Source: Pseudomonadota bacterium (lineage in GTDB: Bacteria > Myxococcota_A > Polyangia > Palsa-1104 > JAEUJZ01). From it: a DNA stretch of 50,851 nt. The stretch lies in the NCBI GenBank assembly GCA_035437965.1, contig DAOMZC010000001.1, positions 1-50,851 on the forward strand. Reading direction: 5' to 3'. Shown here one piece after another: positions 1 through 50,851 of this stretch. The translations under genes were made by a program, and so were the position numbers. The notes below the pieces were generated by a model that ran no database searches, was not told the origin of the DNA, and saw nothing but the letters and a program-made list of their open reading frames with translations. Every line of letters starts with the position of its first letter. Position 1 is the stretch's first letter.

Positions 1-52
1 GACCGCGGAACGCCTCTTGCTACCTCTGCGATGGAAGGGACGTTCTTGCCGA
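1..52. repeat. Left copy of a 52-bp direct repeat; the partner is the last 52 bp of the window (50800..50851)
   Basis: Ungapped alignment of 1..52 (gaccgcggaacgcctcttgctacctctgcgatggaagggacgttcttgccga) with 50800..50851 (gactgcggaacgccttttcctgcttctgcgacggacgtaacgttcttgccga) gives 43/52 identities, including a perfect 13-nt 3' block (acgttcttgccga). True extent is unknown because both copies are cut by the window edges. Confidence 0.8.
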
Positions 53-135
53 TGATGACGGCCCCGTTTCCTCGGCGGAGATTTGTCGACCTTCAGCCCG
101 GCGGAACGCTCGCGGAACAAGCTGGTAGCCAAGCT

Positions 136-174
136 GCGGCCGAGCGGCCGCCGACCCGAAACATGTCGGGTCGG
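136..174 (+). terminator. Two adjacent GC-rich hairpins, a possible terminator of a plus-strand ORF that enters from the left and stops at 126..128
   Basis: Hairpin 1 is gcggcc(136-141)/ggccgc(146-151) with a 4-nt loop. Hairpin 2 is ccgacccga(151-159)/tcgggtcgg(166-174), a 9-bp stem with a 6-nt loop. No U-tract follows. The upstream open frame (3..128, stop TAG) has only modest third-position GC, so its coding status is uncertain. Confidence 0.3.
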
Positions 175-261
175 ACTGTCCCAGTCTGGTTGTGCTGCGC
201 AAGATACTTGACAACCAGCGATAATTGACTACACGTGAGAGGCTAGGGAAATTCAAGCCTT

Positions 262-1908
262 ATGACCTTCTTCAGGCTTCTAAGTGAGCAAGCGTACGGC
301 GAGCGCGCTCGCATGCTGGCCCTGGCGAGCCTGGGCGGTGTCGCCAGCGCCCTCTTCTTCGCCACCATCAACGAGATTGCCGCGAAGCCGGAAGCAGGCG
401 ATGTGCCATCGCTGGTCAGGCTCGGCCTTCTTATCCTCCTTTACGTGACCTGCACCCGGCACAGTACCTCCTGGATGGCGGCGCAGATTGAAGCGATCCT
501 GCATCAGATCAAGCTGCGGGTCGCCCGGCGGATCGCCCGCACCGACCTGGAGACGCTGGAACAAGTGCGCGCAGCGGAGATCTGCGATCGCATCACCGAG
601 AACACTTCCTTCATCTCCGCTCGCGCCGGAACCATTGCCGCGATGTTGGGGGCAGTCTTCCTGGTCGGCTTTGCGCTGATCTATATCGCCGCCCTGTCCG
701 CGCCGGCCTTCGTGCTGGTATTCCTGTTGTGCGGCGCCGGCGCTCTTATATTTTTGACTTTGCCGCGGAAGTTCGTGCCGCAGTTCCAGAAGATTGCCGG
801 GCTCCGGCTAACGTTTTTCGAGCAGCTGACCGATCTGCTAAGCGGCTTCAAAGAGCTCAAGCTCAGCCGCCTGCGGAGTCGGCAGCTGCGCGCCGATATA
901 GCGCACATCCTGGACCTGCTTCGCGACGCCGGCGCCGCCACCAGCAACCTGCTCACCGACGGCATGCTGCTCGGCGAAGCAATCCTGTTCTCGCTCATCG
1001 CGGCCGTCGTCTACGCCCTGCCGCTGTACACCACCCCGGACAAGGTGACCATGACCAGCCTGGTGGCAGGAGTCATGTTCCTCTGGGGGCCGTTCATGAA
1101 GGTCATCATCGGCACGATGCCCCTTGTCCGCGCTGACGCGGCCTTCGCCGAGATCGACGAGCTGGAGCGCAAGCTCGAGGCTGCCGCGCAGAGCTCCATC
1201 CCCGACGAGGAGCGCGTCGATCCCTGGCACGGCCGGCTTGCCAAGCTCGAGGCGAGCAACCTCACCTACAGCTATCCGGCCGACGGGTCGGGGCAGCAGT
1301 TTCACATCGGTCCCATAAACCTTACGCTGGCGGCCGGTGAGGTCATCTTCATCGTGGGTGGAAACGGCAGCGGCAAGTCTACTCTGCTCAAGGTGCTCTT
1401 GGGTCTGTACGCGCCGAGCTCGGGGAGGCTGCTGGCCGATGGAGTCGCGGTCGAGCCGAAGAACGTGGCGGCATTCCGGGACATGATCTCGGCGATCTTT
1501 TCGGACTTTCACCTCTTTGCCAAGCTATATGGGCTGGCCGGCAGCAAGGAGGCTGACGTGCTCGCCCTGATTGCGCGCATGCGGCTTGCGGATAAGACCG
1601 CGATATCCGCTGGGGCCTTTACCAGTCTCTCGTTATCCACCGGCCAGCGCAAGCGCCTCGCCATGGTTGTCGCCCTGCTGGAGGATCGCCCGATCTACGT
1701 CTTTGACGAGTGGGCAGCGGACCAGGACCCGGAGTTCCGCGCCTACTTCTACCAAGAGCTGCTTCCGCTCCTGCGCCAGGAGGGCAAGACGGTCCTGGTC
1801 GTCAGCCATGACGATCGCTACTTCCACTGCGCCGACCGCGTGATCGCCATGGAGTATGGCAAGGTCCGCGCCAGCGAAAAAACCGCGGCGGTCCAGGTGC
1901 CATGCTGA
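262..1908 (+). CDS. ABC exporter, fused permease/ATPase half-transporter of the PvdE/SyrD/YojI (cyclic-peptide exporter) type
   Basis: 548 aa. Hydrophobic N-terminal half, then an NBD with Walker A GGNGSGKST, signature LSTGQRKRLA, Walker B IYVFDEWAADQD and H-loop VSHDDRY. The DEWAADQDPEFR...SHDDRYF tail is what I recall for YojI/PvdE/SyrD-type exporters. A purine-rich stretch (gagagg..agggaa) precedes the ATG. Confidence 0.9.
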   Translation: MTFFRLLSEQAYGERARMLALASLGGVASALFFATINEIAAKPEAGDVPSLVRLGLLILLYVTCTRHSTSWMAAQIEAILHQIKLRVARRIARTDLETLEQVRAAEICDRITENTSFISARAGTIAAMLGAVFLVGFALIYIAALSAPAFVLVFLLCGAGALIFLTLPRKFVPQFQKIAGLRLTFFEQLTDLLSGFKELKLSRLRSRQLRADIAHILDLLRDAGAATSNLLTDGMLLGEAILFSLIAAVVYALPLYTTPDKVTMTSLVAGVMFLWGPFMKVIIGTMPLVRADAAFAEIDELERKLEAAAQSSIPDEERVDPWHGRLAKLEASNLTYSYPADGSGQQFHIGPINLTLAAGEVIFIVGGNGSGKSTLLKVLLGLYAPSSGRLLADGVAVEPKNVAAFRDMISAIFSDFHLFAKLYGLAGSKEADVLALIARMRLADKTAISAGAFTSLSLSTGQRKRLAMVVALLEDRPIYVFDEWAADQDPEFRAYFYQELLPLLRQEGKTVLVVSHDDRYFHCADRVIAMEYGKVRASEKTAAVQVPC

Positions 1909-3560
1909 ACATCGTCGAGCTGATCTGGCAGCAGACCCGCGGCAAGCACGAGCGGATTATCGCGGTCGCCCTGGCCGCGGGCCTCGGCAACGCGGCCGCC
2001 CTGCACATCGTCAACACGGCCGCGCAGGCGCCATCCTCTTTAAAGCTCTGGACGTTTTTGGCTTTCGCTTTATCACTTGCGGTATTTTTCAGCGCCGCAA
2101 GCGCGACCTCCCATCGGATAAACGCCGCCATTGAAGAGGCTCTCCACGCCCTGAAGTCGCGGCTCGTCAAAAAGATCGAGCTCACCGAGCTTGCCCGCAT
2201 CGAGCAGATCGGAGCTTCCGAGATTCGCGATCGAATTACCACGAACGTGATGGCGATCGCCAATGCCGGGAGTCAGGTCGGGGGCATCCTGCAGTCTCTA
2301 TCGATCTTCTTCTTTGCCATCCTGTACCTGGCCTGGCTCTCGCTTCCCACCCTCTGCATCCTCGTCGGACTTCAGCTCGGCGTGCTCTATATCTACCGGA
2401 GCCGGCGAACGCTCGTAAATCTCTACCTTGCCGAGCAGGCGCAGACGCGGATCAAGTTTCTCGACCGGCTCATGGATCTGCTCAAGGGCGCAAAGGAAGT
2501 CCGGCTCAATAGCAGCCGCTGTCGCGATATCCTGGCAGACTTCGAAGCTACCTCTTTGACCTTGGGGCAGGTCTCGGCCAAGACCAACCGGGCCTTCGAG
2601 GACAACCTGCTCGTCGTCACGGTCAACCTGTATGTCCTCTTGGCGGCGGTGGTGTACCTGTTGCCAGGCTTTTTCGACCTGCCGCCCGACAAGCTGACCA
2701 AGCTCGTTGCTAGCATCCTCTTTGTCTGGGGGAGCGCGCAGACCGGTCTTGTCGGCTATCTGGCCTATGTCGAGGCAAACCAGGCCCTGGTCGCGATCGC
2801 GACGCTGGAAGAGAAGCTCGATCGTGACGCGTCCCCGCAGGTCGCCGCCGAGGACGAGGGCAGCGTGTGGCCCGGCAGCTCGAGCCTCATCGAGGCGCGG
2901 CAGCTGGAGTACGAGTACCCCGCGGCCCCCGGTGAGACTGCGTTCCATATTGGGCCCATCGATCTTAGGATCGAGCCCGGGGAGCTGGTCTTTGTCGTGG
3001 GCGGAAACGGCGCCGGCAAGTCCACGTTCCTGAAGGTCCTCACGGGCCTGTACCCGCTTACCCGGGGCTCGCTGCGGGTCGGCAGTGTCACCGTAAGGCC
3101 AGACAACATCGCCGCCTACCGCGAGCTGATCTCTGCGATCTTTGCCGACTTCCACCTCTTCTCCAAGCTGTATGGCTTGCTCGATGTGGAGCCGCAGGCC
3201 GTGCAGGGGCTGCTCAAGCAGATGGAGATCGCGCACAAGACTTCATTTGCAGATGGAAGGTTTACGACGCGCAGCCTGTCCACCGGCCAGAAGAAGCGGC
3301 TGGCGATGATCGTCGCCCTCCTTGAAGACCGGCCCATCTTTGTGCTCGACGAGTGGGCCGCGGATCAAGACCCGGAGTTTCGCCGCTACTTCTATGAGAA
3401 CCTGCTCCCTTCTTTGAAGCAGCGCGGCAAGACCATCATCGCGGTCAGCCATGATGACCGCTACTATCACTGCGCCGATCGGGTGGTGTTTCTAGAGTAT
3501 GGGGTCATCCGCTCGATCCAGCAGCTCAAGCCGAGTGATACGGCGCCGGCAGGAGCGTAG
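1902..3560 (+). CDS. Second ABC exporter half-transporter, paralog of the upstream gene; likely heterodimer partner
   Basis: 552 aa. Walker A GGNGAGKST, signature LSTGQKKRLA, Walker B IFVLDEWAADQD, H-loop VSHDDRY. Its ATG overlaps the upstream stop (ATGCTGA at 1902-1908), consistent with translational coupling. Confidence 0.9.
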   Translation: MLNIVELIWQQTRGKHERIIAVALAAGLGNAAALHIVNTAAQAPSSLKLWTFLAFALSLAVFFSAASATSHRINAAIEEALHALKSRLVKKIELTELARIEQIGASEIRDRITTNVMAIANAGSQVGGILQSLSIFFFAILYLAWLSLPTLCILVGLQLGVLYIYRSRRTLVNLYLAEQAQTRIKFLDRLMDLLKGAKEVRLNSSRCRDILADFEATSLTLGQVSAKTNRAFEDNLLVVTVNLYVLLAAVVYLLPGFFDLPPDKLTKLVASILFVWGSAQTGLVGYLAYVEANQALVAIATLEEKLDRDASPQVAAEDEGSVWPGSSSLIEARQLEYEYPAAPGETAFHIGPIDLRIEPGELVFVVGGNGAGKSTFLKVLTGLYPLTRGSLRVGSVTVRPDNIAAYRELISAIFADFHLFSKLYGLLDVEPQAVQGLLKQMEIAHKTSFADGRFTTRSLSTGQKKRLAMIVALLEDRPIFVLDEWAADQDPEFRRYFYENLLPSLKQRGKTIIAVSHDDRYYHCADRVVFLEYGVIRSIQQLKPSDTAPAGA

Positions 3561-3583
3561 AGGGAGGGTCCGGACGGGCGGCG

Positions 3584-4918
3584 TCAGGGCTGCGGATCGG
3601 GGCCGGGCTGAAAGTCGGCTCGGCTCAGCAGTCGGGGCGTCACCAGTAGCCCGGCCAGCATGAGCAGCGGGACCATGATGAAAAGGATGGTCGAGCCGGC
3701 GCGTCCAGCGATGAACCCGCCGGCGCCCATGCCGAGGAAGCCGCAGAGCTGCATCAGGCTGTACTGGATCGTGTAGTCGGTGCTGGCGACATGGCCGCGG
3801 CTGCGATCCATGATCATTACATAGATAATCGTTCCGCCCGCAGCCAGTCCAAAGTGAATGAGCAGAATCGACGCAAAGAGCATGAAGTGATTGGCCGCCG
3901 GCCGCGTAATCAGCACCGCCGCGAGCGTCAGACAGACCACGCTCAGCGCATTCAGCGCATAAAAGGCCCGCTCCCGCCCAAGCCGCGACACGACCAGACC
4001 GCCGAGCAAGCCGCCGACGGTGCCGACCGCGCCGCCGAGTATTCCCAGCACGAGGCCGATCTCGGTCAGGTTCAGGCCGCGATCGACAAGCAGAGTCTGA
4101 AAAGCGACGCCGGGCAGCGATGGCAGGGCCAGCGTCGCCGACATCACGGCCAGCCAGCGCCAGATGCGCGGCTGGCTGAAAAAGGCGAGGAAGTCACCCA
4201 GCGAAATGGTGCGCTCCAGAGCGACTGGCGGTTCCTTATAGAAGGCGACCCCGAACAGCGGCAGCAGCACCAGCGCCGCCATGATGAGCAGCGCGGGCTG
4301 CCAGCCAAACTTCCCGACCATGACGACCATCATGCCGCCGCCGACCAGACCCCCGGTCATCATTCCCGCGGTCTGCACGCCGTTGCCGATGCCGCGCTCA
4401 CTGACCTTCAGCAGGTTCACCGCCAGACCGTGGGAAGCCGTATCGGCGGTGGCGGAGATGATGCTGAGCCAGACCAGCGCGGGGATGCCGACAGCGCGCT
4501 GGGTGCTCAAGAGCGCCGGTACATCGATGAACGCTCCCAGTACCAGAGTCAGTAGCAGGAGCGGATGGGTGATGAACAGCCAGCCCCGGTAGCGCCCGAG
4601 CCGCGAGCCCGCGCCCAGCTTGTCCACCAGCGGCGCCCACAGCGCCTTGACCGCCCACGGCAGCATGACCAGCGACAGCAGGCTGATCGCCTCCATCGAG
4701 GCCCCGCTGCGCCGCAGCAGCACGGGCATGGCGCGCGATAGCAGCGCCACCGGCATCATCTCGGTCATGGTGAGGGCAAAGAGAAGTCCGAAGCGAAAGC
4801 CGCGGGAAGCCGACCACGAAGTCTGCCGGTCGGCGTCGCTCGACGCGGCGCGCCCAGGGTGCGCGTGCTCCCCCGGTTCTGCTGAAGTAGCCTGCTGTAG
4901 GGCGATCGGGGTACCCAT
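3584..4918 (-). CDS. MFS permease of the AmpG/RhtX/FptX type
   Basis: 444 aa with about 12 hydrophobic segments. The loop motif KALWAPLVDKLG...RLGRYRGWLF parallels the AmpG signature as I recall it (KFLWSPLMDRY...GRRRGWLL), and ATADTASHG parallels ASQDIVFDA. The same family contains the siderophore permeases RhtX and FptX. Confidence 0.8.
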   Translation of the reverse strand: MGTPIALQQATSAEPGEHAHPGRAASSDADRQTSWSASRGFRFGLLFALTMTEMMPVALLSRAMPVLLRRSGASMEAISLLSLVMLPWAVKALWAPLVDKLGAGSRLGRYRGWLFITHPLLLLTLVLGAFIDVPALLSTQRAVGIPALVWLSIISATADTASHGLAVNLLKVSERGIGNGVQTAGMMTGGLVGGGMMVVMVGKFGWQPALLIMAALVLLPLFGVAFYKEPPVALERTISLGDFLAFFSQPRIWRWLAVMSATLALPSLPGVAFQTLLVDRGLNLTEIGLVLGILGGAVGTVGGLLGGLVVSRLGRERAFYALNALSVVCLTLAAVLITRPAANHFMLFASILLIHFGLAAGGTIIYVMIMDRSRGHVASTDYTIQYSLMQLCGFLGMGAGGFIAGRAGSTILFIMVPLLMLAGLLVTPRLLSRADFQPGPDPQP

Positions 4919-4961
4919 CAGCAGTCCTTCGCGGCCCAGGCAGCAGGGTAGCTTGGCGGCT

Positions 4962-4990
4962 TTTTCATATTGGGAACCAATATATGAAAA
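4962..4990. promoter_or_regulatory. AT-rich near-palindrome, candidate operator, 44-72 nt upstream of the MFS start codon
   Basis: Sequence ttttcatattgggaaccaatatatgaaaa. The core ATATTGG-gaa-CCAATAT (4967..4983) has perfect 7-bp arms. The outer arms TTTTCAT/ATGAAAA pair if a 2-nt bulge is allowed. It is strikingly AT-rich in a GC-rich background. Confidence 0.4.
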
Positions 4991-5099
4991 CTATTTATGT
5001 TCCTCCAGGCTTTTGCGCTCTCGGCTTGCGCGAGCAAAACAGGGGCTCTCACTAGCGCGGGAATTTCCCCTTGTTTGGATACCTGTACTACCTGGCTGC

Positions 5100-8000
5100 T
5101 TAGAACGAGAGCCGCGCGCCGAGCCGCATGTAGAGCGGGGCCTGGTAGGCGGTCGGCTGGCCGTAGTTACTGTTTAGGACCAGCGGCTGGCCTTCCTCGG
5201 CGCGCAGGTGGGCGAGGTCTGCAGCCTTGCCTCCTTTTATCGGGCCGACCACCGAGTAGGTGTAGTCGTCATCGACGCTTACCACCTGCTGCTGGTTTAG
5301 CAGGTTTATCACATCGGCAAAGACCAGCAGCGCGACCCGCTTTGCGAACTTGTGCTCGTAACCGACGTGCAGATCGAGCTGCGTAACGATGGGGGTGCGA
5401 CCCCCGGTGCCGCGCGGCAGAATGAACACCTGGCTCGTTCCATACAGCGGGTGCCCGCCGAGCACGTTGATGGGGCGGCCGGAGAACGCGGTACCGGTAA
5501 GGCTCAGCGTCAAGCTGCCGCTCTGTCCCAGCGGCTGGATATAGGTCCCGAGGAGCTTTACGTTGTGCGGCCGATCGGTGGGGAGCGGGCCGTTGCGGTT
5601 GGCGGCGAGGTCGGGCGAGTCGAACGCCAGGGAGATATTGGGAGCGAAGTCTCTTGTATGCGCGTCGTACGGACCGGGGTAGTTCCCAAGGGTGCGCGAG
5701 AAGGTGTAGCTCGCCAGCACGCTGAAGCGATTCGACAGCCGCTTCTGCGCCGTGAGGACCAGCGCGTGGTAGTTGCGCGTGGCGCGGCTCGTGGTGCTGC
5801 TGATGGCGCGATATCCGGTGAGCTGGCGCTGCACATTCATAAGCTCGGCCTGCGCCGCGGGGCTCTTGTCCTGCTTCAGCTCGGCGATCCGCTGCTCGTA
5901 CTTTTGCACCTGGGCTTCATCGATGGGCGCGCCGGGGTTGCCAAGGATGGCCGCGCCGGTCGCGTCGACCCCCACGTCTTCCACGACGCTGCCGAGGGTC
6001 CGGTAGACATAGCCGACACCGAGCACGAAATCCAGACCGACGTCGTACACAAGGCCGGCCGAGACCTCGTCCAGGTACTGGCCCTTCACGCCCGGCTCGA
6101 CCAGGTAGGGGTCGCCGGCGATCAGGAACTGCGGACTGTTCACCGAGCAGGGGGCGCCCGGCGCTGACTGCGGCACCGGCAGCGGACGCCCGCCCGGGGT
6201 AAGCGGCACGCGCGGGCAGTTCGCGGCGTTTGGTCCCACGATCGCCCCTCGGCCGGCAAAGGCGCGGTCGTTGATGCTCAGCGGCAGCGATTCATAGAAC
6301 CGGCCGTAGCTCGCATACAGCTTGGAGCGGCCCTTTCCCGTCGCGTCGTAAGTGATGCCGAGGCGCGGCGCCAGGTTATCGTAGATGCCGACCTGCCGGC
6401 TGCCGAGCTGGTCGAAGATCTCCTGCGCCTCCCAGCGGAGGCCGGCGTTTACCACCAGACCCGGCACCCAGCCGACGGTCCAGCTGTCGCGCAGATACAG
6501 GCTGACGTTGCGCGTTGCGGTCACCGACCTGTAGCTATCAAGGCGCTCGCCGCTGCCGTCCGCGGCGCGCACTCCGTACTGCTGCGTGCGTCGCAGCCGT
6601 AGGCCATCCGGGCTGGTCTGCCAGGTAGTGTGTCCCGAAAACGGATCCCCGGGATCGAGGTCAGGGCCGGTAGAGAAGCGGTTATTGTCGTAGCTCAGGT
6701 ACTCGAAGTCAGCGCCCAGCTTGAGGGCGTGCGTGCCGCGCAGCGGGTTGTGGCGGCCGCCGGCGCTGACGAACATCGTGGCGCTCGCCAGGAGCTGGTG
6801 GCGCAGCAGCACCGTCAGGCTATAGGGACCGTAGCCCCCCCGCCTGTATTGAGTCAGCGGACAGGGGTTCGACAGGCTGCCATCGGGCAGCGGCTGGCGC
6901 CGGCACTCGGGAACGTCTTCGAAGTCGGACAGGGAGTACGGATCCGCGCGGTCGGCAAAGTAGACAAAGGAAGCCTCGCCCTGGTTTGCCGGCTCTATAT
7001 GCTGGCCCTGATAGTGGAAGCCGTACATCACATCGAGCTGCAGGCGCCGCTCCAGCAGCTTGCCGGTGTAGCGCGCGGACGCATCGTGCTGCTGATTCAG
7101 GGTGCTCACCTGCTTGTCGGGAACGTTGGCGTAAAGGAACGGCCGCAGGACCCCATAACCATAGGACTCGGTTGGCGAGGCGATGTAGCTGAGGGTGATG
7201 TTGTGGTTCGCGCTCAGGTTGAACTGCAGCTTGGCTACTCCGTTATAGAGCCGCGTCGACTCTGTATAAGGCTGGGTGCGGTCGGGCAGCGCAGCGGTCT
7301 CGGTGGCCAGGCTGCCGAGGCCCTGCTGGCAGGTATCGAAGGCCAGATATCCAAGGCGGGTGCAGGGCAGGCTCCGCGGCTGGCCGCTGCTGTCGAGCAC
7401 CTGGCGCCGCACTTCCCGCTCGTGCGCGTCCTGGCTTAGGGTGGGAGCGAAGCCGATGTAGAACCAGATGCGGTCCTTGACGATCGGTCCGCCGAGCTCG
7501 AAGCCGACGTCGAAGCCCAGGGCGCTGCTGCGCGTACGCAGTCCGAGCGACTCACCCAGCCGGGCCACCGTATTGGGCTCCAGCTGGAAGGGGTTTACCG
7601 ACCCGAAGACGCTGCCATGGAACTCGTTGCTGCCGCCCTTGGTGACGATGCTGATGATTCCTCCGGTGGCGCGTCCGTACTCGGCCTGGTAGCCGCTGGT
7701 GATGACGTTGATCTCTTTTATGAAGCTCTGGTGGAGCTGCGTGGCGAGCACGCCGGTGTTCGGATCCGAGGTGTTCAGTCCATCGATGAGGAAGTTGTTC
7801 TCGACCCCGGTGGAGCCCGACAGGGAGACGCCGACATCGCCGCCGAGCCCGCGCGGCGCGTCCACCGCGCCCGGGGCCAGCTGCAGGGCGCTCTCGAAGG
7901 TACGCCCGCGCAGGGCGCTGCTCTGTAGGAGCTCCTGATTAAGCTCCACGCCCGAGCTGGCGCTTGCGGTGTCCACATTGGGCGCCCGCTCGCGGATCAC

Positions 8001-8453
8001 CTGGACCTGCCGCGTCTGTTTCTGCGTGGCTATCTGGACATTGATGGTCAGGGTCTTGTTCTGCCCGATGCGCACGCCGGGGCGCTCGACGACCAGGTCG
8101 GCGAAGTAGAAGCGCACTACGTAGCCGTCGCCGGAGGGCAGCTGGGTGATCAGGTAGCGCCCGTCGCGATCGGTGACCTCGGTCTGCTCGCCCTGCAGCG
8201 CGGGTCCGCTTACGACCACCGTGGTCCCGGCCAGCGGCGCTCCGTCCACGTCGCGCGTCACCAGGCCGCCGATCTGACCCGGCTGCACCTGGGCGCGCGC
8301 TGGGCTCAGCATGAAGAGCACTCCCAGCAGCGTAACCACGCCGAGCGCCGCTGCATCGGCGGCGGGCGCCCCAAGGCGCAGCGACCGGAAGGGTACGATT
8401 TCATTACGTTTAAACCCGAACCGATAAAGAAGGTCAGTTGCCATGGGCGGCAC
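5100..8453 (-). CDS. Oar-type TonB-dependent outer-membrane receptor with an N-terminal carboxypeptidase-regulatory-like domain
   Basis: 1117 aa. Signal-like hydrophobic segment ending ...SPARAQ. Carboxypeptidase-regulatory-like segment (VTRDVDGAPLAGTTVVVSG...TDRDGRYLITQLPSGDGYVV). Plug motifs (ENNFLIDGLNTSDP; INVITSGYQAEYGRATGGIISIVTKGGSNEFHG). Long Gly/Tyr/Asn-rich barrel region and a C-terminal ...LGARLSF aromatic terminus. The start could be Met4 (8444). Confidence 0.85.
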   Translation of the reverse strand: MPPMATDLLYRFGFKRNEIVPFRSLRLGAPAADAAALGVVTLLGVLFMLSPARAQVQPGQIGGLVTRDVDGAPLAGTTVVVSGPALQGEQTEVTDRDGRYLITQLPSGDGYVVRFYFADLVVERPGVRIGQNKTLTINVQIATQKQTRQVQVIRERAPNVDTASASSGVELNQELLQSSALRGRTFESALQLAPGAVDAPRGLGGDVGVSLSGSTGVENNFLIDGLNTSDPNTGVLATQLHQSFIKEINVITSGYQAEYGRATGGIISIVTKGGSNEFHGSVFGSVNPFQLEPNTVARLGESLGLRTRSSALGFDVGFELGGPIVKDRIWFYIGFAPTLSQDAHEREVRRQVLDSSGQPRSLPCTRLGYLAFDTCQQGLGSLATETAALPDRTQPYTESTRLYNGVAKLQFNLSANHNITLSYIASPTESYGYGVLRPFLYANVPDKQVSTLNQQHDASARYTGKLLERRLQLDVMYGFHYQGQHIEPANQGEASFVYFADRADPYSLSDFEDVPECRRQPLPDGSLSNPCPLTQYRRGGYGPYSLTVLLRHQLLASATMFVSAGGRHNPLRGTHALKLGADFEYLSYDNNRFSTGPDLDPGDPFSGHTTWQTSPDGLRLRRTQQYGVRAADGSGERLDSYRSVTATRNVSLYLRDSWTVGWVPGLVVNAGLRWEAQEIFDQLGSRQVGIYDNLAPRLGITYDATGKGRSKLYASYGRFYESLPLSINDRAFAGRGAIVGPNAANCPRVPLTPGGRPLPVPQSAPGAPCSVNSPQFLIAGDPYLVEPGVKGQYLDEVSAGLVYDVGLDFVLGVGYVYRTLGSVVEDVGVDATGAAILGNPGAPIDEAQVQKYEQRIAELKQDKSPAAQAELMNVQRQLTGYRAISSTTSRATRNYHALVLTAQKRLSNRFSVLASYTFSRTLGNYPGPYDAHTRDFAPNISLAFDSPDLAANRNGPLPTDRPHNVKLLGTYIQPLGQSGSLTLSLTGTAFSGRPINVLGGHPLYGTSQVFILPRGTGGRTPIVTQLDLHVGYEHKFAKRVALLVFADVINLLNQQQVVSVDDDYTYSVVGPIKGGKAADLAHLRAEEGQPLVLNSNYGQPTAYQAPLYMRLGARLSF

Positions 8454-8611
8454 AATAGCAGGGGCAAACCGCAGCCTGTAGCCCGTAGATGAATCACGGC
8501 CTTACAGGGCAGCCGGCCGCCAAGCAGAAGTATGGAAGATTTTTGACCGAGAGAACGACAGGCGGGGAGATGGATCTGGCCGCTCGCTTGCGGCGTCCGC
8601 GGACTACGGCT

Positions 8612-9316
8612 TCACAGCGCGGTGGCGCGCAGGCTGGGAACTTCTTGGGCCGGCCTGTAGGTCAGCTCGGACTGGAGGCGATCGAAGAAGCCGACCCACA
8701 GCTTCCACATCTTCTCTGCGTTGCGGATGATCTCGTCCATCTGCGCGGGCGCGAACGTGGCCGTGACTGCCGCATTGGCGCGGACCACGTGCTCGGGCTC
8801 TTGACAGATATGGATGTCGACCCACGGGAGGGCGTCGGCGCCGGTCGTCTTGCGCACCGCGTGGCCGATGCCGGACACCATCGTAAGGTCCGCCACTTCC
8901 GTTCCGTAAAGGAATCCCAGCGCCTCCATGGGCTGCGCGGACGCCTGGGCGTAGCCTTCGAGCAGCTTGCGAGTCTCGGGCAGCGGCGCCGTCTCGGTCA
9001 GCGCCGACTCGGTAAATCCCACTGCGGTCATCGTGTCGACAAAGACCCGCTCATGCGCGAGCTGGGGGTTCCCTTCGCCAAGCTCTTGATACAGAATCTT
9101 CGAGACCTCGGTCTTGGTGTCCTGCCGGGGAAGCACGGAGATTGTCCGCGCCAGGAACACCGGGAAGTAGTGCAGCGGATGCCACCACTGCCCAAGAAAA
9201 GTTCCGGCATCGGCGCGGGTAATCGCAGTGTCGCGGACATGCTGGAAAAAGGGGTGGCAGAGGAGCGCATTCCTGCTCTCTTGGCGAGCGAGGATTTCGA
9301 CGATTCCAGAGCTCAT
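8612..9316 (-). CDS. Heme-oxygenase-like diiron oxidase/oxygenase (HDO; PqqC/TenA/CADD-fold iron-containing redox enzyme)
   Basis: 234 aa. N-terminal LLCHPFFQHV...FLGQWWH is typical of the fold. Candidate metal-ligand motifs are YQELGEGNPQLAHERVF (E..E......H), LYGTEVAD (E) and VDIHICQEPEHV (H....E..H). Confidence 0.7.
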   Translation of the reverse strand: MSSGIVEILARQESRNALLCHPFFQHVRDTAITRADAGTFLGQWWHPLHYFPVFLARTISVLPRQDTKTEVSKILYQELGEGNPQLAHERVFVDTMTAVGFTESALTETAPLPETRKLLEGYAQASAQPMEALGFLYGTEVADLTMVSGIGHAVRKTTGADALPWVDIHICQEPEHVVRANAAVTATFAPAQMDEIIRNAEKMWKLWVGFFDRLQSELTYRPAQEVPSLRATAL

Positions 9317-9324
9317 GAATGTAG

Positions 9325-9365
9325 AGTCTAGTTAAAGTCGGTGACGCTTGACAACTTAAATGTCA
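9325..9365 (-). promoter_or_regulatory. Possible sigma70-like promoter plus palindrome in the 94-bp AT-rich gap upstream of the HDO gene
   Basis: On the minus strand: TTGTCA (9354..9349), an 18-nt spacer, then TAGACT (9330..9325), with the HDO ATG (9316) only 8 nt further on. The palindrome TGACA-n7-TGTCA (9349..9365) overlaps the -35 element. Motif matching only. Confidence 0.25.
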
Positions 9366-9410
9366 TTTTTCTGGCCAAAACGACCCCAATCAGAGGATGG
9401 GTTCAACCAA

Positions 9411-10658
9411 TTACAAGGGATTTACTTCAAACAGGGGAAAGTAGGACTCGATCTTCCCTTCGCAGTACTCCGCGGCGAGCTGTGGAATCTCTTCCCACTT
9501 ATAGACTCTGTCGCCAGCAACCGGGGGACGCCAGTTCATCGCTTCCGCCGCCTGCACTGCCTGCCAGGCTTCGGTGTCGCGCGACCCATGGGTGTTGACG
9601 TGGATGTGGCGGTTTATGCACTCTAGTCCCCGCATGATCGACAGCCGCATGCCGTGCTTCCAGCCCGAAGTCGCAATCACCCCCTGGCGGCCCAGGGCCT
9701 TTAGCGTCGCGCGAAAGACCGGCGCACCGATGTTGTCGATGAAGATGGAGACGCCCTCACCCTGCGTGTGCTCCGCGACCAGGTGTAATAGATACTCCTC
9801 GGCCTCCCGGTAGCGATCGCGGTAGGCTGGATCGCGCTGATAGAGCTCCTCATCGAAAGCCAGGCCCGAGAACCGGCTGCGATCGATGGGCCGGATTCCC
9901 ATCTTCTCGATCAGCGCCAGCCGCTTGGGCGAGGAGCCGATCATCGCCGTCTGGCAGCCGAGCTGCCGCGCCAGCGCGAGCTGCGCCAGCGACACCCCGC
10001 CGCCCCAGCCCCAGACGTGCACCTGTTCCGGCGCGAGCTCGGGCATCTGCGCCCGCCAGCAGCCCCAGGCCACCTTCCAGTTGTCCCAGGCGGTCAGATA
10101 GCGCACCGAAAACGCCGCCCACTCCTGCGCCGTGAAGGTAGAGTGTCCGGGCAGCGGAATCAGGCAGCGCGCCGGCATCTTGCTCTGCTTGGCCAAAAGC
10201 CCGATCGTGCCCGGCGCGTCGAAGCCCAGGACCTTGAGCGTATAGCCGTGCTTGTCCTTGATCACGTTCCCATCAAGGAGGCACAGGTCCCCGGCCTTCA
10301 CCGAAGTGACCGCGGCGCCGGGGCGCAAGACGCGCACGACGCCGGAGTTCCCGATCACCACCGAGCCCTCCTGCCGCAGGCGGCAGATATCCACCGGGCT
10401 GCGCTGCAGCGCGTGGCTCATGTTGGCTTCCCAGCAGCCATAGATCGGCTCGACCAGGACTTCGTCGGGGGTGATATTGGGAAAGCTGAACTGCTCACGC
10501 TTTAGCTGCGCGCTCTGCGGGTCCGCGCCGTTCCCTTGCCCCTGATAGAGGACCCAGGCTTCTGTCGTAATCTTGTTCAGGGTCGAGCTGTGGCTCGTCA
10601 CGGTGGGTCCCCAGTTACCTTGAGGCGCCGGCGATTTGTATTTGGCGCTAGATGTCAT
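9411..10658 (-). CDS. MDR-superfamily oxidoreductase, crotonyl-CoA carboxylase/reductase-like in length and motif pattern
   Basis: 415 aa. GroES-like N-domain segment (DEVLVEPIYGCWEANMSH...VIGNSGVVRVLRPGAAVTSVKAGDLC). Nucleotide-binding segment VHVWGWGGGVSLAQLALARQLG, which resembles the CCR pattern IWGASGGLGS..A.QFA as I recall it. The ATG lies inside the last 11 nt of the sulfotransferase gene. Confidence 0.7.
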   Translation of the reverse strand: MTSSAKYKSPAPQGNWGPTVTSHSSTLNKITTEAWVLYQGQGNGADPQSAQLKREQFSFPNITPDEVLVEPIYGCWEANMSHALQRSPVDICRLRQEGSVVIGNSGVVRVLRPGAAVTSVKAGDLCLLDGNVIKDKHGYTLKVLGFDAPGTIGLLAKQSKMPARCLIPLPGHSTFTAQEWAAFSVRYLTAWDNWKVAWGCWRAQMPELAPEQVHVWGWGGGVSLAQLALARQLGCQTAMIGSSPKRLALIEKMGIRPIDRSRFSGLAFDEELYQRDPAYRDRYREAEEYLLHLVAEHTQGEGVSIFIDNIGAPVFRATLKALGRQGVIATSGWKHGMRLSIMRGLECINRHIHVNTHGSRDTEAWQAVQAAEAMNWRPPVAGDRVYKWEEIPQLAAEYCEGKIESYFPLFEVNPL

Positions 10659-11880
10659 AGTTTAGCTGTCTCGCAACTTGCACCGTCATCGAGTGCAGCG
10701 GCTGAGGGGGCTTGGGCTGCTGAACGCGGGCGAGCTCCGGCTGGATCCGCTGGCGCTGCTGCAGGCCGGGGTCGCCGACCCCATCGAGCATGCGCTCACC
10801 CTGGTAGGGGTTGAGGACCGCCGGATCGAACTCGACGCCGAGGAAGCTGCAGACCCTGCGCATCACCGGCTCTGGACTCTGCACGAGCTCCTCGTAGCGC
10901 ACCCAGTGCTGACGGGCTTCAGGGATGGTGGCGAGGAAGGTCAGGGCGTTCTGGGTGTAGATCGCCCACAGCTTTTCGGCAAAGAGGAAGGGGTTGTCAT
11001 CCCAGAAGCCGAACCAGTTCTGCAGCCAGCGGTTGAAGCGGTTGCGCACCATCGACTCCAGGACCGGGTAGGGGTGGCGCCCGATGAAAAGATACTTCGG
11101 CTGCGCGAACATCTGCTCGGCGCGCTGCAGCCAGCCCACGTGCGCCTGGTAAAGGGGCGACTTGTCGACCACCAGCCGTCCCCCGGCGCGCTCGCCGAGC
11201 CGCGCGTAGACCTCGGCCATCGGCAGGTTCTGCGCTTCAAGCTCGCCGACCTGCCGCTCCGCCTCCTCGTACGTAACGCGGCCCAGGTGCATGAACGCCT
11301 GCGGCAGACCCGTGTGAAACCCATCCACCCCCGCCTCGCGCAGCTCCTGCCGCTTGGCGCCCAGGGTGTCGAAGGGCAGCAGGTTCAGCTCCGGTGGAGA
11401 GAACAACGCCGGGTGCCCGGTCAGCATCGCGCGCAGGAGCGTCGTTCCCGAGCGCGGTGGACCCAGCAGGAACACCGCTGTAGGCCGCGCCTCTCCGGCC
11501 GTATCAGGGGGATACGGCGCGGGCGGCTTGAAGGTCCAGGTGCCCCCTTCATGGGGATCCGCGTACCCGGCCGCAGGGGCAGGGGGCTGGATCTCGCTGA
11601 TGATGTAAGTCGCGAGCTCGCGCAGCGTAGTCCTTCCGGCCAGCTCCGCCGGCATCAGCCACAGACCGAGCTTCTCATGAAGCCGCGGCAACAGCTCGTC
11701 CGCCAAGACCGTGGGGTCTTGCCATGCGGCCTTGATTTCAGCAAATGCAGCAGTCGGTGCCACCGCCGCCGCCGGCCTATCCGCAAGCTCCGCCGCCCAG
11801 GCCGGCAGGTGCGTCAGCAGGAGCTCCGTGGCGTCGGCCCGGGGCAGGGTGCGGAGCTTTTCGTAAAGGTCTCTGCTCAT
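10648..11880 (-). CDS. PAPS-dependent sulfotransferase of the CurM/OLS 'activating ST' type, with an N-terminal carrier-protein-like domain
   Basis: 410 aa. 5'-PSB loop LLGPPRSGTTLLRAMLTGHPALFSPPELNLLPF. Also VVDKSPLY, a 3'-PB-like FIGRHPYPVLESMVR, and RYEELV...LNPYQGERM. This order and wording match my recollection of the CurM ST domain. The ATG is 1 nt after the TAG of the TE gene. Confidence 0.85.
   Translation of the reverse strand: MSRDLYEKLRTLPRADATELLLTHLPAWAAELADRPAAAVAPTAAFAEIKAAWQDPTVLADELLPRLHEKLGLWLMPAELAGRTTLRELATYIISEIQPPAPAAGYADPHEGGTWTFKPPAPYPPDTAGEARPTAVFLLGPPRSGTTLLRAMLTGHPALFSPPELNLLPFDTLGAKRQELREAGVDGFHTGLPQAFMHLGRVTYEEAERQVGELEAQNLPMAEVYARLGERAGGRLVVDKSPLYQAHVGWLQRAEQMFAQPKYLFIGRHPYPVLESMVRNRFNRWLQNWFGFWDDNPFLFAEKLWAIYTQNALTFLATIPEARQHWVRYEELVQSPEPVMRRVCSFLGVEFDPAVLNPYQGERMLDGVGDPGLQQRQRIQPELARVQQPKPPQPLHSMTVQVARQLNYDI
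11581..11838 (-). other. Degenerate (serine-less) carrier-protein-like domain at the N-terminus of the sulfotransferase
   Basis: ST residues about 15-100. WQDPTVLADELLPRLHEKLGLWLMPAELAGRTTLRELATYI aligns with one gap to the ACP of the 2582-aa PKS in this window ([40 protein letters not shown]). The phosphopantetheine Ser position reads Pro (DS -> DP). Confidence 0.5.
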
Positions 11881-11881
11881 G

Positions 11882-14335
11882 CTAGTTTCCCAGCCTGGCT
11901 CTGCTCAGGCACTCCGAGAGCTTCGCTGCCACTACCTGAATGTGCGGCTCGCCGATGAAGGTCATGTGGTTGCCGGGCACCCGGTGAATCTCCGGCTCGA
12001 CCTGCAGCGCGTCCCACCCCAGCTTCTCGCTGCGGGTGTCGTTTTCCCAATCGGTGGCGCGGAAGATTATGGCGCGCATGGGGACGACATCCTTGGGCTC
12101 GTAAGGCATCTGCAGCTGCAGCTTGAAGACCTCGAGCAGGTGGCGGGCGGTGGTCACTTCTTCACCCGAGGCCATGATGTTATTGGCGCGCAGCCAGCCG
12201 GCAAACTGCGCCCACTGGGCCTCGGCATCCGGCGAGCTCGGGGGCTCATAGGGGGCGACGATCTTGTCGGCCAGGACCTCTTCGAAGGTGACTACATACT
12301 CGGCAATCCACTGCGCGGTGGTCTCGTGCTGCAGGCGCTTTACCAGGTGCGGCGCCTCGGTATCGAACAGGATGAGGCACGCCACCTGCTCACCGGCCTT
12401 GAGCAGCCGCTGGGCCATCTCGTAGGCGATAAAGCTGCCGAACGAGTGGCCGCCAAGATAGTACGGGCCGTGCGGCTGCAGGCGCTTGATCGCGGCCAGG
12501 AAGTGCGCGGCCATGGCCTCGACGGTGGTGTGCGGGCTGCTCTGTCCATCGAGCCCTGCGGCCTGCAGACCATAAAACGGCTGCTCCGGATCCATGTAGC
12601 GGGCCAGATAGTACATGTAGAAGATCGTCCCGCCGGCCCCCGGCGCCAGGAAGAACGGAGGCTTGCTGCCATTTGGCTGCACCGGGACCAGCGCCGAAAA
12701 GAGAGCGTCCGCGCTCTGTCCCTTGACCACATCTTGAATCAGCTTCGCCAGTCCGACGATCGTCGGGTTCAGGAGCAGCGCCGAGATCGGGAGCTGAATC
12801 CCAAACTGCTGACGGATCTGGCCGACCAGCCGGATGGCCAGCAGCGAGTGACCGCCGAAGTCATAGAAGTTATCGTGCGTACTTACAGAGGGCAGGTTGA
12901 AAAGCTTCTGCCACAGCTGCACGAGCGCCTGCTCGACCGCGTTGAGCGGCGGCACAAACTGGCGGGCGGTCGCCGCCCGCACGGGCGCCGCCGCAACGGG
13001 CGGAACCTCGCCCTGCGGAATCGTCTGTATGAGCGCGCCCAGAGAACGGTCGGCGACCGCCGCCGCGAGAAGGTTCTTCAGGTGAAGAGCGAGCCGCTCG
13101 ACATCGGCGGCCGTAAACGCGGCCCGGCTGTAGACGAACTTTACGTGCAGCCCCTCGTGCGGGAACACCGTGATGGTCAGCGGATACTGGGTCTGGGCGC
13201 CGATCGAGCGGACATCGCTTACCGTAAACGGCTGACCTGCTGCGGGCGCGGTCGGCAGCGGATAATTTTCAAAGACCAGCAGGCTGTCGTAAAGCCGGAA
13301 GGTGGGGGGAACTTTGCTCCACTGGTGGATCTGGCCGGCGGCAGCGTACTCGTAGCTCTGCTGCTCCAGGGTCTGGGCGGCCAGCGCCTGCAGCCAGAGT
13401 GAAAGAGTCTGCTCCGGTTTTACTTCTACCCGCAGCGGCACCGTGTTGATAAACAGACCGACCATGGTCTCGACGCCCGGCAGCGCCGCCGGACGGCCCG
13501 AGACCGTGATCCCGAAGAGGACCTCCGCGGCCCCGCTGTAGCGGGCCAGCAGCAGGGCCCACGCCCCTTGCATCACCGTACTCAGGGTCACCTGGCTCTG
13601 CCGCGCCAGCGTGCGCAGTTCTTGCAGCAGGCTCGCCGGCAAGAGCAGCTCGTGGTCACCAAAGCCGGTCGCTTCCGCGGGCTCAAGCCGCGCCGGAGCC
13701 AGCGGCGTGGGGCCGCGGAAGCCCTGCAGGCGCTTGCGCCAGAACGCTTCGGTCAGCGCCGTGTCCTGCCGCTGCAGCCAGCCTACATACTCGCTGTACG
13801 GACGTACAGGCGGCAGGCGTAGCGCGCGGCCGGCGCACTCTGCCAGGTAGACCTCGTGCACCTCGCGCAGCACGATCGGCAGCGCCCAGCCATCGAGCAG
13901 GATGTGGTGCGTGGTCCAGACGGCCTGATAGCTCTGCTCACCAAGCTGCAAGATCGCCAGCCGCATCAGCGGCACCTTGCCCAGGTTGAAGCCGAGCACC
14001 CGATCGGCGCGCAGAAACTCTTCAAGCCGCTGCGCGCTTTCCGCCGGGGAAGCGGCGCGCCAGTCCTGCCAGGAAATCTGCAGCCCCGGCTGCCGCAATA
14101 CAAACTGCAGCGGCTCGGGCTGATCCTTCCACAAAAAGCCGGTGCGCAAGCCCGAGTGGCGCATAAGGATCTGCTGCCACGCCCGCTCATAAGCGGGCCG
14201 ATTCAAGACGCCTTGCCACTGCCAGAGAAACTGTTCGATCTGGCGACCCGAAGCGGGGAAAGCCAGCGTCTCGAGCAGCATCCCCTGCTGCGAAGGAGTC
14301 AGCGGATATAACGCTTCGACCGGATTGGTGCTCAT
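11882..14335 (-). CDS. NRPS termination protein C-T-TE, without an adenylation domain
   Basis: 817 aa. C domain (YPLTPSQQGML, HHILLDGWA; about 13031..14335). Only about 27 residues later comes the T domain (FYDFGGHSLLAIRL, Ser497; about 12731..12952). The TE follows (GGHSFGS Ser631, PGNHMTF His790; about 11885..12673). No A-domain core motifs (TSGSTGxPKG, YGPTE, YxTGD) anywhere in the ORF. Confidence 0.9.
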   Translation of the reverse strand: MSTNPVEALYPLTPSQQGMLLETLAFPASGRQIEQFLWQWQGVLNRPAYERAWQQILMRHSGLRTGFLWKDQPEPLQFVLRQPGLQISWQDWRAASPAESAQRLEEFLRADRVLGFNLGKVPLMRLAILQLGEQSYQAVWTTHHILLDGWALPIVLREVHEVYLAECAGRALRLPPVRPYSEYVGWLQRQDTALTEAFWRKRLQGFRGPTPLAPARLEPAEATGFGDHELLLPASLLQELRTLARQSQVTLSTVMQGAWALLLARYSGAAEVLFGITVSGRPAALPGVETMVGLFINTVPLRVEVKPEQTLSLWLQALAAQTLEQQSYEYAAAGQIHQWSKVPPTFRLYDSLLVFENYPLPTAPAAGQPFTVSDVRSIGAQTQYPLTITVFPHEGLHVKFVYSRAAFTAADVERLALHLKNLLAAAVADRSLGALIQTIPQGEVPPVAAAPVRAATARQFVPPLNAVEQALVQLWQKLFNLPSVSTHDNFYDFGGHSLLAIRLVGQIRQQFGIQLPISALLLNPTIVGLAKLIQDVVKGQSADALFSALVPVQPNGSKPPFFLAPGAGGTIFYMYYLARYMDPEQPFYGLQAAGLDGQSSPHTTVEAMAAHFLAAIKRLQPHGPYYLGGHSFGSFIAYEMAQRLLKAGEQVACLILFDTEAPHLVKRLQHETTAQWIAEYVVTFEEVLADKIVAPYEPPSSPDAEAQWAQFAGWLRANNIMASGEEVTTARHLLEVFKLQLQMPYEPKDVVPMRAIIFRATDWENDTRSEKLGWDALQVEPEIHRVPGNHMTFIGEPHIQVVAAKLSECLSRARLGN

Positions 14336-14337
14336 CG

Positions 14338-17300
14338 CTAGCTCGCGTTCTCAAGTGCTATGGCGGCCAGCGCCTGATCGAGCGCGGCTTGACCGAGCCG
14401 GCTCTCGGGGAAGTCGCTCGGGGTGTAGCCGCCGGCAGAGGGCGCGCAGCAGTGCTCGATGAGGGCCGTGAGCGCGTCCATATAGCGGTCGATGAGCCGC
14501 TCCAGGGTCGCCTGCCGATGAAAGCTGGCGCTATAGGCAAAGTCGATTTCAAGCCGACCGCCGATGACGATGCCGCTTACATCGAGCAGCCGGGCGCGGG
14601 TATTTTGCGGGCTGACTTCGGGCTCACAAGAGCCCGCGGCCGGTCCGCGGATGATGCCGGCGTCGGCCCCGTGCCCCTCGCCAAACTGTCCCATGTAGTT
14701 GAAGCTGAGCTGCGGCTCGGGAAGCTGCGCCAGCGCCGCCGAATCGCTGAGGTAGCGCAGGATGCCGTAGCCGATGCCGTTATTTGGTATCTGGCGGAGC
14801 TGCTCCTTGATCGACTTGATGGCGCTTCCCACATCTTTGTCCGCGCCCGCCAGAGTCAGGTACACCGGATAGAGCGTGGTGAACCAGCCCACGGTGCGCG
14901 ACAGATCGATGCCGCTGTGCAGCTCTTCGCGGCCGTGGCTCTCCAGCGAAAGGAGCAAGGAATCTTCCTTTGTCCACTCGGTCACTGTCTGCATCAGGGC
15001 GGTCAGCAGGAGATCATTTACCTGCGTGTGATACGCGGCCGGCGCCTCCTGCAGCAGCGCGCGCGTCAGCTCCGCCGAGAGCGCCCGGGTTACATGCAGC
15101 GCCGTGGCCACCGTGTTGGCGCCGGCCTCCTGGTCCTGCGGCAGCGCGGACGCCACCTTCGGCAGGCGAGCGAGCCAGCCAGCCAGCTGAGGCTCCATCA
15201 GGGCGGCTCCCTGCTGGGTGAGCCAGTGCGCCCACGCCTGGAAGGAAGTAGTCTTGGCGGGCAGTACGATGTCCTCACCTCTGCTCAGCTGCCCATAGGC
15301 AGTCTGCAAGTCTTCAAGCAGGATGCGCCAGGAAACCCCGTCCACGGCCAGGTGATGGATGGTGATGGACAGGCGCGCCGGCCGCTCTGCTCCCAGCACG
15401 AAGAGCGCTGCGCGCAGGAGCGGCCCGTCCTCTATATTCAGGCTCTCTTGCAGGGCGGCAATCTGGCCGGCGATGGCCCGGTCCTGCTCGGCCGCCGGCA
15501 GCTCGCTCAGGTCCGAGACGGCCAGCGAGACCTCGCCCGGCGCTGCGCCGTGGCTCTGCTGCCAGCCCGCGCTCGTCCTTGTATGGCGCAAGCGCAGCGC
15601 ATCATGATGCACCAGCAACTTCTGCAGCACCTGACGCAGCACCGCGGGCGAGGTATCCGCCGCCACTTCAAGGTACGTAGACTGATTGAAGTGATGGGGG
15701 TTCGTCGGCTCCTGGGCAAAAAACCAGCGCTGGATGGGGGTCAGCGCCACCTCGCCGGTAACGAGGCTCTGCGCCGGCCGGGTCGGCCCGGTATCGGCTG
15801 TGACCACCAGCGCCAGCTCGGCAATCGTCCGCTTCTGGAAGACCTGCTTGGCGGTAATATGCAGCCCGGCCTTGCGCGCCCGGCTCACCAGCTGGATGCT
15901 GATGATCGAGTCGCCGCCCAGCTCGAAGAAGTTATCATGGATGCCGACTCGCTCGACACGGAGCACGTCCTGCCAGATCCCTACCAGGGTCCTCTCGATG
16001 GCGGTCTGCGCGGCGGCAAAGTGCTCTGCAGGCTGGTGCTGGTGATCGATGCGCCGCGCGGCGAGGGCGCGGCGATCGACTTTCCCATTTGGGGAAAGAG
16101 GTAGCGCTTGCTCGATCACAAAGGCAGCCGGCACCATGTAATCAGGCAGGTTTTGCTGCACGTAGCTCCGCAAGATCGAGCGCAGCGCCGGCGCGGTCTC
16201 GGTGCACTGCGGACCCTGTACCACGTACGCCACCAGGCGTTTGCCGCCCGCGTCTTCGTTCACGATGACAGCCGCTTCGCGCACCTGCGGGTGCTGGCTC
16301 AGCACCGCTTCGATTTCGCCCGGCTCGACGCGAAACCCGCGAAGCTTGATCTGATTGTCAGCACGTCTGACAAACTCGATGCCCACGCCGGACGAACCGC
16401 AGCCGTCGGCCGTAGAGCAAAAGCGTGCCAGATCGCCAGTTCTATATAGGCGAGTCGCAGTCTTTGCGGGCGCAATGCAGTGCGCAATAGGGTGATCGAT
16501 AAATGCCTTCGCGGTAAGCTCTGGCCGGTGCAGATACCCTTCGGCCAGGCCGTCGCCGGCAACATAAAGCTCCCCCGTCACTCCGATTGGTACGGGACGC
16601 AGCAGCCGGTCGAGGATGTACGCTTGGCTGTTGCGGATCGGGCGGCCGATCGGAACCGTCTTCGCCGCATCCGAGAGCTCGGTGATGGCATGCCAGGTCG
16701 AAAAAGTCGTGTTTTCGGTGGGACCGTAGACGTGCAGAAAGTGGGTCGGCCGACCGTGGCGCAGCACCCTTCGCACGGCCCCGGGGTCTACCGCTTCGCC
16801 GCCGAACAGCAGGTAGCGCAGCGAGCTGAAGGCGTCGGGAATCAGGCTCACCACCTGGTTGAACAGCGCGGTCGTCAGAAAGAGGGTAGTGATTCCCTGG
16901 TCGCGCAGCTTGGCGACCAGCTGCGGTGGACTCAGGATGTCGTCACGCTCGAGGCCCCACAGCTGCGCGCCGTTTAGCAGCGCTCCCCAGATTTCGAAAG
17001 TAGCGGCGTCGAACGCGGCATTGGCGGCCTGGGCGATGCGATCCGTCGCCGTGAGCTGCACGTAATCCGTAGCCTTGACCAGGCGGTTGACCGCGCGGTG
17101 CGAGACGACGACTCCCTTGGGCTGACCCGAGGAGCCCGAGGTATAGATGACGTAGGCGCGCCCGGTCGGCAGCGCTGCGCCCATCAGGTCGTCGCTGCCG
17201 TACGCCGCAAGCCGGGCTTCCAGGCGGTCAAGGGCGACGTAGGTAGCAGCCGCTGCCGGCAACTTGTCCAGCCAGCGGGCCTGGGTGAGCACTATGGGAG

Positions 17301-18996
17301 CCTGCGTATCCGCCAGCAGGAACGAAAGCCGTGCTTGCGGATACTCCGGTTCCAGCGGTACGTAGGCGCCGCCCGCCTTGAGGATTGCCAGCATGCCGAC
17401 AATCATGTCCAGCGAGCGCTCGACGCACAGGCCGACGAGCGGTCCGCCCTCGCGTCCGGGATCGACTCCCAGCTGCTGCAGGTGGCGGGCAAGCCGGTTG
17501 GCGCGGCGGTTGAGCTCTGCATAGGTCAGCTGCTCGCTGCCGTAGCGGACGGCCATGGCGTCTGGGGAGCGCCGCACCTGCTGCTCGAACAGGGCGTGGA
17601 TCGTCTGCTCACGCGGGTAGGCCGCGGTGGTCGCGTTCCACTCGATAAGGAGCGCGTGCTGCTCGGCCGCGGTCACCATCTGCACGTCGCGCAGCCGCTG
17701 ACCGAGATCGCTGGCCAGGCTCTGCAGGAGGGTCTGATAGTGGGCCGCGAGCCGCGCGATGGTCTCGGCCGTGAAGCGCTGCGGATCGTAGCCCAGCTTG
17801 AAGGTCGACTTTTCCTCCAGGAGGATCAGGAGCTCCAGCGGCAAGCTTGTCTGATCGACGGCGCTGACCTGCACGCGCTCGGCCTGGCCACCCGGCGCGA
17901 CGGCGATGGGATAGTTCTCAAACACCGCGACGTTGTCGAACAGCCGGGTTCCCGCCGGGAGCTCGCTCCACTTCTGGATGTCCATGAGGGCCGCGTATCC
18001 GTAGCGCTCGCGGTCGACCTGCTGCTGTTGCAGCGCCTTCAGCCAGGCTGACAGCGCGGCGTCTTCGTCCACCTGGATGCGCAGCGGCAGCGTGTTGATA
18101 AACACGCCCACCATCTCTTCGACCCCCGCCAGGGTGGGCGGTCGGCCCGAGACGACGGTGCCAAACAGCACATCGGTCTCACCGCTGTAGCGGCTCAGCA
18201 GGAGTCCCCAGGCCCCCATGAAGAGGGTGTTGAGCGTAAGCTCGTGGGCGCGCGCGACCGTCCGCAGCTCGGCCAGCAGCGCAGGAGGAAAAAGGACGCT
18301 CTCCTCGGCGTGGAGCGGGGCCGCAGCCTCTCCATCCAGCGTGGGCAGAGAGGGAACGACAAGGGGAGTCGGCGCCGCAAACCCTTTGAGGTAACCTCGC
18401 CAGAACGCCTCTGCGCTCTTGCGGTCTTGCTTCTGCAGCCACGCAATATAGTCACCGAACGGGCGTGGGGTCGAGAGCCGCGGCGGCGCGCCCGTGCGGG
18501 CAGACTCGTACAGGGTAAATATCTCTTTGAACAGGTTGGCGAGACTCCAGCCGTCCGTAATCAGGTGATGGTAGGTCCAGATGAACTCATAGCTCTGCGC
18601 GGCCCGCCGCACCAGCGTTAGGCGCATGAGCGGAGCTTCGGTAAGTACGAAATCCTGCCGGCGCTCGCGGAGCAGCAGCGCGGTCAGCTGGGCGTCTTGC
18701 GCGGCGGGCGTCTGCTCACGCAGGTCGAGCTCCGTCCACTTCAGGGCAACCGTCTTGCGCACCACTTGCAGCGGCTGCGGTCGGCCTTCCCAGACAAACA
18801 GCGTGCGCAGGATCGGGTGGCGCTCCACGGCGAGCTCCCACGCCCGTTTGAAGCAGTCGACCTGCAGCGCCGGCAGGGTCATATTGAGCTGGTTTATATA
18901 GTCACCCGTGCCCGGGGCGGCGATCGCATGAAACAGCATCCCCTGCTGCATCGGCGCCAGGGGATATATTGCTTCAATATTTTTCTGCTGGCTCAT
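14338..18996 (-). CDS. NRPS module C-A-T-E (Ile/Val-like code)
   Basis: 1552 aa. C (YPLAPMQQGMLFH, HHLITDGWS; about 17692..18984). A (AYVIYTSGSSGQPKGV, VYGPTE, YRTGD, NGKVDR; about 16057..17619). T (FFELGGDSIISIQL; about 15802..16014). E (HHLAVDGVSWRIL; about 14407..15765). Hand-extracted specificity code DAFFLGVTFK. Confidence 0.92.
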   Translation of the reverse strand: MSQQKNIEAIYPLAPMQQGMLFHAIAAPGTGDYINQLNMTLPALQVDCFKRAWELAVERHPILRTLFVWEGRPQPLQVVRKTVALKWTELDLREQTPAAQDAQLTALLLRERRQDFVLTEAPLMRLTLVRRAAQSYEFIWTYHHLITDGWSLANLFKEIFTLYESARTGAPPRLSTPRPFGDYIAWLQKQDRKSAEAFWRGYLKGFAAPTPLVVPSLPTLDGEAAAPLHAEESVLFPPALLAELRTVARAHELTLNTLFMGAWGLLLSRYSGETDVLFGTVVSGRPPTLAGVEEMVGVFINTLPLRIQVDEDAALSAWLKALQQQQVDRERYGYAALMDIQKWSELPAGTRLFDNVAVFENYPIAVAPGGQAERVQVSAVDQTSLPLELLILLEEKSTFKLGYDPQRFTAETIARLAAHYQTLLQSLASDLGQRLRDVQMVTAAEQHALLIEWNATTAAYPREQTIHALFEQQVRRSPDAMAVRYGSEQLTYAELNRRANRLARHLQQLGVDPGREGGPLVGLCVERSLDMIVGMLAILKAGGAYVPLEPEYPQARLSFLLADTQAPIVLTQARWLDKLPAAAATYVALDRLEARLAAYGSDDLMGAALPTGRAYVIYTSGSSGQPKGVVVSHRAVNRLVKATDYVQLTATDRIAQAANAAFDAATFEIWGALLNGAQLWGLERDDILSPPQLVAKLRDQGITTLFLTTALFNQVVSLIPDAFSSLRYLLFGGEAVDPGAVRRVLRHGRPTHFLHVYGPTENTTFSTWHAITELSDAAKTVPIGRPIRNSQAYILDRLLRPVPIGVTGELYVAGDGLAEGYLHRPELTAKAFIDHPIAHCIAPAKTATRLYRTGDLARFCSTADGCGSSGVGIEFVRRADNQIKLRGFRVEPGEIEAVLSQHPQVREAAVIVNEDAGGKRLVAYVVQGPQCTETAPALRSILRSYVQQNLPDYMVPAAFVIEQALPLSPNGKVDRRALAARRIDHQHQPAEHFAAAQTAIERTLVGIWQDVLRVERVGIHDNFFELGGDSIISIQLVSRARKAGLHITAKQVFQKRTIAELALVVTADTGPTRPAQSLVTGEVALTPIQRWFFAQEPTNPHHFNQSTYLEVAADTSPAVLRQVLQKLLVHHDALRLRHTRTSAGWQQSHGAAPGEVSLAVSDLSELPAAEQDRAIAGQIAALQESLNIEDGPLLRAALFVLGAERPARLSITIHHLAVDGVSWRILLEDLQTAYGQLSRGEDIVLPAKTTSFQAWAHWLTQQGAALMEPQLAGWLARLPKVASALPQDQEAGANTVATALHVTRALSAELTRALLQEAPAAYHTQVNDLLLTALMQTVTEWTKEDSLLLSLESHGREELHSGIDLSRTVGWFTTLYPVYLTLAGADKDVGSAIKSIKEQLRQIPNNGIGYGILRYLSDSAALAQLPEPQLSFNYMGQFGEGHGADAGIIRGPAAGSCEPEVSPQNTRARLLDVSGIVIGGRLEIDFAYSASFHRQATLERLIDRYMDALTALIEHCCAPSAGGYTPSDFPESRLGQAALDQALAAIALENAS

Positions 18997-19021
18997 CGTG
19001 GCCTCTATAGATCCTTCCCTG

Positions 19022-22000
19022 CTACCCGAGCTCGGCGATCAGTGAATCGAGCTCGCTCTGACTCAGCGCGGCGTCGGGAAAGTCCGATGGCGTGAAGCCC
19101 CCGGTACCCGCTGTCAGGCAGTGCTGGCAGTGATCGATCAGCGCCACCAGGTTCTTCAGGTACTGATCGGCCAGCCGCTGGAGGGTCGCGCGCTCGAAGT
19201 GATCGGCGCGATAAATAAAGTCGAGCTGCAGCCGCTGCGAGAGGACGATTCCGTCTATATGAATCAGGTAGGGCGCCGCCGTCTGCGCGCTGTGCTGGGG
19301 GCCTATATCTTCAGTCGCTACTCCCTGCACGATGGCCGCTGACTGCACTTGCGTGGACTCTGCGGGTGAAAACTGGCCAAGATAGTTGAAGCCGATCGGA
19401 GCCTGCGGCATCCCCAGGAGCACAGAGTCCTTCTGCAGATAGCGCAGGATGCCGTAGCTTATACCGCGACTTGGAACCTGGCGGAGCTGCTCTTTGATCG
19501 CTTTGAGGTCGGCGCCCAGATTCGCGCCCGCGTCCTCACCAGCCAGCTCCAGTCGCAGCGGAAAGACGCTGGTGAACCAGCCCACGGTGCGCGATGGATC
19601 CAGGGTCTCGGCAAGCGCTTCGCGCCCGTGCCCCTCAAGCTCGATCAGGGAGTGGGTCGCGCCGGTCCAGTCGGACAGAGTCTTGGCCAGGGCGGTGAGC
19701 AGCAGGTCGTTGATCTGGGTGTTGTAGGCCGCCGGTGCCGCGTGCAGCAGCGCATCGGTCTTCTCTGCCGACAGCGCAACCGACAGCTGGGCGGTGGCCG
19801 GCGCGGCGCTCGGCTCGGGCGCATAGTCGGTCGGCAGCGGCGTGGCGGGGGTCTGCGCGAGCTTCTGCCAGTAAGGGAGATCCGCGGCTACCACTTGCGG
19901 CCCATGGTCCTTGAGCCACTGCGCCCAGGCCTTGAACGAAGTCGTCTTGGCGGGCAGCTGCACGCGCTGGCCCTGGGCCAGCTGCTGATACGCAGTCTCC
20001 AGATCATCGAGCAGAATGCGCCAGGAAACGCCATCGATGACAAGGTGATGCACCACGGTCAGCAGGCGGGCGGGCTGCCCGGAGCCCAGGGTGAAGTAGA
20101 CCATGCGGAGGAGCGCCTTGGACAGACTCAAGCTGGCCTGAAGCTCGCTCGCCCGGGTGGTGAGCGCGGCACGCTGCTCGGCCGGTGAGAGGTGGGAGAG
20201 ATCCACCACCGCAAGAGGCGCTGCCTCGTCGGCAGCGGGCTCCGCATGGTCCTGCTGCCAGCCCGCCGCGGTGAGAGAAAAGCGCAGGCGTAGTCCATCG
20301 TGATGGAGCAGCAGCTGGCCGAGCGCGGCGCGCAAGAGCTCGGGGTCCAGATCGCCGCGTACTACATGCAGCGCCGACATATTGAAGTGGTGGGGCGCCG
20401 GCGACGCTCCGGCGAAGAAGCGCTCCTGGATGGGCGTTAGCGGCACCGGCCCGCTGATCGGGCTCTGCTCCGCTTGGGCGCCGTCCCGCCAGGTAGCCGC
20501 GCGGGCCAGCCGGGCAATCGTCGGATGCTGAAAGACCTGCGGTATATGGAGGCCGGCGCGATGGGCCCGCGCCACCACTTGGATGCCCAGGATCGAGTCC
20601 CCCCCGAGCTTGAAGAAGTTATCGTGGATGCCGACCTGCTGCACCTTCAGCAGGTCTGACCAGATCTCGGCCAGAATCTTTTCAAACTCATTACTTGGCT
20701 GATTGCCGAGGTTCCCAAGAGCAGCTGAGGCTCCTGTCGCGGCCGCGTAATCGGGCGCGGGCAGCGCCTGGCGATCGAGCTTGCCGTTCGCATTCAAGGG
20801 CAGGACGGCCAGCGGCACTATCGCCGCAGGCACCATATAGTCCGGCAGCTTCTGGGAAAGCGCGGAGTGCAGCCCACCGAGATCGACACTCGTCTGCCGC
20901 GGCGTTACATAGGCTACGAGCCGCGGGGCACCCCCATCCGTACGCAGCACGACGACCCCCTCCCGCACCTCCGCGTGCTCACGCAGCACGGCTTCCACCT
21001 CACCCAGCTCGACGCGGAAGCCGCGGAGCTTCACCTGGTCATCCAGGCGGCCCAGATACTCGATATTGCCGTCCGCTAGGTAGCGCGCCCGATCGCCGGT
21101 TCGGTACGCTCTTTGGGGGGGGAGCCCGGCATCGCCGAAGCGCAGCTCGACAAATCGCTCGGCGGTGAGGTCCGGGCGGTTGAGATACCCGCGGGCGACC
21201 TGCGCGCCGCCCAGGTACAGCTCACCGGTCACTCCGACCGGCACGGGCTGGCGCTGCGCATCCAGGATGTACACCTGCGTGTCGGCGAGCGGGCGACCGA
21301 TGGGCGGGACCTCCGATTGCAGCTTGGCGTCCCCCGCCTCCAGCGGTCCCGCCAGGATCACGCCGACAGTGGTCTCGGTGGGTCCGTACTCATTGAAGAT
21401 GCGACAGCGCGGGACCAGCCGCTGGATCTTTTCGATCAGCTCCCAGCTCAGCGCCTCGCCGCCCAGGACCAGCCGCTGGCGCGGCAGGACCCGCTCGGGC
21501 CGGCTGGCCGAGAGCAGCGCCTCCAGGTGAGACGGCGTGATCTTCAGACAGTCATGGGAGTGCGCCAGGTCGGCCGCGAGCCGCTCCGGGTTTGTACACT
21601 GCGCAGAGGAAAGGATCAGCAGCGTTCCGCCCGTGCACAGGGTAGGGAAGATCGCGGTAATCCCCAGATCCGCCGCCAGGGTCGAGACCATCGCGAAGCG
21701 CGCCCGCGCCGGCAGCTCGATGGCCGCGCTGATGCGGCTGACATAGTGGAACAGCTGGCGGTGTTCGACAGCCACCCCTTTGGGCCGCCCCGTCGAGCCG
21801 GACGTATAGATGACGTAGGCCAGGCTCTGCGGCGGAGCGGCACCGGCGACCGGGTCACGGCTCTGCCTGGCGATTTCGGCGCGGTGCGTATCAAGACAGA
21901 CAACCTGGGCGCTGCTCGGCAGCCGCCCGAGCAGCGCGCTCTGCGTAACCAGGAGCGACACTTGCGCATCCGCGATCATGTACGCCAGGCGTTCCTGCGG

Positions 22001-23878
22001 CAGCGCTGGGTCGAGAGGCACGTAGGCGCCGCCCGCTTTGAGAATGCCGAGCAGACCGACCATCATGTCGGTCGAGCGCTCCATGCACAGCCCCACCAGG
22101 GCCTGCGGACCCAGCGGACTGCCGACGCCACGGGACTTCAGGTAGTGCGCCAGCCGATTGGCCTGCTGGTCGAGCTCCCTGTACGTCAGCTGCTGCGCTT
22201 CCCAGACCACGGCCACTGCATCAGGTGTACTCTGGGCCTGCCCTTCGATAAGCTCGTGAACCACTGCCGGGGTGAGCGGCGCTGCCTGGGCGCGGTTCCA
22301 GGTGACCAGCAGCTGCTCGCGCTCCGCCGAAGTCAGCATGGGCAAGGAGGCGATGCTCTGATCGGGGTCCGCAACCATACCCAGGAGCAGATTCTGATAA
22401 TGAACGGACAGGCGCTGGATCTGCGCCGCGTCAAACAGGTCGGTTCGGTACTCCCAGTAGGCCCGCAGCCCGCCGGGGTCCTCTTGGATCTGCAGGCTCA
22501 GATCCCACGGGGTGCTGTTGACGGGCAGCTCCAGCTGCTTGATCTGCAGGCCGCCCAGCTTCAAGACGGGCTGGGCGCCGACCGCCAGCGCGAAGTTTAC
22601 CTGGGCCAGCGGGGCGTGAGCGGGACTGCGCTCGCAGCGCAGCTCTTGCAGCAGCTTCTCGAAGGGCAGCTCTTGATGGGCGAAGGCCGCGATGGCGGTC
22701 TTTTGCACCTGGACAAGGATGTCGTGGAAAGACTGCTCTCCCGATAGCTTCGTACGTAGTATCAGCGTGTTGACGAAAAATCCGATCAGCGGCTCGATTT
22801 CCTGGCGCGTGCGTCCGGCAATCGGCGAGCCGACAAGGAGGTCCGTCTGACCCGTATAGCGGAATAGCAGCACGTTGAACGCCGCCAGCAGGGTCATGAA
22901 AAGGGTGCAGCCTGCCTGCCGGCTGAGCGCTTTGAGCGGACCCATAAGGCCAGGGTCCAGCTCGAACGTGGCTGCAGCACCGGCAAACTGCTGCACCGCA
23001 GGGCGCCGACGGCTCGTCGGTAGCGCGAGCAGGGTCGGCGCCTCTTGGAGCTGCCCGCGCCAATAGTTCAGGAGCTCGGCCAGTGCCGCGCCTTGCAGCT
23101 GCTGGCGCTGCCAGCGGGAAAAATCGCCGTACTGAATGGGCAGGGCCGAGAGCGGGCTCGGCGCCCCCTTGCTATATGCGCCGTACAGGGCGGTCAGCTC
23201 GCCAAAGAACAGGTGAATCGCCCAGCCGTCCACCGCGATGTGGTGGAACGTCATCAGCAAGATGTGCTCTTCGGGCGCAAGCTGGAACAGCTGGGCGCGC
23301 AGCAGGGGTCCTTGCGCCAGATCGAAGGGGCGCTGCGACTCTTCAGAAAGAAGGCGCTGAATTTCGGCAGGATGCTCTGCCGCGGCGAGCCCGCGCAAGT
23401 CGCGGAGCGCGACGGCGACCGGCTGCGGCGGCTGGATGACCTGGGCTGCATCGGCGCCGGTCGTGAACGTGGTGCGCAGGCTCTCGTGCCGGCGCACGAT
23501 CTCGGTCAGGCTCTGCGCCAGCGTGGTCCGGTCGAGCGGGCCGCTGAGGTGCCAGGCGGCCGGCAGGTTGTAGGTCGCGCTGGGTCCATGCAGCTTCTCA
23601 TGCAGCCACACCCGCTGCTGCGCAAAAGACAGCGGCAGCTCACCAGCGCGCGGAGTCGGCTGGATGGGCTCGTGCGTCGCCGCGCGCGCCGCGGCAGCAG
23701 CTTGGTCCGGGCGAGCCGGCAGGAGCGCCAGGAGCTCTGGCTTGTGCAGGCGCAGCCGCTCCTGCAGCGCGGGCGTCATCGCCCCGGGCGGCGCCTCGAA
23801 GCGCAGCCGGTCGCCGTCGCGCCAGAGCTTGACGCCGCGCTGCCGCAGCTCGGTGAGGAGGGCCGGGACCAGGCTCAC
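19022..23878 (-). CDS. NRPS module docking-C-A-T-E (Asn-like code)
   Basis: 1618 aa. The GTG start overlaps the upstream TGA (GTGA). C (LSFAQQRVW, HHIAVDGWA; about 22334..23641). A (AYVIYTSGSTGRPKGV, NEYGPTE, YRTGD, NGKLDR; about 20759..22261). T (FFKLGGDSILGIQV; about 20489..20695). E (HHLVIDGVSWRIL; about 19079..20461). Hand-extracted code DLTKVGEVGK. Confidence 0.92.
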   Translation of the reverse strand: MSLVPALLTELRQRGVKLWRDGDRLRFEAPPGAMTPALQERLRLHKPELLALLPARPDQAAAAARAATHEPIQPTPRAGELPLSFAQQRVWLHEKLHGPSATYNLPAAWHLSGPLDRTTLAQSLTEIVRRHESLRTTFTTGADAAQVIQPPQPVAVALRDLRGLAAAEHPAEIQRLLSEESQRPFDLAQGPLLRAQLFQLAPEEHILLMTFHHIAVDGWAIHLFFGELTALYGAYSKGAPSPLSALPIQYGDFSRWQRQQLQGAALAELLNYWRGQLQEAPTLLALPTSRRRPAVQQFAGAAATFELDPGLMGPLKALSRQAGCTLFMTLLAAFNVLLFRYTGQTDLLVGSPIAGRTRQEIEPLIGFFVNTLILRTKLSGEQSFHDILVQVQKTAIAAFAHQELPFEKLLQELRCERSPAHAPLAQVNFALAVGAQPVLKLGGLQIKQLELPVNSTPWDLSLQIQEDPGGLRAYWEYRTDLFDAAQIQRLSVHYQNLLLGMVADPDQSIASLPMLTSAEREQLLVTWNRAQAAPLTPAVVHELIEGQAQSTPDAVAVVWEAQQLTYRELDQQANRLAHYLKSRGVGSPLGPQALVGLCMERSTDMMVGLLGILKAGGAYVPLDPALPQERLAYMIADAQVSLLVTQSALLGRLPSSAQVVCLDTHRAEIARQSRDPVAGAAPPQSLAYVIYTSGSTGRPKGVAVEHRQLFHYVSRISAAIELPARARFAMVSTLAADLGITAIFPTLCTGGTLLILSSAQCTNPERLAADLAHSHDCLKITPSHLEALLSASRPERVLPRQRLVLGGEALSWELIEKIQRLVPRCRIFNEYGPTETTVGVILAGPLEAGDAKLQSEVPPIGRPLADTQVYILDAQRQPVPVGVTGELYLGGAQVARGYLNRPDLTAERFVELRFGDAGLPPQRAYRTGDRARYLADGNIEYLGRLDDQVKLRGFRVELGEVEAVLREHAEVREGVVVLRTDGGAPRLVAYVTPRQTSVDLGGLHSALSQKLPDYMVPAAIVPLAVLPLNANGKLDRQALPAPDYAAATGASAALGNLGNQPSNEFEKILAEIWSDLLKVQQVGIHDNFFKLGGDSILGIQVVARAHRAGLHIPQVFQHPTIARLARAATWRDGAQAEQSPISGPVPLTPIQERFFAGASPAPHHFNMSALHVVRGDLDPELLRAALGQLLLHHDGLRLRFSLTAAGWQQDHAEPAADEAAPLAVVDLSHLSPAEQRAALTTRASELQASLSLSKALLRMVYFTLGSGQPARLLTVVHHLVIDGVSWRILLDDLETAYQQLAQGQRVQLPAKTTSFKAWAQWLKDHGPQVVAADLPYWQKLAQTPATPLPTDYAPEPSAAPATAQLSVALSAEKTDALLHAAPAAYNTQINDLLLTALAKTLSDWTGATHSLIELEGHGREALAETLDPSRTVGWFTSVFPLRLELAGEDAGANLGADLKAIKEQLRQVPSRGISYGILRYLQKDSVLLGMPQAPIGFNYLGQFSPAESTQVQSAAIVQGVATEDIGPQHSAQTAAPYLIHIDGIVLSQRLQLDFIYRADHFERATLQRLADQYLKNLVALIDHCQHCLTAGTGGFTPSDFPDAALSQSELDSLIAELG
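23714..23878 (-). other. TubC-type N-terminal NRPS docking domain
   Basis: MSLVPALLTELRQRGVKLWRDGDRLRFEAPPGAMTPALQERLRLHKPELLALL matches the pattern I recall for the TubC docking domain (L..G..LW.DGD.LRF.AP.GALTPEL...L...K.E.L..L). The upstream protein ends in a short acidic tail (...AETSGEREVGEV). Confidence 0.6.
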
Positions 23879-26800
23879 ACTTCCCCCACTTCACGCTCGC
23901 CGCTCGTCTCGGCGGGGGCAAGCTGCTGCAGCGACTCGATGAGCTTGGCCTGCGCGGCGATGGTCTGCACCTGAAACAGATACTGCAGCGGCAGCTGCAC
24001 GGTGAAGAGCTGGCGGATGCGCGAGCCAATCTGGGTAAGGAGCAGCGAGTGACCGCCCAGATCGAAGAAGTTGGCATGAACGTCCACCTGCTGCAGGTGC
24101 AAGAGCTCACTCCAGATCTCAGCGAGCTTCACTTCGGTCGGCGAGCTCGGAGGCGTACCCGGGCTCTCGGCCGCGGCCAGCTCGGGCGGCGGTAAGCGGC
24201 GCCGGTCTACCTTGCCGCTGGGAGTCAGGGGAAACGCGTCCATGGCAATGAAGGCCGATGGGAGCATGAAATCCGGAAGGCGGGCGCGCAGGTAGGCGCG
24301 CAGCTCGCTCGCGTCGGCGCCGGGCGCGAGCACATAGTAGGCAGCGATGCGCTTGCCGGTGCCTTCGCCGTGCGCTGTGACCACCGCTTGGTGCACGTCC
24401 GGGTGGTTGGCCAGCAGGACCTCGATCTCACCGAGCTCGATGCGGAAGCCGCGGATCTTGATCTGATCATCGGCGCGACCCAGGAACTCGATGTTGCCGT
24501 CCGGCAGGTAGCGCGCCAGATCGCCGGTCTTGTAAAGCCGCTGCGGTCGCGCAAGACCCGCCACCTGCCACGTGGAAGCTGGGACTTCCAGGAATCGTTC
24601 CCGGGTCAGCTCGGGCTGGTTCAGATATCCGCGCGCGAGCTGGGCGCCGCCTATGTAAAGCTCACCCACGACCCCGATGGGAACCGGCTGCAGGCGGCCG
24701 TCCAGCAGATAGATCTGCGCGTTGGCAATCGGACGTCCGATGGGCGGCAGCATGGGCCAGGTCGCGGCAGCACCGGTCAGCTGATAGAGACTCGCCAAGT
24801 GGGTCTCTGTCGGGCCGTAGTGATTGCACAGCGTGCAAGTCGGTACGCGCGCCAAGAAGCTGCCCAGGGCCGCGGTGATGCGTAGCTGCTCACCGGCGGT
24901 GATGAGCTCGCGCAGCTGGGTGAGCGCCGGCTGGTCGGCGTCCACTTCCGCAAGCTGCTGCAGCGCGACGAACGGAGCGAACAGGCGCTCGATCGCGTGC
25001 TCACGCAGGAACTTGTGCAGGGCTTCCGCATCGCGGCGCGTCTCCTGCGCGATCAGGCACAGCGTTCCTCCGGAGGCCCAGGTGGAGAATATCTCCTGGG
25101 CCGAGACATCGAACCCGACCGGCGAGAACTGCAAGGTGCGCGCCGGCTGCTTCCAGGTAAAGTGCTGCAGCTGGAAGAACGTCAAGTTAGTCATCCCCGC
25201 ATGGGGCATGGCGACGCCCTTAGGCACCCCGGTGGAGCCGGACGTGTAGATCACGTACACCAGGTGCTGCGGCTGCACCACGCAGTCCGGATTTTCCGTC
25301 GGCAGCTCGGCCAGCGGGGCGCTATCCAGGCAGACGAGCTGCGCCGCGCCGCGCGGCACGTTGGCGAGCAGCGCGCTCTGGGTCAGCACCGCCAGGGGTC
25401 TGGCGTGGCACACCATCTGCTCCAGCCGGGCGGCGGGAAAGCTCGTATCGAGCGGCAGGTAGGCGCCGCCGGCCTTCAGGATGCCGGCGATGCTCACGAT
25501 CAGCTCGACCGACCGCTCCAGGTAGACGCCAACGATTACCTCGGGACCGACGCCCAGCGAGCGGAGGTGATGGGCCAGCTGGTTGGCGCGCGAATTCAGC
25601 TCGCGATACGTCAGCACAGAAGCCGCGCTGCCCGGGAACATCACCGCCGGCGCGTCTGGCGTCTTTTCTGCCTGCGCTTCAAGGAGCTGGTGAACCCGCC
25701 GATCCGGATAGGTCACCGCGGTCGCGTTCCACTGCCCAAGGAGCTCTTGCCGCTCGGCGGCGGACAGCAGCGCCAGCGACTCTGCCGGGGCGCCGGGGTC
25801 ATCGACCAGGTGGCGCAGCAGAGTCTGCAGGTGCCCGAGCCAGCGCTCGATGGTGGTCGCGTCGAAGAGCTCGCAGCTGTAGTCTACATCCCAGACCAGC
25901 TGCCCTTCCACATCGACCACGTTGGCAACCAGATCGTAAGGCGAGTAGCCGATGGGCTGCGAGAACAGCTCGACGGTCAGGCCATGCATCGCGGGCAGCG
26001 CAACCGGTGGGTCGAAGCTGAACACAGTAGTGATGAATCCTGCAGCGTTGTCGACCTTGCGCTCGAGCATCCCCTGTTCGCGCAGCCGGTTCAGGAGCCG
26101 GGCGTAGGGATAATCCGCGTGGCCAAACGCAGCGAGCACGGTGTGCTTGAGGGCGGCCAGGTACTCGGCACATGTCTGGTTTGGTGCCAGGCGGCTGCGC
26201 AGGGGATGAAAGTGGGTGCAGTAGCCCACCACGCCTTCGCTCCCTTCGTGCTGGCGGCCGCTGGTCGGCGAGCCGAGGAGCAGCTCCTCCTGGCCGGTCA
26301 AGCGGTGCAAGAGCAGGGTGAAGCCGGACAGGAGCGCCATGTACAGAGTACAGCCCTGGGCGCGGGCGAAGCTGCGCAGCTTCTGCGTCAGCTCCGCATC
26401 CAGGCGCAGGCTCTGCCTGCCGGCCTTGTAGCTCGCTGTGGGCGGGCGCGGGCGATCCGAAGGCAGGTGCACGGGCGGCGGAGCGTCCTTGAGCTGCTCC
26501 AGCCAGTAGCGCTCCTGCGCGGCAAGCGGCTCGCTCTCACGCTGGGCCAGCTGCCGCTCGACAAAGTCCCGATAGAGAGCGGGAGCGGGAAGCTCGGCGC
26601 GTACACCGCGGCAGGCCGCTGAGTAGAGCGCCGCCAGCTCGCCCGCCATCACACTCATCGACCAGCCATCGCCGACTATGTGGTGCACAGAGATGGTCAG
26701 AAGATGCCGCTCCGCTTGCAGCTTCAGCACATGGGCGCGGACAAGCGGTCCCTTTACCAGCTCAAACGGTCGCTGATTCTGCTCGGCAAACCAGCGGGCC

Positions 26801-29800
26801 ACCGCGGTCTCCGGCGCCGCCTCCTGGCTCAGGTCGACCAGCGGAACCGCCAGCGTCAAAAAGGGAGCAATAAGCTGAAGCTGCCCGGCGCCGTCAATCG
26901 TCGTCCGCAGGGCTTCATGGCGATCGACCAGGGTCTGGACGGTCTGGCGCAGCGCGTCCAGCCGCAGCGGGCCGCGGAGCATCAGGTTCAGCGGCACGTG
27001 ATAGGCCAGCGAGCCGCCCGGGCTGAGCTGGGCCAGCGTCCACAGCTGCTTCTGCGCCTCGCTGAGCGGCGCTGTTCGCGGTCCTGATGCAGCGGCCGGC
27101 TGGGGAAAAAAATCGGCGCTCTGCAGGTCCCTTACGGTCTCTTTGACCACCTGGATGAAGCGGTCGATGTGCTCATCGGTGTGGGCAAACGAGATGAAGA
27201 ACGCGCGCCCTTCCCAGATATAGATGCCGCGATTCAGAAGGTGGTAGAAGAACAGATCGAGGTTCTGCGGCGAGGTGATGCGGAACGTGCCGCCGAGGTG
27301 TGTAATCTGCAGCGGTACGCCCTGCTCGACGAAGAACGCGCCGAGCTCGCGCGCCAGCCGGGCGGTCAGGGCATTTAGCCGATCGTACAGCGGCGCGCTC
27401 TGTTCCTTTATGAACGTCAGCACCGCGCGGGTGGCCGCCATGGTGAGCGGATTCTTGTTGAACGTCCCGGCAAAGATCGTCGTCTCGGCCTGCGGAAACG
27501 AGTCGTCGCCGTACTGCCAGTAGCCGCCGTCCAGACAGTCCATGAAGCGCGCCGTCCCGGTCACCGCGCCGATGGGCAGGCCGCCGCCGATCAGCTTGCC
27601 GTAGGTCGCGATGTCGACCTCGACCCCCAGCCAGGCGTGAGTCGGTCCGGGGTGGACGCGGAAGCCCATGAGGATCTCATCGGAGATGAGCGCCGCCCCG
27701 GCCTCCTGGGTAATCTTGCGGAGCTCGCGCAGAAACTCCGGCGCCTGGATGTGCGGGCGGCGGCTGTGCACCGGGGAGGTAATGACCGCCGCCAGCTCGT
27801 GGGCACGGGCGCGCAGGATCGAAAGCGAAGACGGCTCGGCGAACTCCAGGACCAGCATGTCGTCGACGGCGCTCTGCGGAACGCCCGGACACATCGGGAT
27901 GGCGGCGGGATCGGCGTTGCCGCTAGCGGCGATCGTGAGCACGCCGTCAAAGTGCCCGTTATAGTCCCCGGCGAACCGCGCTACCTTGGTGCGACCCGTG
28001 GCCGTGCGCGCCAGGCGGATGGCGGTGAGCACGGCCTCGGTTCCCGAGTTGCAGAACGCGGCGCGCTGCATGCCGGTGAGCTCGCACAGGAGCCGCGCCA
28101 CCTCGCCCGCCAGCGGCGACTGCGGCCCGATCTGAAAGGCGCTTGCGTCGAGCTGCTGGCGCAGGGCGTTGACGATAAAAGGCGCCTGATGGCCAAACAG
28201 GCTGACGCCAAAGCCCATGGTGAAATCGAGGTACTGGTTGCCATCGACGTCCCAGATCTCGGCCCCCTGCGAGCGGCTGCAGCAGATCGGATAGATCATC
28301 TCCTTGATGAGCGGCCGGAAGCCCGCGGCGGCGCGCGAGTCGGCCATCGTCGGGCGCGAGCTCTGGGCCAGCTGCTTGGACTTCGCAGTGCGGCGGTTCA
28401 GCTGCTCGATGAGCGCGTTCACATGGCTCTGCTGCCGCGGCGTCAGGGTCTCTTTGGCGCGTGACTGCAGCTTGGGCGATGGGTAGACCGGCGCGGTGGC
28501 GACGGTGCTGGGTGGCGGCTTATTGGGAGCCCGCCCGGGAACATTCGTTGGCGCGGCGGCCGGCAGCTGACCCAGCGCGGCGAGCTGCTGCGCCATCAGC
28601 TGCGACATCGCCTGCAGCTGCTGATTCACGATGCGCTCGATCGCGCTGGCGTCTGCGGGGGCTGGCGGCAGCGGCTGGGCCGGGATGCTGGGAACTGTCT
28701 GCGCAAGCGCGCCAGAGAGGCTCGGCCGCGGCAGGACCGCCGGCGCTTCACCGGGCATGACCGCGTGCTCCGCCGGCAGGTTGGCATCCAGATATCGGGT
28801 CAGCGCGGCTACCATGTTCAGCTCGTCAAAGAGCCGGCGCACGCCGATCTTCACGCGATACTGCTTCTCCAGCACCCGCACCACATCGGCCAGCTGAACC
28901 GAGTCGCCGCCCATCTCGACGAACGGCCGGTCCACGTCCACCTGCTCTTGGGACAGATATAGCTTCTTGGCAACCTGGGCGCAGACTTCCTGCTGCAGCT
29001 GGGGAAGGCGGGCGGCGGAATCCACCGCAGCTGGAGACTCCATGCAGGCTTCCTTTCGCGTCGCATCGGACGCCGGCTCCGCGGCGTGGAACCAGAATCG
29101 CTTGCGTTGAAACGGATAGTTGGGCAAAACGCAGCTGCCGGGGTGCGCGCGATGCTGCGGCTCGCCGCTTACGGACCGCGACTGGACGCCGCGCCAGTCC
29201 ACCTCGAGGCCGCGGGTGTAAAGCTCGCCCAGCGTCTCAAGCATGACCTGCCAGTCGTCCTGCGCCCTGACCAGCGACGGGAGCCAGGCCGGCTCAAGCT
29301 CCGCTGGGGCGTCGATACAGGCCGCCCCGAGCGAGGACAGAGTGGGGTGCGGGCCCACTTCAAGCATCACTCTGTAGCCAGCGCCGTACAGCGCGTCGAT
29401 GCTGGCCATGAACTGAACCGGGGCCCGGGTGTGCATCCGCCAGTAGCCGGCATCCAGCGGCTGCCCCTCCGGCAGGAGCTGCCCGGAGACGTTCGACATG
29501 ATCGGAATCCGCGGCGGCTGAAAAGACACCTTCTGCGCCAGCTGCTCGAACCGATCGAGCACCGGCTCCATGAGCGGCGAGTGCGCGGCAACCGAGATCG
29601 CCACCGGCCGCGTCTCGACCCCCGCCAGCCGCGCGACGATCTGCTGCACCGCCTGCCGCTGGCCCGAGATCACCACGCTGTCGGGTGAGTTTATGGCCGC
29701 GATGCTGACCGCTTTTTCCGCCCCGGCGATGGCGCTGGCGACAGCCGCCTGTCCAGCGCGCACCGCAACCATGGCGCCATCCGCGGTCGCCGCCATGAGC

Positions 29801-31855
29801 CGGCCGCGGGCCGTGATCAGCCTGAAGCCGTCTTCAAGAGTAAACACGCCCGCCACGTAGGCAGCTATGTACTCGCCCAGGCTGTGGCCCATGACCACCG
29901 CGGGCTCGATACCCCAGGACTTCCAGACCTCGGCCAGCGCGCACCCGAGCGCGTACATGGTGGGCTGCGTATACGCAATCTGGTCGATGACCTGCGCGGT
30001 ATCCGGCGTACTTGCTGGCTCGCTCTTGGGGTACAGCACCGCGAGCAGGCTCTCGCCAAACTCGGCCTGCATGGTGGCGTCGCACCGGTCGAGCACCTGC
30101 CGGAAGACGGGCTGCGTCTCATACAGCCGCCGGCCCATGTTGACGTACTGGGCGCCACCACCGGTAAATATGAAGGCGACCAGAGGCCGCCTGCCGCTCG
30201 CCGCACCGCCGGTCGGCGTATCCGGTGGCTGGCTCGCCGCCAGCTCCGCCAGCTCCGCCTGCGCCCGGGCTTTGTCCGCCGCCACCACTGCGAGCCGCTT
30301 GGGAAAGTGCGATCTTCCGGTGCCGGCCGTGTAACAGATGTCGGCCCACGTCGCGTGGGTCTGCCCAAGATACTCGGCGTAACGCGCGACCAGGGCGGCC
30401 AGGGCCGCGTCGCTCTTGGCGCTCATCGGGAGCAGCTGCAGCGACCCTTCCACCGCCCCCGAATCGGCAGCTGCCGCCTCGATCCCTGCCGATTTTTCCG
30501 GCGGCGCTTCCAGCACCAGGTGGGCGTTGGTACCGCTTACTCCGAACGAGCTTACGCCGGCAATGCGCGTCGCCGTGGGCCAGGGAACCGGCAGAGTTGG
30601 AACCGCCAGCGGCAGCTTGGCCCACTGGATGTGCGGACTGGGGTTGCGGAAGTGCAGGTTCGGCGGGATCTCGCCATGCTGGATGGCCAGCACCACCTTG
30701 ATCACGCCCGCGATGCCGGCGGCGGCTTCCGTATGACCGATGTTGGTCTTTATGGCCCCGAGCAGGAGCGGTGCGGTCCGCTCCTTGCCGAACACCGCTC
30801 CCAGCGCGTTTACTTCAATCGGGTCACCGAGCGCGGTTCCGGTGCCGTGGGTCTCGACGAAGCTCACCTCGCTCGGCGTGACGCCGCCATTTTGCAGGGC
30901 ATGGCGGATCGTGGCCTGCTGGGCCGGGCCGCTCGGGACCGTAAGGCCGCTCGTCCTGCCGTCATGGTTGACGGCGGAGCCGCGGATGACCGCCAGGATG
31001 TCGTCGCCGTCGCGCTGCGCATCGCGCAGGCGCTTGAGGATGATGACGCCGCAGCCCTCGCTGCGCACATAGCCATCGGCCGCCGCGTCGAACGTCTTGC
31101 AGCGACCATCCGGAGCCAGCGCTTCCGCCTGCGAGAAGCTGATCGCCGAGTCGGGCATCACGATGCGGTTGACGCCCCCCGCAAGCGCCGCCTCACACTC
31201 GCCATTACGCAAGCTGGCCACCGCCAGATGGACCGCTACGAGTGAAGACGAGCAGGCCGTATCGAGCGCAATATTGGGCCCCTGCCAGCCATAGAAATAG
31301 GACAGCCGCCCGCTGGCCGAGGCAAAGGAGCTGCCGGTGCCGGCGTAGAAATCGAGCGCCGCGCCAGCGCTCTTGAGCTTCTGATAATAGTCCCCCCAGG
31401 CAATGCCGATAAAGACGCCTGTCTGCCTGGGCAGTAGCTCCGGCGGCCGCCGGGCGTTTTCCAGCGCTTCCCAGCTCACTTCCAGCAGCAGCCGCTGCTG
31501 CGGGTCGAGCACGTTGGCTTCGCGCTGCGAGATCCCAAAGAAGTCGGCATCGAAGCCGTCCAGGTGATCGACGAAACCGCCGTGGCGGGCGTACGTCTTG
31601 CCCGGGGTGCGCGGCTGCGGATCATAGTAGTCCTCCAGGCGCCAGCGGTCCGGGGGGACTTCGGTGATGGCGTCAAGACCCTGGCGCAGCGACTGCCACA
31701 GCTCGGCGGGTCCGGCCCCGCCGGGGAAGCGGCAGCCAAGGCCGATGATGGCAATCGGCTCCTTCTGGGCCAGGCGCTGCGCGGCGACTTCGGCCTCGAG
31801 CGCCTTGATCTTCTTGTAGGACTCCTTGACGAGTCTCTCGTACACCGCGGTCTTG

Positions 31856-31863
<8 letters not shown>
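23875..31863 (-). CDS. Hybrid PKS/aminotransferase/NRPS: KS-AT-ACP-AMT-C-A-T (Pro-like code)
   Basis: The longest ORF starts at 31914. The ATG at 31863 (MSDKTAVYERL..., a coiled-coil docking helix) is preferred because it overlaps the upstream stop as ATGAGTGA and has GGAG 12 nt upstream. KS (DTACSSS, ETHGTGT, NIGHTEAAAG; about 30490..31761). AT (GHSLGE, VAAH; about 29275..30183). ACP (EMGGDSVQLA; about 28780..29022). AMT (about 27115..28332). C (HHIVGDGWS; about 25780..27081). A (VYVIYTSGSTGVPKGV, NHYGPTE, YKTGD, SGKVDR; about 24190..25722). T (FFDLGGHSLLLTQI; about 23935..24141). Code DVQFIAHLAK. Confidence 0.92.
27115..28332 (-). other. Class-III PLP-dependent aminotransferase domain embedded between the ACP and the C domain
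   Basis: FCNSGTEAVLTAIRLAR, LISDEILMGFRV and ATYGKLIGGGLPIGA (HemL-like PLP-lysine motif). It is preceded by a Gln/Ala-rich helical linker (IERIVNQQLQAMSQLMAQQLAAL). The placement matches that in MycA/ItuA/McyE-type beta-amino-forming modules. Confidence 0.85.
29581..29592 (-). other. AT3 substrate-motif position reading VAAH, not HAFH or YASH
   Basis: The minus-strand codons gtt gcc gcg cac give AISVAAHSPLMEP. The two upstream ATs read SHAFHSPLMEP at the same position. Confidence 0.8.
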
Positions 31864-39600
<7,737 letters not shown>

Positions 39601-39604
<4 letters not shown>

Positions 39605-42600
39605 ACGGAGTCGCTCTGTAGTAGGGCTTCCAGCTCGGCGAGCTCCGCGGCCAGCGAGGCGTCGACCTCGGCCGCGGAGAGTCTACCTACTTCGGCGGCC
39701 AGACCGCCGGGGGTCGCGGCTCCTGCCGGGACCTGGACGGTCGGCTGCCGGGCTGGCGGCGGCAGGTGGAGCACGTCGCTCGCCAGGTAGGTGATGAGCG
39801 CGTCGAGCCGGGGATACTTGAAGGTCAGGGTCGCCGGCAGCCGACACGCCAGACTCACTTGCAAGCGGTTGCGGAGCTCCATCGCCAGCAGGGAGTCGAG
39901 CCCCATATCCGTGAAGCCGCTCTGCCAGTCGGTGAGCTCGGGCTCGGCGATCCGCAGCACGGAGGCCAGCTGCTGCTGAACGTGGGCGGTGAGCCGCTGA
40001 TGCTGCAGCGGGCCGGCAGTGGCGGCGAGCTGCTCGCGGAAGCTGCGCTCCTCTTGGGCGGCCGACACGGCCTGCGGCTCGTTGGCGCTCGCCAGGGTGG
40101 CGAAGAACAGGCGATGGCGGGAATCAATCAGGCTGGCCAGAAAGGCGGGCCAGTGGATGGGAATCACCCCCGCCTGCACGCAGCCGCTCTGCATCAGTGC
40201 GGCCAGCGCCGCCAGTGCCGCAGCGGGCTCCATCTGGGTGATGCCGGCGGACTTCCACTGGCCGACGCGCTGGCTGTCGACCGCCGCCGCCATGCCCAGC
40301 TGGCGCCATGGACCCCAGTCGATGCTGAGCGCCGGCAACCCCTGCTGCCGACGGAAGTGGGCGAGTCCATCGAGAAAACTATTGGCGGCAATGTAGTTGC
40401 TCAGGCCGCGATCGCCGAGCAGCGCCGCCCCCGCTGAATACAGCACGAAGAAGTCGAGCGGCAGCGTGCCCGTCAAGCAGTGCAGGTTCCACGCGCCCCG
40501 CACTTTCGGTCTGAAGGCGTTCGTGAACGAGTCCCAGTCGTGGTTCTGGATCAGGCGATCGGCGAACGTTCCGGCGGCGTGGATGATCCCGCGCAGCGGC
40601 GGCATGGACGCTTGGATGTCAGCCAGAATCCGGGCGAGCTGCGCCGGCTCGGCAACATCGGCCTGGGCAGTCACCAGCTGCGCCCCGGCAGCCTCCAGCT
40701 CCCCGAGGGCGGCCCGCGTCGCCGCGTCCGCGGCCCGGCGCCCGACCAGCACGAGGTGGCGCGCGCCCCGGGCCACCAGCCACTGCGCCGTCGCGAGGCC
40801 CAGACCGCCCAGACCGCCGGTAATCAGGTAGGTGCTGCTGTCCCGAATCGGCAGGGGCCTCTGCGCGGTGGGCGCCGTACGCTGAAGGCGCGCTACGTAG
40901 CGCTGTCCGTTCCTGAATAAGAGCTGACTCTCTGCCGCGGGCTGCAGGACTTCTTCCACCAGGCCCGCTGCCGCATCCGCCGCACCCGGCTGCAGATCGA
41001 TCAGCGTGCAGCGGAGCTCTGGATGTTCGAGCGCGATGCTGCGACCAAGCCCCCACAGCGGCCCCGCGGCGAGCGGCCCGGGGTCGGCGTTCAGCGTCTG
41101 CTCCGCGGGAAGCACGTGGCCGCCATAGGTGACGAGCCAGAGCGGCGGTGGCGCAGCAAGGTTCAGCAGCGCCTGCGTCAGGTGCAGCGCGCTCCGGCTG
41201 CCGACGGCAATCGCCTGGTCCAGCTCGTCCGCGGTCATCGCCGCGGTGACCGGCGCCGCCCACTCATGCACGACGCCGGCGAGCGGTCCCTCTTCGCTGA
41301 GCAGGCGCTGGAAGTCGGCCGCGCTGTCCGTCATGCAGACTGCGCCCGCGCCATCGCGCGCGTAGGCGCTCCCGCGATAAACCAGGGTACAGCGTTCCCC
41401 CCGACTGCGTAGCTCTGCCCCGAGCGTCTCGCCGGCCCTGCCCGCACTGGTAAACAGCAGCCAGCGTCTCCCTGCCGGCTGCTGGCCTGCGCTGGGCGCT
41501 GCTGCATCGCGCGCTGCGGCAGGCGCCTGGGCGATGACTACCGCAGCAGACTCACTGCCCGCTTCGCCGTCCGCCGCAACCTCCATTGCCGCTGCAAAGC
41601 CCTGCGCGGTCAGGAGGTCGCACCACTTTTGCGCGCTGAGCAGCGGATAGTCAGGGCGCAAGTCGGCATCGGCAAACCGCCACCAGCCCTCGGTGAGCCC
41701 GAACACCAGATCGATCCACGGCTGGCGGCTGGTGACCTCCACCAGGATGACGAGGCCGCCGGGCGCGAGCAGGCTCTGTACGTTGGCCAGCGTCGTCCGC
41801 AGGTCCTGCGTCGCGTGCAGTACGTTGGCGGCAATCACCACATCGTACTGCTGGCCAGCAAAGCCTTGCGTCGCTGGGGCCTTTTCGATATCGAGGCTCT
41901 TATATTGGATAAATGGATAATCTTTTAGCTGCTCGGCGGCGCGCAGGAGGAAGGCCGATCCTATATCGGTAAATACATATTGAGTGCGCTCGGCGGCAAG
42001 GTACGGCAAGAGGTACGTGGTCATCCCGCCGGTGCCCGCGCCCACTTCCAGAATGCGCAGGCCCTGGCGGGCCGGGAGCTGCGCCTGGATGGCCGCCAGC
42101 ACCTGCTGCGCCAGCGTGTGGACACGGCGTATGATCTGCGACTCCCGGTAGACTCGCATCGCCATCTTCAGATCGCCGCCGGGAAACAGCAGCTCCAAGG
42201 GATCGAGCTGACCGCTTAGGACCTGGGCCAGGTTCGCTCCGCAGCGGGTGAGCAGCGCCAGCTCGGCACCGACGAGCGCGTCTTGTCCTGCTGATTCGCC
42301 TTGCAGGCGCTGTAGCTCACTTGCCGCGGCCGCGTCGAGCCGCCATCCGTCTCCCTCCTTCCGGACGAGGCCGGCCGCGTCCAGGATGTGCAGCAGGCGC
42401 ACAAAGAGCCGCGCGTGAACGTGGCTGATCCGCAGCTTGGTAATTAGCTGGTCGGCTGTCAGTCGCTGCCCGGGGAGCCAGCCGAGCTGCGTCAGCGCCG
42501 CATGAATGTACGCCACCGCGAGCCGATCCAGATACGCGTAGGCAGCGCGCTGCGCCGGCTGCGAAATCGCCGCCCCATCACCCTCCGCCACCCGCTTGCC

Positions 42601-45600
42601 CTGGCGCAGCGCTTCGTCACGCACCGCTGGCAGAAGCTCTGCGGCGCCGAAGGTCTGGTTGCCGGACGCGCCGAAGCGAGCGGCGGGCAGCCACTGCAGG
42701 GCATAGAGCCAGTTCTTCCACTCTGCCTCGCCGAGCAGCGCGGCCCGCTCGACTTGCTGCATCGTCACGCCGGTAAGCGTGGCCAGCGCCTTTCCGCCCG
42801 GGCCCTGGATATGCAAGTCCGCGGTGCGCCTTGCGGCTCCCGCTTCGGCATCGGCGGAGTGAACTTCAAGGGTGAACCACAGCTCGCGCGCGGGGCGAGC
42901 GTACAGTCGCAGCGCGTCGACGCCGACTTGAACATAGGGCCGGCTGGCGTCATCTTCGACCAGCACGGGCAGAAGCTCCAGACAGGCGGTCAAGATCTGG
43001 GGATGCAGGTGGTAGCTGGCCGGCGTCAGCAGCTCATCTGGTACGTGAAATCGGCCGCGCAGGGAGCTGTCTTTTCGCCAGAGCTCCTCCAGGCGCGGCC
43101 TGGGCACCGCGCTTCCGGCCAGGGCTTGTTCGCGCGCGCTGCGCACCGCATCGAGCGCGGTCCAGCCGCTCGCTTCCTGACTCGGCCCGGGGTGGCTGCT
43201 GTTCGCGCTCGGCTCGAGCGGGGAGCTCGGCTCGCTACGCTTTATTACGCCCGTCGCGTTCAAAGCCCACGCAAGCGCATCCTGCTGCCCAGTCGCTCCC
43301 GCGCCGCCCATCTCGGCGTCCTGCGCGGGCAAGCTGTAGACCTGAAACTCGAGCTGGCTGCCCACTGGAGTCACGATGCACTGCAGCGTGAGCGGCTGGT
43401 CCGCCGCCAGAAGCAGGGCCTTGTGCAGGCGGACGGCTGCCAGCTCGACCAGCTCGCCACCGACGGCAAGCTGGCCCGCAGCCAGGCCCATCTCGTAGTA
43501 CCCGCTGGCGGGAAAGACCGAGCTGCCGCCGAGCTGGTGGTGCGCCAGATAGGCGGGGTCGGTGGCGCTGACTTGCGTCTCGAACTGGATGGCGCGCAGC
43601 GGTGAAGGCAGCCGCTGACCGAGCAGGGGATGGACGCTGGCGGCGGCTCGGCCGGACCGTACGGCGCCGCTTTCCGGAGTGGCGGAGGCCGCTGGCGCCC
43701 TGTGATAGCGCGTGCGCTGGAACGGATAGGTAGGCAGGCGGACCCGCCGGTGCTGCTCACCTGCGGCGACCTTCTTCCAGTTGATCTGGGCGCCGCGTAC
43801 ATAGAGCTCGCCAAGGCTCCTCAGGATGACTTGCCGGTCCGCGGCTCCGGCGCGCAAGCTGGGCAGCAGCGCGTGACCGGAAGCGCCGTCGGCTTCCAGG
43901 CTGGACCTTGCCAGGCCGAGCAGGACCGGACTCGGACCCACTTCGACAAGCACGCTGTGGCCGTCTGCCTGCAGCGTCTGAACGCCCGCCGAAAAGCGCA
44001 CCGGCTGCCGGACCTGGTGCACCCAATATTCAGCCGTCGCAACGGCGCTTTTGGCCCGCTCTCCAGTTACCGTAGACACCAAGGCGAGCCGCGGCGGCGC
44101 AAAGGCAAGGGTCCTGGCCAGCGCCGCATACTCACCCAGCATCGGCTCCATGAGCGGAGAGTGAAAGGCGTGCGAGACCTCAAGCTCTCGGGTCTGAATC
44201 GCCTGCGCCGCAAGCGCCTTCATCACCGCTTGCACCGCCGACCGCGCACCGGAGATGGTCAGGTGCTGCGGGCCGTTATATCCGGCGATGGCGACCGTGT
44301 CTTCATACGGCGCCAGTGCGGCGCGCACCGCGTCTTCACCGGCCCAGACGGCAGCCATCATTCCGGTCTGCGGCAGCGCCTGCATCAGACGCCCGCGCGC
44401 CGCGACGAGCTTGAGGGCATCTTCAAGCGTGAAGACCCCCGCCACGCAGGCGGCCACCAGCTCACCGACGCTGTGCCCCATCACCACGTCCGGGAGGACT
44501 CCCCACGATTCCCACAGGCGGGTCAGCGCATACTCCACCGCGAACAGCGCTGGCTGGGTATAGACAGTCTGCGCCAAGGTGGCGCGGGCCCCGGCGGCTC
44601 GCTGCTCATCGGGATAGAGCACTTCGAGCAGCGGCGCTTCCAGGTGCGTTCGCAAGAGCGCATCGCAGCGATCGAGCGCCGTCCGGAACACCGGCTCGGA
44701 CTCGTAGAGTGCCCTCCCCATGTTGACGGACTGGGCGCCCTGGCCGGTATACAGAAACACTACGCGCGGTCGCTGACCCGGCGCGGGCTGGCCGGTCCGC
44801 AGCGGCTCCGCGGCAGCCTGCGGCAGCTGCGCTAGCGCATCCTCGGCCGTCTCTGCGACAAGGGCCAGCCGGCACTCAAAGTGAGCTCTCCGGGTGCTGG
44901 CGGTGTAACAGACATCGGCCAGAGCCTGGTCCGGATGGCGGCGCAGGTGGTCGTGATAGCGCTGGGCCAGCTCCTGCAGCGCCGCCGGTGTCTTGGCCGA
45001 GAGCACCAGCAGCTCGTGCGAGCGGCGCTCTTTCTTCTCTGCAGCTTGCTCGGATGCGGCCGGGCGCGGACCGGGTGGCGCCTCTTCCAGAACCACATGC
45101 GCGTTGGTCCCGCCGATGCCCAGCGAGTTTACGGCCGCGCGCCGCGGGAATGCCGCCGCTGGCCAGTGCCGCAGGGCGGTGTTCACATAAAAAGCGCTGC
45201 TGGCAAAGTCGATGCGCGGATTGGGCGTCTGAAAGTGCAGGCTCGGATAGATCTGCTGGTGCTTGAGCGACAGCACCGCCTTGATAAGGCCGATCACCCC
45301 GGCGGCCGACTCTGTATGGCCGATGTTGCTCTTGACCGAGCCGATGGCGCAGACCTGCTCTGCGCCCATCCGATAGGCTTTATTAAGGGCGAACATCTCC
45401 ACCGGATCGCCAAGCTCGGTGGCGGTTCCGTGCGCTTCGACGTACCTGATCGTATCCGGCGGGACTTCCGCCACCGCCAGCGCCGCCGCCATCGCATCGA
45501 TCTGACCGTCGGCGCTGGTGGCCCAGAAGCTGATCTTGTCGCCGCCGTCATTGCTGATCGCCGAGCCGCGAATCACGGCGTCGATCTCGTCGCCATCGGC

Positions 45601-46395
45601 AAGCGCGGCGGCCAGCGGCTTCAAAAGGACGACCCCCACGCCGCTGCCAAACAGAGTCCCTTGACCCCGGGCGTCAAAGGCGCGGCAGTGCCCATCGGGC
45701 GAGTACATCTCACCCTCCTGGTACAGATAGCCCACGGCGTGCGGAAATCGGATCGAGGCGCCGCCCGCCAGCGCCAGGTCGCACTCACCGCTGAGCAGGC
45801 TCTGACAGGCCAGGTGGACGGCGACCAGCGACGTAGAGCAGGCAGTCTGGACGGTCAGGCTCGGCCCGCGCAGGTTCAGCTTGTAGGAGACGCGGGTCGC
45901 TATATAGTCCTTGTCATTGTTCACCGCCACCCGGGTCTCGGGCGGGGCGTTGTTGGCGCCTGTATGCACGTTGGCCAGCAGATAGCTGGCGGTCACCGGC
46001 CCGGCGCCCGCGAACACGCCGATGGCGCGCCGGCGTCCGGTAGCCTCGGTCTCATCGGCATAGCCCGCGGCCTCCAGGGCTTCCCAAGCACACTCCAGAA
46101 AGAGCCGGTGCTGAGGATCCAGGATCTCGGCATCGCGCGCTGAATACCTGAAAAACTGCGCATCGAAGCCGTCCACGTCGGCGAGCGGCGCGGCAGCCCG
46201 GACATACTGGGGATCTTGCAAGAGCTGCGCAGCGACCCCCCGCTGCCGCAGCTCCGCATCGGTCAGAGACGTAATCGACTCTACCCCGTCGGCCAGGTTC
46301 TGGCGGAACTCATCGACGCTGCGAGCGCCCGGAAATCGCCCGGCCATCGCGATTACGGCGATCGCCGAAGGATGGTCCAAGACCTCCGAGCCCAT
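39601..46395 (-). CDS. PKS module KS-AT-DH(degenerate)-cMT-KR-ACP
   Basis: 2264 aa. KS (QTACSTS, EAHGTAT, NIGHTESAAG; about 45076..46368). AT (GHSVGE, HAFH; about 43816..44769). DH-like region (HPLLGQRLPSP present, YGP motif absent, HPQILTACLE where HPxLLDxxxQ is expected; about 42751..43644). cMT (ILEVGAGTGG; about 41536..42273). KR (YLITGGLGGLG, SNYIAAN; about 40276..41478). ACP (DMGLDSLLAMEL; about 39781..40023). Helical C-terminal docking tail. Confidence 0.93.
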
Positions 46396-46397
46396 CG

Positions 46398-46763
46398 CTA
46401 CTCGGCCTTATCTCGGGCGCGCTTGCGCAGGTCACGCTGGTGTTCACGGCTGCTGGCGCCGCGCGGGGAGCTCGGCGCGGGGGAGTCGTCAGCCGCCGGG
46501 GCCTGCTCGGCGGGGAGGAAGCACTTTTCATAGGCCCGGCACAGATCGTCCACGGTGCGGATGCTGGTTACCGGCACCAGGTTGGCAAATGGATCCGCGT
46601 CCAGCTCGATCTCGATGATCGCGACGATGCGCGCCAGATCAAGCGACTTGAAGCCGATGTCTTCGACCAGGGTGTGGTGCGCGACGATGCGGTCGGCGGG
46701 GATCGATCTTTCTTGCGCGACGCGCTGGAGGGCGGCGAACACCGCCTGGGCTACATGTTTCAT
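46398..46763 (-). CDS. Free-standing acyl carrier protein with a charged C-terminal tail
   Basis: 121 aa. Carrier-protein serine motif EDIGFKSLDLARIV. A roughly 40-aa Pro/Ala/Arg/Asp-rich tail. The stop is 2 nt from the ATG of the first PKS gene. Confidence 0.8.
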   Translation of the reverse strand: MKHVAQAVFAALQRVAQERSIPADRIVAHHTLVEDIGFKSLDLARIVAIIEIELDADPFANLVPVTSIRTVDDLCRAYEKCFLPAEQAPAADDSPAPSSPRGASSREHQRDLRKRARDKAE

Positions 46764-46835
46764 GGGAACTCCCTCAATTCTACGTATCTGGGGGGATTCT
46801 GCGGCCGGCCTGGATGCGCCCTTACCCGGGGTTTC

Positions 46836-47624
46836 CTAGCAGCTGAGCCCTCCGTCGATGGCGATGGTCTGTCCGGTGATGAAGCTCGCCTCGGGCGACA
46901 TGAGGAAGCGAACGAGCCCCAGCATGTCTTCCATGGTGCCGAGCCGGCCAAGCGGGGTGCGGCGGACGATCCGGTCGAGCTGCGCTTCCCCCAGCAGGTC
47001 GCGCGCGCCGTCGCTGAGGAAGTAGCCCGGGGCCACCGAGTTGACGCGGATTCCCGCCGGTCCCATCTCGCGCGCCAGGCTGCGCGTCAGGCCGTCGATC
47101 GCCCCCTTGGTCGCGCTGTAGACCGAGATCCCGGCATTGCCGCGCAGGCCATTTACCGACGAGATATTGATGATGCAGCCGCGCCGCTGCTGCAGCATGC
47201 TCTTGAGGCAGCTCTGGGTCAGGTAGATCGGCGACTCGAGGTTGATCTTCAGCTGGCTGTCGATGTCATCGCTGCGCATCATGGTGAGGATGTTTTCCAC
47301 CACGATCGCCGCGTTGTTGATGAGGACATCGACCTTGCCGTAGCGACGGATCACGGCGCGCGCAAAGCTCTGCACTCCCTGCACGTCGATGGCGTCGATG
47401 GCCTGCCAGTAGAAGCTATCGCCTTTCTCATCGCGGGCCAGGCAGTGCGCGATATACGGCGTCTGCGTCCGGCTGAAAGTAGCGACTATGTGACCGCGTC
47501 CAAGCAGGTCGGCGACCAGCGTCTGCCCGAGGCCCTTGCTGCCGCCGCTGACGATGACGACCTGCCGGGCGGCGGTGGGAGGTGAGTCTGGCCAGGCCGG
47601 CGATGGGGGCTGTACGGGTTGCAT
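46836..47624 (-). CDS. Classical short-chain dehydrogenase/reductase (FabG-like)
   Basis: 262 aa. Rossmann motif VSGGSKGLGQTL, NNAA, and the catalytic SS...YSATKGA (S...YxxxK). About 20-aa Pro-rich N-terminal extension. Confidence 0.85.
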   Translation of the reverse strand: MQPVQPPSPAWPDSPPTAARQVVIVSGGSKGLGQTLVADLLGRGHIVATFSRTQTPYIAHCLARDEKGDSFYWQAIDAIDVQGVQSFARAVIRRYGKVDVLINNAAIVVENILTMMRSDDIDSQLKINLESPIYLTQSCLKSMLQQRRGCIINISSVNGLRGNAGISVYSATKGAIDGLTRSLAREMGPAGIRVNSVAPGYFLSDGARDLLGEAQLDRIVRRTPLGRLGTMEDMLGLVRFLMSPEASFITGQTIAIDGGLSC

Positions 47625-47636
47625 GGGAACGCGCTC

Positions 47637-49061
47637 CTAGCTGGCGGTGCGGATCTTCTTGAAGCGTTCGTTGTGCAGGGGCTGCCCGGCAACGCGCACG
47701 ATGGCTGGTACTTTGAACGCGGGCAGCTGGGACTGGCAGAAGGAACGAACGCGCTGCTCGACCGCCGCGGGCTCCTCGGGCTGGTCGAGGGTGACGGTCG
47801 CGGTGACGATGTTGCCGACGATGGCGTTGGCCTTGCCCTTGACGGTTACGTCTTTGATGTTCGCAACCTGCAGGACCACGTTTTCGATCTCGGCCGGGAA
47901 CACTTTCTCACCGCCGACGTTTATGATCTCGCTCTTTCGTCCGAGGATGCGGACATACTCCCCGTCCACTTCCACCATGTCGCCGGTGTTGAGCCAGCCG
48001 TCTGCTTCGAAGGGATTGGGCGCGTTCAGATAGCCGAGCATCGCCTTGGGCGAGCGCACCCAGAGCTGCCCATCAATCACCTTGGTCTCGATTCCTTCGC
48101 CGTCAATCTTGATCCATAGCGAGCCCGCCGCCTGCGACTTGAGCCGCAGCGGCGGCCCTTCGGAGAACGCGTAGGTCTGCTGCAGCCGCACCCCGGGCAG
48201 GACCGCCTGCAGCTGCTGCAGCGTGCTCTCGGGCATCACTTCGGTGCCGTAGGTGAGCAGCTTGAGCGAAGACAGATCGTAGCGCCGGTAGGCTTCCGAG
48301 ATCAGCAGCAGCTTGAGGAAGGTGGGCGAGGTGGGGAGCAGCTCGACGCGGTGGGCGGCGACCGCCTGGCAAACGGTCTCGGGATCGCGCGCCGCCAGCG
48401 GGATCATCGTGCCGCCGCTCGACAGCACATAGAGCAGGGTGTTTATCCCGCCCAGGTGATCGAAGCTGAGGAACGTAATCGTGCACATGCTGCGCCGCTG
48501 CTCACGATAGGTCTCCATGAACTTGCTTAGATCGTGCAGGATGGCCTTGGGCTTGCCCGTCGAGCCCGAGGTGAACGCGATCAGTCCGGGGGTGCCGCTC
48601 GCGCGCAGGCGCGCGACCAGAGGATGCGGGGTCTGGCCGGCGCGGCTCTGTACTTGCCAGCGCTCGTCGTCACCCATCAATAGGAAATCGATGTCCGCTG
48701 CGGTATTGCCAGAGGGCGGCGCCGGGCTCTGGGAAGGAGTCGGGAGCTGCGTAAGCACCACGTCGGCCGCCACCGCCGCGAACAGCTCTTCGTGCTGCGC
48801 CGCCGTCGCCATGGTCAGCGGCACCAGGGTCGCGCCGTGCTTGATGAGAGCCAGGATCAGGGCACAGGCATAAGGGGTGAAGTCCGCGCGCACCACCACG
48901 GTCTGCCCGGGCAGAATCTGCCGCGCCGCAAAGCCGCGCTGCCAGCCGGCCCCCATTTCCAGCAGCTCGGCGTAGGTCGTCGTCCGCGCCCCACGGATCA
49001 TCGCCTGGCGCTTCGGCCACTGAGCCATCCGTTCGAATATCCAGTCGGTTCTCATGGACAT
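47637..49061 (-). CDS. ANL-superfamily acyl-AMP/acyl-ACP (or CoA) ligase, stand-alone
   Basis: 474 aa. AFTSGSTGKPKAILH (A3), LLTYGTEVMP and QTYAFSEG (A5 region), WLNTGDMV (A7), GRKSEIINVGGEKVFPAEIE (A8), and a C-terminal ...ERFKKIR lysine. First gene of the operon. Met3 (49055) is an alternative start. Confidence 0.85.
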   Translation of the reverse strand: MSMRTDWIFERMAQWPKRQAMIRGARTTTYAELLEMGAGWQRGFAARQILPGQTVVVRADFTPYACALILALIKHGATLVPLTMATAAQHEELFAAVAADVVLTQLPTPSQSPAPPSGNTAADIDFLLMGDDERWQVQSRAGQTPHPLVARLRASGTPGLIAFTSGSTGKPKAILHDLSKFMETYREQRRSMCTITFLSFDHLGGINTLLYVLSSGGTMIPLAARDPETVCQAVAAHRVELLPTSPTFLKLLLISEAYRRYDLSSLKLLTYGTEVMPESTLQQLQAVLPGVRLQQTYAFSEGPPLRLKSQAAGSLWIKIDGEGIETKVIDGQLWVRSPKAMLGYLNAPNPFEADGWLNTGDMVEVDGEYVRILGRKSEIINVGGEKVFPAEIENVVLQVANIKDVTVKGKANAIVGNIVTATVTLDQPEEPAAVEQRVRSFCQSQLPAFKVPAIVRVAGQPLHNERFKKIRTAS

Positions 49062-49181
49062 GGTTCTACTGACGCTGCCAAGGGTGACGTTTCTACACCA
49101 GGCCGGCCGAGGCGTCTACCGCTGATTTCGCGAATTCCTAGTTTTTCCCGGCACTTGCGAGCCGCAGGCGCTCGTTTACTA

Positions 49182-49217
49182 ATATCGGGGATACCGGGGA
49201 TACCGGCGATACCGACC
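49182..49217. repeat. 4 x 9-bp direct repeats (ATAyC-GGsG) in the 216-bp region upstream of the first operon gene
   Basis: atatcgggg ataccgggg ataccggcg ataccgacc, at 121-156 nt upstream of the ligase ATG (49061). The SVSPVSPVSP run in the 49138..49344 shadow ORF is a translation of this repeat. Confidence 0.75.
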
Positions 49218-49277
49218 AGTGGGCATCGTTCGGCGGGACTTCATCAGCCAGCGTCCTGAACACCAGTCCAAGACCGC

Positions 49278-49640
49278 TCAATCGGTACAGCCATGTCCGG
49301 CGCCATATGCGGCAGCGCCCTGCGAGCGCTCGGGGCAAGCGCATGGATCGTCATCGCAGAAGTGGCCGCACCACGCGGCATTCGAGTACCGCCAGCACGG
49401 ATAGTAGCGCTCGACCGCAAGCCACAGGACCACAAGCCACACGATTCCCGCGCCCGCCCAGAGCCCCAGCGCCGGCCACCCCAGCGCCCGCCAGCCGACC
49501 GCCAGCCCAGCAACAAAGAACCCGATCCACGCGACGATCCGCCAGTCCAGACCGACGGGCAAACCTCCGAACGCGAGAAGCGCGAACGGCGACAGCGCAA
49601 ACGCCGCGGCGCACCCAAGTGCGAGTCTCATCGTATTCAT
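49278..49640 (-). CDS. Small membrane protein with a Cys/His-rich C-terminal tail; function unknown
   Basis: 120 aa. Three hydrophobic helices (LALGCAAAFALSPFALLAFGG; IVAWIGFFVAGLAVGW; LGLWAGAGIVWLVVLWLAV), then YYPCWRYSNAAWCGHFCDDDPCACPE. Third-position G/C is high in this frame but not in the overlapping frames. Confidence 0.55.
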   Translation of the reverse strand: MNTMRLALGCAAAFALSPFALLAFGGLPVGLDWRIVAWIGFFVAGLAVGWRALGWPALGLWAGAGIVWLVVLWLAVERYYPCWRYSNAAWCGHFCDDDPCACPERSQGAAAYGAGHGCTD

Positions 49641-49926
49641 TGTCGTACCATGTCGTAGGCTCGCGAGAGCCGCAAATTGTCTGGCGGGCTCGATTTCCCC
49701 GATTCCATTGAGCGCCGGTGAACCGAGTGCAGACCCGGGTTACCTGTCCTGTCGAAGTTGCTGTGGCGCGCCGCTCGGTCCGCCGGCAGCCGCGGCAGAC
49801 CCTCCGGGACGGCGGCTGAGTATCCGGCGATTAGAAAATGGCGTAGACGAATCAGGACCTTGAGAAATCGAGACAGCGGACTTGATGAAGGCTTGCCTCG
49901 GTGAGATACGCCAGTAAGATACTTGA

Positions 49927-50619
49927 ATGAAAAAAACTCTGGCACGATTTCTTTTTTCCCCATTGTTCACTTCCTTCCTACTCCTGCCACTGGGGCCGTT
50001 GTCGGGCTGCCAGCCGGCCCCCGGTGAGTCAGTGGAAATTCCGCTGCGCGATCCGCTTGCCTGGCCAGCCTGCGTATCCCGCACATCCTGGTGCTATAAA
50101 GTAGGAGATTTCCGCCCGGCCAGCGCTGTCGATTACCTCGAGCTGAGGTCCCGGGACGACGGTTCCACGCCAGGTGATTGCGTGGCGGACTCGATCGGTA
50201 CCAAGTGTGAAAAGGCCACCGATCCAAGAAAATGCAAGGGGGCGCTGCTCAGCACCGAGCCCGCCTGGAACTATCTTCGCTCAGGCTATCTTACCCTGTA
50301 CACAACTGCTGGCGATCGGGTGCAGTCGGTCTCGTTGCTTCGCGACTCGCTTACGCCTTTCTTGGTCCCGATTGACTCCGCGCAGGAGGCGGCTTTTCTC
50401 GCCAGCGGCGCCGGGTACTTTGTCGACTGCGCCGCGCCCATGGACCAGGTCGTCCGGAGCGTCGCTGGGGGCTATGAGGTCATCGGCACGACTGGCAGCG
50501 CCTGCGGGCCGGACCAGGATGTCTATCGCCATAAGCTGCTCATCGGCCCGGATGGCAGCATCACCGATGAGCAGTCTGAGCTGATTAAGATGACCGACGT
50601 CTCCTGCATCATCGACTAA
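49927..50619 (+). CDS. Putative lipoprotein, Cys-rich; function unknown
   Basis: 230 aa. Signal peptide MKKTLARFLFSPLFTSFLLLPLGPLSGC with an LSGC lipobox. Nine further Cys residues in the mature part. No recognisable catalytic motif. Confidence 0.6.
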   Translation: MKKTLARFLFSPLFTSFLLLPLGPLSGCQPAPGESVEIPLRDPLAWPACVSRTSWCYKVGDFRPASAVDYLELRSRDDGSTPGDCVADSIGTKCEKATDPRKCKGALLSTEPAWNYLRSGYLTLYTTAGDRVQSVSLLRDSLTPFLVPIDSAQEAAFLASGAGYFVDCAAPMDQVVRSVAGGYEVIGTTGSACGPDQDVYRHKLLIGPDGSITDEQSELIKMTDVSCIID

Positions 50620-50627
50620 GACCGCCG

Positions 50628-50675
50628 CCCGCGCCGTGGCCAACCCGCGCCGTGGCTAACCCGCGCCGTGGCTAA
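50628..50675. repeat. 3 x 16-bp perfect or near-perfect tandem repeat, beginning 8 nt after the lipoprotein stop codon
   Basis: cccgcgccgtggccaa / cccgcgccgtggctaa / cccgcgccgtggctaa at 50628..50643, 50644..50659 and 50660..50675. Confidence 0.85.
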
Positions 50676-50799
50676 ATAGAGATAAGGCAGCCTGGGTCAT
50701 GATCCTGGGTACTGGGTCCGGATCGCCAGTGAGCGGAAAACAGCTATCATCGCCCAGGACTTCCGCAGCCCCAGTGCTTAGCTTTCAGGACTTCGCGGC

Positions 50800-50851
50800 G
50801 ACTGCGGAACGCCTTTTCCTGCTTCTGCGACGGACGTAACGTTCTTGCCGA
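50800..50851. repeat. Right copy of the 52-bp direct repeat (partner 1..52)
   Basis: See the feature at 1..52: 43/52 identical, ungapped. An 8-bp complement pair ttccgcag (50761..50768) / ctgcggaa (50802..50809) bridges into the repeat. Confidence 0.8.

Follow-up and report, generated by a model that had tools for sequence, protein, structure and literature searches.

Heme-oxygenase-like dimetal oxidases (HDOs) number more than 10,000, of which about a dozen have a known reaction (PMC13108848), and amino acids are the substrates of most of the characterized enzymes (PMC13185094; PMC13108848). BesC, the 4-chloro-allylglycine synthase of Streptomyces cattleya (PDB 7TWA), is a stand-alone, substrate-triggered enzyme of ~250 aa that takes a free amino acid and yields a noncanonical residue, and PolF (PDB 9J28, 9PRR), an azetidine synthase/desaturase with L-Ile and L-Val as substrates, makes a cyclic imino acid from a free aliphatic amino acid. 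UndA (PDB 6P5Q, 4WWJ) decarboxylates fatty acids and is triggered via the carboxylate of its substrate. The N-oxygenases SznF, RohS, and HrmI/BelK act on amino acids or their derivatives; SznF and RohS are of the substrate-independent 3-His/4-carboxylate (3H/4C) type, in which a seventh ligand on auxiliary helix 2 (SznF E189, RohS E98) lies 26 residues ahead of the first glutamate (PMC13133933; PMC13108848). CtCADD and NePabS (PDB 8VA9, 9PJ4) are self-sacrificing p-aminobenzoate synthases, FlcD (PDB 8W1Q/3BJD) is a mononuclear, methine-excising HDO, and MboA is a peptide acetylenase encoded in the mangotoxin ATP-grasp cluster, an HDO of a small-peptide pathway.

The window, that is, the whole stretch of DNA that was analyzed (50,851 nucleotides), contains an HDO gene at 8612–9316 on the minus strand (ATG 9314–9316, stop 8612–8614, from the open reading frame call and its translation) that encodes a protein of 234 aa. 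The position, the length, the co-orientation with the PKS/NRPS genes, and the distance of 94 bp past the operon agree with the original prediction, in which the strand had to be corrected to minus. The gene is real and lies far above chance by its score with the family profile (see below), its 680 database homologues at E <= 1e-3, and a GC3 of 0.80 that resembles the other genes of the window; an overlapping plus-strand reading frame (8489–9331, 280 aa) was rejected as a high-GC artefact. The 94-bp spacer that separates the HDO gene from the preceding oxidoreductase gene (9317–9410, minus strand) is AT-rich, with 42.6% GC against 66.4% for the window, and may possibly provide the HDO gene with a promoter of its own. 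The single sigma70-like match of the scanned region (TTGTCA-18-TAGACT) falls within this spacer, although one match against 0.5 expected is not above chance.

The Pfam profile PF14518 matches residues 40–207 with 86.7 bits (gathering cut-off 28.9, E = 2.1e-24), and the AlphaFold (AF2) model is an all-helical, seven-helix bundle predicted with high confidence (pLDDT 92.2, pTM 0.87). A Foldseek comparison of the model gave a probability of 1.00 and TM scores of 0.70–0.79 to CADD, PolF, BesC, UndA, HrmI, and TenA; the best structural matches, to metal-bound HDO structures, are CADD, PolF, BesC, UndA, and HrmI, and PqqC is a further structural neighbor. The metal ligands predicted by alignment are E78-x9-H88, E140, and H169-x3-E173-x2-H176, six positions that correspond in alignments to the ligands of BesC, FlcD, and HrmI. 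The first pair is located in core helix 1, within the motif ILYQELGEGNPQLAHER (residues 74–90, 9047–9097, minus strand; E78 at 9083–9085, H88 at 9053–9055), where E81 and E89 are also invariant. Core helix 2 (LGFLYGTEVADLTMV, 8876–8920, minus strand) carries the bridging-type ligand E140 (8897–8899), which aligns with the glutamate of the "yadE" motif of BesC, together with invariant Y137, T139, and D143. Core helix 3 (LPWVDIHICQEPEHV, 8786–8830, minus strand) carries H169 (8810–8812), E173 (8798–8800), and H176 (8789–8791), which align with the corresponding H/E/H of BesC. None of the six ligands varies among 25 sequences, and the motifs in which they lie are conserved in 84 sequences of the clade described below. 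The assignment to the HDO family in the original prediction is borne out by the profile score, the invariant ligand positions, and the confident model, and each of the motifs quoted in its support (the helix 1 motif, LYGTEVADL at residues 136–144, and VDIHICQEPEH at residues 166–176) was found in the translation.

Could the protein be something other than a dimetal oxidase, namely a metal-free protein of the TenA/PqqC type, a heme oxygenase proper, a mononuclear enzyme like FlcD, or a p-aminobenzoate synthase like CADD? TenA, PqqC, and CADD are among its structural neighbors, relatives are annotated as "PqqC" by JGI, and there are weak matches to the TenA (PF03070, 20.0 bits) and CADD (TIGR04305, 37.8 bits) profiles. 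However, these scores fall below the respective cut-offs of 22 and 200, no canonical heme-oxygenase Pfam profile matches, and the complete E/H/E/H/E/H set is invariant, so that the TenA/PqqC alternative raised with the original prediction fails. CtCADD and NePabS do resemble the HDO in size and fold (TM 0.75–0.78), and 9PJ4 aligns over the full length (E = 2.3e-7), but they belong to folate rather than peptide biosynthesis. An invariant phenylalanine of the clade, F24, aligns with the tyrosine of the "hPFy" motif of 9PJ4, which we take to be the sacrificial residue. The first-helix motif of FlcD is very similar (GELGEEDEKGSH against QELGEGNPQLAH) and has the same E-x9-H spacing; FlcD aligns, however, with the N-terminal half of the HDO only and has V278 and R281 in place of E173 and H176. 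Since these two ligands are kept and the E-H-X-H-V-R motif of the FlcD type is absent, the HDO should be dinuclear. A non-dimetal protein is therefore very improbable, and the gene is predicted to encode a 3-His/3-carboxylate (3H/3C) HDO, most likely a diiron enzyme.

By sequence comparison, no characterized HDO is an equivalog of the protein, the identities being at most 23%. Of the solved structures, BesC matches best in sequence (E = 2.3e-10 with a profile of the clade, 20–23% identity, TM ~0.74) and shares the stand-alone architecture, the approximate size, and a 3H/3C site that lacks the seventh glutamate. It differs in the first ligand pair (E-x6-H in the alignment, against E-x9-H here), in the absence of the signature helix FLGQWWHPLHYFP of the HDO clade, in the NCBIfam equivalog model NF042919, with which the HDO reaches 32.3 bits (cut-off 500), and in genomic context, as no halogenase or Bes pathway genes were found near the HDO gene. 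PolF shares the fold (TM 0.70–0.77) and makes the type of product that a Pro-like adenylation (A) domain could load, but the profile match is weak and limited to the C-terminal 60 residues (E ~0.1), the identity is 16–19%, and the context of PolF is a nucleoside-peptide rather than an NRPS pathway. UndA (TM 0.70–0.72) is a 3H/3C enzyme with a phenylalanine at the position of the seventh ligand; it lacks a sequence-level match to the HDO, its pocket is hydrophobic, and its product loses the carboxylate and could therefore not be loaded on an assembly line. HrmI aligns over residues 16–115 (TM 0.74–0.79) with a weak sequence match (E = 0.05). The E-x9-H pair of the HDO recurs in FlcD (E181/H191), the HDO domain of SznF (E215/H225), and RohS (E124/H134) (PMC11363339; PMC13133933). 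HrmI/BelK share this spacing as well, but SznF, RohS, and HrmI/BelK are larger or multi-domain proteins (337–470 aa). [quoted passage not shown]

The auxiliary helix 2 segment FLGQWWHPLHYFPVFL (9152–9199, minus strand), a signature of the clade, places F51 and P52 at the site of SznF E189 and RohS E98. Position 52, 26 residues ahead of E78, is a proline inside an invariant HYFP, BesC L85/P86 align opposite F51/P52, and no Asp or Glu occurs at residues 37–61 in any subclade; the HDO thus lacks the seventh glutamate that defines the 3H/4C N-oxygenases. The absence of acidic residues in this stretch together with the invariant HYFP points to an enzyme of the substrate-triggered type. It also speaks against N-oxygenation of the SznF/RohS kind, but HrmI is a 3H/3C N-oxygenase, so this chemistry would still be available to the HDO. 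Further invariant polar residues of the clade are Q43, H46, H49, K68, T69, R155, and Q172, in addition to those of core helices 1 and 2; their abundance suggests a polar substrate. The helices aux-2 and aux-4 are also rich in invariant aromatic residues.

The HDO belongs, by sequence, to a small, discrete, conserved, and unstudied branch of the family, in which roughly 20,000 dimetal HDOs are predicted; the branch is present in at least six phyla at ~50% identity. Its members are proteins of ~230 aa whose active-site motifs are invariant, and those of Acidobacteriota, Myxococcota, Dyella, Paraburkholderia, Microcoleus, and Eisenbacteria share 47–57% identity. The branch is sequence-tight (60 cluster representatives out of 1.84 billion at E <= 1e-30). 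Literature searches for PF14518 yielded no paper on this clade. NRPS/PKS domains are located within 6 kb of the HDO gene in 55 of the 67 loci (82%) that have 6 kb on both sides, in several phyla and in differing arrangements, although the loci are phylogenetically nonindependent and many derive from related Acidobacteriota. The HDO gene is located at the start of the NRPS gene in 86 out of 94 NRPS-linked loci, either divergent from a FAAL-C-A-T protein or just upstream of a starter condensation (C) domain, whereas in the window it follows the end of the assembly line. A clustering of the neighboring reading frames in 87 loci revealed no universal protein partner except the NRPS; the other partners are lineage-specific (esterase, MFS, Zn-ADH, CmlA-like, LLM, and SDR/MT/DegT). 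A special type of C domain beside the HDO was also considered and rejected, as the domains are generic LCL-like.

Upstream of the HDO gene, the window contains three genes on the minus strand at the end of the assembly line: a terminal C-T-TE protein that lacks an A domain (11882–14335, Pfam), a stand-alone sulfotransferase of the CurM/OLS type (10648–11880, 410 aa with a 125-aa N-terminal extension, Pfam Sulfotransfer_3), and a CCR-like MDR oxidoreductase (9411–10658, 415 aa) that matches Pfam ADH_zinc_N and, weakly, crotonyl-CoA reductase and looks like a trans-acting acyl/enoyl reductase. The next gene downstream of the HDO (5100–8453) encodes an outer-membrane protein similar to TonB-dependent receptors (CarboxypepD_reg, Plug, and beta-barrel). 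In a close relative (locus L093) the MDR and HDO genes (97% and 95% identity) and the receptor are kept; in L088 the MDR-HDO pair (90% and 94%) is followed by adk; and in L003 the order TE-ST-MDR-HDO (75%, 70%, 75%, and 66%, the HDO gene being inverted) is followed by DUF697/MACPF genes. The genes on the cluster side of the HDO are thus conserved while those downstream change in L088 and L003, which supports the HDO as a part of the PKS/NRPS cluster, at its edge. The link to the assembly line that had been proposed originally is strengthened by this synteny and by the NRPS association of the clade. The MDR is no obligate partner of the HDO: its family also occurs without one, beside ligase/ammonia-lyase or ACAD/ACP/PKS genes.

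An alternative is that the HDO is a conserved stand-alone enzyme whose gene just happens to border the operon; it might, for example, serve general metabolism or, together with the TonB-dependent receptor, a metabolism related to iron. Corallococcus orthologues are located among housekeeping genes outside any biosynthetic gene cluster, the AT-rich spacer suggests a separate promoter, and the receptor gene is indeed directly downstream, as had been noted from the window, and kept in L093. This adjacency is, however, lost in L088 and L003, and homologues of the TonB-dependent receptor, MFS, and ABC genes were absent from 171 other loci apart from L093. Because the adjacency persists only in a near-identical relative it should not be read as functional, the receptor probably lies outside the cluster, and its use as a siderophore link was rejected. 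Given the persistence of the MDR-HDO pair and the NRPS/PKS linkage of most fully flanked loci across phyla, a stand-alone role is improbable.

Another reading starts from the neighboring C-T-TE protein: the HDO would make or modify a unit on the T domain that has no cognate A domain, maybe together with the sulfotransferase and the TE in a decarboxylative, alkene-forming termination. The order C-T-TE, ST, MDR, HDO is kept in L003, the end of which is 75% identical to the C-terminus of the C-T-TE protein of the window, the sulfotransferase is strongly CurM/OLS-like (CurM ST 4gbm, 223.6 bits; 4gox, 207 bits), and UndA and BesC are HDOs able to make terminal alkenes. But the TE is of the ordinary NRPS type without a CurM-TE match, for which reason a CurM-like decarboxylative termination was rejected, and the leaving group could come from the sulfotransferase chemistry alone; for any alkene-forming or decarboxylation chemistry in the cluster, the sulfotransferase is a competing candidate. 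Relatives of the HDO are moreover widespread in clusters whose modules are complete and which contain no CurM-type sulfotransferase. The protein without an A domain invoked in the original prediction is present, but the clade is not tied to such domains, and an involvement of the HDO there seems highly doubtful.

The reading that we favor, with a probability of about 0.4, is that a free precursor with a carboxylate, probably an amino acid, is bound by the HDO, which would convert it into a nonproteinogenic residue, possibly for a Pro-like A domain of the assembly line. The original prediction held that the role could not be decided from the sequence alone, and the present estimate concurs. As in the substrate-triggered enzymes UndA, BesC, and AetD, the free substrate would be bound by its carboxylate, which would complete the coordination of the Fe(II)2 center and let O2 form a peroxo-Fe(III)2 intermediate; this intermediate would oxidize a C-H (or N-H) bond near the carboxylate, leading to desaturation, hydroxylation, cyclization, or C-C cleavage. 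That the substrate would be a free amino acid, and the product a nonproteinogenic residue passed to the assembly line, is less certain and is suggested by the settings near the closest subclade. In one locus (P0015) the HDO gene adjoins a GntG-family PLP aldolase (298 bits, cut-off 230), an L-amino-acid ligase of the ATP-grasp type, and an enzyme resembling proline hydroxylases; in a second (P0005) the HDO occurs with MbtH, another such hydroxylase-like enzyme (137 bits to L-proline cis-3-hydroxylase 1e5r), a carbamoyltransferase, and an NRPS; and a third (L054) contains a GNAT, a weak ATP-grasp match, and an amidase. The Corallococcus orthologues outside a cluster and the position of the window gene after the end of the line, unlike the 86 loci above, count against this reading.

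The proposed acceptor is the Pro-like A domain (24211–25683, minus strand, code DVQFIAHLA, from Pfam and code extraction) of the KS-AT-ACP-AMT-C-A-T hybrid, in which case the product, joined to the beta-amino acyl chain, would be a proline-type or cyclic imino acid. In 12 further loci, drawn from three other subclades of the HDO, the first module next to the HDO has the near-identical code DVQF(I/V)AQLA, and the A domains there share 47–53% identity with that of the window. A survey of 10-kb flanks, however, does not link the HDO to one A-domain specificity, as five code classes occur in the first A domain beside it: Pro-like (12 loci), DIWHFGFIS-type (13), cationic-type D(A/T)ED (17), Ala-like (~16), and Val-like (7). 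Since the codes vary while the active-site motifs are conserved, a clade-wide proline-type product for the first module fails, unless the cognate module is located outside the 10-kb flanks. A homologue search and an exact-DNA scan of metagenome contigs for the complete Thermoanaerobaculia NRPS (6311 aa), aimed at a Pro-like module further downstream, did not recover it, and literature searches on DVQFIAHLA, DVQFIAQLA, and related Pro codes found nothing useful. A 4-methylproline-type pathway, with the HDO as hydroxylase and the MDR as dehydrogenase, is weakened by the occurrence of the MDR family without an HDO.

The variable codes beside a conserved active site also make the acyl part a possible common denominator, and the HDO may instead oxidize a free carboxylic-acid starter or fatty acid (e.g., alpha/beta hydroxylation or desaturation), bound by its carboxylate as in UndA, before activation by a ligase or FAAL for lipo-initiation. 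The location at the initiation end of the NRPS gene agrees with such a role, and acyl-activating enzymes recur: the Thermoanaerobaculia loci have a FAAL domain, with an esterase after the HDO, Dyella and Microcoleus have ligases of 545 and 513 aa, respectively, and the window has a 474-aa ligase with an SDR and an ACP. The cultured strains D. choica, D. tabacisoli, and D. silvatica have a compact form of the cluster (DegT, ST-like, SDR, MT, HDO, an NRPS of 2–3 modules, and a ligase). The Dyella cluster (DegT aminotransferase, SDR, HDO, and ligase) could turn a beta-oxidized acid into a beta-amino acid, and both the abundant aromatics of aux-2 and aux-4 and the structural neighborhood of UndA would suit an acyl substrate. 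The many invariant polar residues are nevertheless unlike the hydrophobic pocket of UndA, which has no sequence-level match to the HDO, the ATP-grasp, GntG, and proline-hydroxylase settings are without lipid logic, and the window has PKS modules that build the acyl chain and an in-line aminotransferase domain (AMT) for the beta-amine. Oxidation of a starter acid is judged unlikely, with odds of about one in five.

Somewhat less likely still is a tailoring of the assembled intermediate or released product, by N-oxygenation of the beta-amino group, a modification considered in the original prediction and for which HrmI offers a 3H/3C precedent, or by oxidation of the C-terminal residue, as in MboA, which acts on a tripeptide with a free C-terminus. 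A released linear lipopeptide would present a free carboxylate, the HDO gene of the window adjoins the termination genes, and loci of the Eisenbacteria type have the HDO, along with a MupA-type LLM, after a PKS module and ahead of the C domain that follows. The active site is, however, invariant while the peptide sequences and termini are highly variable, and auxiliary helix 2 offers no acidic residue at the seventh-glutamate site. The in-line AMT makes a beta-amino group evident for the window, whereas DegT and SDR make one only possible for Dyella-type clusters, and an aminotransferase was seen in no other lineage.

More broadly, and tentatively, with the balance leaning against it, the whole clade may catalyze an undescribed HDO reaction on one common free precursor, the product of which would be a widespread, unrecognized building block at the lipid-peptide junction of many lipopeptides of uncultured bacteria, including the beta-amino-acyl lipopeptide of the window. 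Desaturation/cyclization to a proline-type imino acid and beta/gamma oxidation of a carboxylic acid are examples of such a reaction. Most HDOs with a known reaction perform unprecedented chemistry on amino or fatty acids, and the present clade, in Acidobacteriota, Myxococcota, Proteobacteria, Cyanobacteria, and candidate phyla, recurs together with NRPS initiation modules and with peptide pathways of the ATP-grasp type. It therefore represents a well-defined target for function finding, in which solving a single member would probably identify a noncanonical building block and annotate hundreds of gene clusters.

The HDO gene is an ATG-initiated ORF encoding 234 aa (8612..9316), and its translation contains the motifs ILYQELGEGNPQLAHER, LYGTEVADL and VDIHICQEPEH on which the original prediction of a heme-oxygenase-like diiron oxidase (HDO) drew; the strand can now be given as minus. 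An overlapping plus-strand ORF (8489..9331) was rejected as a high-GC artefact. GC3 in the minus-strand frame is 0.80, similar to the neighbor genes, and the encoded protein has 680 database homologues. The proposed 94-bp distance and downstream TonB-dependent receptor gene were both found as well: an oxidoreductase gene (MDR, CCR-like, 9411..10658) ends 94 bp upstream of the HDO gene and a gene for a TonB-dependent-receptor-like outer-membrane protein (5100..8453) begins 158 bp downstream, all on the minus strand. The 94-bp MDR–HDO spacer (9317-9410) has a GC content of 42.6% compared with 66.4% for the window and holds the sole sigma70-like match of the scanned region (TTGTCA-18-TAGACT), which is not above chance, and no obvious Shine-Dalgarno sequence precedes the HDO ATG. 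The spacer may be an internal promoter and the HDO gene may form a transcription unit of its own.

The assignment to the HDO family held up, with a Pfam PF14518 (Haem_oxygenas_2) match of 86.7 bits (cut-off 28.9), a complete ligand set and a confident all-helical model, and the protein is a bona fide member of the superfamily. The match to PF03070 (TenA/PqqC) stays under the cut-off (20.0 vs. 22 bits) and all NCBIfam matches are subthreshold (CADD, 37.8 vs. 200; BesC, 32.3 vs. 500). The closest sequence match among solved structures is BesC (E = 5e-7, 2e-10 with the clade profile), followed by the Nitrosomonas-type PABA synthase, FlcD and HrmI. An AlphaFold2 model with 25 clade sequences as input (pLDDT 92.2, pTM 0.87) has CADD-like proteins, CtCADD, PolF, BesC, UndA, HrmI and TenA as Foldseek neighbors (TM 0.70-0.79, identity 13-23%). 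Ligands were assigned through HMMER alignments and the published ligand maps of FlcD (PMC11363339) and RohS (PMC13133933). The full canonical set is predicted, to which core helix 1 contributes E78-x9-H88, core helix 2 contributes E140 and core helix 3 contributes H169-x3-E173-x2-H176; the six positions are invariant in the 25 sequences and the ligand-bearing motifs are conserved in 84 clade sequences. With this ligand set, a protein that is not a dimetal oxidase is hardly credible.

The N-oxygenases SznF and RohS carry a seventh Glu on auxiliary helix 2 (SznF E189, RohS E98; PMC13133933), whereas the window HDO has no acidic residue at this place but an invariant HYFP (F51/P52), and UndA and AetD (Phe) and BesC (Leu) are likewise non-acidic there. 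The mononuclear FlcD has V278 and R281 in place of the last two ligands, both of which the window HDO keeps, and the 'hPFy' tyrosine of PABA synthase 9PJ4, presumed to be sacrificial, aligns with the invariant Phe F24. The six ligands and the missing seventh Glu argue for a 3-His/3-carboxylate (3H/3C) HDO, as judged by alignment, and by ligand set the protein most resembles the stand-alone 3H/3C enzymes BesC, UndA, AetD and PolF. Membership in the BesC, CADD/PABA synthase, SznF/RohS-type, FlcD-type and TenA/PqqC subfamilies was rejected in each case. None of the approximately one dozen characterized HDOs in a 2026 review (PMC13108848) falls inside the clade of the window HDO, and the literature search found no paper on this clade or on the A-domain codes described below.

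A search for homologues yielded hundreds of equally long proteins (~230-240 aa) with 50-57% identity to the window HDO and only a handful of nearer ones (93%, 82%, 65% and 63%). Because so few members turned up when 1.84 billion cluster representatives were searched with a profile (60 at E <= 1e-30, 120 at E <= 1e-10), the clade represents a compact, discrete subfamily. The 172 loci analyzed come from genomes and metagenomes, and the window's own genome lies outside the GTDB representatives. The clade is found in the Acidobacteriota (Thermoanaerobaculia, Angelobacter, Sulfotelmatobacter, Holophagales), the Myxococcota (Corallococcus, Pyxidicoccus, Citreicoccus, Kofleriaceae, Polyangiaceae), Dyella, Rudaea, Paraburkholderia, Microcoleus, Candidatus Eisenbacteria, Polarisedimenticolia and one Streptosporangiaceae MAG. 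Every subclade keeps the motifs GQWWHPLH(Y/F)FP.FL, E(L/V)GEG..(R)AHE, LGF.YGTEVADL.MV, LPWV.IH..QEP.H and MW.LW..FF, and this conservation of the active site speaks for a single substrate and reaction shared by the whole clade.

In the window, all cluster genes from the ligase to the HDO gene are located on the minus strand. An acyl/aryl-CoA-ligase-like enzyme (FadD13/aryl-CoA-ligase-like, 474 aa, 47637-49061), an SDR (46836-47624) and a stand-alone ACP between the SDR and the first PKS gene (121 aa, IGFKSLDLARIV, 46398-46763, absent from the 150-aa ORF list) form a starter-unit cassette. These are followed by two PKS modules (KS-AT-DH-cMT-KR-ACP and KS-AT-DH-cMT-ER-KR-ACP), a KS-AT-ACP-aminotransferase(class III)-C-A-T hybrid (23875-31914), two NRPS modules (dock-C-A-T-E and C-A-T-E), a C-T-TE protein without an A domain and a stand-alone sulfotransferase (ST) of the CurM/OLS "activating" type (10648-11880, 223.6 bits to the CurM ST, PDB 4gbm). 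The 125-aa N-terminal extension of the ST has no Pfam match and by eye looks like a degenerate carrier domain (LGLWLMPAEL, no Ser). The TE was rejected as a CurM-TE type and is an ordinary NRPS TE. Profile alignment gave the A-domain codes DVQFIAHLA (Pro-like), DLTKVGEVG (Asx) and DAFFLGVTF (Ile/Val-like), with an E-like domain after each of the latter two modules and the A-less C-T-TE last. The hybrid is predicted to join a beta-amino acyl chain to the Pro-like residue. Tailoring of an intermediate or product by the HDO, this beta-amino group included, is doubtful, and an action at the A-less T/ST/TE terminus is very improbable.

The MDR-HDO order is kept in loci L093 (HDO 95% identical) and L088 (94%), and locus L003 (66%) keeps TE-ST-MDR with the HDO gene inverted. 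The downstream genes differ (adk/CTP-transferase in L088, DUF697/MACPF in L003) and the start of the TonB-dependent receptor gene is kept only in the near-identical L093. Since the synteny persists while the downstream genes change, the HDO counts as a cluster gene, which makes an HDO without a role in it quite improbable; the receptor probably lies outside. The MDR family is large and also occurs without an HDO, adjoining ligase/ammonia-lyase or ACAD/ACP/PKS genes, and the MDR is probably a trans-acting acyl/enoyl reductase rather than an obligate partner of the HDO. The 94% identity in L088 (1098-1802) covers residues 1-157 only and the sequence diverges thereafter, which may reflect recombination or an assembly chimera. 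The window cluster is flanked by the TonB-dependent protein, which is Oar-like (CarboxypepD_reg, Plug and barrel), an MFS transporter (3584-4918, minus strand) and two ABC ATPase/permease genes (262-3560, plus strand); apart from the receptor start in L093, only single weak ABC matches to these flanking genes were found beside HDO genes in other loci.

Across the clade, NRPS/PKS domains lie within 6 kb of the HDO gene in 55 of the 67 loci whose flanks reach 6 kb or more on each side, and the HDO gene faces an NRPS gene start in 86 of 94 NRPS-linked loci, counts that are inflated by relatedness although the association recurs, differently arranged, in several phyla. The fully flanked loci that lack such domains within 6 kb comprise nine Corallococcus genomes, L054, L067 and the ATP-grasp locus L089. 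In Thermoanaerobaculia, the HDO gene and FAAL-(T)-C-A-T are divergently oriented. In Dyella, Kofleriaceae and Angelobacter, the HDO gene precedes a starter C-A-T by 60-200 bp, and it is placed between a PKS module with a MupA-type luciferase-like monooxygenase (LLM) and the next C-A-T in Eisenbacteria-type loci. The adjoining C domains are generic and the remaining neighbors vary by lineage. Acyl-activating enzymes in most clusters and the preference for the initiation end keep oxidation of a free starter or fatty acid as the main rival reading, unlikely as it is.

Several lineage-specific neighborhoods were observed. An FMN-dependent LLM of the MupA/Atu3671 family (431 bits in L091) lies directly upstream of the HDO gene, between the PKS module and the next C-A-T, in L091, L092, L107, L112, L122, L124, L131, L136, L140, L148, L154, L157, L158 and L160; the following A code is DIWHFGFIS in most readable loci (DIWFFGLIS in L112) and resembles arylglycine codes. 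At least 20 Thermoanaerobaculia-type loci (e.g., L005 10778-11434, L094-L121) carry a ~220-aa Abhydrolase_2-type esterase convergent directly after the HDO gene, which may be part of the HDO unit or mark the cluster border. In Angelobacter-type loci, a 545-aa protein with a metallo-beta-lactamase-like HxHxDH motif (e.g., L045 7936-9573), a 366-aa Zn-dependent alcohol dehydrogenase (e.g., L049 12477-13577) and an MFS transporter are found beside the HDO; from length and motif the former may be CmlA-like, and NCBIfam gives a weak metal-dependent-hydrolase match. The compact cluster of Dyella choica (L076; DegT aminotransferase, ST-like, SDR, methyltransferase, HDO, NRPS and ligase) contains a putative Phage_capsid ORF (HK97-fold, encapsulin-like, 6424-7320, 39.8 bits) that partly overlaps a long ST-like ORF call. 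Corallococcus spp. (L059-L070, L073) carry a 51%-identical orthologue in non-biosynthetic surroundings (M28 peptidase, hypothetical, HDO, PhoU_div, PHO4 phosphate transporter, with a radical SAM protein and a fatty-acid desaturase farther away), and the related copy in Pyxidicoccus (L077) is linked to an NRPS.

Three homologues, P0003 (ST-MDR context), P0005 and P0015, group with the window HDO in an NJ tree. The P0005 gene has MbtH on one side and a proline-hydroxylase-family enzyme on the other (137 bits to L-proline cis-3-hydroxylase 1e5r; TIGR04531, "non-proteinogenic amino-acid hydroxylase"), adjoined by a carbamoyltransferase and an NRPS. P0015 is encoded in an operon that lacks an NRPS and includes a GntG-family PLP aldolase (298 bits, cut-off 230), an L-amino-acid ligase of the ATP-grasp type and a proline-hydroxylase-like enzyme (45% identical), and L054 has a GNAT, a weak ATP-grasp match and a penicillin-amidase-family protein as neighbors. 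All three contexts suggest chemistry on free amino acids or small peptides. Within the window's wider subclade, penicillin-amidase genes (Ntn-hydrolase, PvdQ-like) occur 3-5 kb from the HDO gene (L001 4509-6944, L054 13794-16250) and may encode maturation enzymes that remove an acyl chain.

The preferred reading, at a probability of about 0.4, is that the HDO is an amino-acid-modifying enzyme. Characterized 3H/3C HDOs are mostly substrate-triggered. In the proposed mechanism, the carboxylate of the free substrate would complete the diferrous site, activation of O2 would yield a peroxo-diferric species, oxidation would take place close to the carboxylate and the assembly line would use the product. 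The window code DVQFIAHLA is nearly identical to DVQF(I/V)AQLA, the code of the first HDO-adjacent module at 12 loci of three other subclades (Dyella/Kofleriaceae, Pyxidicoccus and Sulfotelmatobacter-type), and the A domains of these modules are its top matches (47-53% identity). The DVQFIAHLA module as the specific acceptor is nevertheless less probable than amino-acid modification in general, and the variety of first-module codes in the remaining subclades (DIWH(F/L)GFIS-type in 13 loci, cationic-type D(A/T)ED....S in 17, Ala-like in ~16 and Val-like in 7) counts against a universal proline-type product.

Finding an HDO in a biosynthetic cluster is in itself unsurprising. A tight, widespread, NRPS-wired and uncharacterized HDO clade has now been delimited and provides a concrete target for functional work, with NRPS-linked copies in the cultured hosts Dyella, Pyxidicoccus and Microcoleus and an orphan copy in Corallococcus, and the chemistry of these enzymes may well be new.

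Follow-up and report, generated by a model that had tools for sequence, protein, structure and literature searches.

Sulfotransferases (STs) of the CurM type are familiar as domains whose substrate sits on the carrier fused ahead of them. They have been described as activating enzymes (PMC6274090, PMC11730487), and ST-containing homologues without a TE probably yield sulfated metabolites (PMC11730487). In HlaB, from the haliamide pathway of Haliangium ochraceum, the ST is 41% identical to the CurM ST and the TE 37% identical to the CurM TE (PMC6274090). A free-standing ST is found in the sulfazecin system, where SulN acts in trans on the intermediate bound to the last carrier before TE release, N-sulfonating L-Dap; the beta-lactam is formed by the SulM TE, which works with a Cys (PMC11298585).

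The gene described here lies in a window of 50,851 nucleotides, i.e., the whole stretch of DNA that was analyzed. Its product, termed psiACP-ST, is a free-standing protein beginning MSRDLYEKLRTLP, and its immediate neighborhood is composed as follows:

10648..11880, minus strand: psiACP-ST gene, 410 aa; encodes a carrier domain without the Ser, then a conserved linker and a sulfotransferase of the CurM type
11882..14335, minus strand: terminal NRPS module C-T-TE without an A domain, 817 aa
9411..10658, minus strand: CCR/zinc-ADH-like gene, overlapping the ST stop; kept behind the ST in locus L074 only
8612..9316, minus strand: heme-oxygenase-like diiron enzyme (Haem_oxygenas_2; CADD/BesC relative), accompanying the ST in L074 only

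The 3' end of the C-T-TE gene reads GGA AAC TAG and is followed by a single base (c) and the ATG of psiACP-ST. This start 1 nt past the C-T-TE stop, previously pointed out in a sequence-only reading of the same DNA, represents a tight coupling of the two genes in the window. At its other end, the ST stop and the ATG of the CCR-like gene overlap by 11 nt. With approximately 50 homologues of the same architecture, psiACP-ST is a real conserved gene, far beyond what chance would produce.

The C-terminal two thirds of the protein were assigned to the CurM/olefin synthase (OLS) type of ST based on Pfam, PDB sequence matches and Foldseek:

10651..11481, minus strand: CurM/OLS-type sulfotransferase domain, aa 134-410
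11437..11460, minus strand: PPRSGTTL, aa 141-148, PAPS 5'-phosphosulfate-binding loop by the general sulfotransferase motif
11383..11397, minus strand: PPELN, aa 162-166, with E164 aligned with the Glu of CurM SPPELH and N166 in place of the CurM/OLS His

Sulfotransfer_3 was matched over aa 136-353 (1e-30 in Pfam). Among PDB sequences, the best scores corresponded to the CurM ST (4gbm; 3.6e-65, 223 bits) and the OLS ST (4gox; 3.3e-60, 207 bits), the next family being TPST at 1e-6. The AF2 model of psiACP-ST was a confident two-domain model (pLDDT 89.6, pTM 0.88), and in Foldseek it was superposed on 4gbm and 4gox with TM values of 0.88 and 0.93, respectively (rmsd 2.2 A), other STs reaching at most 0.53. 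By sequence as well as by structure, the nearest relatives of the domain are therefore the CurM and OLS STs, over tailoring, cytosolic and TPST-type STs. The sequence-only reading had proposed a free-standing ST of this type, and the domain indeed grouped with CurM/OLS instead of with generic small-molecule STs. The strings on which that proposal was based were located at aa 141-153 (PPRSGTTLLRAML), 237-244 (VVDKSPLY), 267-276 (GRHPYPVLES) and 328-364 (RYEELV/NPYQGERM). Both PAPS-binding loops (PxxSGTT-type 5'-PSB and RHP...S 3'-PB) are present. All 50 of 50 family members share eight residues (R143, G145, T147, E164, D239, K240, R268 and S276), while position 166 (His in CurM/OLS, Asn166 here) varies across the family. 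In the CurM ST, the Glu of SPPELH is the proposed catalytic base and is reportedly Glu60 in the numbering of McCarthy et al. (2012).

The remaining N-terminal part comprises a carrier domain, recognized through hhalign, PDB ACP matches, AF2 and Foldseek, and a linker:

11581..11880, minus strand: psiACP domain, aa 1-100, PKS-type ACP fold
11710..11724, minus strand: W53-Q54-D55-P56-T57, former phosphopantetheine site, with D55-P56 for Asp-Ser where helix II begins
11482..11580, minus strand: family-specific linker, aa 101-133 (DPHEGGTWTFKPP), with conserved D108, G112, W115, an aromatic residue at 117 and P120

The PP-binding Pfam family (PF00550) was not matched in psiACP-ST at E<=0.1, and none of the homologues of approximately 410 aa carries it. 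A profile of aa 1-100 built from 13 sequences did match the carrier-domain profile (hhalign 91%, E 1.1e-6), as well as the ACPs of DEBS (1.2e-5), Pks13 (1.7e-3) and CurA (3.8e-3) among PDB entries. A separate AF2 model of aa 1-100 had a pLDDT of 91, and its best 50 Foldseek matches in the PDB were all ACPs or PCPs (TM 0.6-0.8, rmsd ~2-2.5 A, E ~1e-2). The fold comprises helix 0 (aa 2-11) and helices I (14-33), II (56-71), III (77-81) and IV (86-97), and a short strand lies in the linker (aa 112-115). The carrier fold claimed earlier for the first 100 or so residues is borne out by profile, PDB and model alike. The same holds for the Pro noted at the phosphopantetheine-Ser site: helix II begins at P56, and re-alignment in search of a canonical Ser found none in aa 44-72. 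Across the family (n = 50), position 56 is Pro in 23/50 members and Ser in at most 2, within a site signature W-x-[DE]-P (W in 33/50, D in 25/50, P in 23/50). Since the phosphopantetheine Ser has been lost (D55-P56), psiACP cannot hold a substrate, and one would have to be supplied from outside, either as an intermediate on a real carrier in trans or as a released product. The carrier itself would persist in a structural or docking role, tightly packed and connected with the ST through the family-specific linker. Conservation of W-x-D-P and of the linker suggests that the dead carrier has some specific role outside the explanation favored below.

Relatives of psiACP-ST formed approximately 50 clusters at 50% identity among the best 150 relatives; the family looks sizeable and undescribed, and a literature search for stand-alone or serine-less-carrier CurM-type STs gave nothing relevant. 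In a neighbor-joining tree based on BLOSUM distances, all 54 free-standing Ser-less proteins formed one clade, separate from CurM/OLS. With Kimura distances and bootstrap, the exact Ser-less set was recovered in 0/40 replicates and the close subclade in 25/40, and monophyly of the Ser-less free-standing STs is suggestive only. The closest relatives outside the family were PKS proteins of the type KS-AT-KR-ACP-ST(-TE), whose alignment extends across the ACP as far as aa 11 or 57 of the query. In phmmer, too, the matches to ACP-ST megasynthases ran on into their ACP. Several NRPS megasynthases (P0041-47) had appeared to be the nearest relatives (whole-protein E ~1e-95), a result of summing two ST domains; their per-domain scores were 155-179 bits, and PKS ACP-ST proteins and the CurM ST are closer. 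The ancestor was probably a PKS-type ACP-ST didomain as in CurM and olefin synthase, from which a free-standing, PAPS-dependent enzyme would have descended.

Distant members of the family had glycosyltransferases, methyltransferases or unrelated genes as neighbors, and no PKS/NRPS was present within 10 kb. Such surroundings would fit a carrier-independent general tailoring or housekeeping ST, whose substrate is not an assembly-line product and whose gene merely rides in the operon. The close subfamily, however, was always found within PKS/NRPS clusters, in two architectures and translationally coupled to cluster genes (in a sample of related loci that is biased, having been found by a single peptide pattern), and we regard this reading as highly improbable.

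The proximity of the ST to the release domain of the C-T-TE protein raises the possibility of a joint function at chain termination:

11885..12700, minus strand: TE domain, type-I PF00975, Ser nucleophile GGHSFGS; an ordinary NRPS terminal TE

TE-ST adjacency is kept in 3/4 orthologous clusters (window, L073 and L074), in which the free-standing ST adjoins C-T-TE in a SulN-like placement, and these near-overlapping genes could indicate a functional tie to chain release. The sequence-only reading saw here a split and permuted ACP-ST-TE arrangement, and, more speculatively, an elimination at the terminus: the ST would sulfonate a beta-hydroxy residue carried by the terminal T domain that lacks an A domain, and the adjacent TE would combine thioester hydrolysis with a CurM-like decarboxylative elimination, leaving an unsaturated, decarboxylated C-terminus. 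Besides the tight coupling and the CurM lineage of the ST, this would agree with the existence of metagenomic NRPS termini of the type A(Ser/Thr)-T-ST-TE, with PF00975-type TEs 27-36% identical to that of the window, and of T-ST-psiT-ST arrangements, in which a dead-carrier ST stands beside a live carrier. Neither proposal was supported by the TE itself. Its best PDB matches were AB3403 and EntF, the CurM TE (3qit) was absent from its PDB matches at E<=0.01, and the tails of CurM/OLS-neighbor megasynthases gave no match to it. Plain T-TE proteins were nearest (36-41% identity, vs. 27-36% for ST-fused TEs), which ruled out membership of an ST-associated clade. Moreover, no domain lies behind the ST at the C-terminal end of psiACP-ST, in L004/L005 the ST is found next to the AMP-ligase, at the opposite cluster end (and does not adjoin C-T-TE in L004), and in the second cluster architecture (type 2) the ST of the close subfamily is nowhere near a TE; the distant members outside PKS/NRPS contexts also speak against a permuted ACP-ST-TE. 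Finally, the A-domain codes, read manually off an alignment (a code-extraction script recovered the GrsA code), were Pro-like, Asx and Val/Ile, so that by prediction no A domain of the cluster takes a beta-hydroxy amino acid, and neither a Ser/Thr-specific A domain nor a beta-hydroxylase was evident in the cluster. Terminal elimination is, in view of this, very unlikely.

Candidate targets at the beginning of the assembly line were sought in the starter cassette and in PKS module 1:

47637..49061, minus strand: AMP-ligase, conserved starter cassette
46836..47624, minus strand: FabG-like SDR, conserved starter cassette
46398..46763, minus strand: free-standing ACP, 121 aa (GFKSLD), conserved starter cassette
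42721..43632, minus strand: degenerate DH, PKS module 1; HxxxGxxxxP kept, catalytic Asp motif HPQILTACLE, YGP lost
40303..40836, minus strand: KR, PKS module 1; catalytic Tyr present, LDD-like motif FAD, intact and B-type-like

In the close subfamily (46-70% identity), the ST was accompanied by orthologues of the AMP-ligase (1e-146 to 6e-230), the SDR (1e-93 to 1e-135), the 121-aa ACP and the first KS (1e-177 to 1e-227) in both cluster types, wherever the contig extends far enough, and the set common to type-1 and type-2 clusters consists only of these four and psiACP-ST. A starter-specific target would account for this restricted set: the 121-aa ACP would receive a keto- or hydroxy-acid from the AMP-ligase, the SDR would make the hydroxyl and psiACP-ST would sulfonate it while still on this ACP, ahead of module 1, in agreement with the ST directly adjoining the AMP-ligase in L004. 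The best PDB matches of the AMP-ligase are, however, only generic acyl- and aryl-CoA ligases, and the SDR could alternatively serve as a trans-KR that makes up for the Tyr-to-His change in the PKS2 KR. This version is unlikely as a separate explanation, being also a sub-case, with the same chemistry, of the one preferred here.

Within module 1, the catalytic Asp and the YGP motif are also missing from the DH of the orthologue, and no other domain is as poorly conserved as the DH (44% vs. 64-76%). Module 2 is predicted to be fully reducing and module 3 to make a beta-amine, and by co-linearity the module-1 KR is the predicted source of the only hydroxyl of the chain. The earlier suggestion that the module-1 beta-hydroxyl is converted into a stable sulfate ester gains support from the degenerate, poorly conserved DH and the intact KR. 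In type-2 clusters there is no cis KR beside the orthologous KS, and the module-1 KR version is therefore not simply transferable to them.

Taken together, psiACP-ST most likely sulfates a hydroxyl of the lipid tail instead of partnering the neighboring release enzyme. The analysis establishes the folds and the family of the protein, its missing Ser, the intact motifs for catalysis and PAPS binding, the gene contexts and the class of the TE. As to which substrate it uses, whether it acts on-line or post-release and what becomes of the sulfate, we infer the following, which we hold with middling confidence: a tailoring O-sulfotransferase working in trans or post-release on a starter or module-1 hydroxyl of the lipid tail, with the sulfate probably kept. 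The candidate targets would be the beta-hydroxyl left on module 1 by the intact KR and degenerate DH, and a starter-unit hydroxyl provided via the AMP-ligase/SDR/ACP cassette. The product would most likely be a sulfated lipopeptide, probably cyclised via the beta-amino fatty acid and released by the neighboring ordinary NRPS TE. Given that the proteins P0085 and P0088 carry a mid-line ST (KR-ACP-ST-C-A-T-TE), sulfation followed by further chain extension has genomic precedent.

A counterpoint to a kept sulfate is that activation is the role for which CurM-type STs are best known. The sulfate on the module-1 or starter hydroxyl might accordingly serve as a leaving group in mid-pathway, being eliminated or displaced (e.g., assisted by the His-only DH) to give an alkene or ring unlike the normal DH product. 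The DH of the window and that of the orthologue would suit this, as they keep HxxxGxxxxP without the acid Asp, and a sulfate leaving group needs no acid. Yet the linker-like evolution of the DH fits decay over new function, a precedent sought in the literature was not found, and distant family members occur in non-PKS contexts; we consider mid-pathway activation decidedly unlikely. Slightly broader, and still unlikely, is the idea that a trans-acting activating ST docks via psiACP on a live carrier, the sulfate serving as leaving group either for a module-1 elimination, with the His-only DH as base, or for a decarboxylative elimination by the TE at the A-less T domain. If true, an activating dead-carrier ST would extend ST-activated chemistry past the canonical fused ACP-ST-TE.

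In psiACP-ST, the CurM lineage has turned into a free-standing enzyme whose carrier is dead yet conserved, a clean natural example of a carrier domain that would have been repurposed as a structural or docking module. The family marks out enzymes that probably sulfate lipopeptides and other metabolites, which may be of use in genome mining for sulfated natural products and in engineering trans-acting sulfation. It also calls for caution, since a CurM-like ST beside a TE is not always a terminal-alkene machine.

Compared with the ACP-ST-TE of CurM (curacin A) and olefin synthase, psiACP-ST shares the ST lineage (~41-45% identity), the PAPS loops, the aligned Glu and a PKS-type carrier fold directly before the ST. 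It differs in its carrier, which has D-P and not D-S, in being free-standing, in its family-specific linker and in the Asn that replaces the His of SPPELH; no CurM-type TE follows the ST, and the nearby TE is an ordinary NRPS domain, located upstream in a separate protein. The HlaB ST-TE of haliamide (PMC6274090) likewise places an ST of the CurM type in a PKS/NRPS hybrid of myxobacterial style, and its ST (41%) is no nearer to CurM than psiACP-ST is. In HlaB, however, ST and TE are fused at the PKS end, whereas the window TE has no detectable similarity to the CurM TE. The same order of carrier and ST is found in free-standing T-ST didomain proteins of ~430 aa (e.g., the Thiothrix nivea 'phosphopantetheine-binding protein', P0029) and in A-T-ST proteins from many Proteobacteria, for which no characterization was found in the literature; unlike psiACP-ST, they keep GGxS, pass the Pfam PP-binding model, have another linker and branch apart in the tree as a group of their own. 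With sulfazecin the likeness is one of role and gene context, a free-standing ST in an NRPS cluster; in the window, the TE uses Ser (GGHSFGS), there is no Dap-type A domain, the last module lacks an A domain and the ST bears a dead carrier. By analogy, SulN is nevertheless the best precedent for an ST that acts in trans at the end of an NRPS.

The sulfotransferase (ST) gene belongs to a biosynthetic cluster whose genes are all on the minus strand of the window, a complete 50.85-kb MAG contig labelled at source as "Pseudomonadota bacterium". The cluster comprised the following features:

47637-49061, minus strand: AMP-ligase of the starter cassette
46836-47624, minus strand: FabG-like SDR of the starter cassette
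46398-46763, minus strand: 121-aa ACP of the starter cassette
minus strand: PKS1, KS-AT-DH-cMT-KR-ACP (DH at 42721-43632)
31856-39604, minus strand: PKS2, KS-AT-DH-cMT-ER-KR-ACP
minus strand: KS-AT-ACP-aminotransferase-C-A-T protein
minus strand: two C-A-T-(E/C) proteins
11882-14335, minus strand: C-T-TE, terminal NRPS module
10648-11880, minus strand: psiACP-ST, Ser-less carrier domain plus ST
8612-10658, minus strand: CCR-like gene, then diiron enzyme gene
5100-8453, minus strand: TonB-dependent receptor
3584-4918, minus strand: RhtX/FptX-family MFS transporter
262-3560, minus strand: two PvdE/SyrD-like cyclic-peptide ABC exporters

The psiACP-ST protein (HRI48538.1, 410 aa) was annotated solely as "sulfotransferase", and all ST sequence strings quoted in the sequence-only reading were found in its ORF. 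The upstream C-T-TE gene (Pfam: Condensation 2.5e-82, PP-binding 5e-16, Thioesterase 6e-28) ends in TAG, followed by one base and the ST ATG, while the ST stop runs 11 nt into the next gene, which is CCR/zinc-ADH-like (415 aa, with weak similarity to crotonyl-CoA reductase, 1.4e-16) and precedes the gene for a heme-oxygenase-like, CADD/BesC-related diiron enzyme. This pair also follows the ST in the related locus L074 (1819-3836) and is not beside it in loci L073 and L004. The transport set at 262-8453, which flanks the biosynthetic genes, looks metallophore-like; no classical iron-chelating building blocks were evident in the cluster.

Sulfotransfer_3 covered residues 136-353 (Pfam, 1e-30). 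Among all PDB sequences, the top two matches were the CurM ST (4gbm; 3.6e-65, 223 bits, residues 125-410) and the olefin-synthase (OLS) ST (4gox; 3.3e-60), the next family being tyrosylprotein sulfotransferases (1e-6). The AlphaFold2 model of psiACP-ST (pLDDT 89.6, pTM 0.88) superposed at 2.2 Å on 4gbm (target-normalised TM 0.88) and 4gox (0.93), and on the remaining sulfotransferases with TM ≤0.53. The label "CurM-type" is correct. The PAPS-loop residues and the Glu aligned to that of CurM SPPELH were unchanged in 50/50 family members, and for this reason the enzyme looks active.

Although residues 1-130 had no Pfam match, profile, PDB, megasynthase-alignment and AlphaFold2/Foldseek evidence identified a carrier domain at the N-terminus. 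A 13-sequence profile of residues 1-100 matched a bona fide carrier-domain profile (hhalign probability 91%, E 1.1e-6) and, in the PDB, PKS ACPs (DEBS 2ju1, 1.2e-5; Pks13, 1.7e-3; CurA, 3.8e-3). When 1.84 billion representatives were searched exhaustively, the query aligned with KS-AT-KR-ACP-ST(-TE) megasynthases from the ST back through their ACP, as far as query residue ~57 or even ~11. The top 50 Foldseek PDB matches of the isolated domain model (pLDDT 91) were carrier proteins only (TM 0.6-0.8, rmsd ~2-2.5 Å), including mycolactone, MAS and DEBS ACPs and an A. baumannii PCP; E-values were just ~1e-2, the level to be expected of a helical domain this short (100 residues). Helix II starts at Pro56, inside W53-Q54-D55-P56-T57, so that in the structure Pro takes the place of the phosphopantetheine Ser, bearing out the substitution proposed from the sequence. 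By MAFFT and hhalign the Ser column falls one residue on, at Thr57, a position unconserved in relatives (F/A/T/E/L), and residues 44-72 contain no Ser. The two outcomes that would have overturned the sequence-only observation (an ST grouping with generic small-molecule sulfotransferases behind an N-terminus with no four-helix carrier fold, or a canonical Ser on re-alignment) were both checked for, and neither was obtained. A carrier fold without its Ser, joined to a CurM-type ST, is assigned with very high confidence.

The representative search returned 1,017 proteins at E ≤1e-30, and ~50 of the ~184 relatives analysed (drawn from both protein searches) were free-standing, 390-450 aa long and identical in two-domain layout, with no Ser. 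They showed the consensus W-x-[DE]-P at the old attachment site (W 33/50, D 25/50, P 23/50) and a conserved linker, D..GG.W.W..P. In one NJ tree, all 54 Ser-less free-standing proteins formed a single clade apart from CurM/OLS-type megasynthase STs, with free-standing T-ST proteins carrying GGxS (e.g. Thiothrix nivea) outside it, yet this clade was not robust to bootstrapping (exact set in 0/40 replicates, close subclade in 25/40). Literature searches found no published description of a Ser-less CurM-type ST, and psiACP-ST is conserved as a family, apparently undescribed, and not a one-off. More distant members had glycosyltransferases, a TylF-like methyltransferase or unrelated genes as neighbours, and no PKS/NRPS was within reach; that the window protein is a general ST hitch-hiking in the cluster is nevertheless very unlikely.

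The TE nucleophile is Ser (GGHSFGS), and its best PDB matches were NRPS TEs (AB3403, 8.6e-22; EntF, 2e-16), the CurM TE giving no match at E ≤0.01. Its nearest database relatives were plain T-TE proteins, with an ST domain in 0/120 of the top relatives; it shared 80% identity with its orthologue, against 36-41% with ordinary T-TE proteins and 27-36% with TEs that follow an ST in a fusion, and the post-ST tails of megasynthases neighbouring CurM/OLS in the tree did not match it. In both L073 and L074 the ST comes after the orthologous TE, with a 20-nt overlap in L073. In L004/L005 (ST 69% identical, PKS genes orthologous) it is at the opposite cluster end, divergent from the AMP-ligase. Decarboxylative elimination by ST and TE at the A-less T domain of C-T-TE, entertained in the sequence-only reading, agrees with the TE-ST coupling in 3/4 clusters, with A(Ser/Thr)-T-ST-TE termini in metagenomes and with SulN/SulM, where sulfonation in trans precedes TE action (PMC11298585), but the kind of TE, the displacement of the ST in L004/L005 and the lack of a source of beta-hydroxy amino acid make it decidedly improbable.

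A second architecture (type-2: L001, L006, L009 and, from a Polyangium MAG, L008; STs 45-53% identical to the query) is ordered AMP-ligase, SDR, ACP, KS, A, psiACP-ST, 91-aa carrier, C-T-KS-AT..., with no TE near the ST. It shares with window-like clusters orthologues of the AMP-ligase (1e-146 to 6e-230), SDR (1e-93 to 1e-135), 121-aa ACP and first KS (1e-177 to 1e-227). Type-2 loci (L001 1-11624; L006 1724-11549) also hold an acyl-CoA dehydrogenase, an FAD-dependent halogenase, the 91-aa carrier and a free-standing A domain of 528 aa, its code read as DLLYLALVC. Together these resemble a (halo)pyrrolyl-carrier cassette, the psiACP-ST gene being placed so that it separates the A domain from its carrier.

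The PKS1 DH keeps HxxxGxxxxP, has HPQILTACLE in place of the expected HPxxLDxxxQ and lacks the YGP motif. Its L004 orthologue shows the same degeneracy, and no other domain has diverged as far between these orthologues (44% identity, linker-like, vs. 64-76% for KS, AT, cMT, KR and ACP). In the PKS1 KR the catalytic Tyr is retained, with FAD as the LDD-like motif. The module-1 beta-hydroxyl is predicted, by co-linearity, as the only chain hydroxyl. It is unlikely that the sulfate serves mid-chain as a leaving group, perhaps with the help of the His-only DH remnant. In the PKS2 KR the catalytic Tyr is replaced by His (QANHASAN vs. SNYIAAN in PKS1), while canonical DH motifs and an ER are retained; the SDR might serve as its trans-KR. 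A-domain codes, aligned to GrsA, were DVQFIAHLA (Pro-like), DLTKVGEVG (Asx) and DAFFLGVTF (Val/Ile). The terminal module, which lacks an A domain, has an intact HHxxxDG motif; in L073 it forms one protein with the A-T-E module before it.

psiACP-ST descends from an ACP-ST didomain of PKS type, and its carrier is no longer loadable; its substrate must arrive in trans or free. Orthologous STs presumably act on the element shared by both cluster types, the starter and first-extension part, which in the window holds the one predicted hydroxyl; O-sulfonation of the module-1 beta-hydroxyl, the less speculative of the two targets in the sequence-only reading, or of an SDR-made starter hydroxyl is therefore favoured. 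This reading, with the sulfate retained and release by an ordinary TE, stands at about an even chance. Release would probably involve macrolactamisation, with the beta-amine closing the ring in the manner of iturin-type lipopeptides. For ST homologues without a TE, sulfated products are considered probable (PMC11730487), and mid-line KR-ACP-ST-C architectures make sulfation followed by further elongation genomically plausible.

Outside the psiACP-ST family, a CurM-type ST lies nearly always directly behind a live carrier (A-T-ST, KS-AT-KR-ACP-ST-TE, KR-ACP-ST-C-A-T-TE, T-ST). A-T-ST proteins of ~950-1,040 aa, with a live T, are common in Proteobacteria (Ramlibacter, Brevundimonas, Ancylobacter, Burkholderiales MAGs; L018, L027, L032, L033, L035-L038, L042 and other loci), often with a TE-like gene nearby. 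Metagenomic NRPS megasynthases (P0041-P0047, P0130) carry CurM-type STs inside modules (C-A-T-ST-C...), some ending in T-ST-TE, and P0047 and P0130 contain T-ST-psiT-ST, the second T lacking Ser. The codes of 13 A domains preceding T-ST (Ser 5/13, DVWHISLVDK-like; Thr 2/13, DFWNIGMVHK-like; Tyr-like 2/13, DASTVAAICK) suggest that hydroxy amino acids are widely O-sulfonated on-line. Within the ST itself, CurM and OLS have a His two residues past the SPPELH Glu, whereas psiACP-ST has Asn166 at this position, which varies across the family.

Follow-up and report, generated by a model that had tools for sequence, protein, structure and literature searches.

An adenylation-free C-T-TE module at the end of a putative PKS-NRPS line, and its possible charging in trans

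The stretch of DNA analysed here (50.8 kb in total, hereafter the window) encodes what we infer to be a PKS-NRPS line for a beta-amino-fatty-acyl lipopeptide. The genes that concern us all lie on the minus strand, and are listed below by window position, together with the evidence for each assignment.

8612 to 9316, minus strand: heme-oxygenase-like di-iron family protein (HDO; Pfam, NCBIfam, structure neighbours)
9411 to 10658, minus strand: MDR/CCR-like oxidoreductase (Pfam, NCBIfam, structure neighbours)
10648 to 11880, minus strand: stand-alone CurM/OLS-type sulfotransferase (ST), directly downstream of N6 (Pfam Sulfotransfer_3)
11882 to 14335, minus strand: N6, terminal NRPS protein, C-T-TE, without an A domain (open reading frame list, translation, Pfam, negative A-domain HMM, AlphaFold2, Foldseek)
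14338 to 18996, minus strand: N5, NRPS protein, DCL-A-T-E, directly upstream of N6 (Pfam, motif scan, Stachelhaus code)
19022 to 23878, minus strand: N4, TubC-type docking domain followed by C-A-T-E (Pfam, motif scan)
23875 to 31914, minus strand: hybrid KS-AT-ACP-aminotransferase-C-A-T protein (domain scan)
31856 to 39604, minus strand: PKS protein, KS-AT-DH-cMT-ER-KR-ACP (domain scan)
39601 to 46395, minus strand: PKS protein, KS-AT-DH-cMT-KR-ACP (domain scan)
46398 to 46763, minus strand: small ACP-like protein of the starter cassette (Pfam, NCBIfam)
46836 to 47624, minus strand: FabG-like SDR of the starter cassette (Pfam, NCBIfam)
47637 to 49061, minus strand: acyl/aryl-acid AMP-ligase of the starter cassette (Pfam, NCBIfam, nearest structures)

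The AMP-ligase, the SDR and the ACP-like protein at the head of the PKS are probably a starter loader. Indeed, the first PKS protein starts directly with a Cys-containing KS, without any loading module, so that the AMP-ligase cassette is needed there. The hybrid protein, whose A-domain code is DVQAIAHGAK, would yield a beta-amino acyl chain, and the two A domains that follow have an Asn/Asp-like code in N4 (DLTKVGEILK) and an Ile/Val-like code in N5 (DAFFLGV-TK), the latter as expected from an earlier note on this DNA, which had described the A domain upstream of N6 as Ile/Val-specific. In N5, this A domain is followed by a GGDSI-type T domain and then by a canonical E domain (HHLAVDGVSW). On the other side of N6, the sulfotransferase scores 224 bits against the CurM ST (4gbm) and 207 bits against the olefin-synthase ST (4gox), and the HDO matches BesC and CADD weakly. 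With TIGR01194, which describes cyclic-peptide exporters of the SyrD family, two ABC proteins of the window attain the curated cut-off, in line with the SyrD-like exporters reported in the same note.

According to the open reading frame list and its translation, N6 is a protein of 817 amino acids, read from an ATG on the minus strand, and is divided as follows.

13049 to 14317, minus strand: condensation domain, predicted DCL subtype, residues 7-429 (Pfam Condensation, E = 2.5e-82; PDB relatives)
12932 to 13048, minus strand: C-T linker, residues 430-468, where an A domain would sit (alignment A1)
12737 to 12931, minus strand: thiolation domain with GGHSL, residues 469-533 (Pfam PP-binding, E = 5.3e-16; motif scan)
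11945 to 12658, minus strand: type I thioesterase domain, residues 560-797 (Pfam Thioesterase, E = 6.1e-28; sequence matches to the TE regions of the solved structures of EntF and AB3403)

The motif scan located YPLTPSQQGML at the N-terminal end of the C domain and HHILLDGWA at residues 143-151 (HHILLDG: residues 143-149, nt 13889-13909), as well as the phosphopantetheine serine of the T domain, Ser497, in GGHS(497)L (nt 12845-12847). The linker carries a family motif, IPxxxIP, followed by FVPP (alignment A1), and the TE domain has the triad of a type I NRPS thioesterase (GHS(631)FG, D658 and H790). In the AlphaFold2 model, three domains are found with a mean pLDDT of 84, residues 451-458 of the linker being the portion with pLDDT below 50. 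Pfam, motif scan and translation agree with the anatomy first read from the bare sequence, namely a C-T-TE protein with an intact C domain and Ser497 as the carrier residue.

The absence of an A domain from N6 is confirmed. Pfam gave no AMP-binding match in N6, and a purpose-built A-domain HMM applied to all six frames of the window detected none within 11882-14335; across the whole window, this HMM matched nothing but the three in-line A domains of the NRPS modules and, with a weak score, the free-standing ligase. The C and T domains are separated by 39 residues according to the HMM envelopes and by 29 residues in the AlphaFold2 model (from residue 436, the end of the last C helix, to residue 466, where the T helices begin), which is far too short for an A domain of approximately 520 amino acids. 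A cryptic A domain, for which the earlier note had called for an HMM or a structure prediction, is thus ruled out by Pfam, by the six-frame HMM and by the AlphaFold2 model with its Foldseek comparison. Neither could an A domain be hidden by a frameshift, since only 2 nt separate N6 from the stop codon of the upstream gene (14335 versus 14338). Moreover, a protein 96% identical to N6, and likewise of 817 amino acids, was found on a contig of an independent assembly (P0001), which speaks against an assembly artefact. As prediction tools count A domains, such an orphan C-T-TE protein makes it ambiguous how long the product is and which residue stands at its C-terminus.

By comparison with solved structures, the C domain of N6 is best assigned to the DCL type. 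Its best solved relative by sequence is McyB-C1 (377 bits), and PvdL, TycB1 and SrfA-C score 315-327 bits, with 315 for SrfA-C, these four reference C domains being, we assume, DCL domains placed after E domains. SrfA-C is the best Foldseek match of the N6 model (target-normalised TM-score of 0.89-0.91 for the C domain, at approx. 2.9 Å), and the C domain of N6 adjoins the E domain of N5, the placement expected of a DCL domain. By contrast, CmnI (114 bits) and the C domain of AmbE (7r9x, 112 bits), which is of the dehydrating CmodAA type, are distant; with canonical DCL domains as the closest solved relatives, a CmodAA or other special type was rejected for N6. The protein is also predicted to dock behind the E domain of N5: the motif scan identified a COM-acceptor-like N-terminus (MSTNPVEALYPL) in N6 and a C-terminal tail resembling a COM donor (TPSDFP) in N5. 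An E-terminated protein docking onto a DCL-led termination module is likewise found in surfactin synthetase, where module 6 of SrfA-B and SrfA-C together make D-Leu-L-Leu; SrfA-C, however, holds its own Leu-activating A domain, and N6 holds none.

As a model for the loading of Ser497, the earlier note had put forward syringomycin SyrE, whose terminal module is also a C-T-TE unit without an A domain, with SyrD-family ABC exporters nearby, and is served via SyrB1, SyrB2 and SyrC (reviewed in PMC8949500). Unlike the syringomycin cluster, however, the window and the related loci lack a SyrB1-like A-T protein, a halogenase and a SyrC-like acyltransferase. Indeed, the six-frame A-domain HMM found no stand-alone amino-acid-activating A-T in the window, but only the three in-line A domains and the acyl-acid ligase, and no SyrC/CmaE-type aminoacyl shuttle (an alpha/beta-hydrolase with a Cys nucleophile) was retrieved from the window's open reading frames by Pfam and NCBIfam, the TE being the one protein of hydrolase fold among them. 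The TE of N6 was itself rejected as a SyrC-like transferase, given its Ser (not Cys) nucleophile and its NRPS-type TE signature. Finally, in the loci that are fully annotated (L001-L006), the surroundings of the C-T-TE homologues show no recurring SyrB1- or SyrC-like gene. These scans bear out the statement that SyrB1/SyrC-like genes are missing from the window, and the syringomycin system is not supported as the leading analogy. The related statement that no trans A-T partner is visible holds for amino-acid-activating A-T proteins, but not in full, as a free adenylating enzyme and a free carrier do exist.

The latter two, the AMP-ligase and the small ACP, are the only ones of their kind in the window, and could be thought of as the missing partner, bringing a non-amino-acid or otherwise unusual unit to N6. 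Nevertheless, the ligase is akin to CoA ligases of the fatty-acyl and aryl-acid kind and not to amino-acid A domains: it scores only 64 bits against the NRPS A-domain HMM, and FadD13, MenE and 4-chlorobenzoate-CoA ligase (CBAL) are the solved structures closest to it. As both NCBIfam and the PDB relate it to acyl/aryl-acid ligases, and as no alignment could be obtained from which to read a Stachelhaus code, it was discarded as an amino-acid A domain. In addition to the need of the first PKS for this cassette, the collinear order of the genes suits a starter, and a non-amino unit would deprive the DCL domain of the amine nucleophile that it requires. The AMP-ligase/SDR/ACP cassette is largely excluded as a supplier of Ser497, and a role of this kind for the ligase and the ACP is highly improbable.

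A dedicated supplier encoded outside the window, which would load Ser497 with a possibly tailored residue, is less readily dismissed, though still rather unlikely; it could be a free-standing A or A-T protein, alone or helped by a SyrC-like or type-II-TE-like shuttle. SyrE (PMC8949500) and WS9326A with its trans A domains are precedents; the window of only 50.8 kb ends approximately 1.8 kb past the AMP-ligase; and the HDO, MDR and ST beside the TE-containing gene could modify a tethered residue. Against this, the window offers neither an NRPS-type A or A-T beyond the three in-line ones nor an alpha/beta-hydrolase besides the TE, and a recurrent partner gene was encountered in none of the related loci. 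In these loci, the C-T-TE gene is followed by an unknown protein, a small open reading frame, a peptidase M19 or an MFS transporter, the sulfotransferase taking this place in the window; the absence of any recurrent accessory gene beside C-T-TE among the annotated related loci speaks against a dedicated shuttle system. Likewise, the suggestion that the supplier might be linked to the HDO and MDR genes finds no comparative support, since neither gene occurs in any of the related loci examined.

These comparisons place N6 in a widespread and conserved family of A-less DCL-T modules, a wider context missing from the earlier note. Such DCL-T(-TE) modules, with conserved catalytic residues, were seen in cyanobacteria, Acidobacteriota, Burkholderia and Bacteroidota. 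Among the 22 C-T-TE homologues of alignment A1 (36-46% identity), H143, H144, D148, G149 and W150 of the C domain are invariant, as are S497 and H790, and S631 and D658 are conserved in at least 90%; the retention of HHxxxDGW, of the carrier serine and of the TE triad indicates selection on all three domains. A decayed relic, left after deletion of the A domain in a cluster that no longer works or frees its product by other means, has nothing in its favour beyond the missing domain, and is extremely improbable in view of an architecture and catalytic residues kept across phyla and of the full-length copy on an independent contig. The A-less module of N6 is no one-off decay product: it represents a conserved multi-phylum family and no private defect of one cluster.

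In a tree, the C domains of A-less modules cluster with one another and not with those of C-A-T-TE modules, and share a signature (G334, H337, Y349 and a G379-A380 insertion), which points to an old, maintained architecture, although this separation may partly stem from hit ranking or from the loss of the C-A interface. The best C-domain identities of a genome scan, itself swamped by canonical C-A-T modules, were obtained with Chloroflexota, Acidobacteriota and cyanobacteria. In a search of 1.84 billion representatives, uninterrupted C-T and C-T-TE stretches were matched several times within large synthetases, but giant NRPSs with summed scores dominate the list, which is therefore no measure of family size. 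A literature search for C-T-TE and related domain notations returned only SyrE and MgpD, and no published mechanism for the A-less DCL-T family was found in the literature searched. The A-less N6 is a real oddity, but not an unprecedented one.

From the neighbourhoods of the homologues (±10 kb), a constant arrangement emerged: in every examined case (L001, L002, L003, L005, L006, L075, L009 and L038), the A-less unit stands directly after a C-A-T-E module. The two are carried by separate proteins in the first six of these loci, whereas they are fused into a single C-A-T-E-C-T-TE protein in L009 (Burkholderia lata) and in P0216. For L002, L003 and L005, a single A domain, that of the preceding module, was detectable on either strand over ±10 kb, although a trans-acting A domain may lie farther away; as one protein is common to L002 and L003, the three loci amount to two distinct clusters. 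The upstream A-domain codes vary between loci (Ser-like DVWHISLIDK, Leu-like DAWFLGNVVK and Asn-like codes), which rules out a common special substrate. However, as a DCL domain follows an E domain by definition, the conserved neighbourhood alone cannot name the upstream A domain as the donor.

In the mid-line relatives (cyanobacterial C-T-C proteins and the Acidobacteriota locus L038), the A-less T domain is followed by a C domain of LCL type. This C domain is 44-48% identical to the LCL domain of the window and only approximately 25% identical to DCL or E domains, so that the second C domain of the cyanobacterial proteins was rejected as an E domain. Since an LCL domain takes an upstream T domain that presents an L-residue, the A-less T domain of these relatives would present an L-residue of its own, and not simply a D-residue handed on. 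This bears directly on the idea that Ser497 is never aminoacylated, the DCL domain accepting only the D-epimer made by the E domain of N5 and passing this chain to the T thiol by transthioesterification, and the TE freeing a D-ended peptide. Such a transfer would explain the constant position of the A-less unit after an E domain, would fit the single visible A domain per two T domains of the two clusters mentioned above (L002/L003 and L005), and has a precedent in the fungal GliP-type terminal C-T couplets, which work without an A domain. It is nonetheless unlikely, as an LCL domain would not be expected behind a D-terminated chain, as no bacterial C domain is known for thiol-to-thiol transfer, and as the HHxxxDG motif and DCL fold of N6 are unchanged.

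In our opinion, N6 is best explained as a working termination module of the PKS-NRPS line, whose Ser497 would receive its amino acid in trans from an A domain elsewhere in this line, probably the Ile/Val-type one of N5; we favour this reading tentatively and at somewhat less than even confidence. In detail, an A domain already present in the line, most likely that of N5, would aminoacylate Ser497; the DCL domain of N6 would then take the D-configured peptidyl chain from the T domain of N5 and join it to the L-aminoacyl group on Ser497. The peptide would end in D-Xaa-L-Xaa, one residue being used twice, an arrangement equivalent to the last two modules of surfactin minus the second A domain. 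Lastly, the TE would free the chain, probably as a macrolactam closed through the beta-amine that the aminotransferase domain supplies. Loading of both T domains by the preceding A domain had been mentioned earlier as an alternative; as a tentative reading, it fits the comparative data best.

Comparable transfers are known: AmbB loads AmbE-T2, HMWP2 loads HMWP1 in yersiniabactin biosynthesis and the thalassospiramide synthetase is a trans-iterative A-domain system. In each of these systems, as well as for CmnI, an A-less C-T unit resides, like N6, in a multi-protein line having other A domains. For capreomycin, the loading of the A-less CmnI by the in-line A domain CmnA-A1 is experimentally supported (PMC12400406). 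Among 51 canonical pairs of A-T-E and DCL-A, none has the same substrate code in both modules (0/51), a count which fits A-less modules filling a same-substrate niche but is too weak to be taken as evidence. Should the charging of two successive carriers by one A domain across a docked boundary be routine, the rule for such clusters would be to write D-Xaa-L-Xaa, and synthetase engineering would gain a compact design principle.

The only product-linked precedent that we found, MgpD of Paraburkholderia megapolitana, is mechanistically unexplained. This C-A-T-E-C-T-TE protein contributes to the megapolipeptins, which carry a primary amide at their end and contain no Val-Val, and its C-T part was left unexplained by the authors (PMC11411415). 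According to the published description, MgpD shares with N5 and N6 the terminal domain order, a DCL domain as second C and a Val/Ile-type A domain, and its line also contains a KS-AT-T-aminotransferase-C-A-T hybrid upstream. Amide-ended products without Val-Val count against the in-line charging of Ser497. By analogy, the Ile/Val residue of the window could be a sacrificial nitrogen donor, oxidised by the HDO and cleaved to a primary amide, with the C-T-TE protein handling the keto-acyl fragment. In its favour, the Mgp line combines the C-A(Val)-T-E-C-T-TE order (PMC11411415), a hybrid with a Pro-like deviant code and a nearby stand-alone hydroxylase, and a hybrid of this kind is found in the window together with an Ile/Val A domain and a gene of an oxygenase family. 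Yet this mechanism is a proposal for Mgp as well, no oxygenase lies near the other C-T-TE loci, whose upstream codes also differ (Ser-like, Leu-like and others), and the HDO resembles BesC and CADD weakly; we regard a megapolipeptin-like ending as very doubtful here.

Somewhat more broadly, the succession of an E domain and DCL-T(-TE) might represent a distinct module class, in which either nothing is loaded and the DCL domain acts as a chirality gate or termination proceeds through a sacrificial residue, a view that we consider quite unlikely. Were the no-loading or the sacrificial reading true, a bacterial C domain would gain a non-condensing transfer role, and structure prediction would change for every cluster with an E-DCL-T(-TE) unit. 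Whereas MgpD is one fused protein, the corresponding domains are here distributed over two; for the preferred reading, trans charging of Ser497 by the A domain of N5, the pair of N5 and N6 is a clean two-protein test case.

The terminal NRPS protein (N6) is translated from the minus-strand ORF 11882-14335 into 817 residues. The C-T-TE anatomy given for it in the earlier note was correct: Pfam delimits the three domains listed here, and the motif scan recovered every quoted motif (HHILLDGWA at 143-151, GGHS(497)L and GHS(631)FG).

Residues 7-429, minus strand: Condensation (Pfam E 2.5e-82)
Residues 469-533, minus strand: PP-binding (Pfam E 5.3e-16)
Residues 560-797, minus strand: Thioesterase (Pfam E 6.1e-28)

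Pfam gave no AMP-binding match in N6. A profile HMM of the A domain, derived from 22 related C-A-T-TE proteins and scanned against all six frames of the window, detected the three in-line A domains (600-637 bits) and, at a weak 64 bits, a free ligase; it matched nothing else, and nothing in ORF 11882-14335. The AlphaFold2 model of N6 (22 homologues in the input, mean pLDDT 84) comprises three domains and a disordered 29-residue linker. In structure it is most similar to SrfA-C, the termination module of surfactin synthesis, whose C domain superposes at approximately 2.9 Å and whose A domain, lacking in N6, is skipped by the alignment. The absence of an A domain noted earlier is thus upheld, a cryptic one having been sought by both HMM and model and not found. 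Moreover, only 2 nt separate the stop of the upstream gene N5 from the N6 start codon, and a same-length protein, 96% identical, occurs on an independently assembled contig. On all these grounds, the A-less N6 is real and not an artefact.

The biosynthetic genes of the window are collinear, all on the minus strand, and are listed here in order with their A-domain codes, whose Stachelhaus positions come from alignment with a GrsA reference segment of internally consistent numbering.

46398-49061, minus strand: AMP-ligase, FabG-like SDR and small ACP-like protein
Minus strand: two PKS proteins, reducing and C-methylating
23875-31914, minus strand: hybrid KS-AT-ACP-aminotransferase-C-A-T (code DVQAIAHGAK)
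19022-23878, minus strand: N4, docking domain, then C-A-T-E (code DLTKVGEILK, Asn/Asp-like)
14338-18996, minus strand: N5, C-A-T-E (code DAFFLGV-TK, Ile/Val-like)
11882-14335, minus strand: N6, C-T-TE
Minus strand: sulfotransferase, MDR-family oxidoreductase and heme-oxygenase-like di-iron protein

Both E domains, of N4 and N5, carry the canonical HHxxxDGVSW and follow a GGDSI-type T. The predicted chain starts with a beta-amino fatty acyl group and continues with aa1, D-aa2, D-Ile/Val and whatever Ser497, the phosphopantetheine serine of N6, carries. The hybrid A domain (approx. residues 2078-2570, after the aminotransferase) is Pro-like at several code positions and deviant; the equivalent domain of the megapolipeptin synthetase protein MgpB is likewise Pro-like but deviant, and keto acid loading has been proposed for it (PMC11411415).

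Some junctions deserve mention. The C-termini of N4 and N5 (19022-19110, 14338-14430) bear closely similar TPSDFP...L..LD tails, and the N-termini of N5 and N6 (18960-18996, 14300-14335) similar M-x-x-x-x-(I/V)EA(I/L)YPL heads; should these prove to be docking elements of the COM type, N4 could dock onto N6 as well, skipping N5. The second PKS ORF (31856-39604) shares 59 nt (31856-31914) with the ORF of the hybrid (23875-31914), unlike the remaining junctions, which are 4-nt overlaps or gaps of a few nt; translation of the hybrid probably begins downstream of the first ATG.

By sequence, the N6 C domain is nearest to McyB-C1 (377 bits), then to PvdL, TycB1 and SrfA-C, reference domains that sit after E domains and are hence DCL types. 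It scores only approximately 112-114 bits against CmnI and the dehydrating domain of AmbE, and an AmbE-type dehydrating function was ruled out on this comparison. The N6 C domain is accordingly an ordinary DCL, expected to accept a D-configured donor supplied by N5.

As to a partner in trans, the sole free adenylating enzyme of the window (47637-49061) resembles FadD-, MenE- and chlorobenzoate-type acid ligases. With the SDR and the ACP it stands directly ahead of a PKS protein without loading module, whose very first domain is a Cys-containing KS. Starter loading is the most plausible role of the ligase, and the cassette (46398-49061, minus strand: acyl/aryl-acid AMP-ligase, FabG-like SDR, 121-aa ACP-like protein with GFKSLD) is probably an unusual starter-unit system; that ligase and ACP supply Ser497 instead is most improbable. 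Domain scans (Pfam/NCBIfam) and the six-frame HMM detected no SyrB1-like A-T in the window, and the domain scans no SyrC-like hydrolase. Accordingly, the analogy drawn earlier with SyrE, SyrB1 and SyrC is not supported, even though both ABC proteins are indeed members of the SyrD-type cyclic-peptide exporter family, as had been claimed. The claim that the window holds no trans A-T partner stands for SyrB1-like proteins but overlooks this one free adenylating enzyme and its ACP. A supplier encoded outside the window is rather unlikely; across the gene contexts compared, no recurrent accessory gene lies beside the C-T-TE gene.

Among 5.8 billion proteins searched, approximately 25 stand-alone C-T-TE relatives turned up (812-863 aa, 35-46% identity), along with approximately 44 cyanobacterial proteins that start with the same A-less C-T, followed by a second C domain and in some also by TauD; matches from a protein-representative search and a genome scan were mostly ordinary NRPS modules. 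Across 22 aligned C-T-TE proteins, HHxxxDGW, Ser497 and the histidine of the TE never vary, its Ser and Asp are kept in at least 90%, and the linker conserves an IPxxxIP motif; that N6 is a decayed relic is scarcely credible. In a neighbour-joining tree, A-less C domains are set apart, with one exception, from those of C-A-T-TE proteins, the marking positions including G334 (100% versus 0%), Y349, H337 and a G379-A380 insertion, a signal that may come in part from the lost C-A interface and from hit ranking. Many cyanobacteria encode mid-line A-less modules after a C-A-T-E protein, of approximately 1040 aa (DCL-T-LCL) or 1355 aa (DCL-T-LCL-TauD), for instance in Nostoc sp. UHCC 0251 and in Nostoc punctiforme (CP001037 4288364-4312434), where the A domain upstream has an Asn/Asp-like code and the A-less module carries a fused TauD hydroxylase domain.

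A C-A-T-E module precedes the A-less module at every locus examined, whether the latter is a separate protein (L001, L002, L003, L005, L006 and L075, from Algibacter) or fused (L009, Burkholderia lata; L038, Acidobacteriota). This position is expected of any DCL and alone does not identify the loader; more telling are the loci with a single A domain, the lack of a recurrent neighbour gene and the domain type behind the A-less T. In L038 and the cyanobacterial C-T-C proteins, an LCL-type domain follows the A-less T (HHIxSDxWS motif; 44-48% identical to the LCL of the window, approx. 25% to DCL or E). Since C-domain subtype tracks donor chirality, the A-less T would present an L-residue and not merely the D-residue from upstream; in this family, the A-less T domains thus appear to be aminoacylated. 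That the DCL-T pair is never loaded and serves as a chirality-gated hand-over station is distinctly unlikely.

Charging of Ser497 in trans by an A domain already in line is the best-supported reading, though somewhat short of an even chance. L002, L003 and L005 each contain exactly one detectable A domain (±10 kb, both strands), L002 and L003 encoding the same protein, so that these are two distinct clusters. No candidate other than the preceding A domain is in view there; its counterpart in the window is the Ile/Val-type A domain of N5, which would load Ser497. Loading of both T domains by the preceding A domain, an alternative in the earlier note, is the best current explanation, though a tentative one. 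N6 would then add an L-residue, the same as the D-residue before it, and its TE would free the chain, probably via lactamisation onto the beta-amine. None of 51 canonical A-T-E/DCL-A pairs in the fetched genomes had matching specificity codes, which fits A-less modules making same-residue dyads but is not statistically persuasive. A-domain sharing is known from AmbB to AmbE and from HMWP2 to HMWP1. The same kind of sharing is reported to have been shown for CmnA-A1 and CmnI (PMC12400406).

Literature searches on C-T-TE and related notations yielded, besides SyrE, a single published C-A-T-E-C-T-TE, the megapolipeptin synthetase MgpD of Paraburkholderia megapolitana, which is why a megapolipeptin-like sacrificial termination has to be weighed; MgpD gives a product with a terminal primary amide, and its C-T was left unexplained by its authors (PMC11411415). 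For N6 we consider such termination very unlikely. As A-less terminal modules are already known (SyrE, AmbE, MgpD), N6 is not a new class; the comparison adds, with modest interest, a conserved A-less DCL-T family over several phyla, for which the literature searches found no published loading mechanism.

Directly after the TE gene, the sulfotransferase (10648-11880, minus strand) is closely related to the ‘activating’ sulfotransferases of curacin CurM (224 bits) and cyanobacterial olefin synthase (207 bits); in those systems, sulfonation of a carrier-bound beta-hydroxyl precedes the decarboxylative release carried out by the TE. Here the sulfotransferase is a separate protein, extended at its N-terminus by approximately 125 residues and adjoining an NRPS-type TE, and it is absent from the other C-T-TE loci examined. 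Neither the 234-aa heme-oxygenase-like di-iron protein (8612-9316, minus strand; Pfam Haem_oxygenas_2; weak matches to BesC and CADD) nor the 415-aa MDR protein (9411-10658, minus strand; distantly like crotonyl-CoA reductases) accompanies the A-less module at the other loci. The stretch 262-8453 groups the two SyrD-family exporters with a TonB-dependent receptor (5100-8453), whose N-terminus is of the CarboxypepD_reg type, and with an MFS protein that resembles siderophore importers of the RhtX/FptX kind (150 bits, short of the curated cut-off). The lipopeptide might be a metallophore, but enzymes for an obvious chelating group were not seen.
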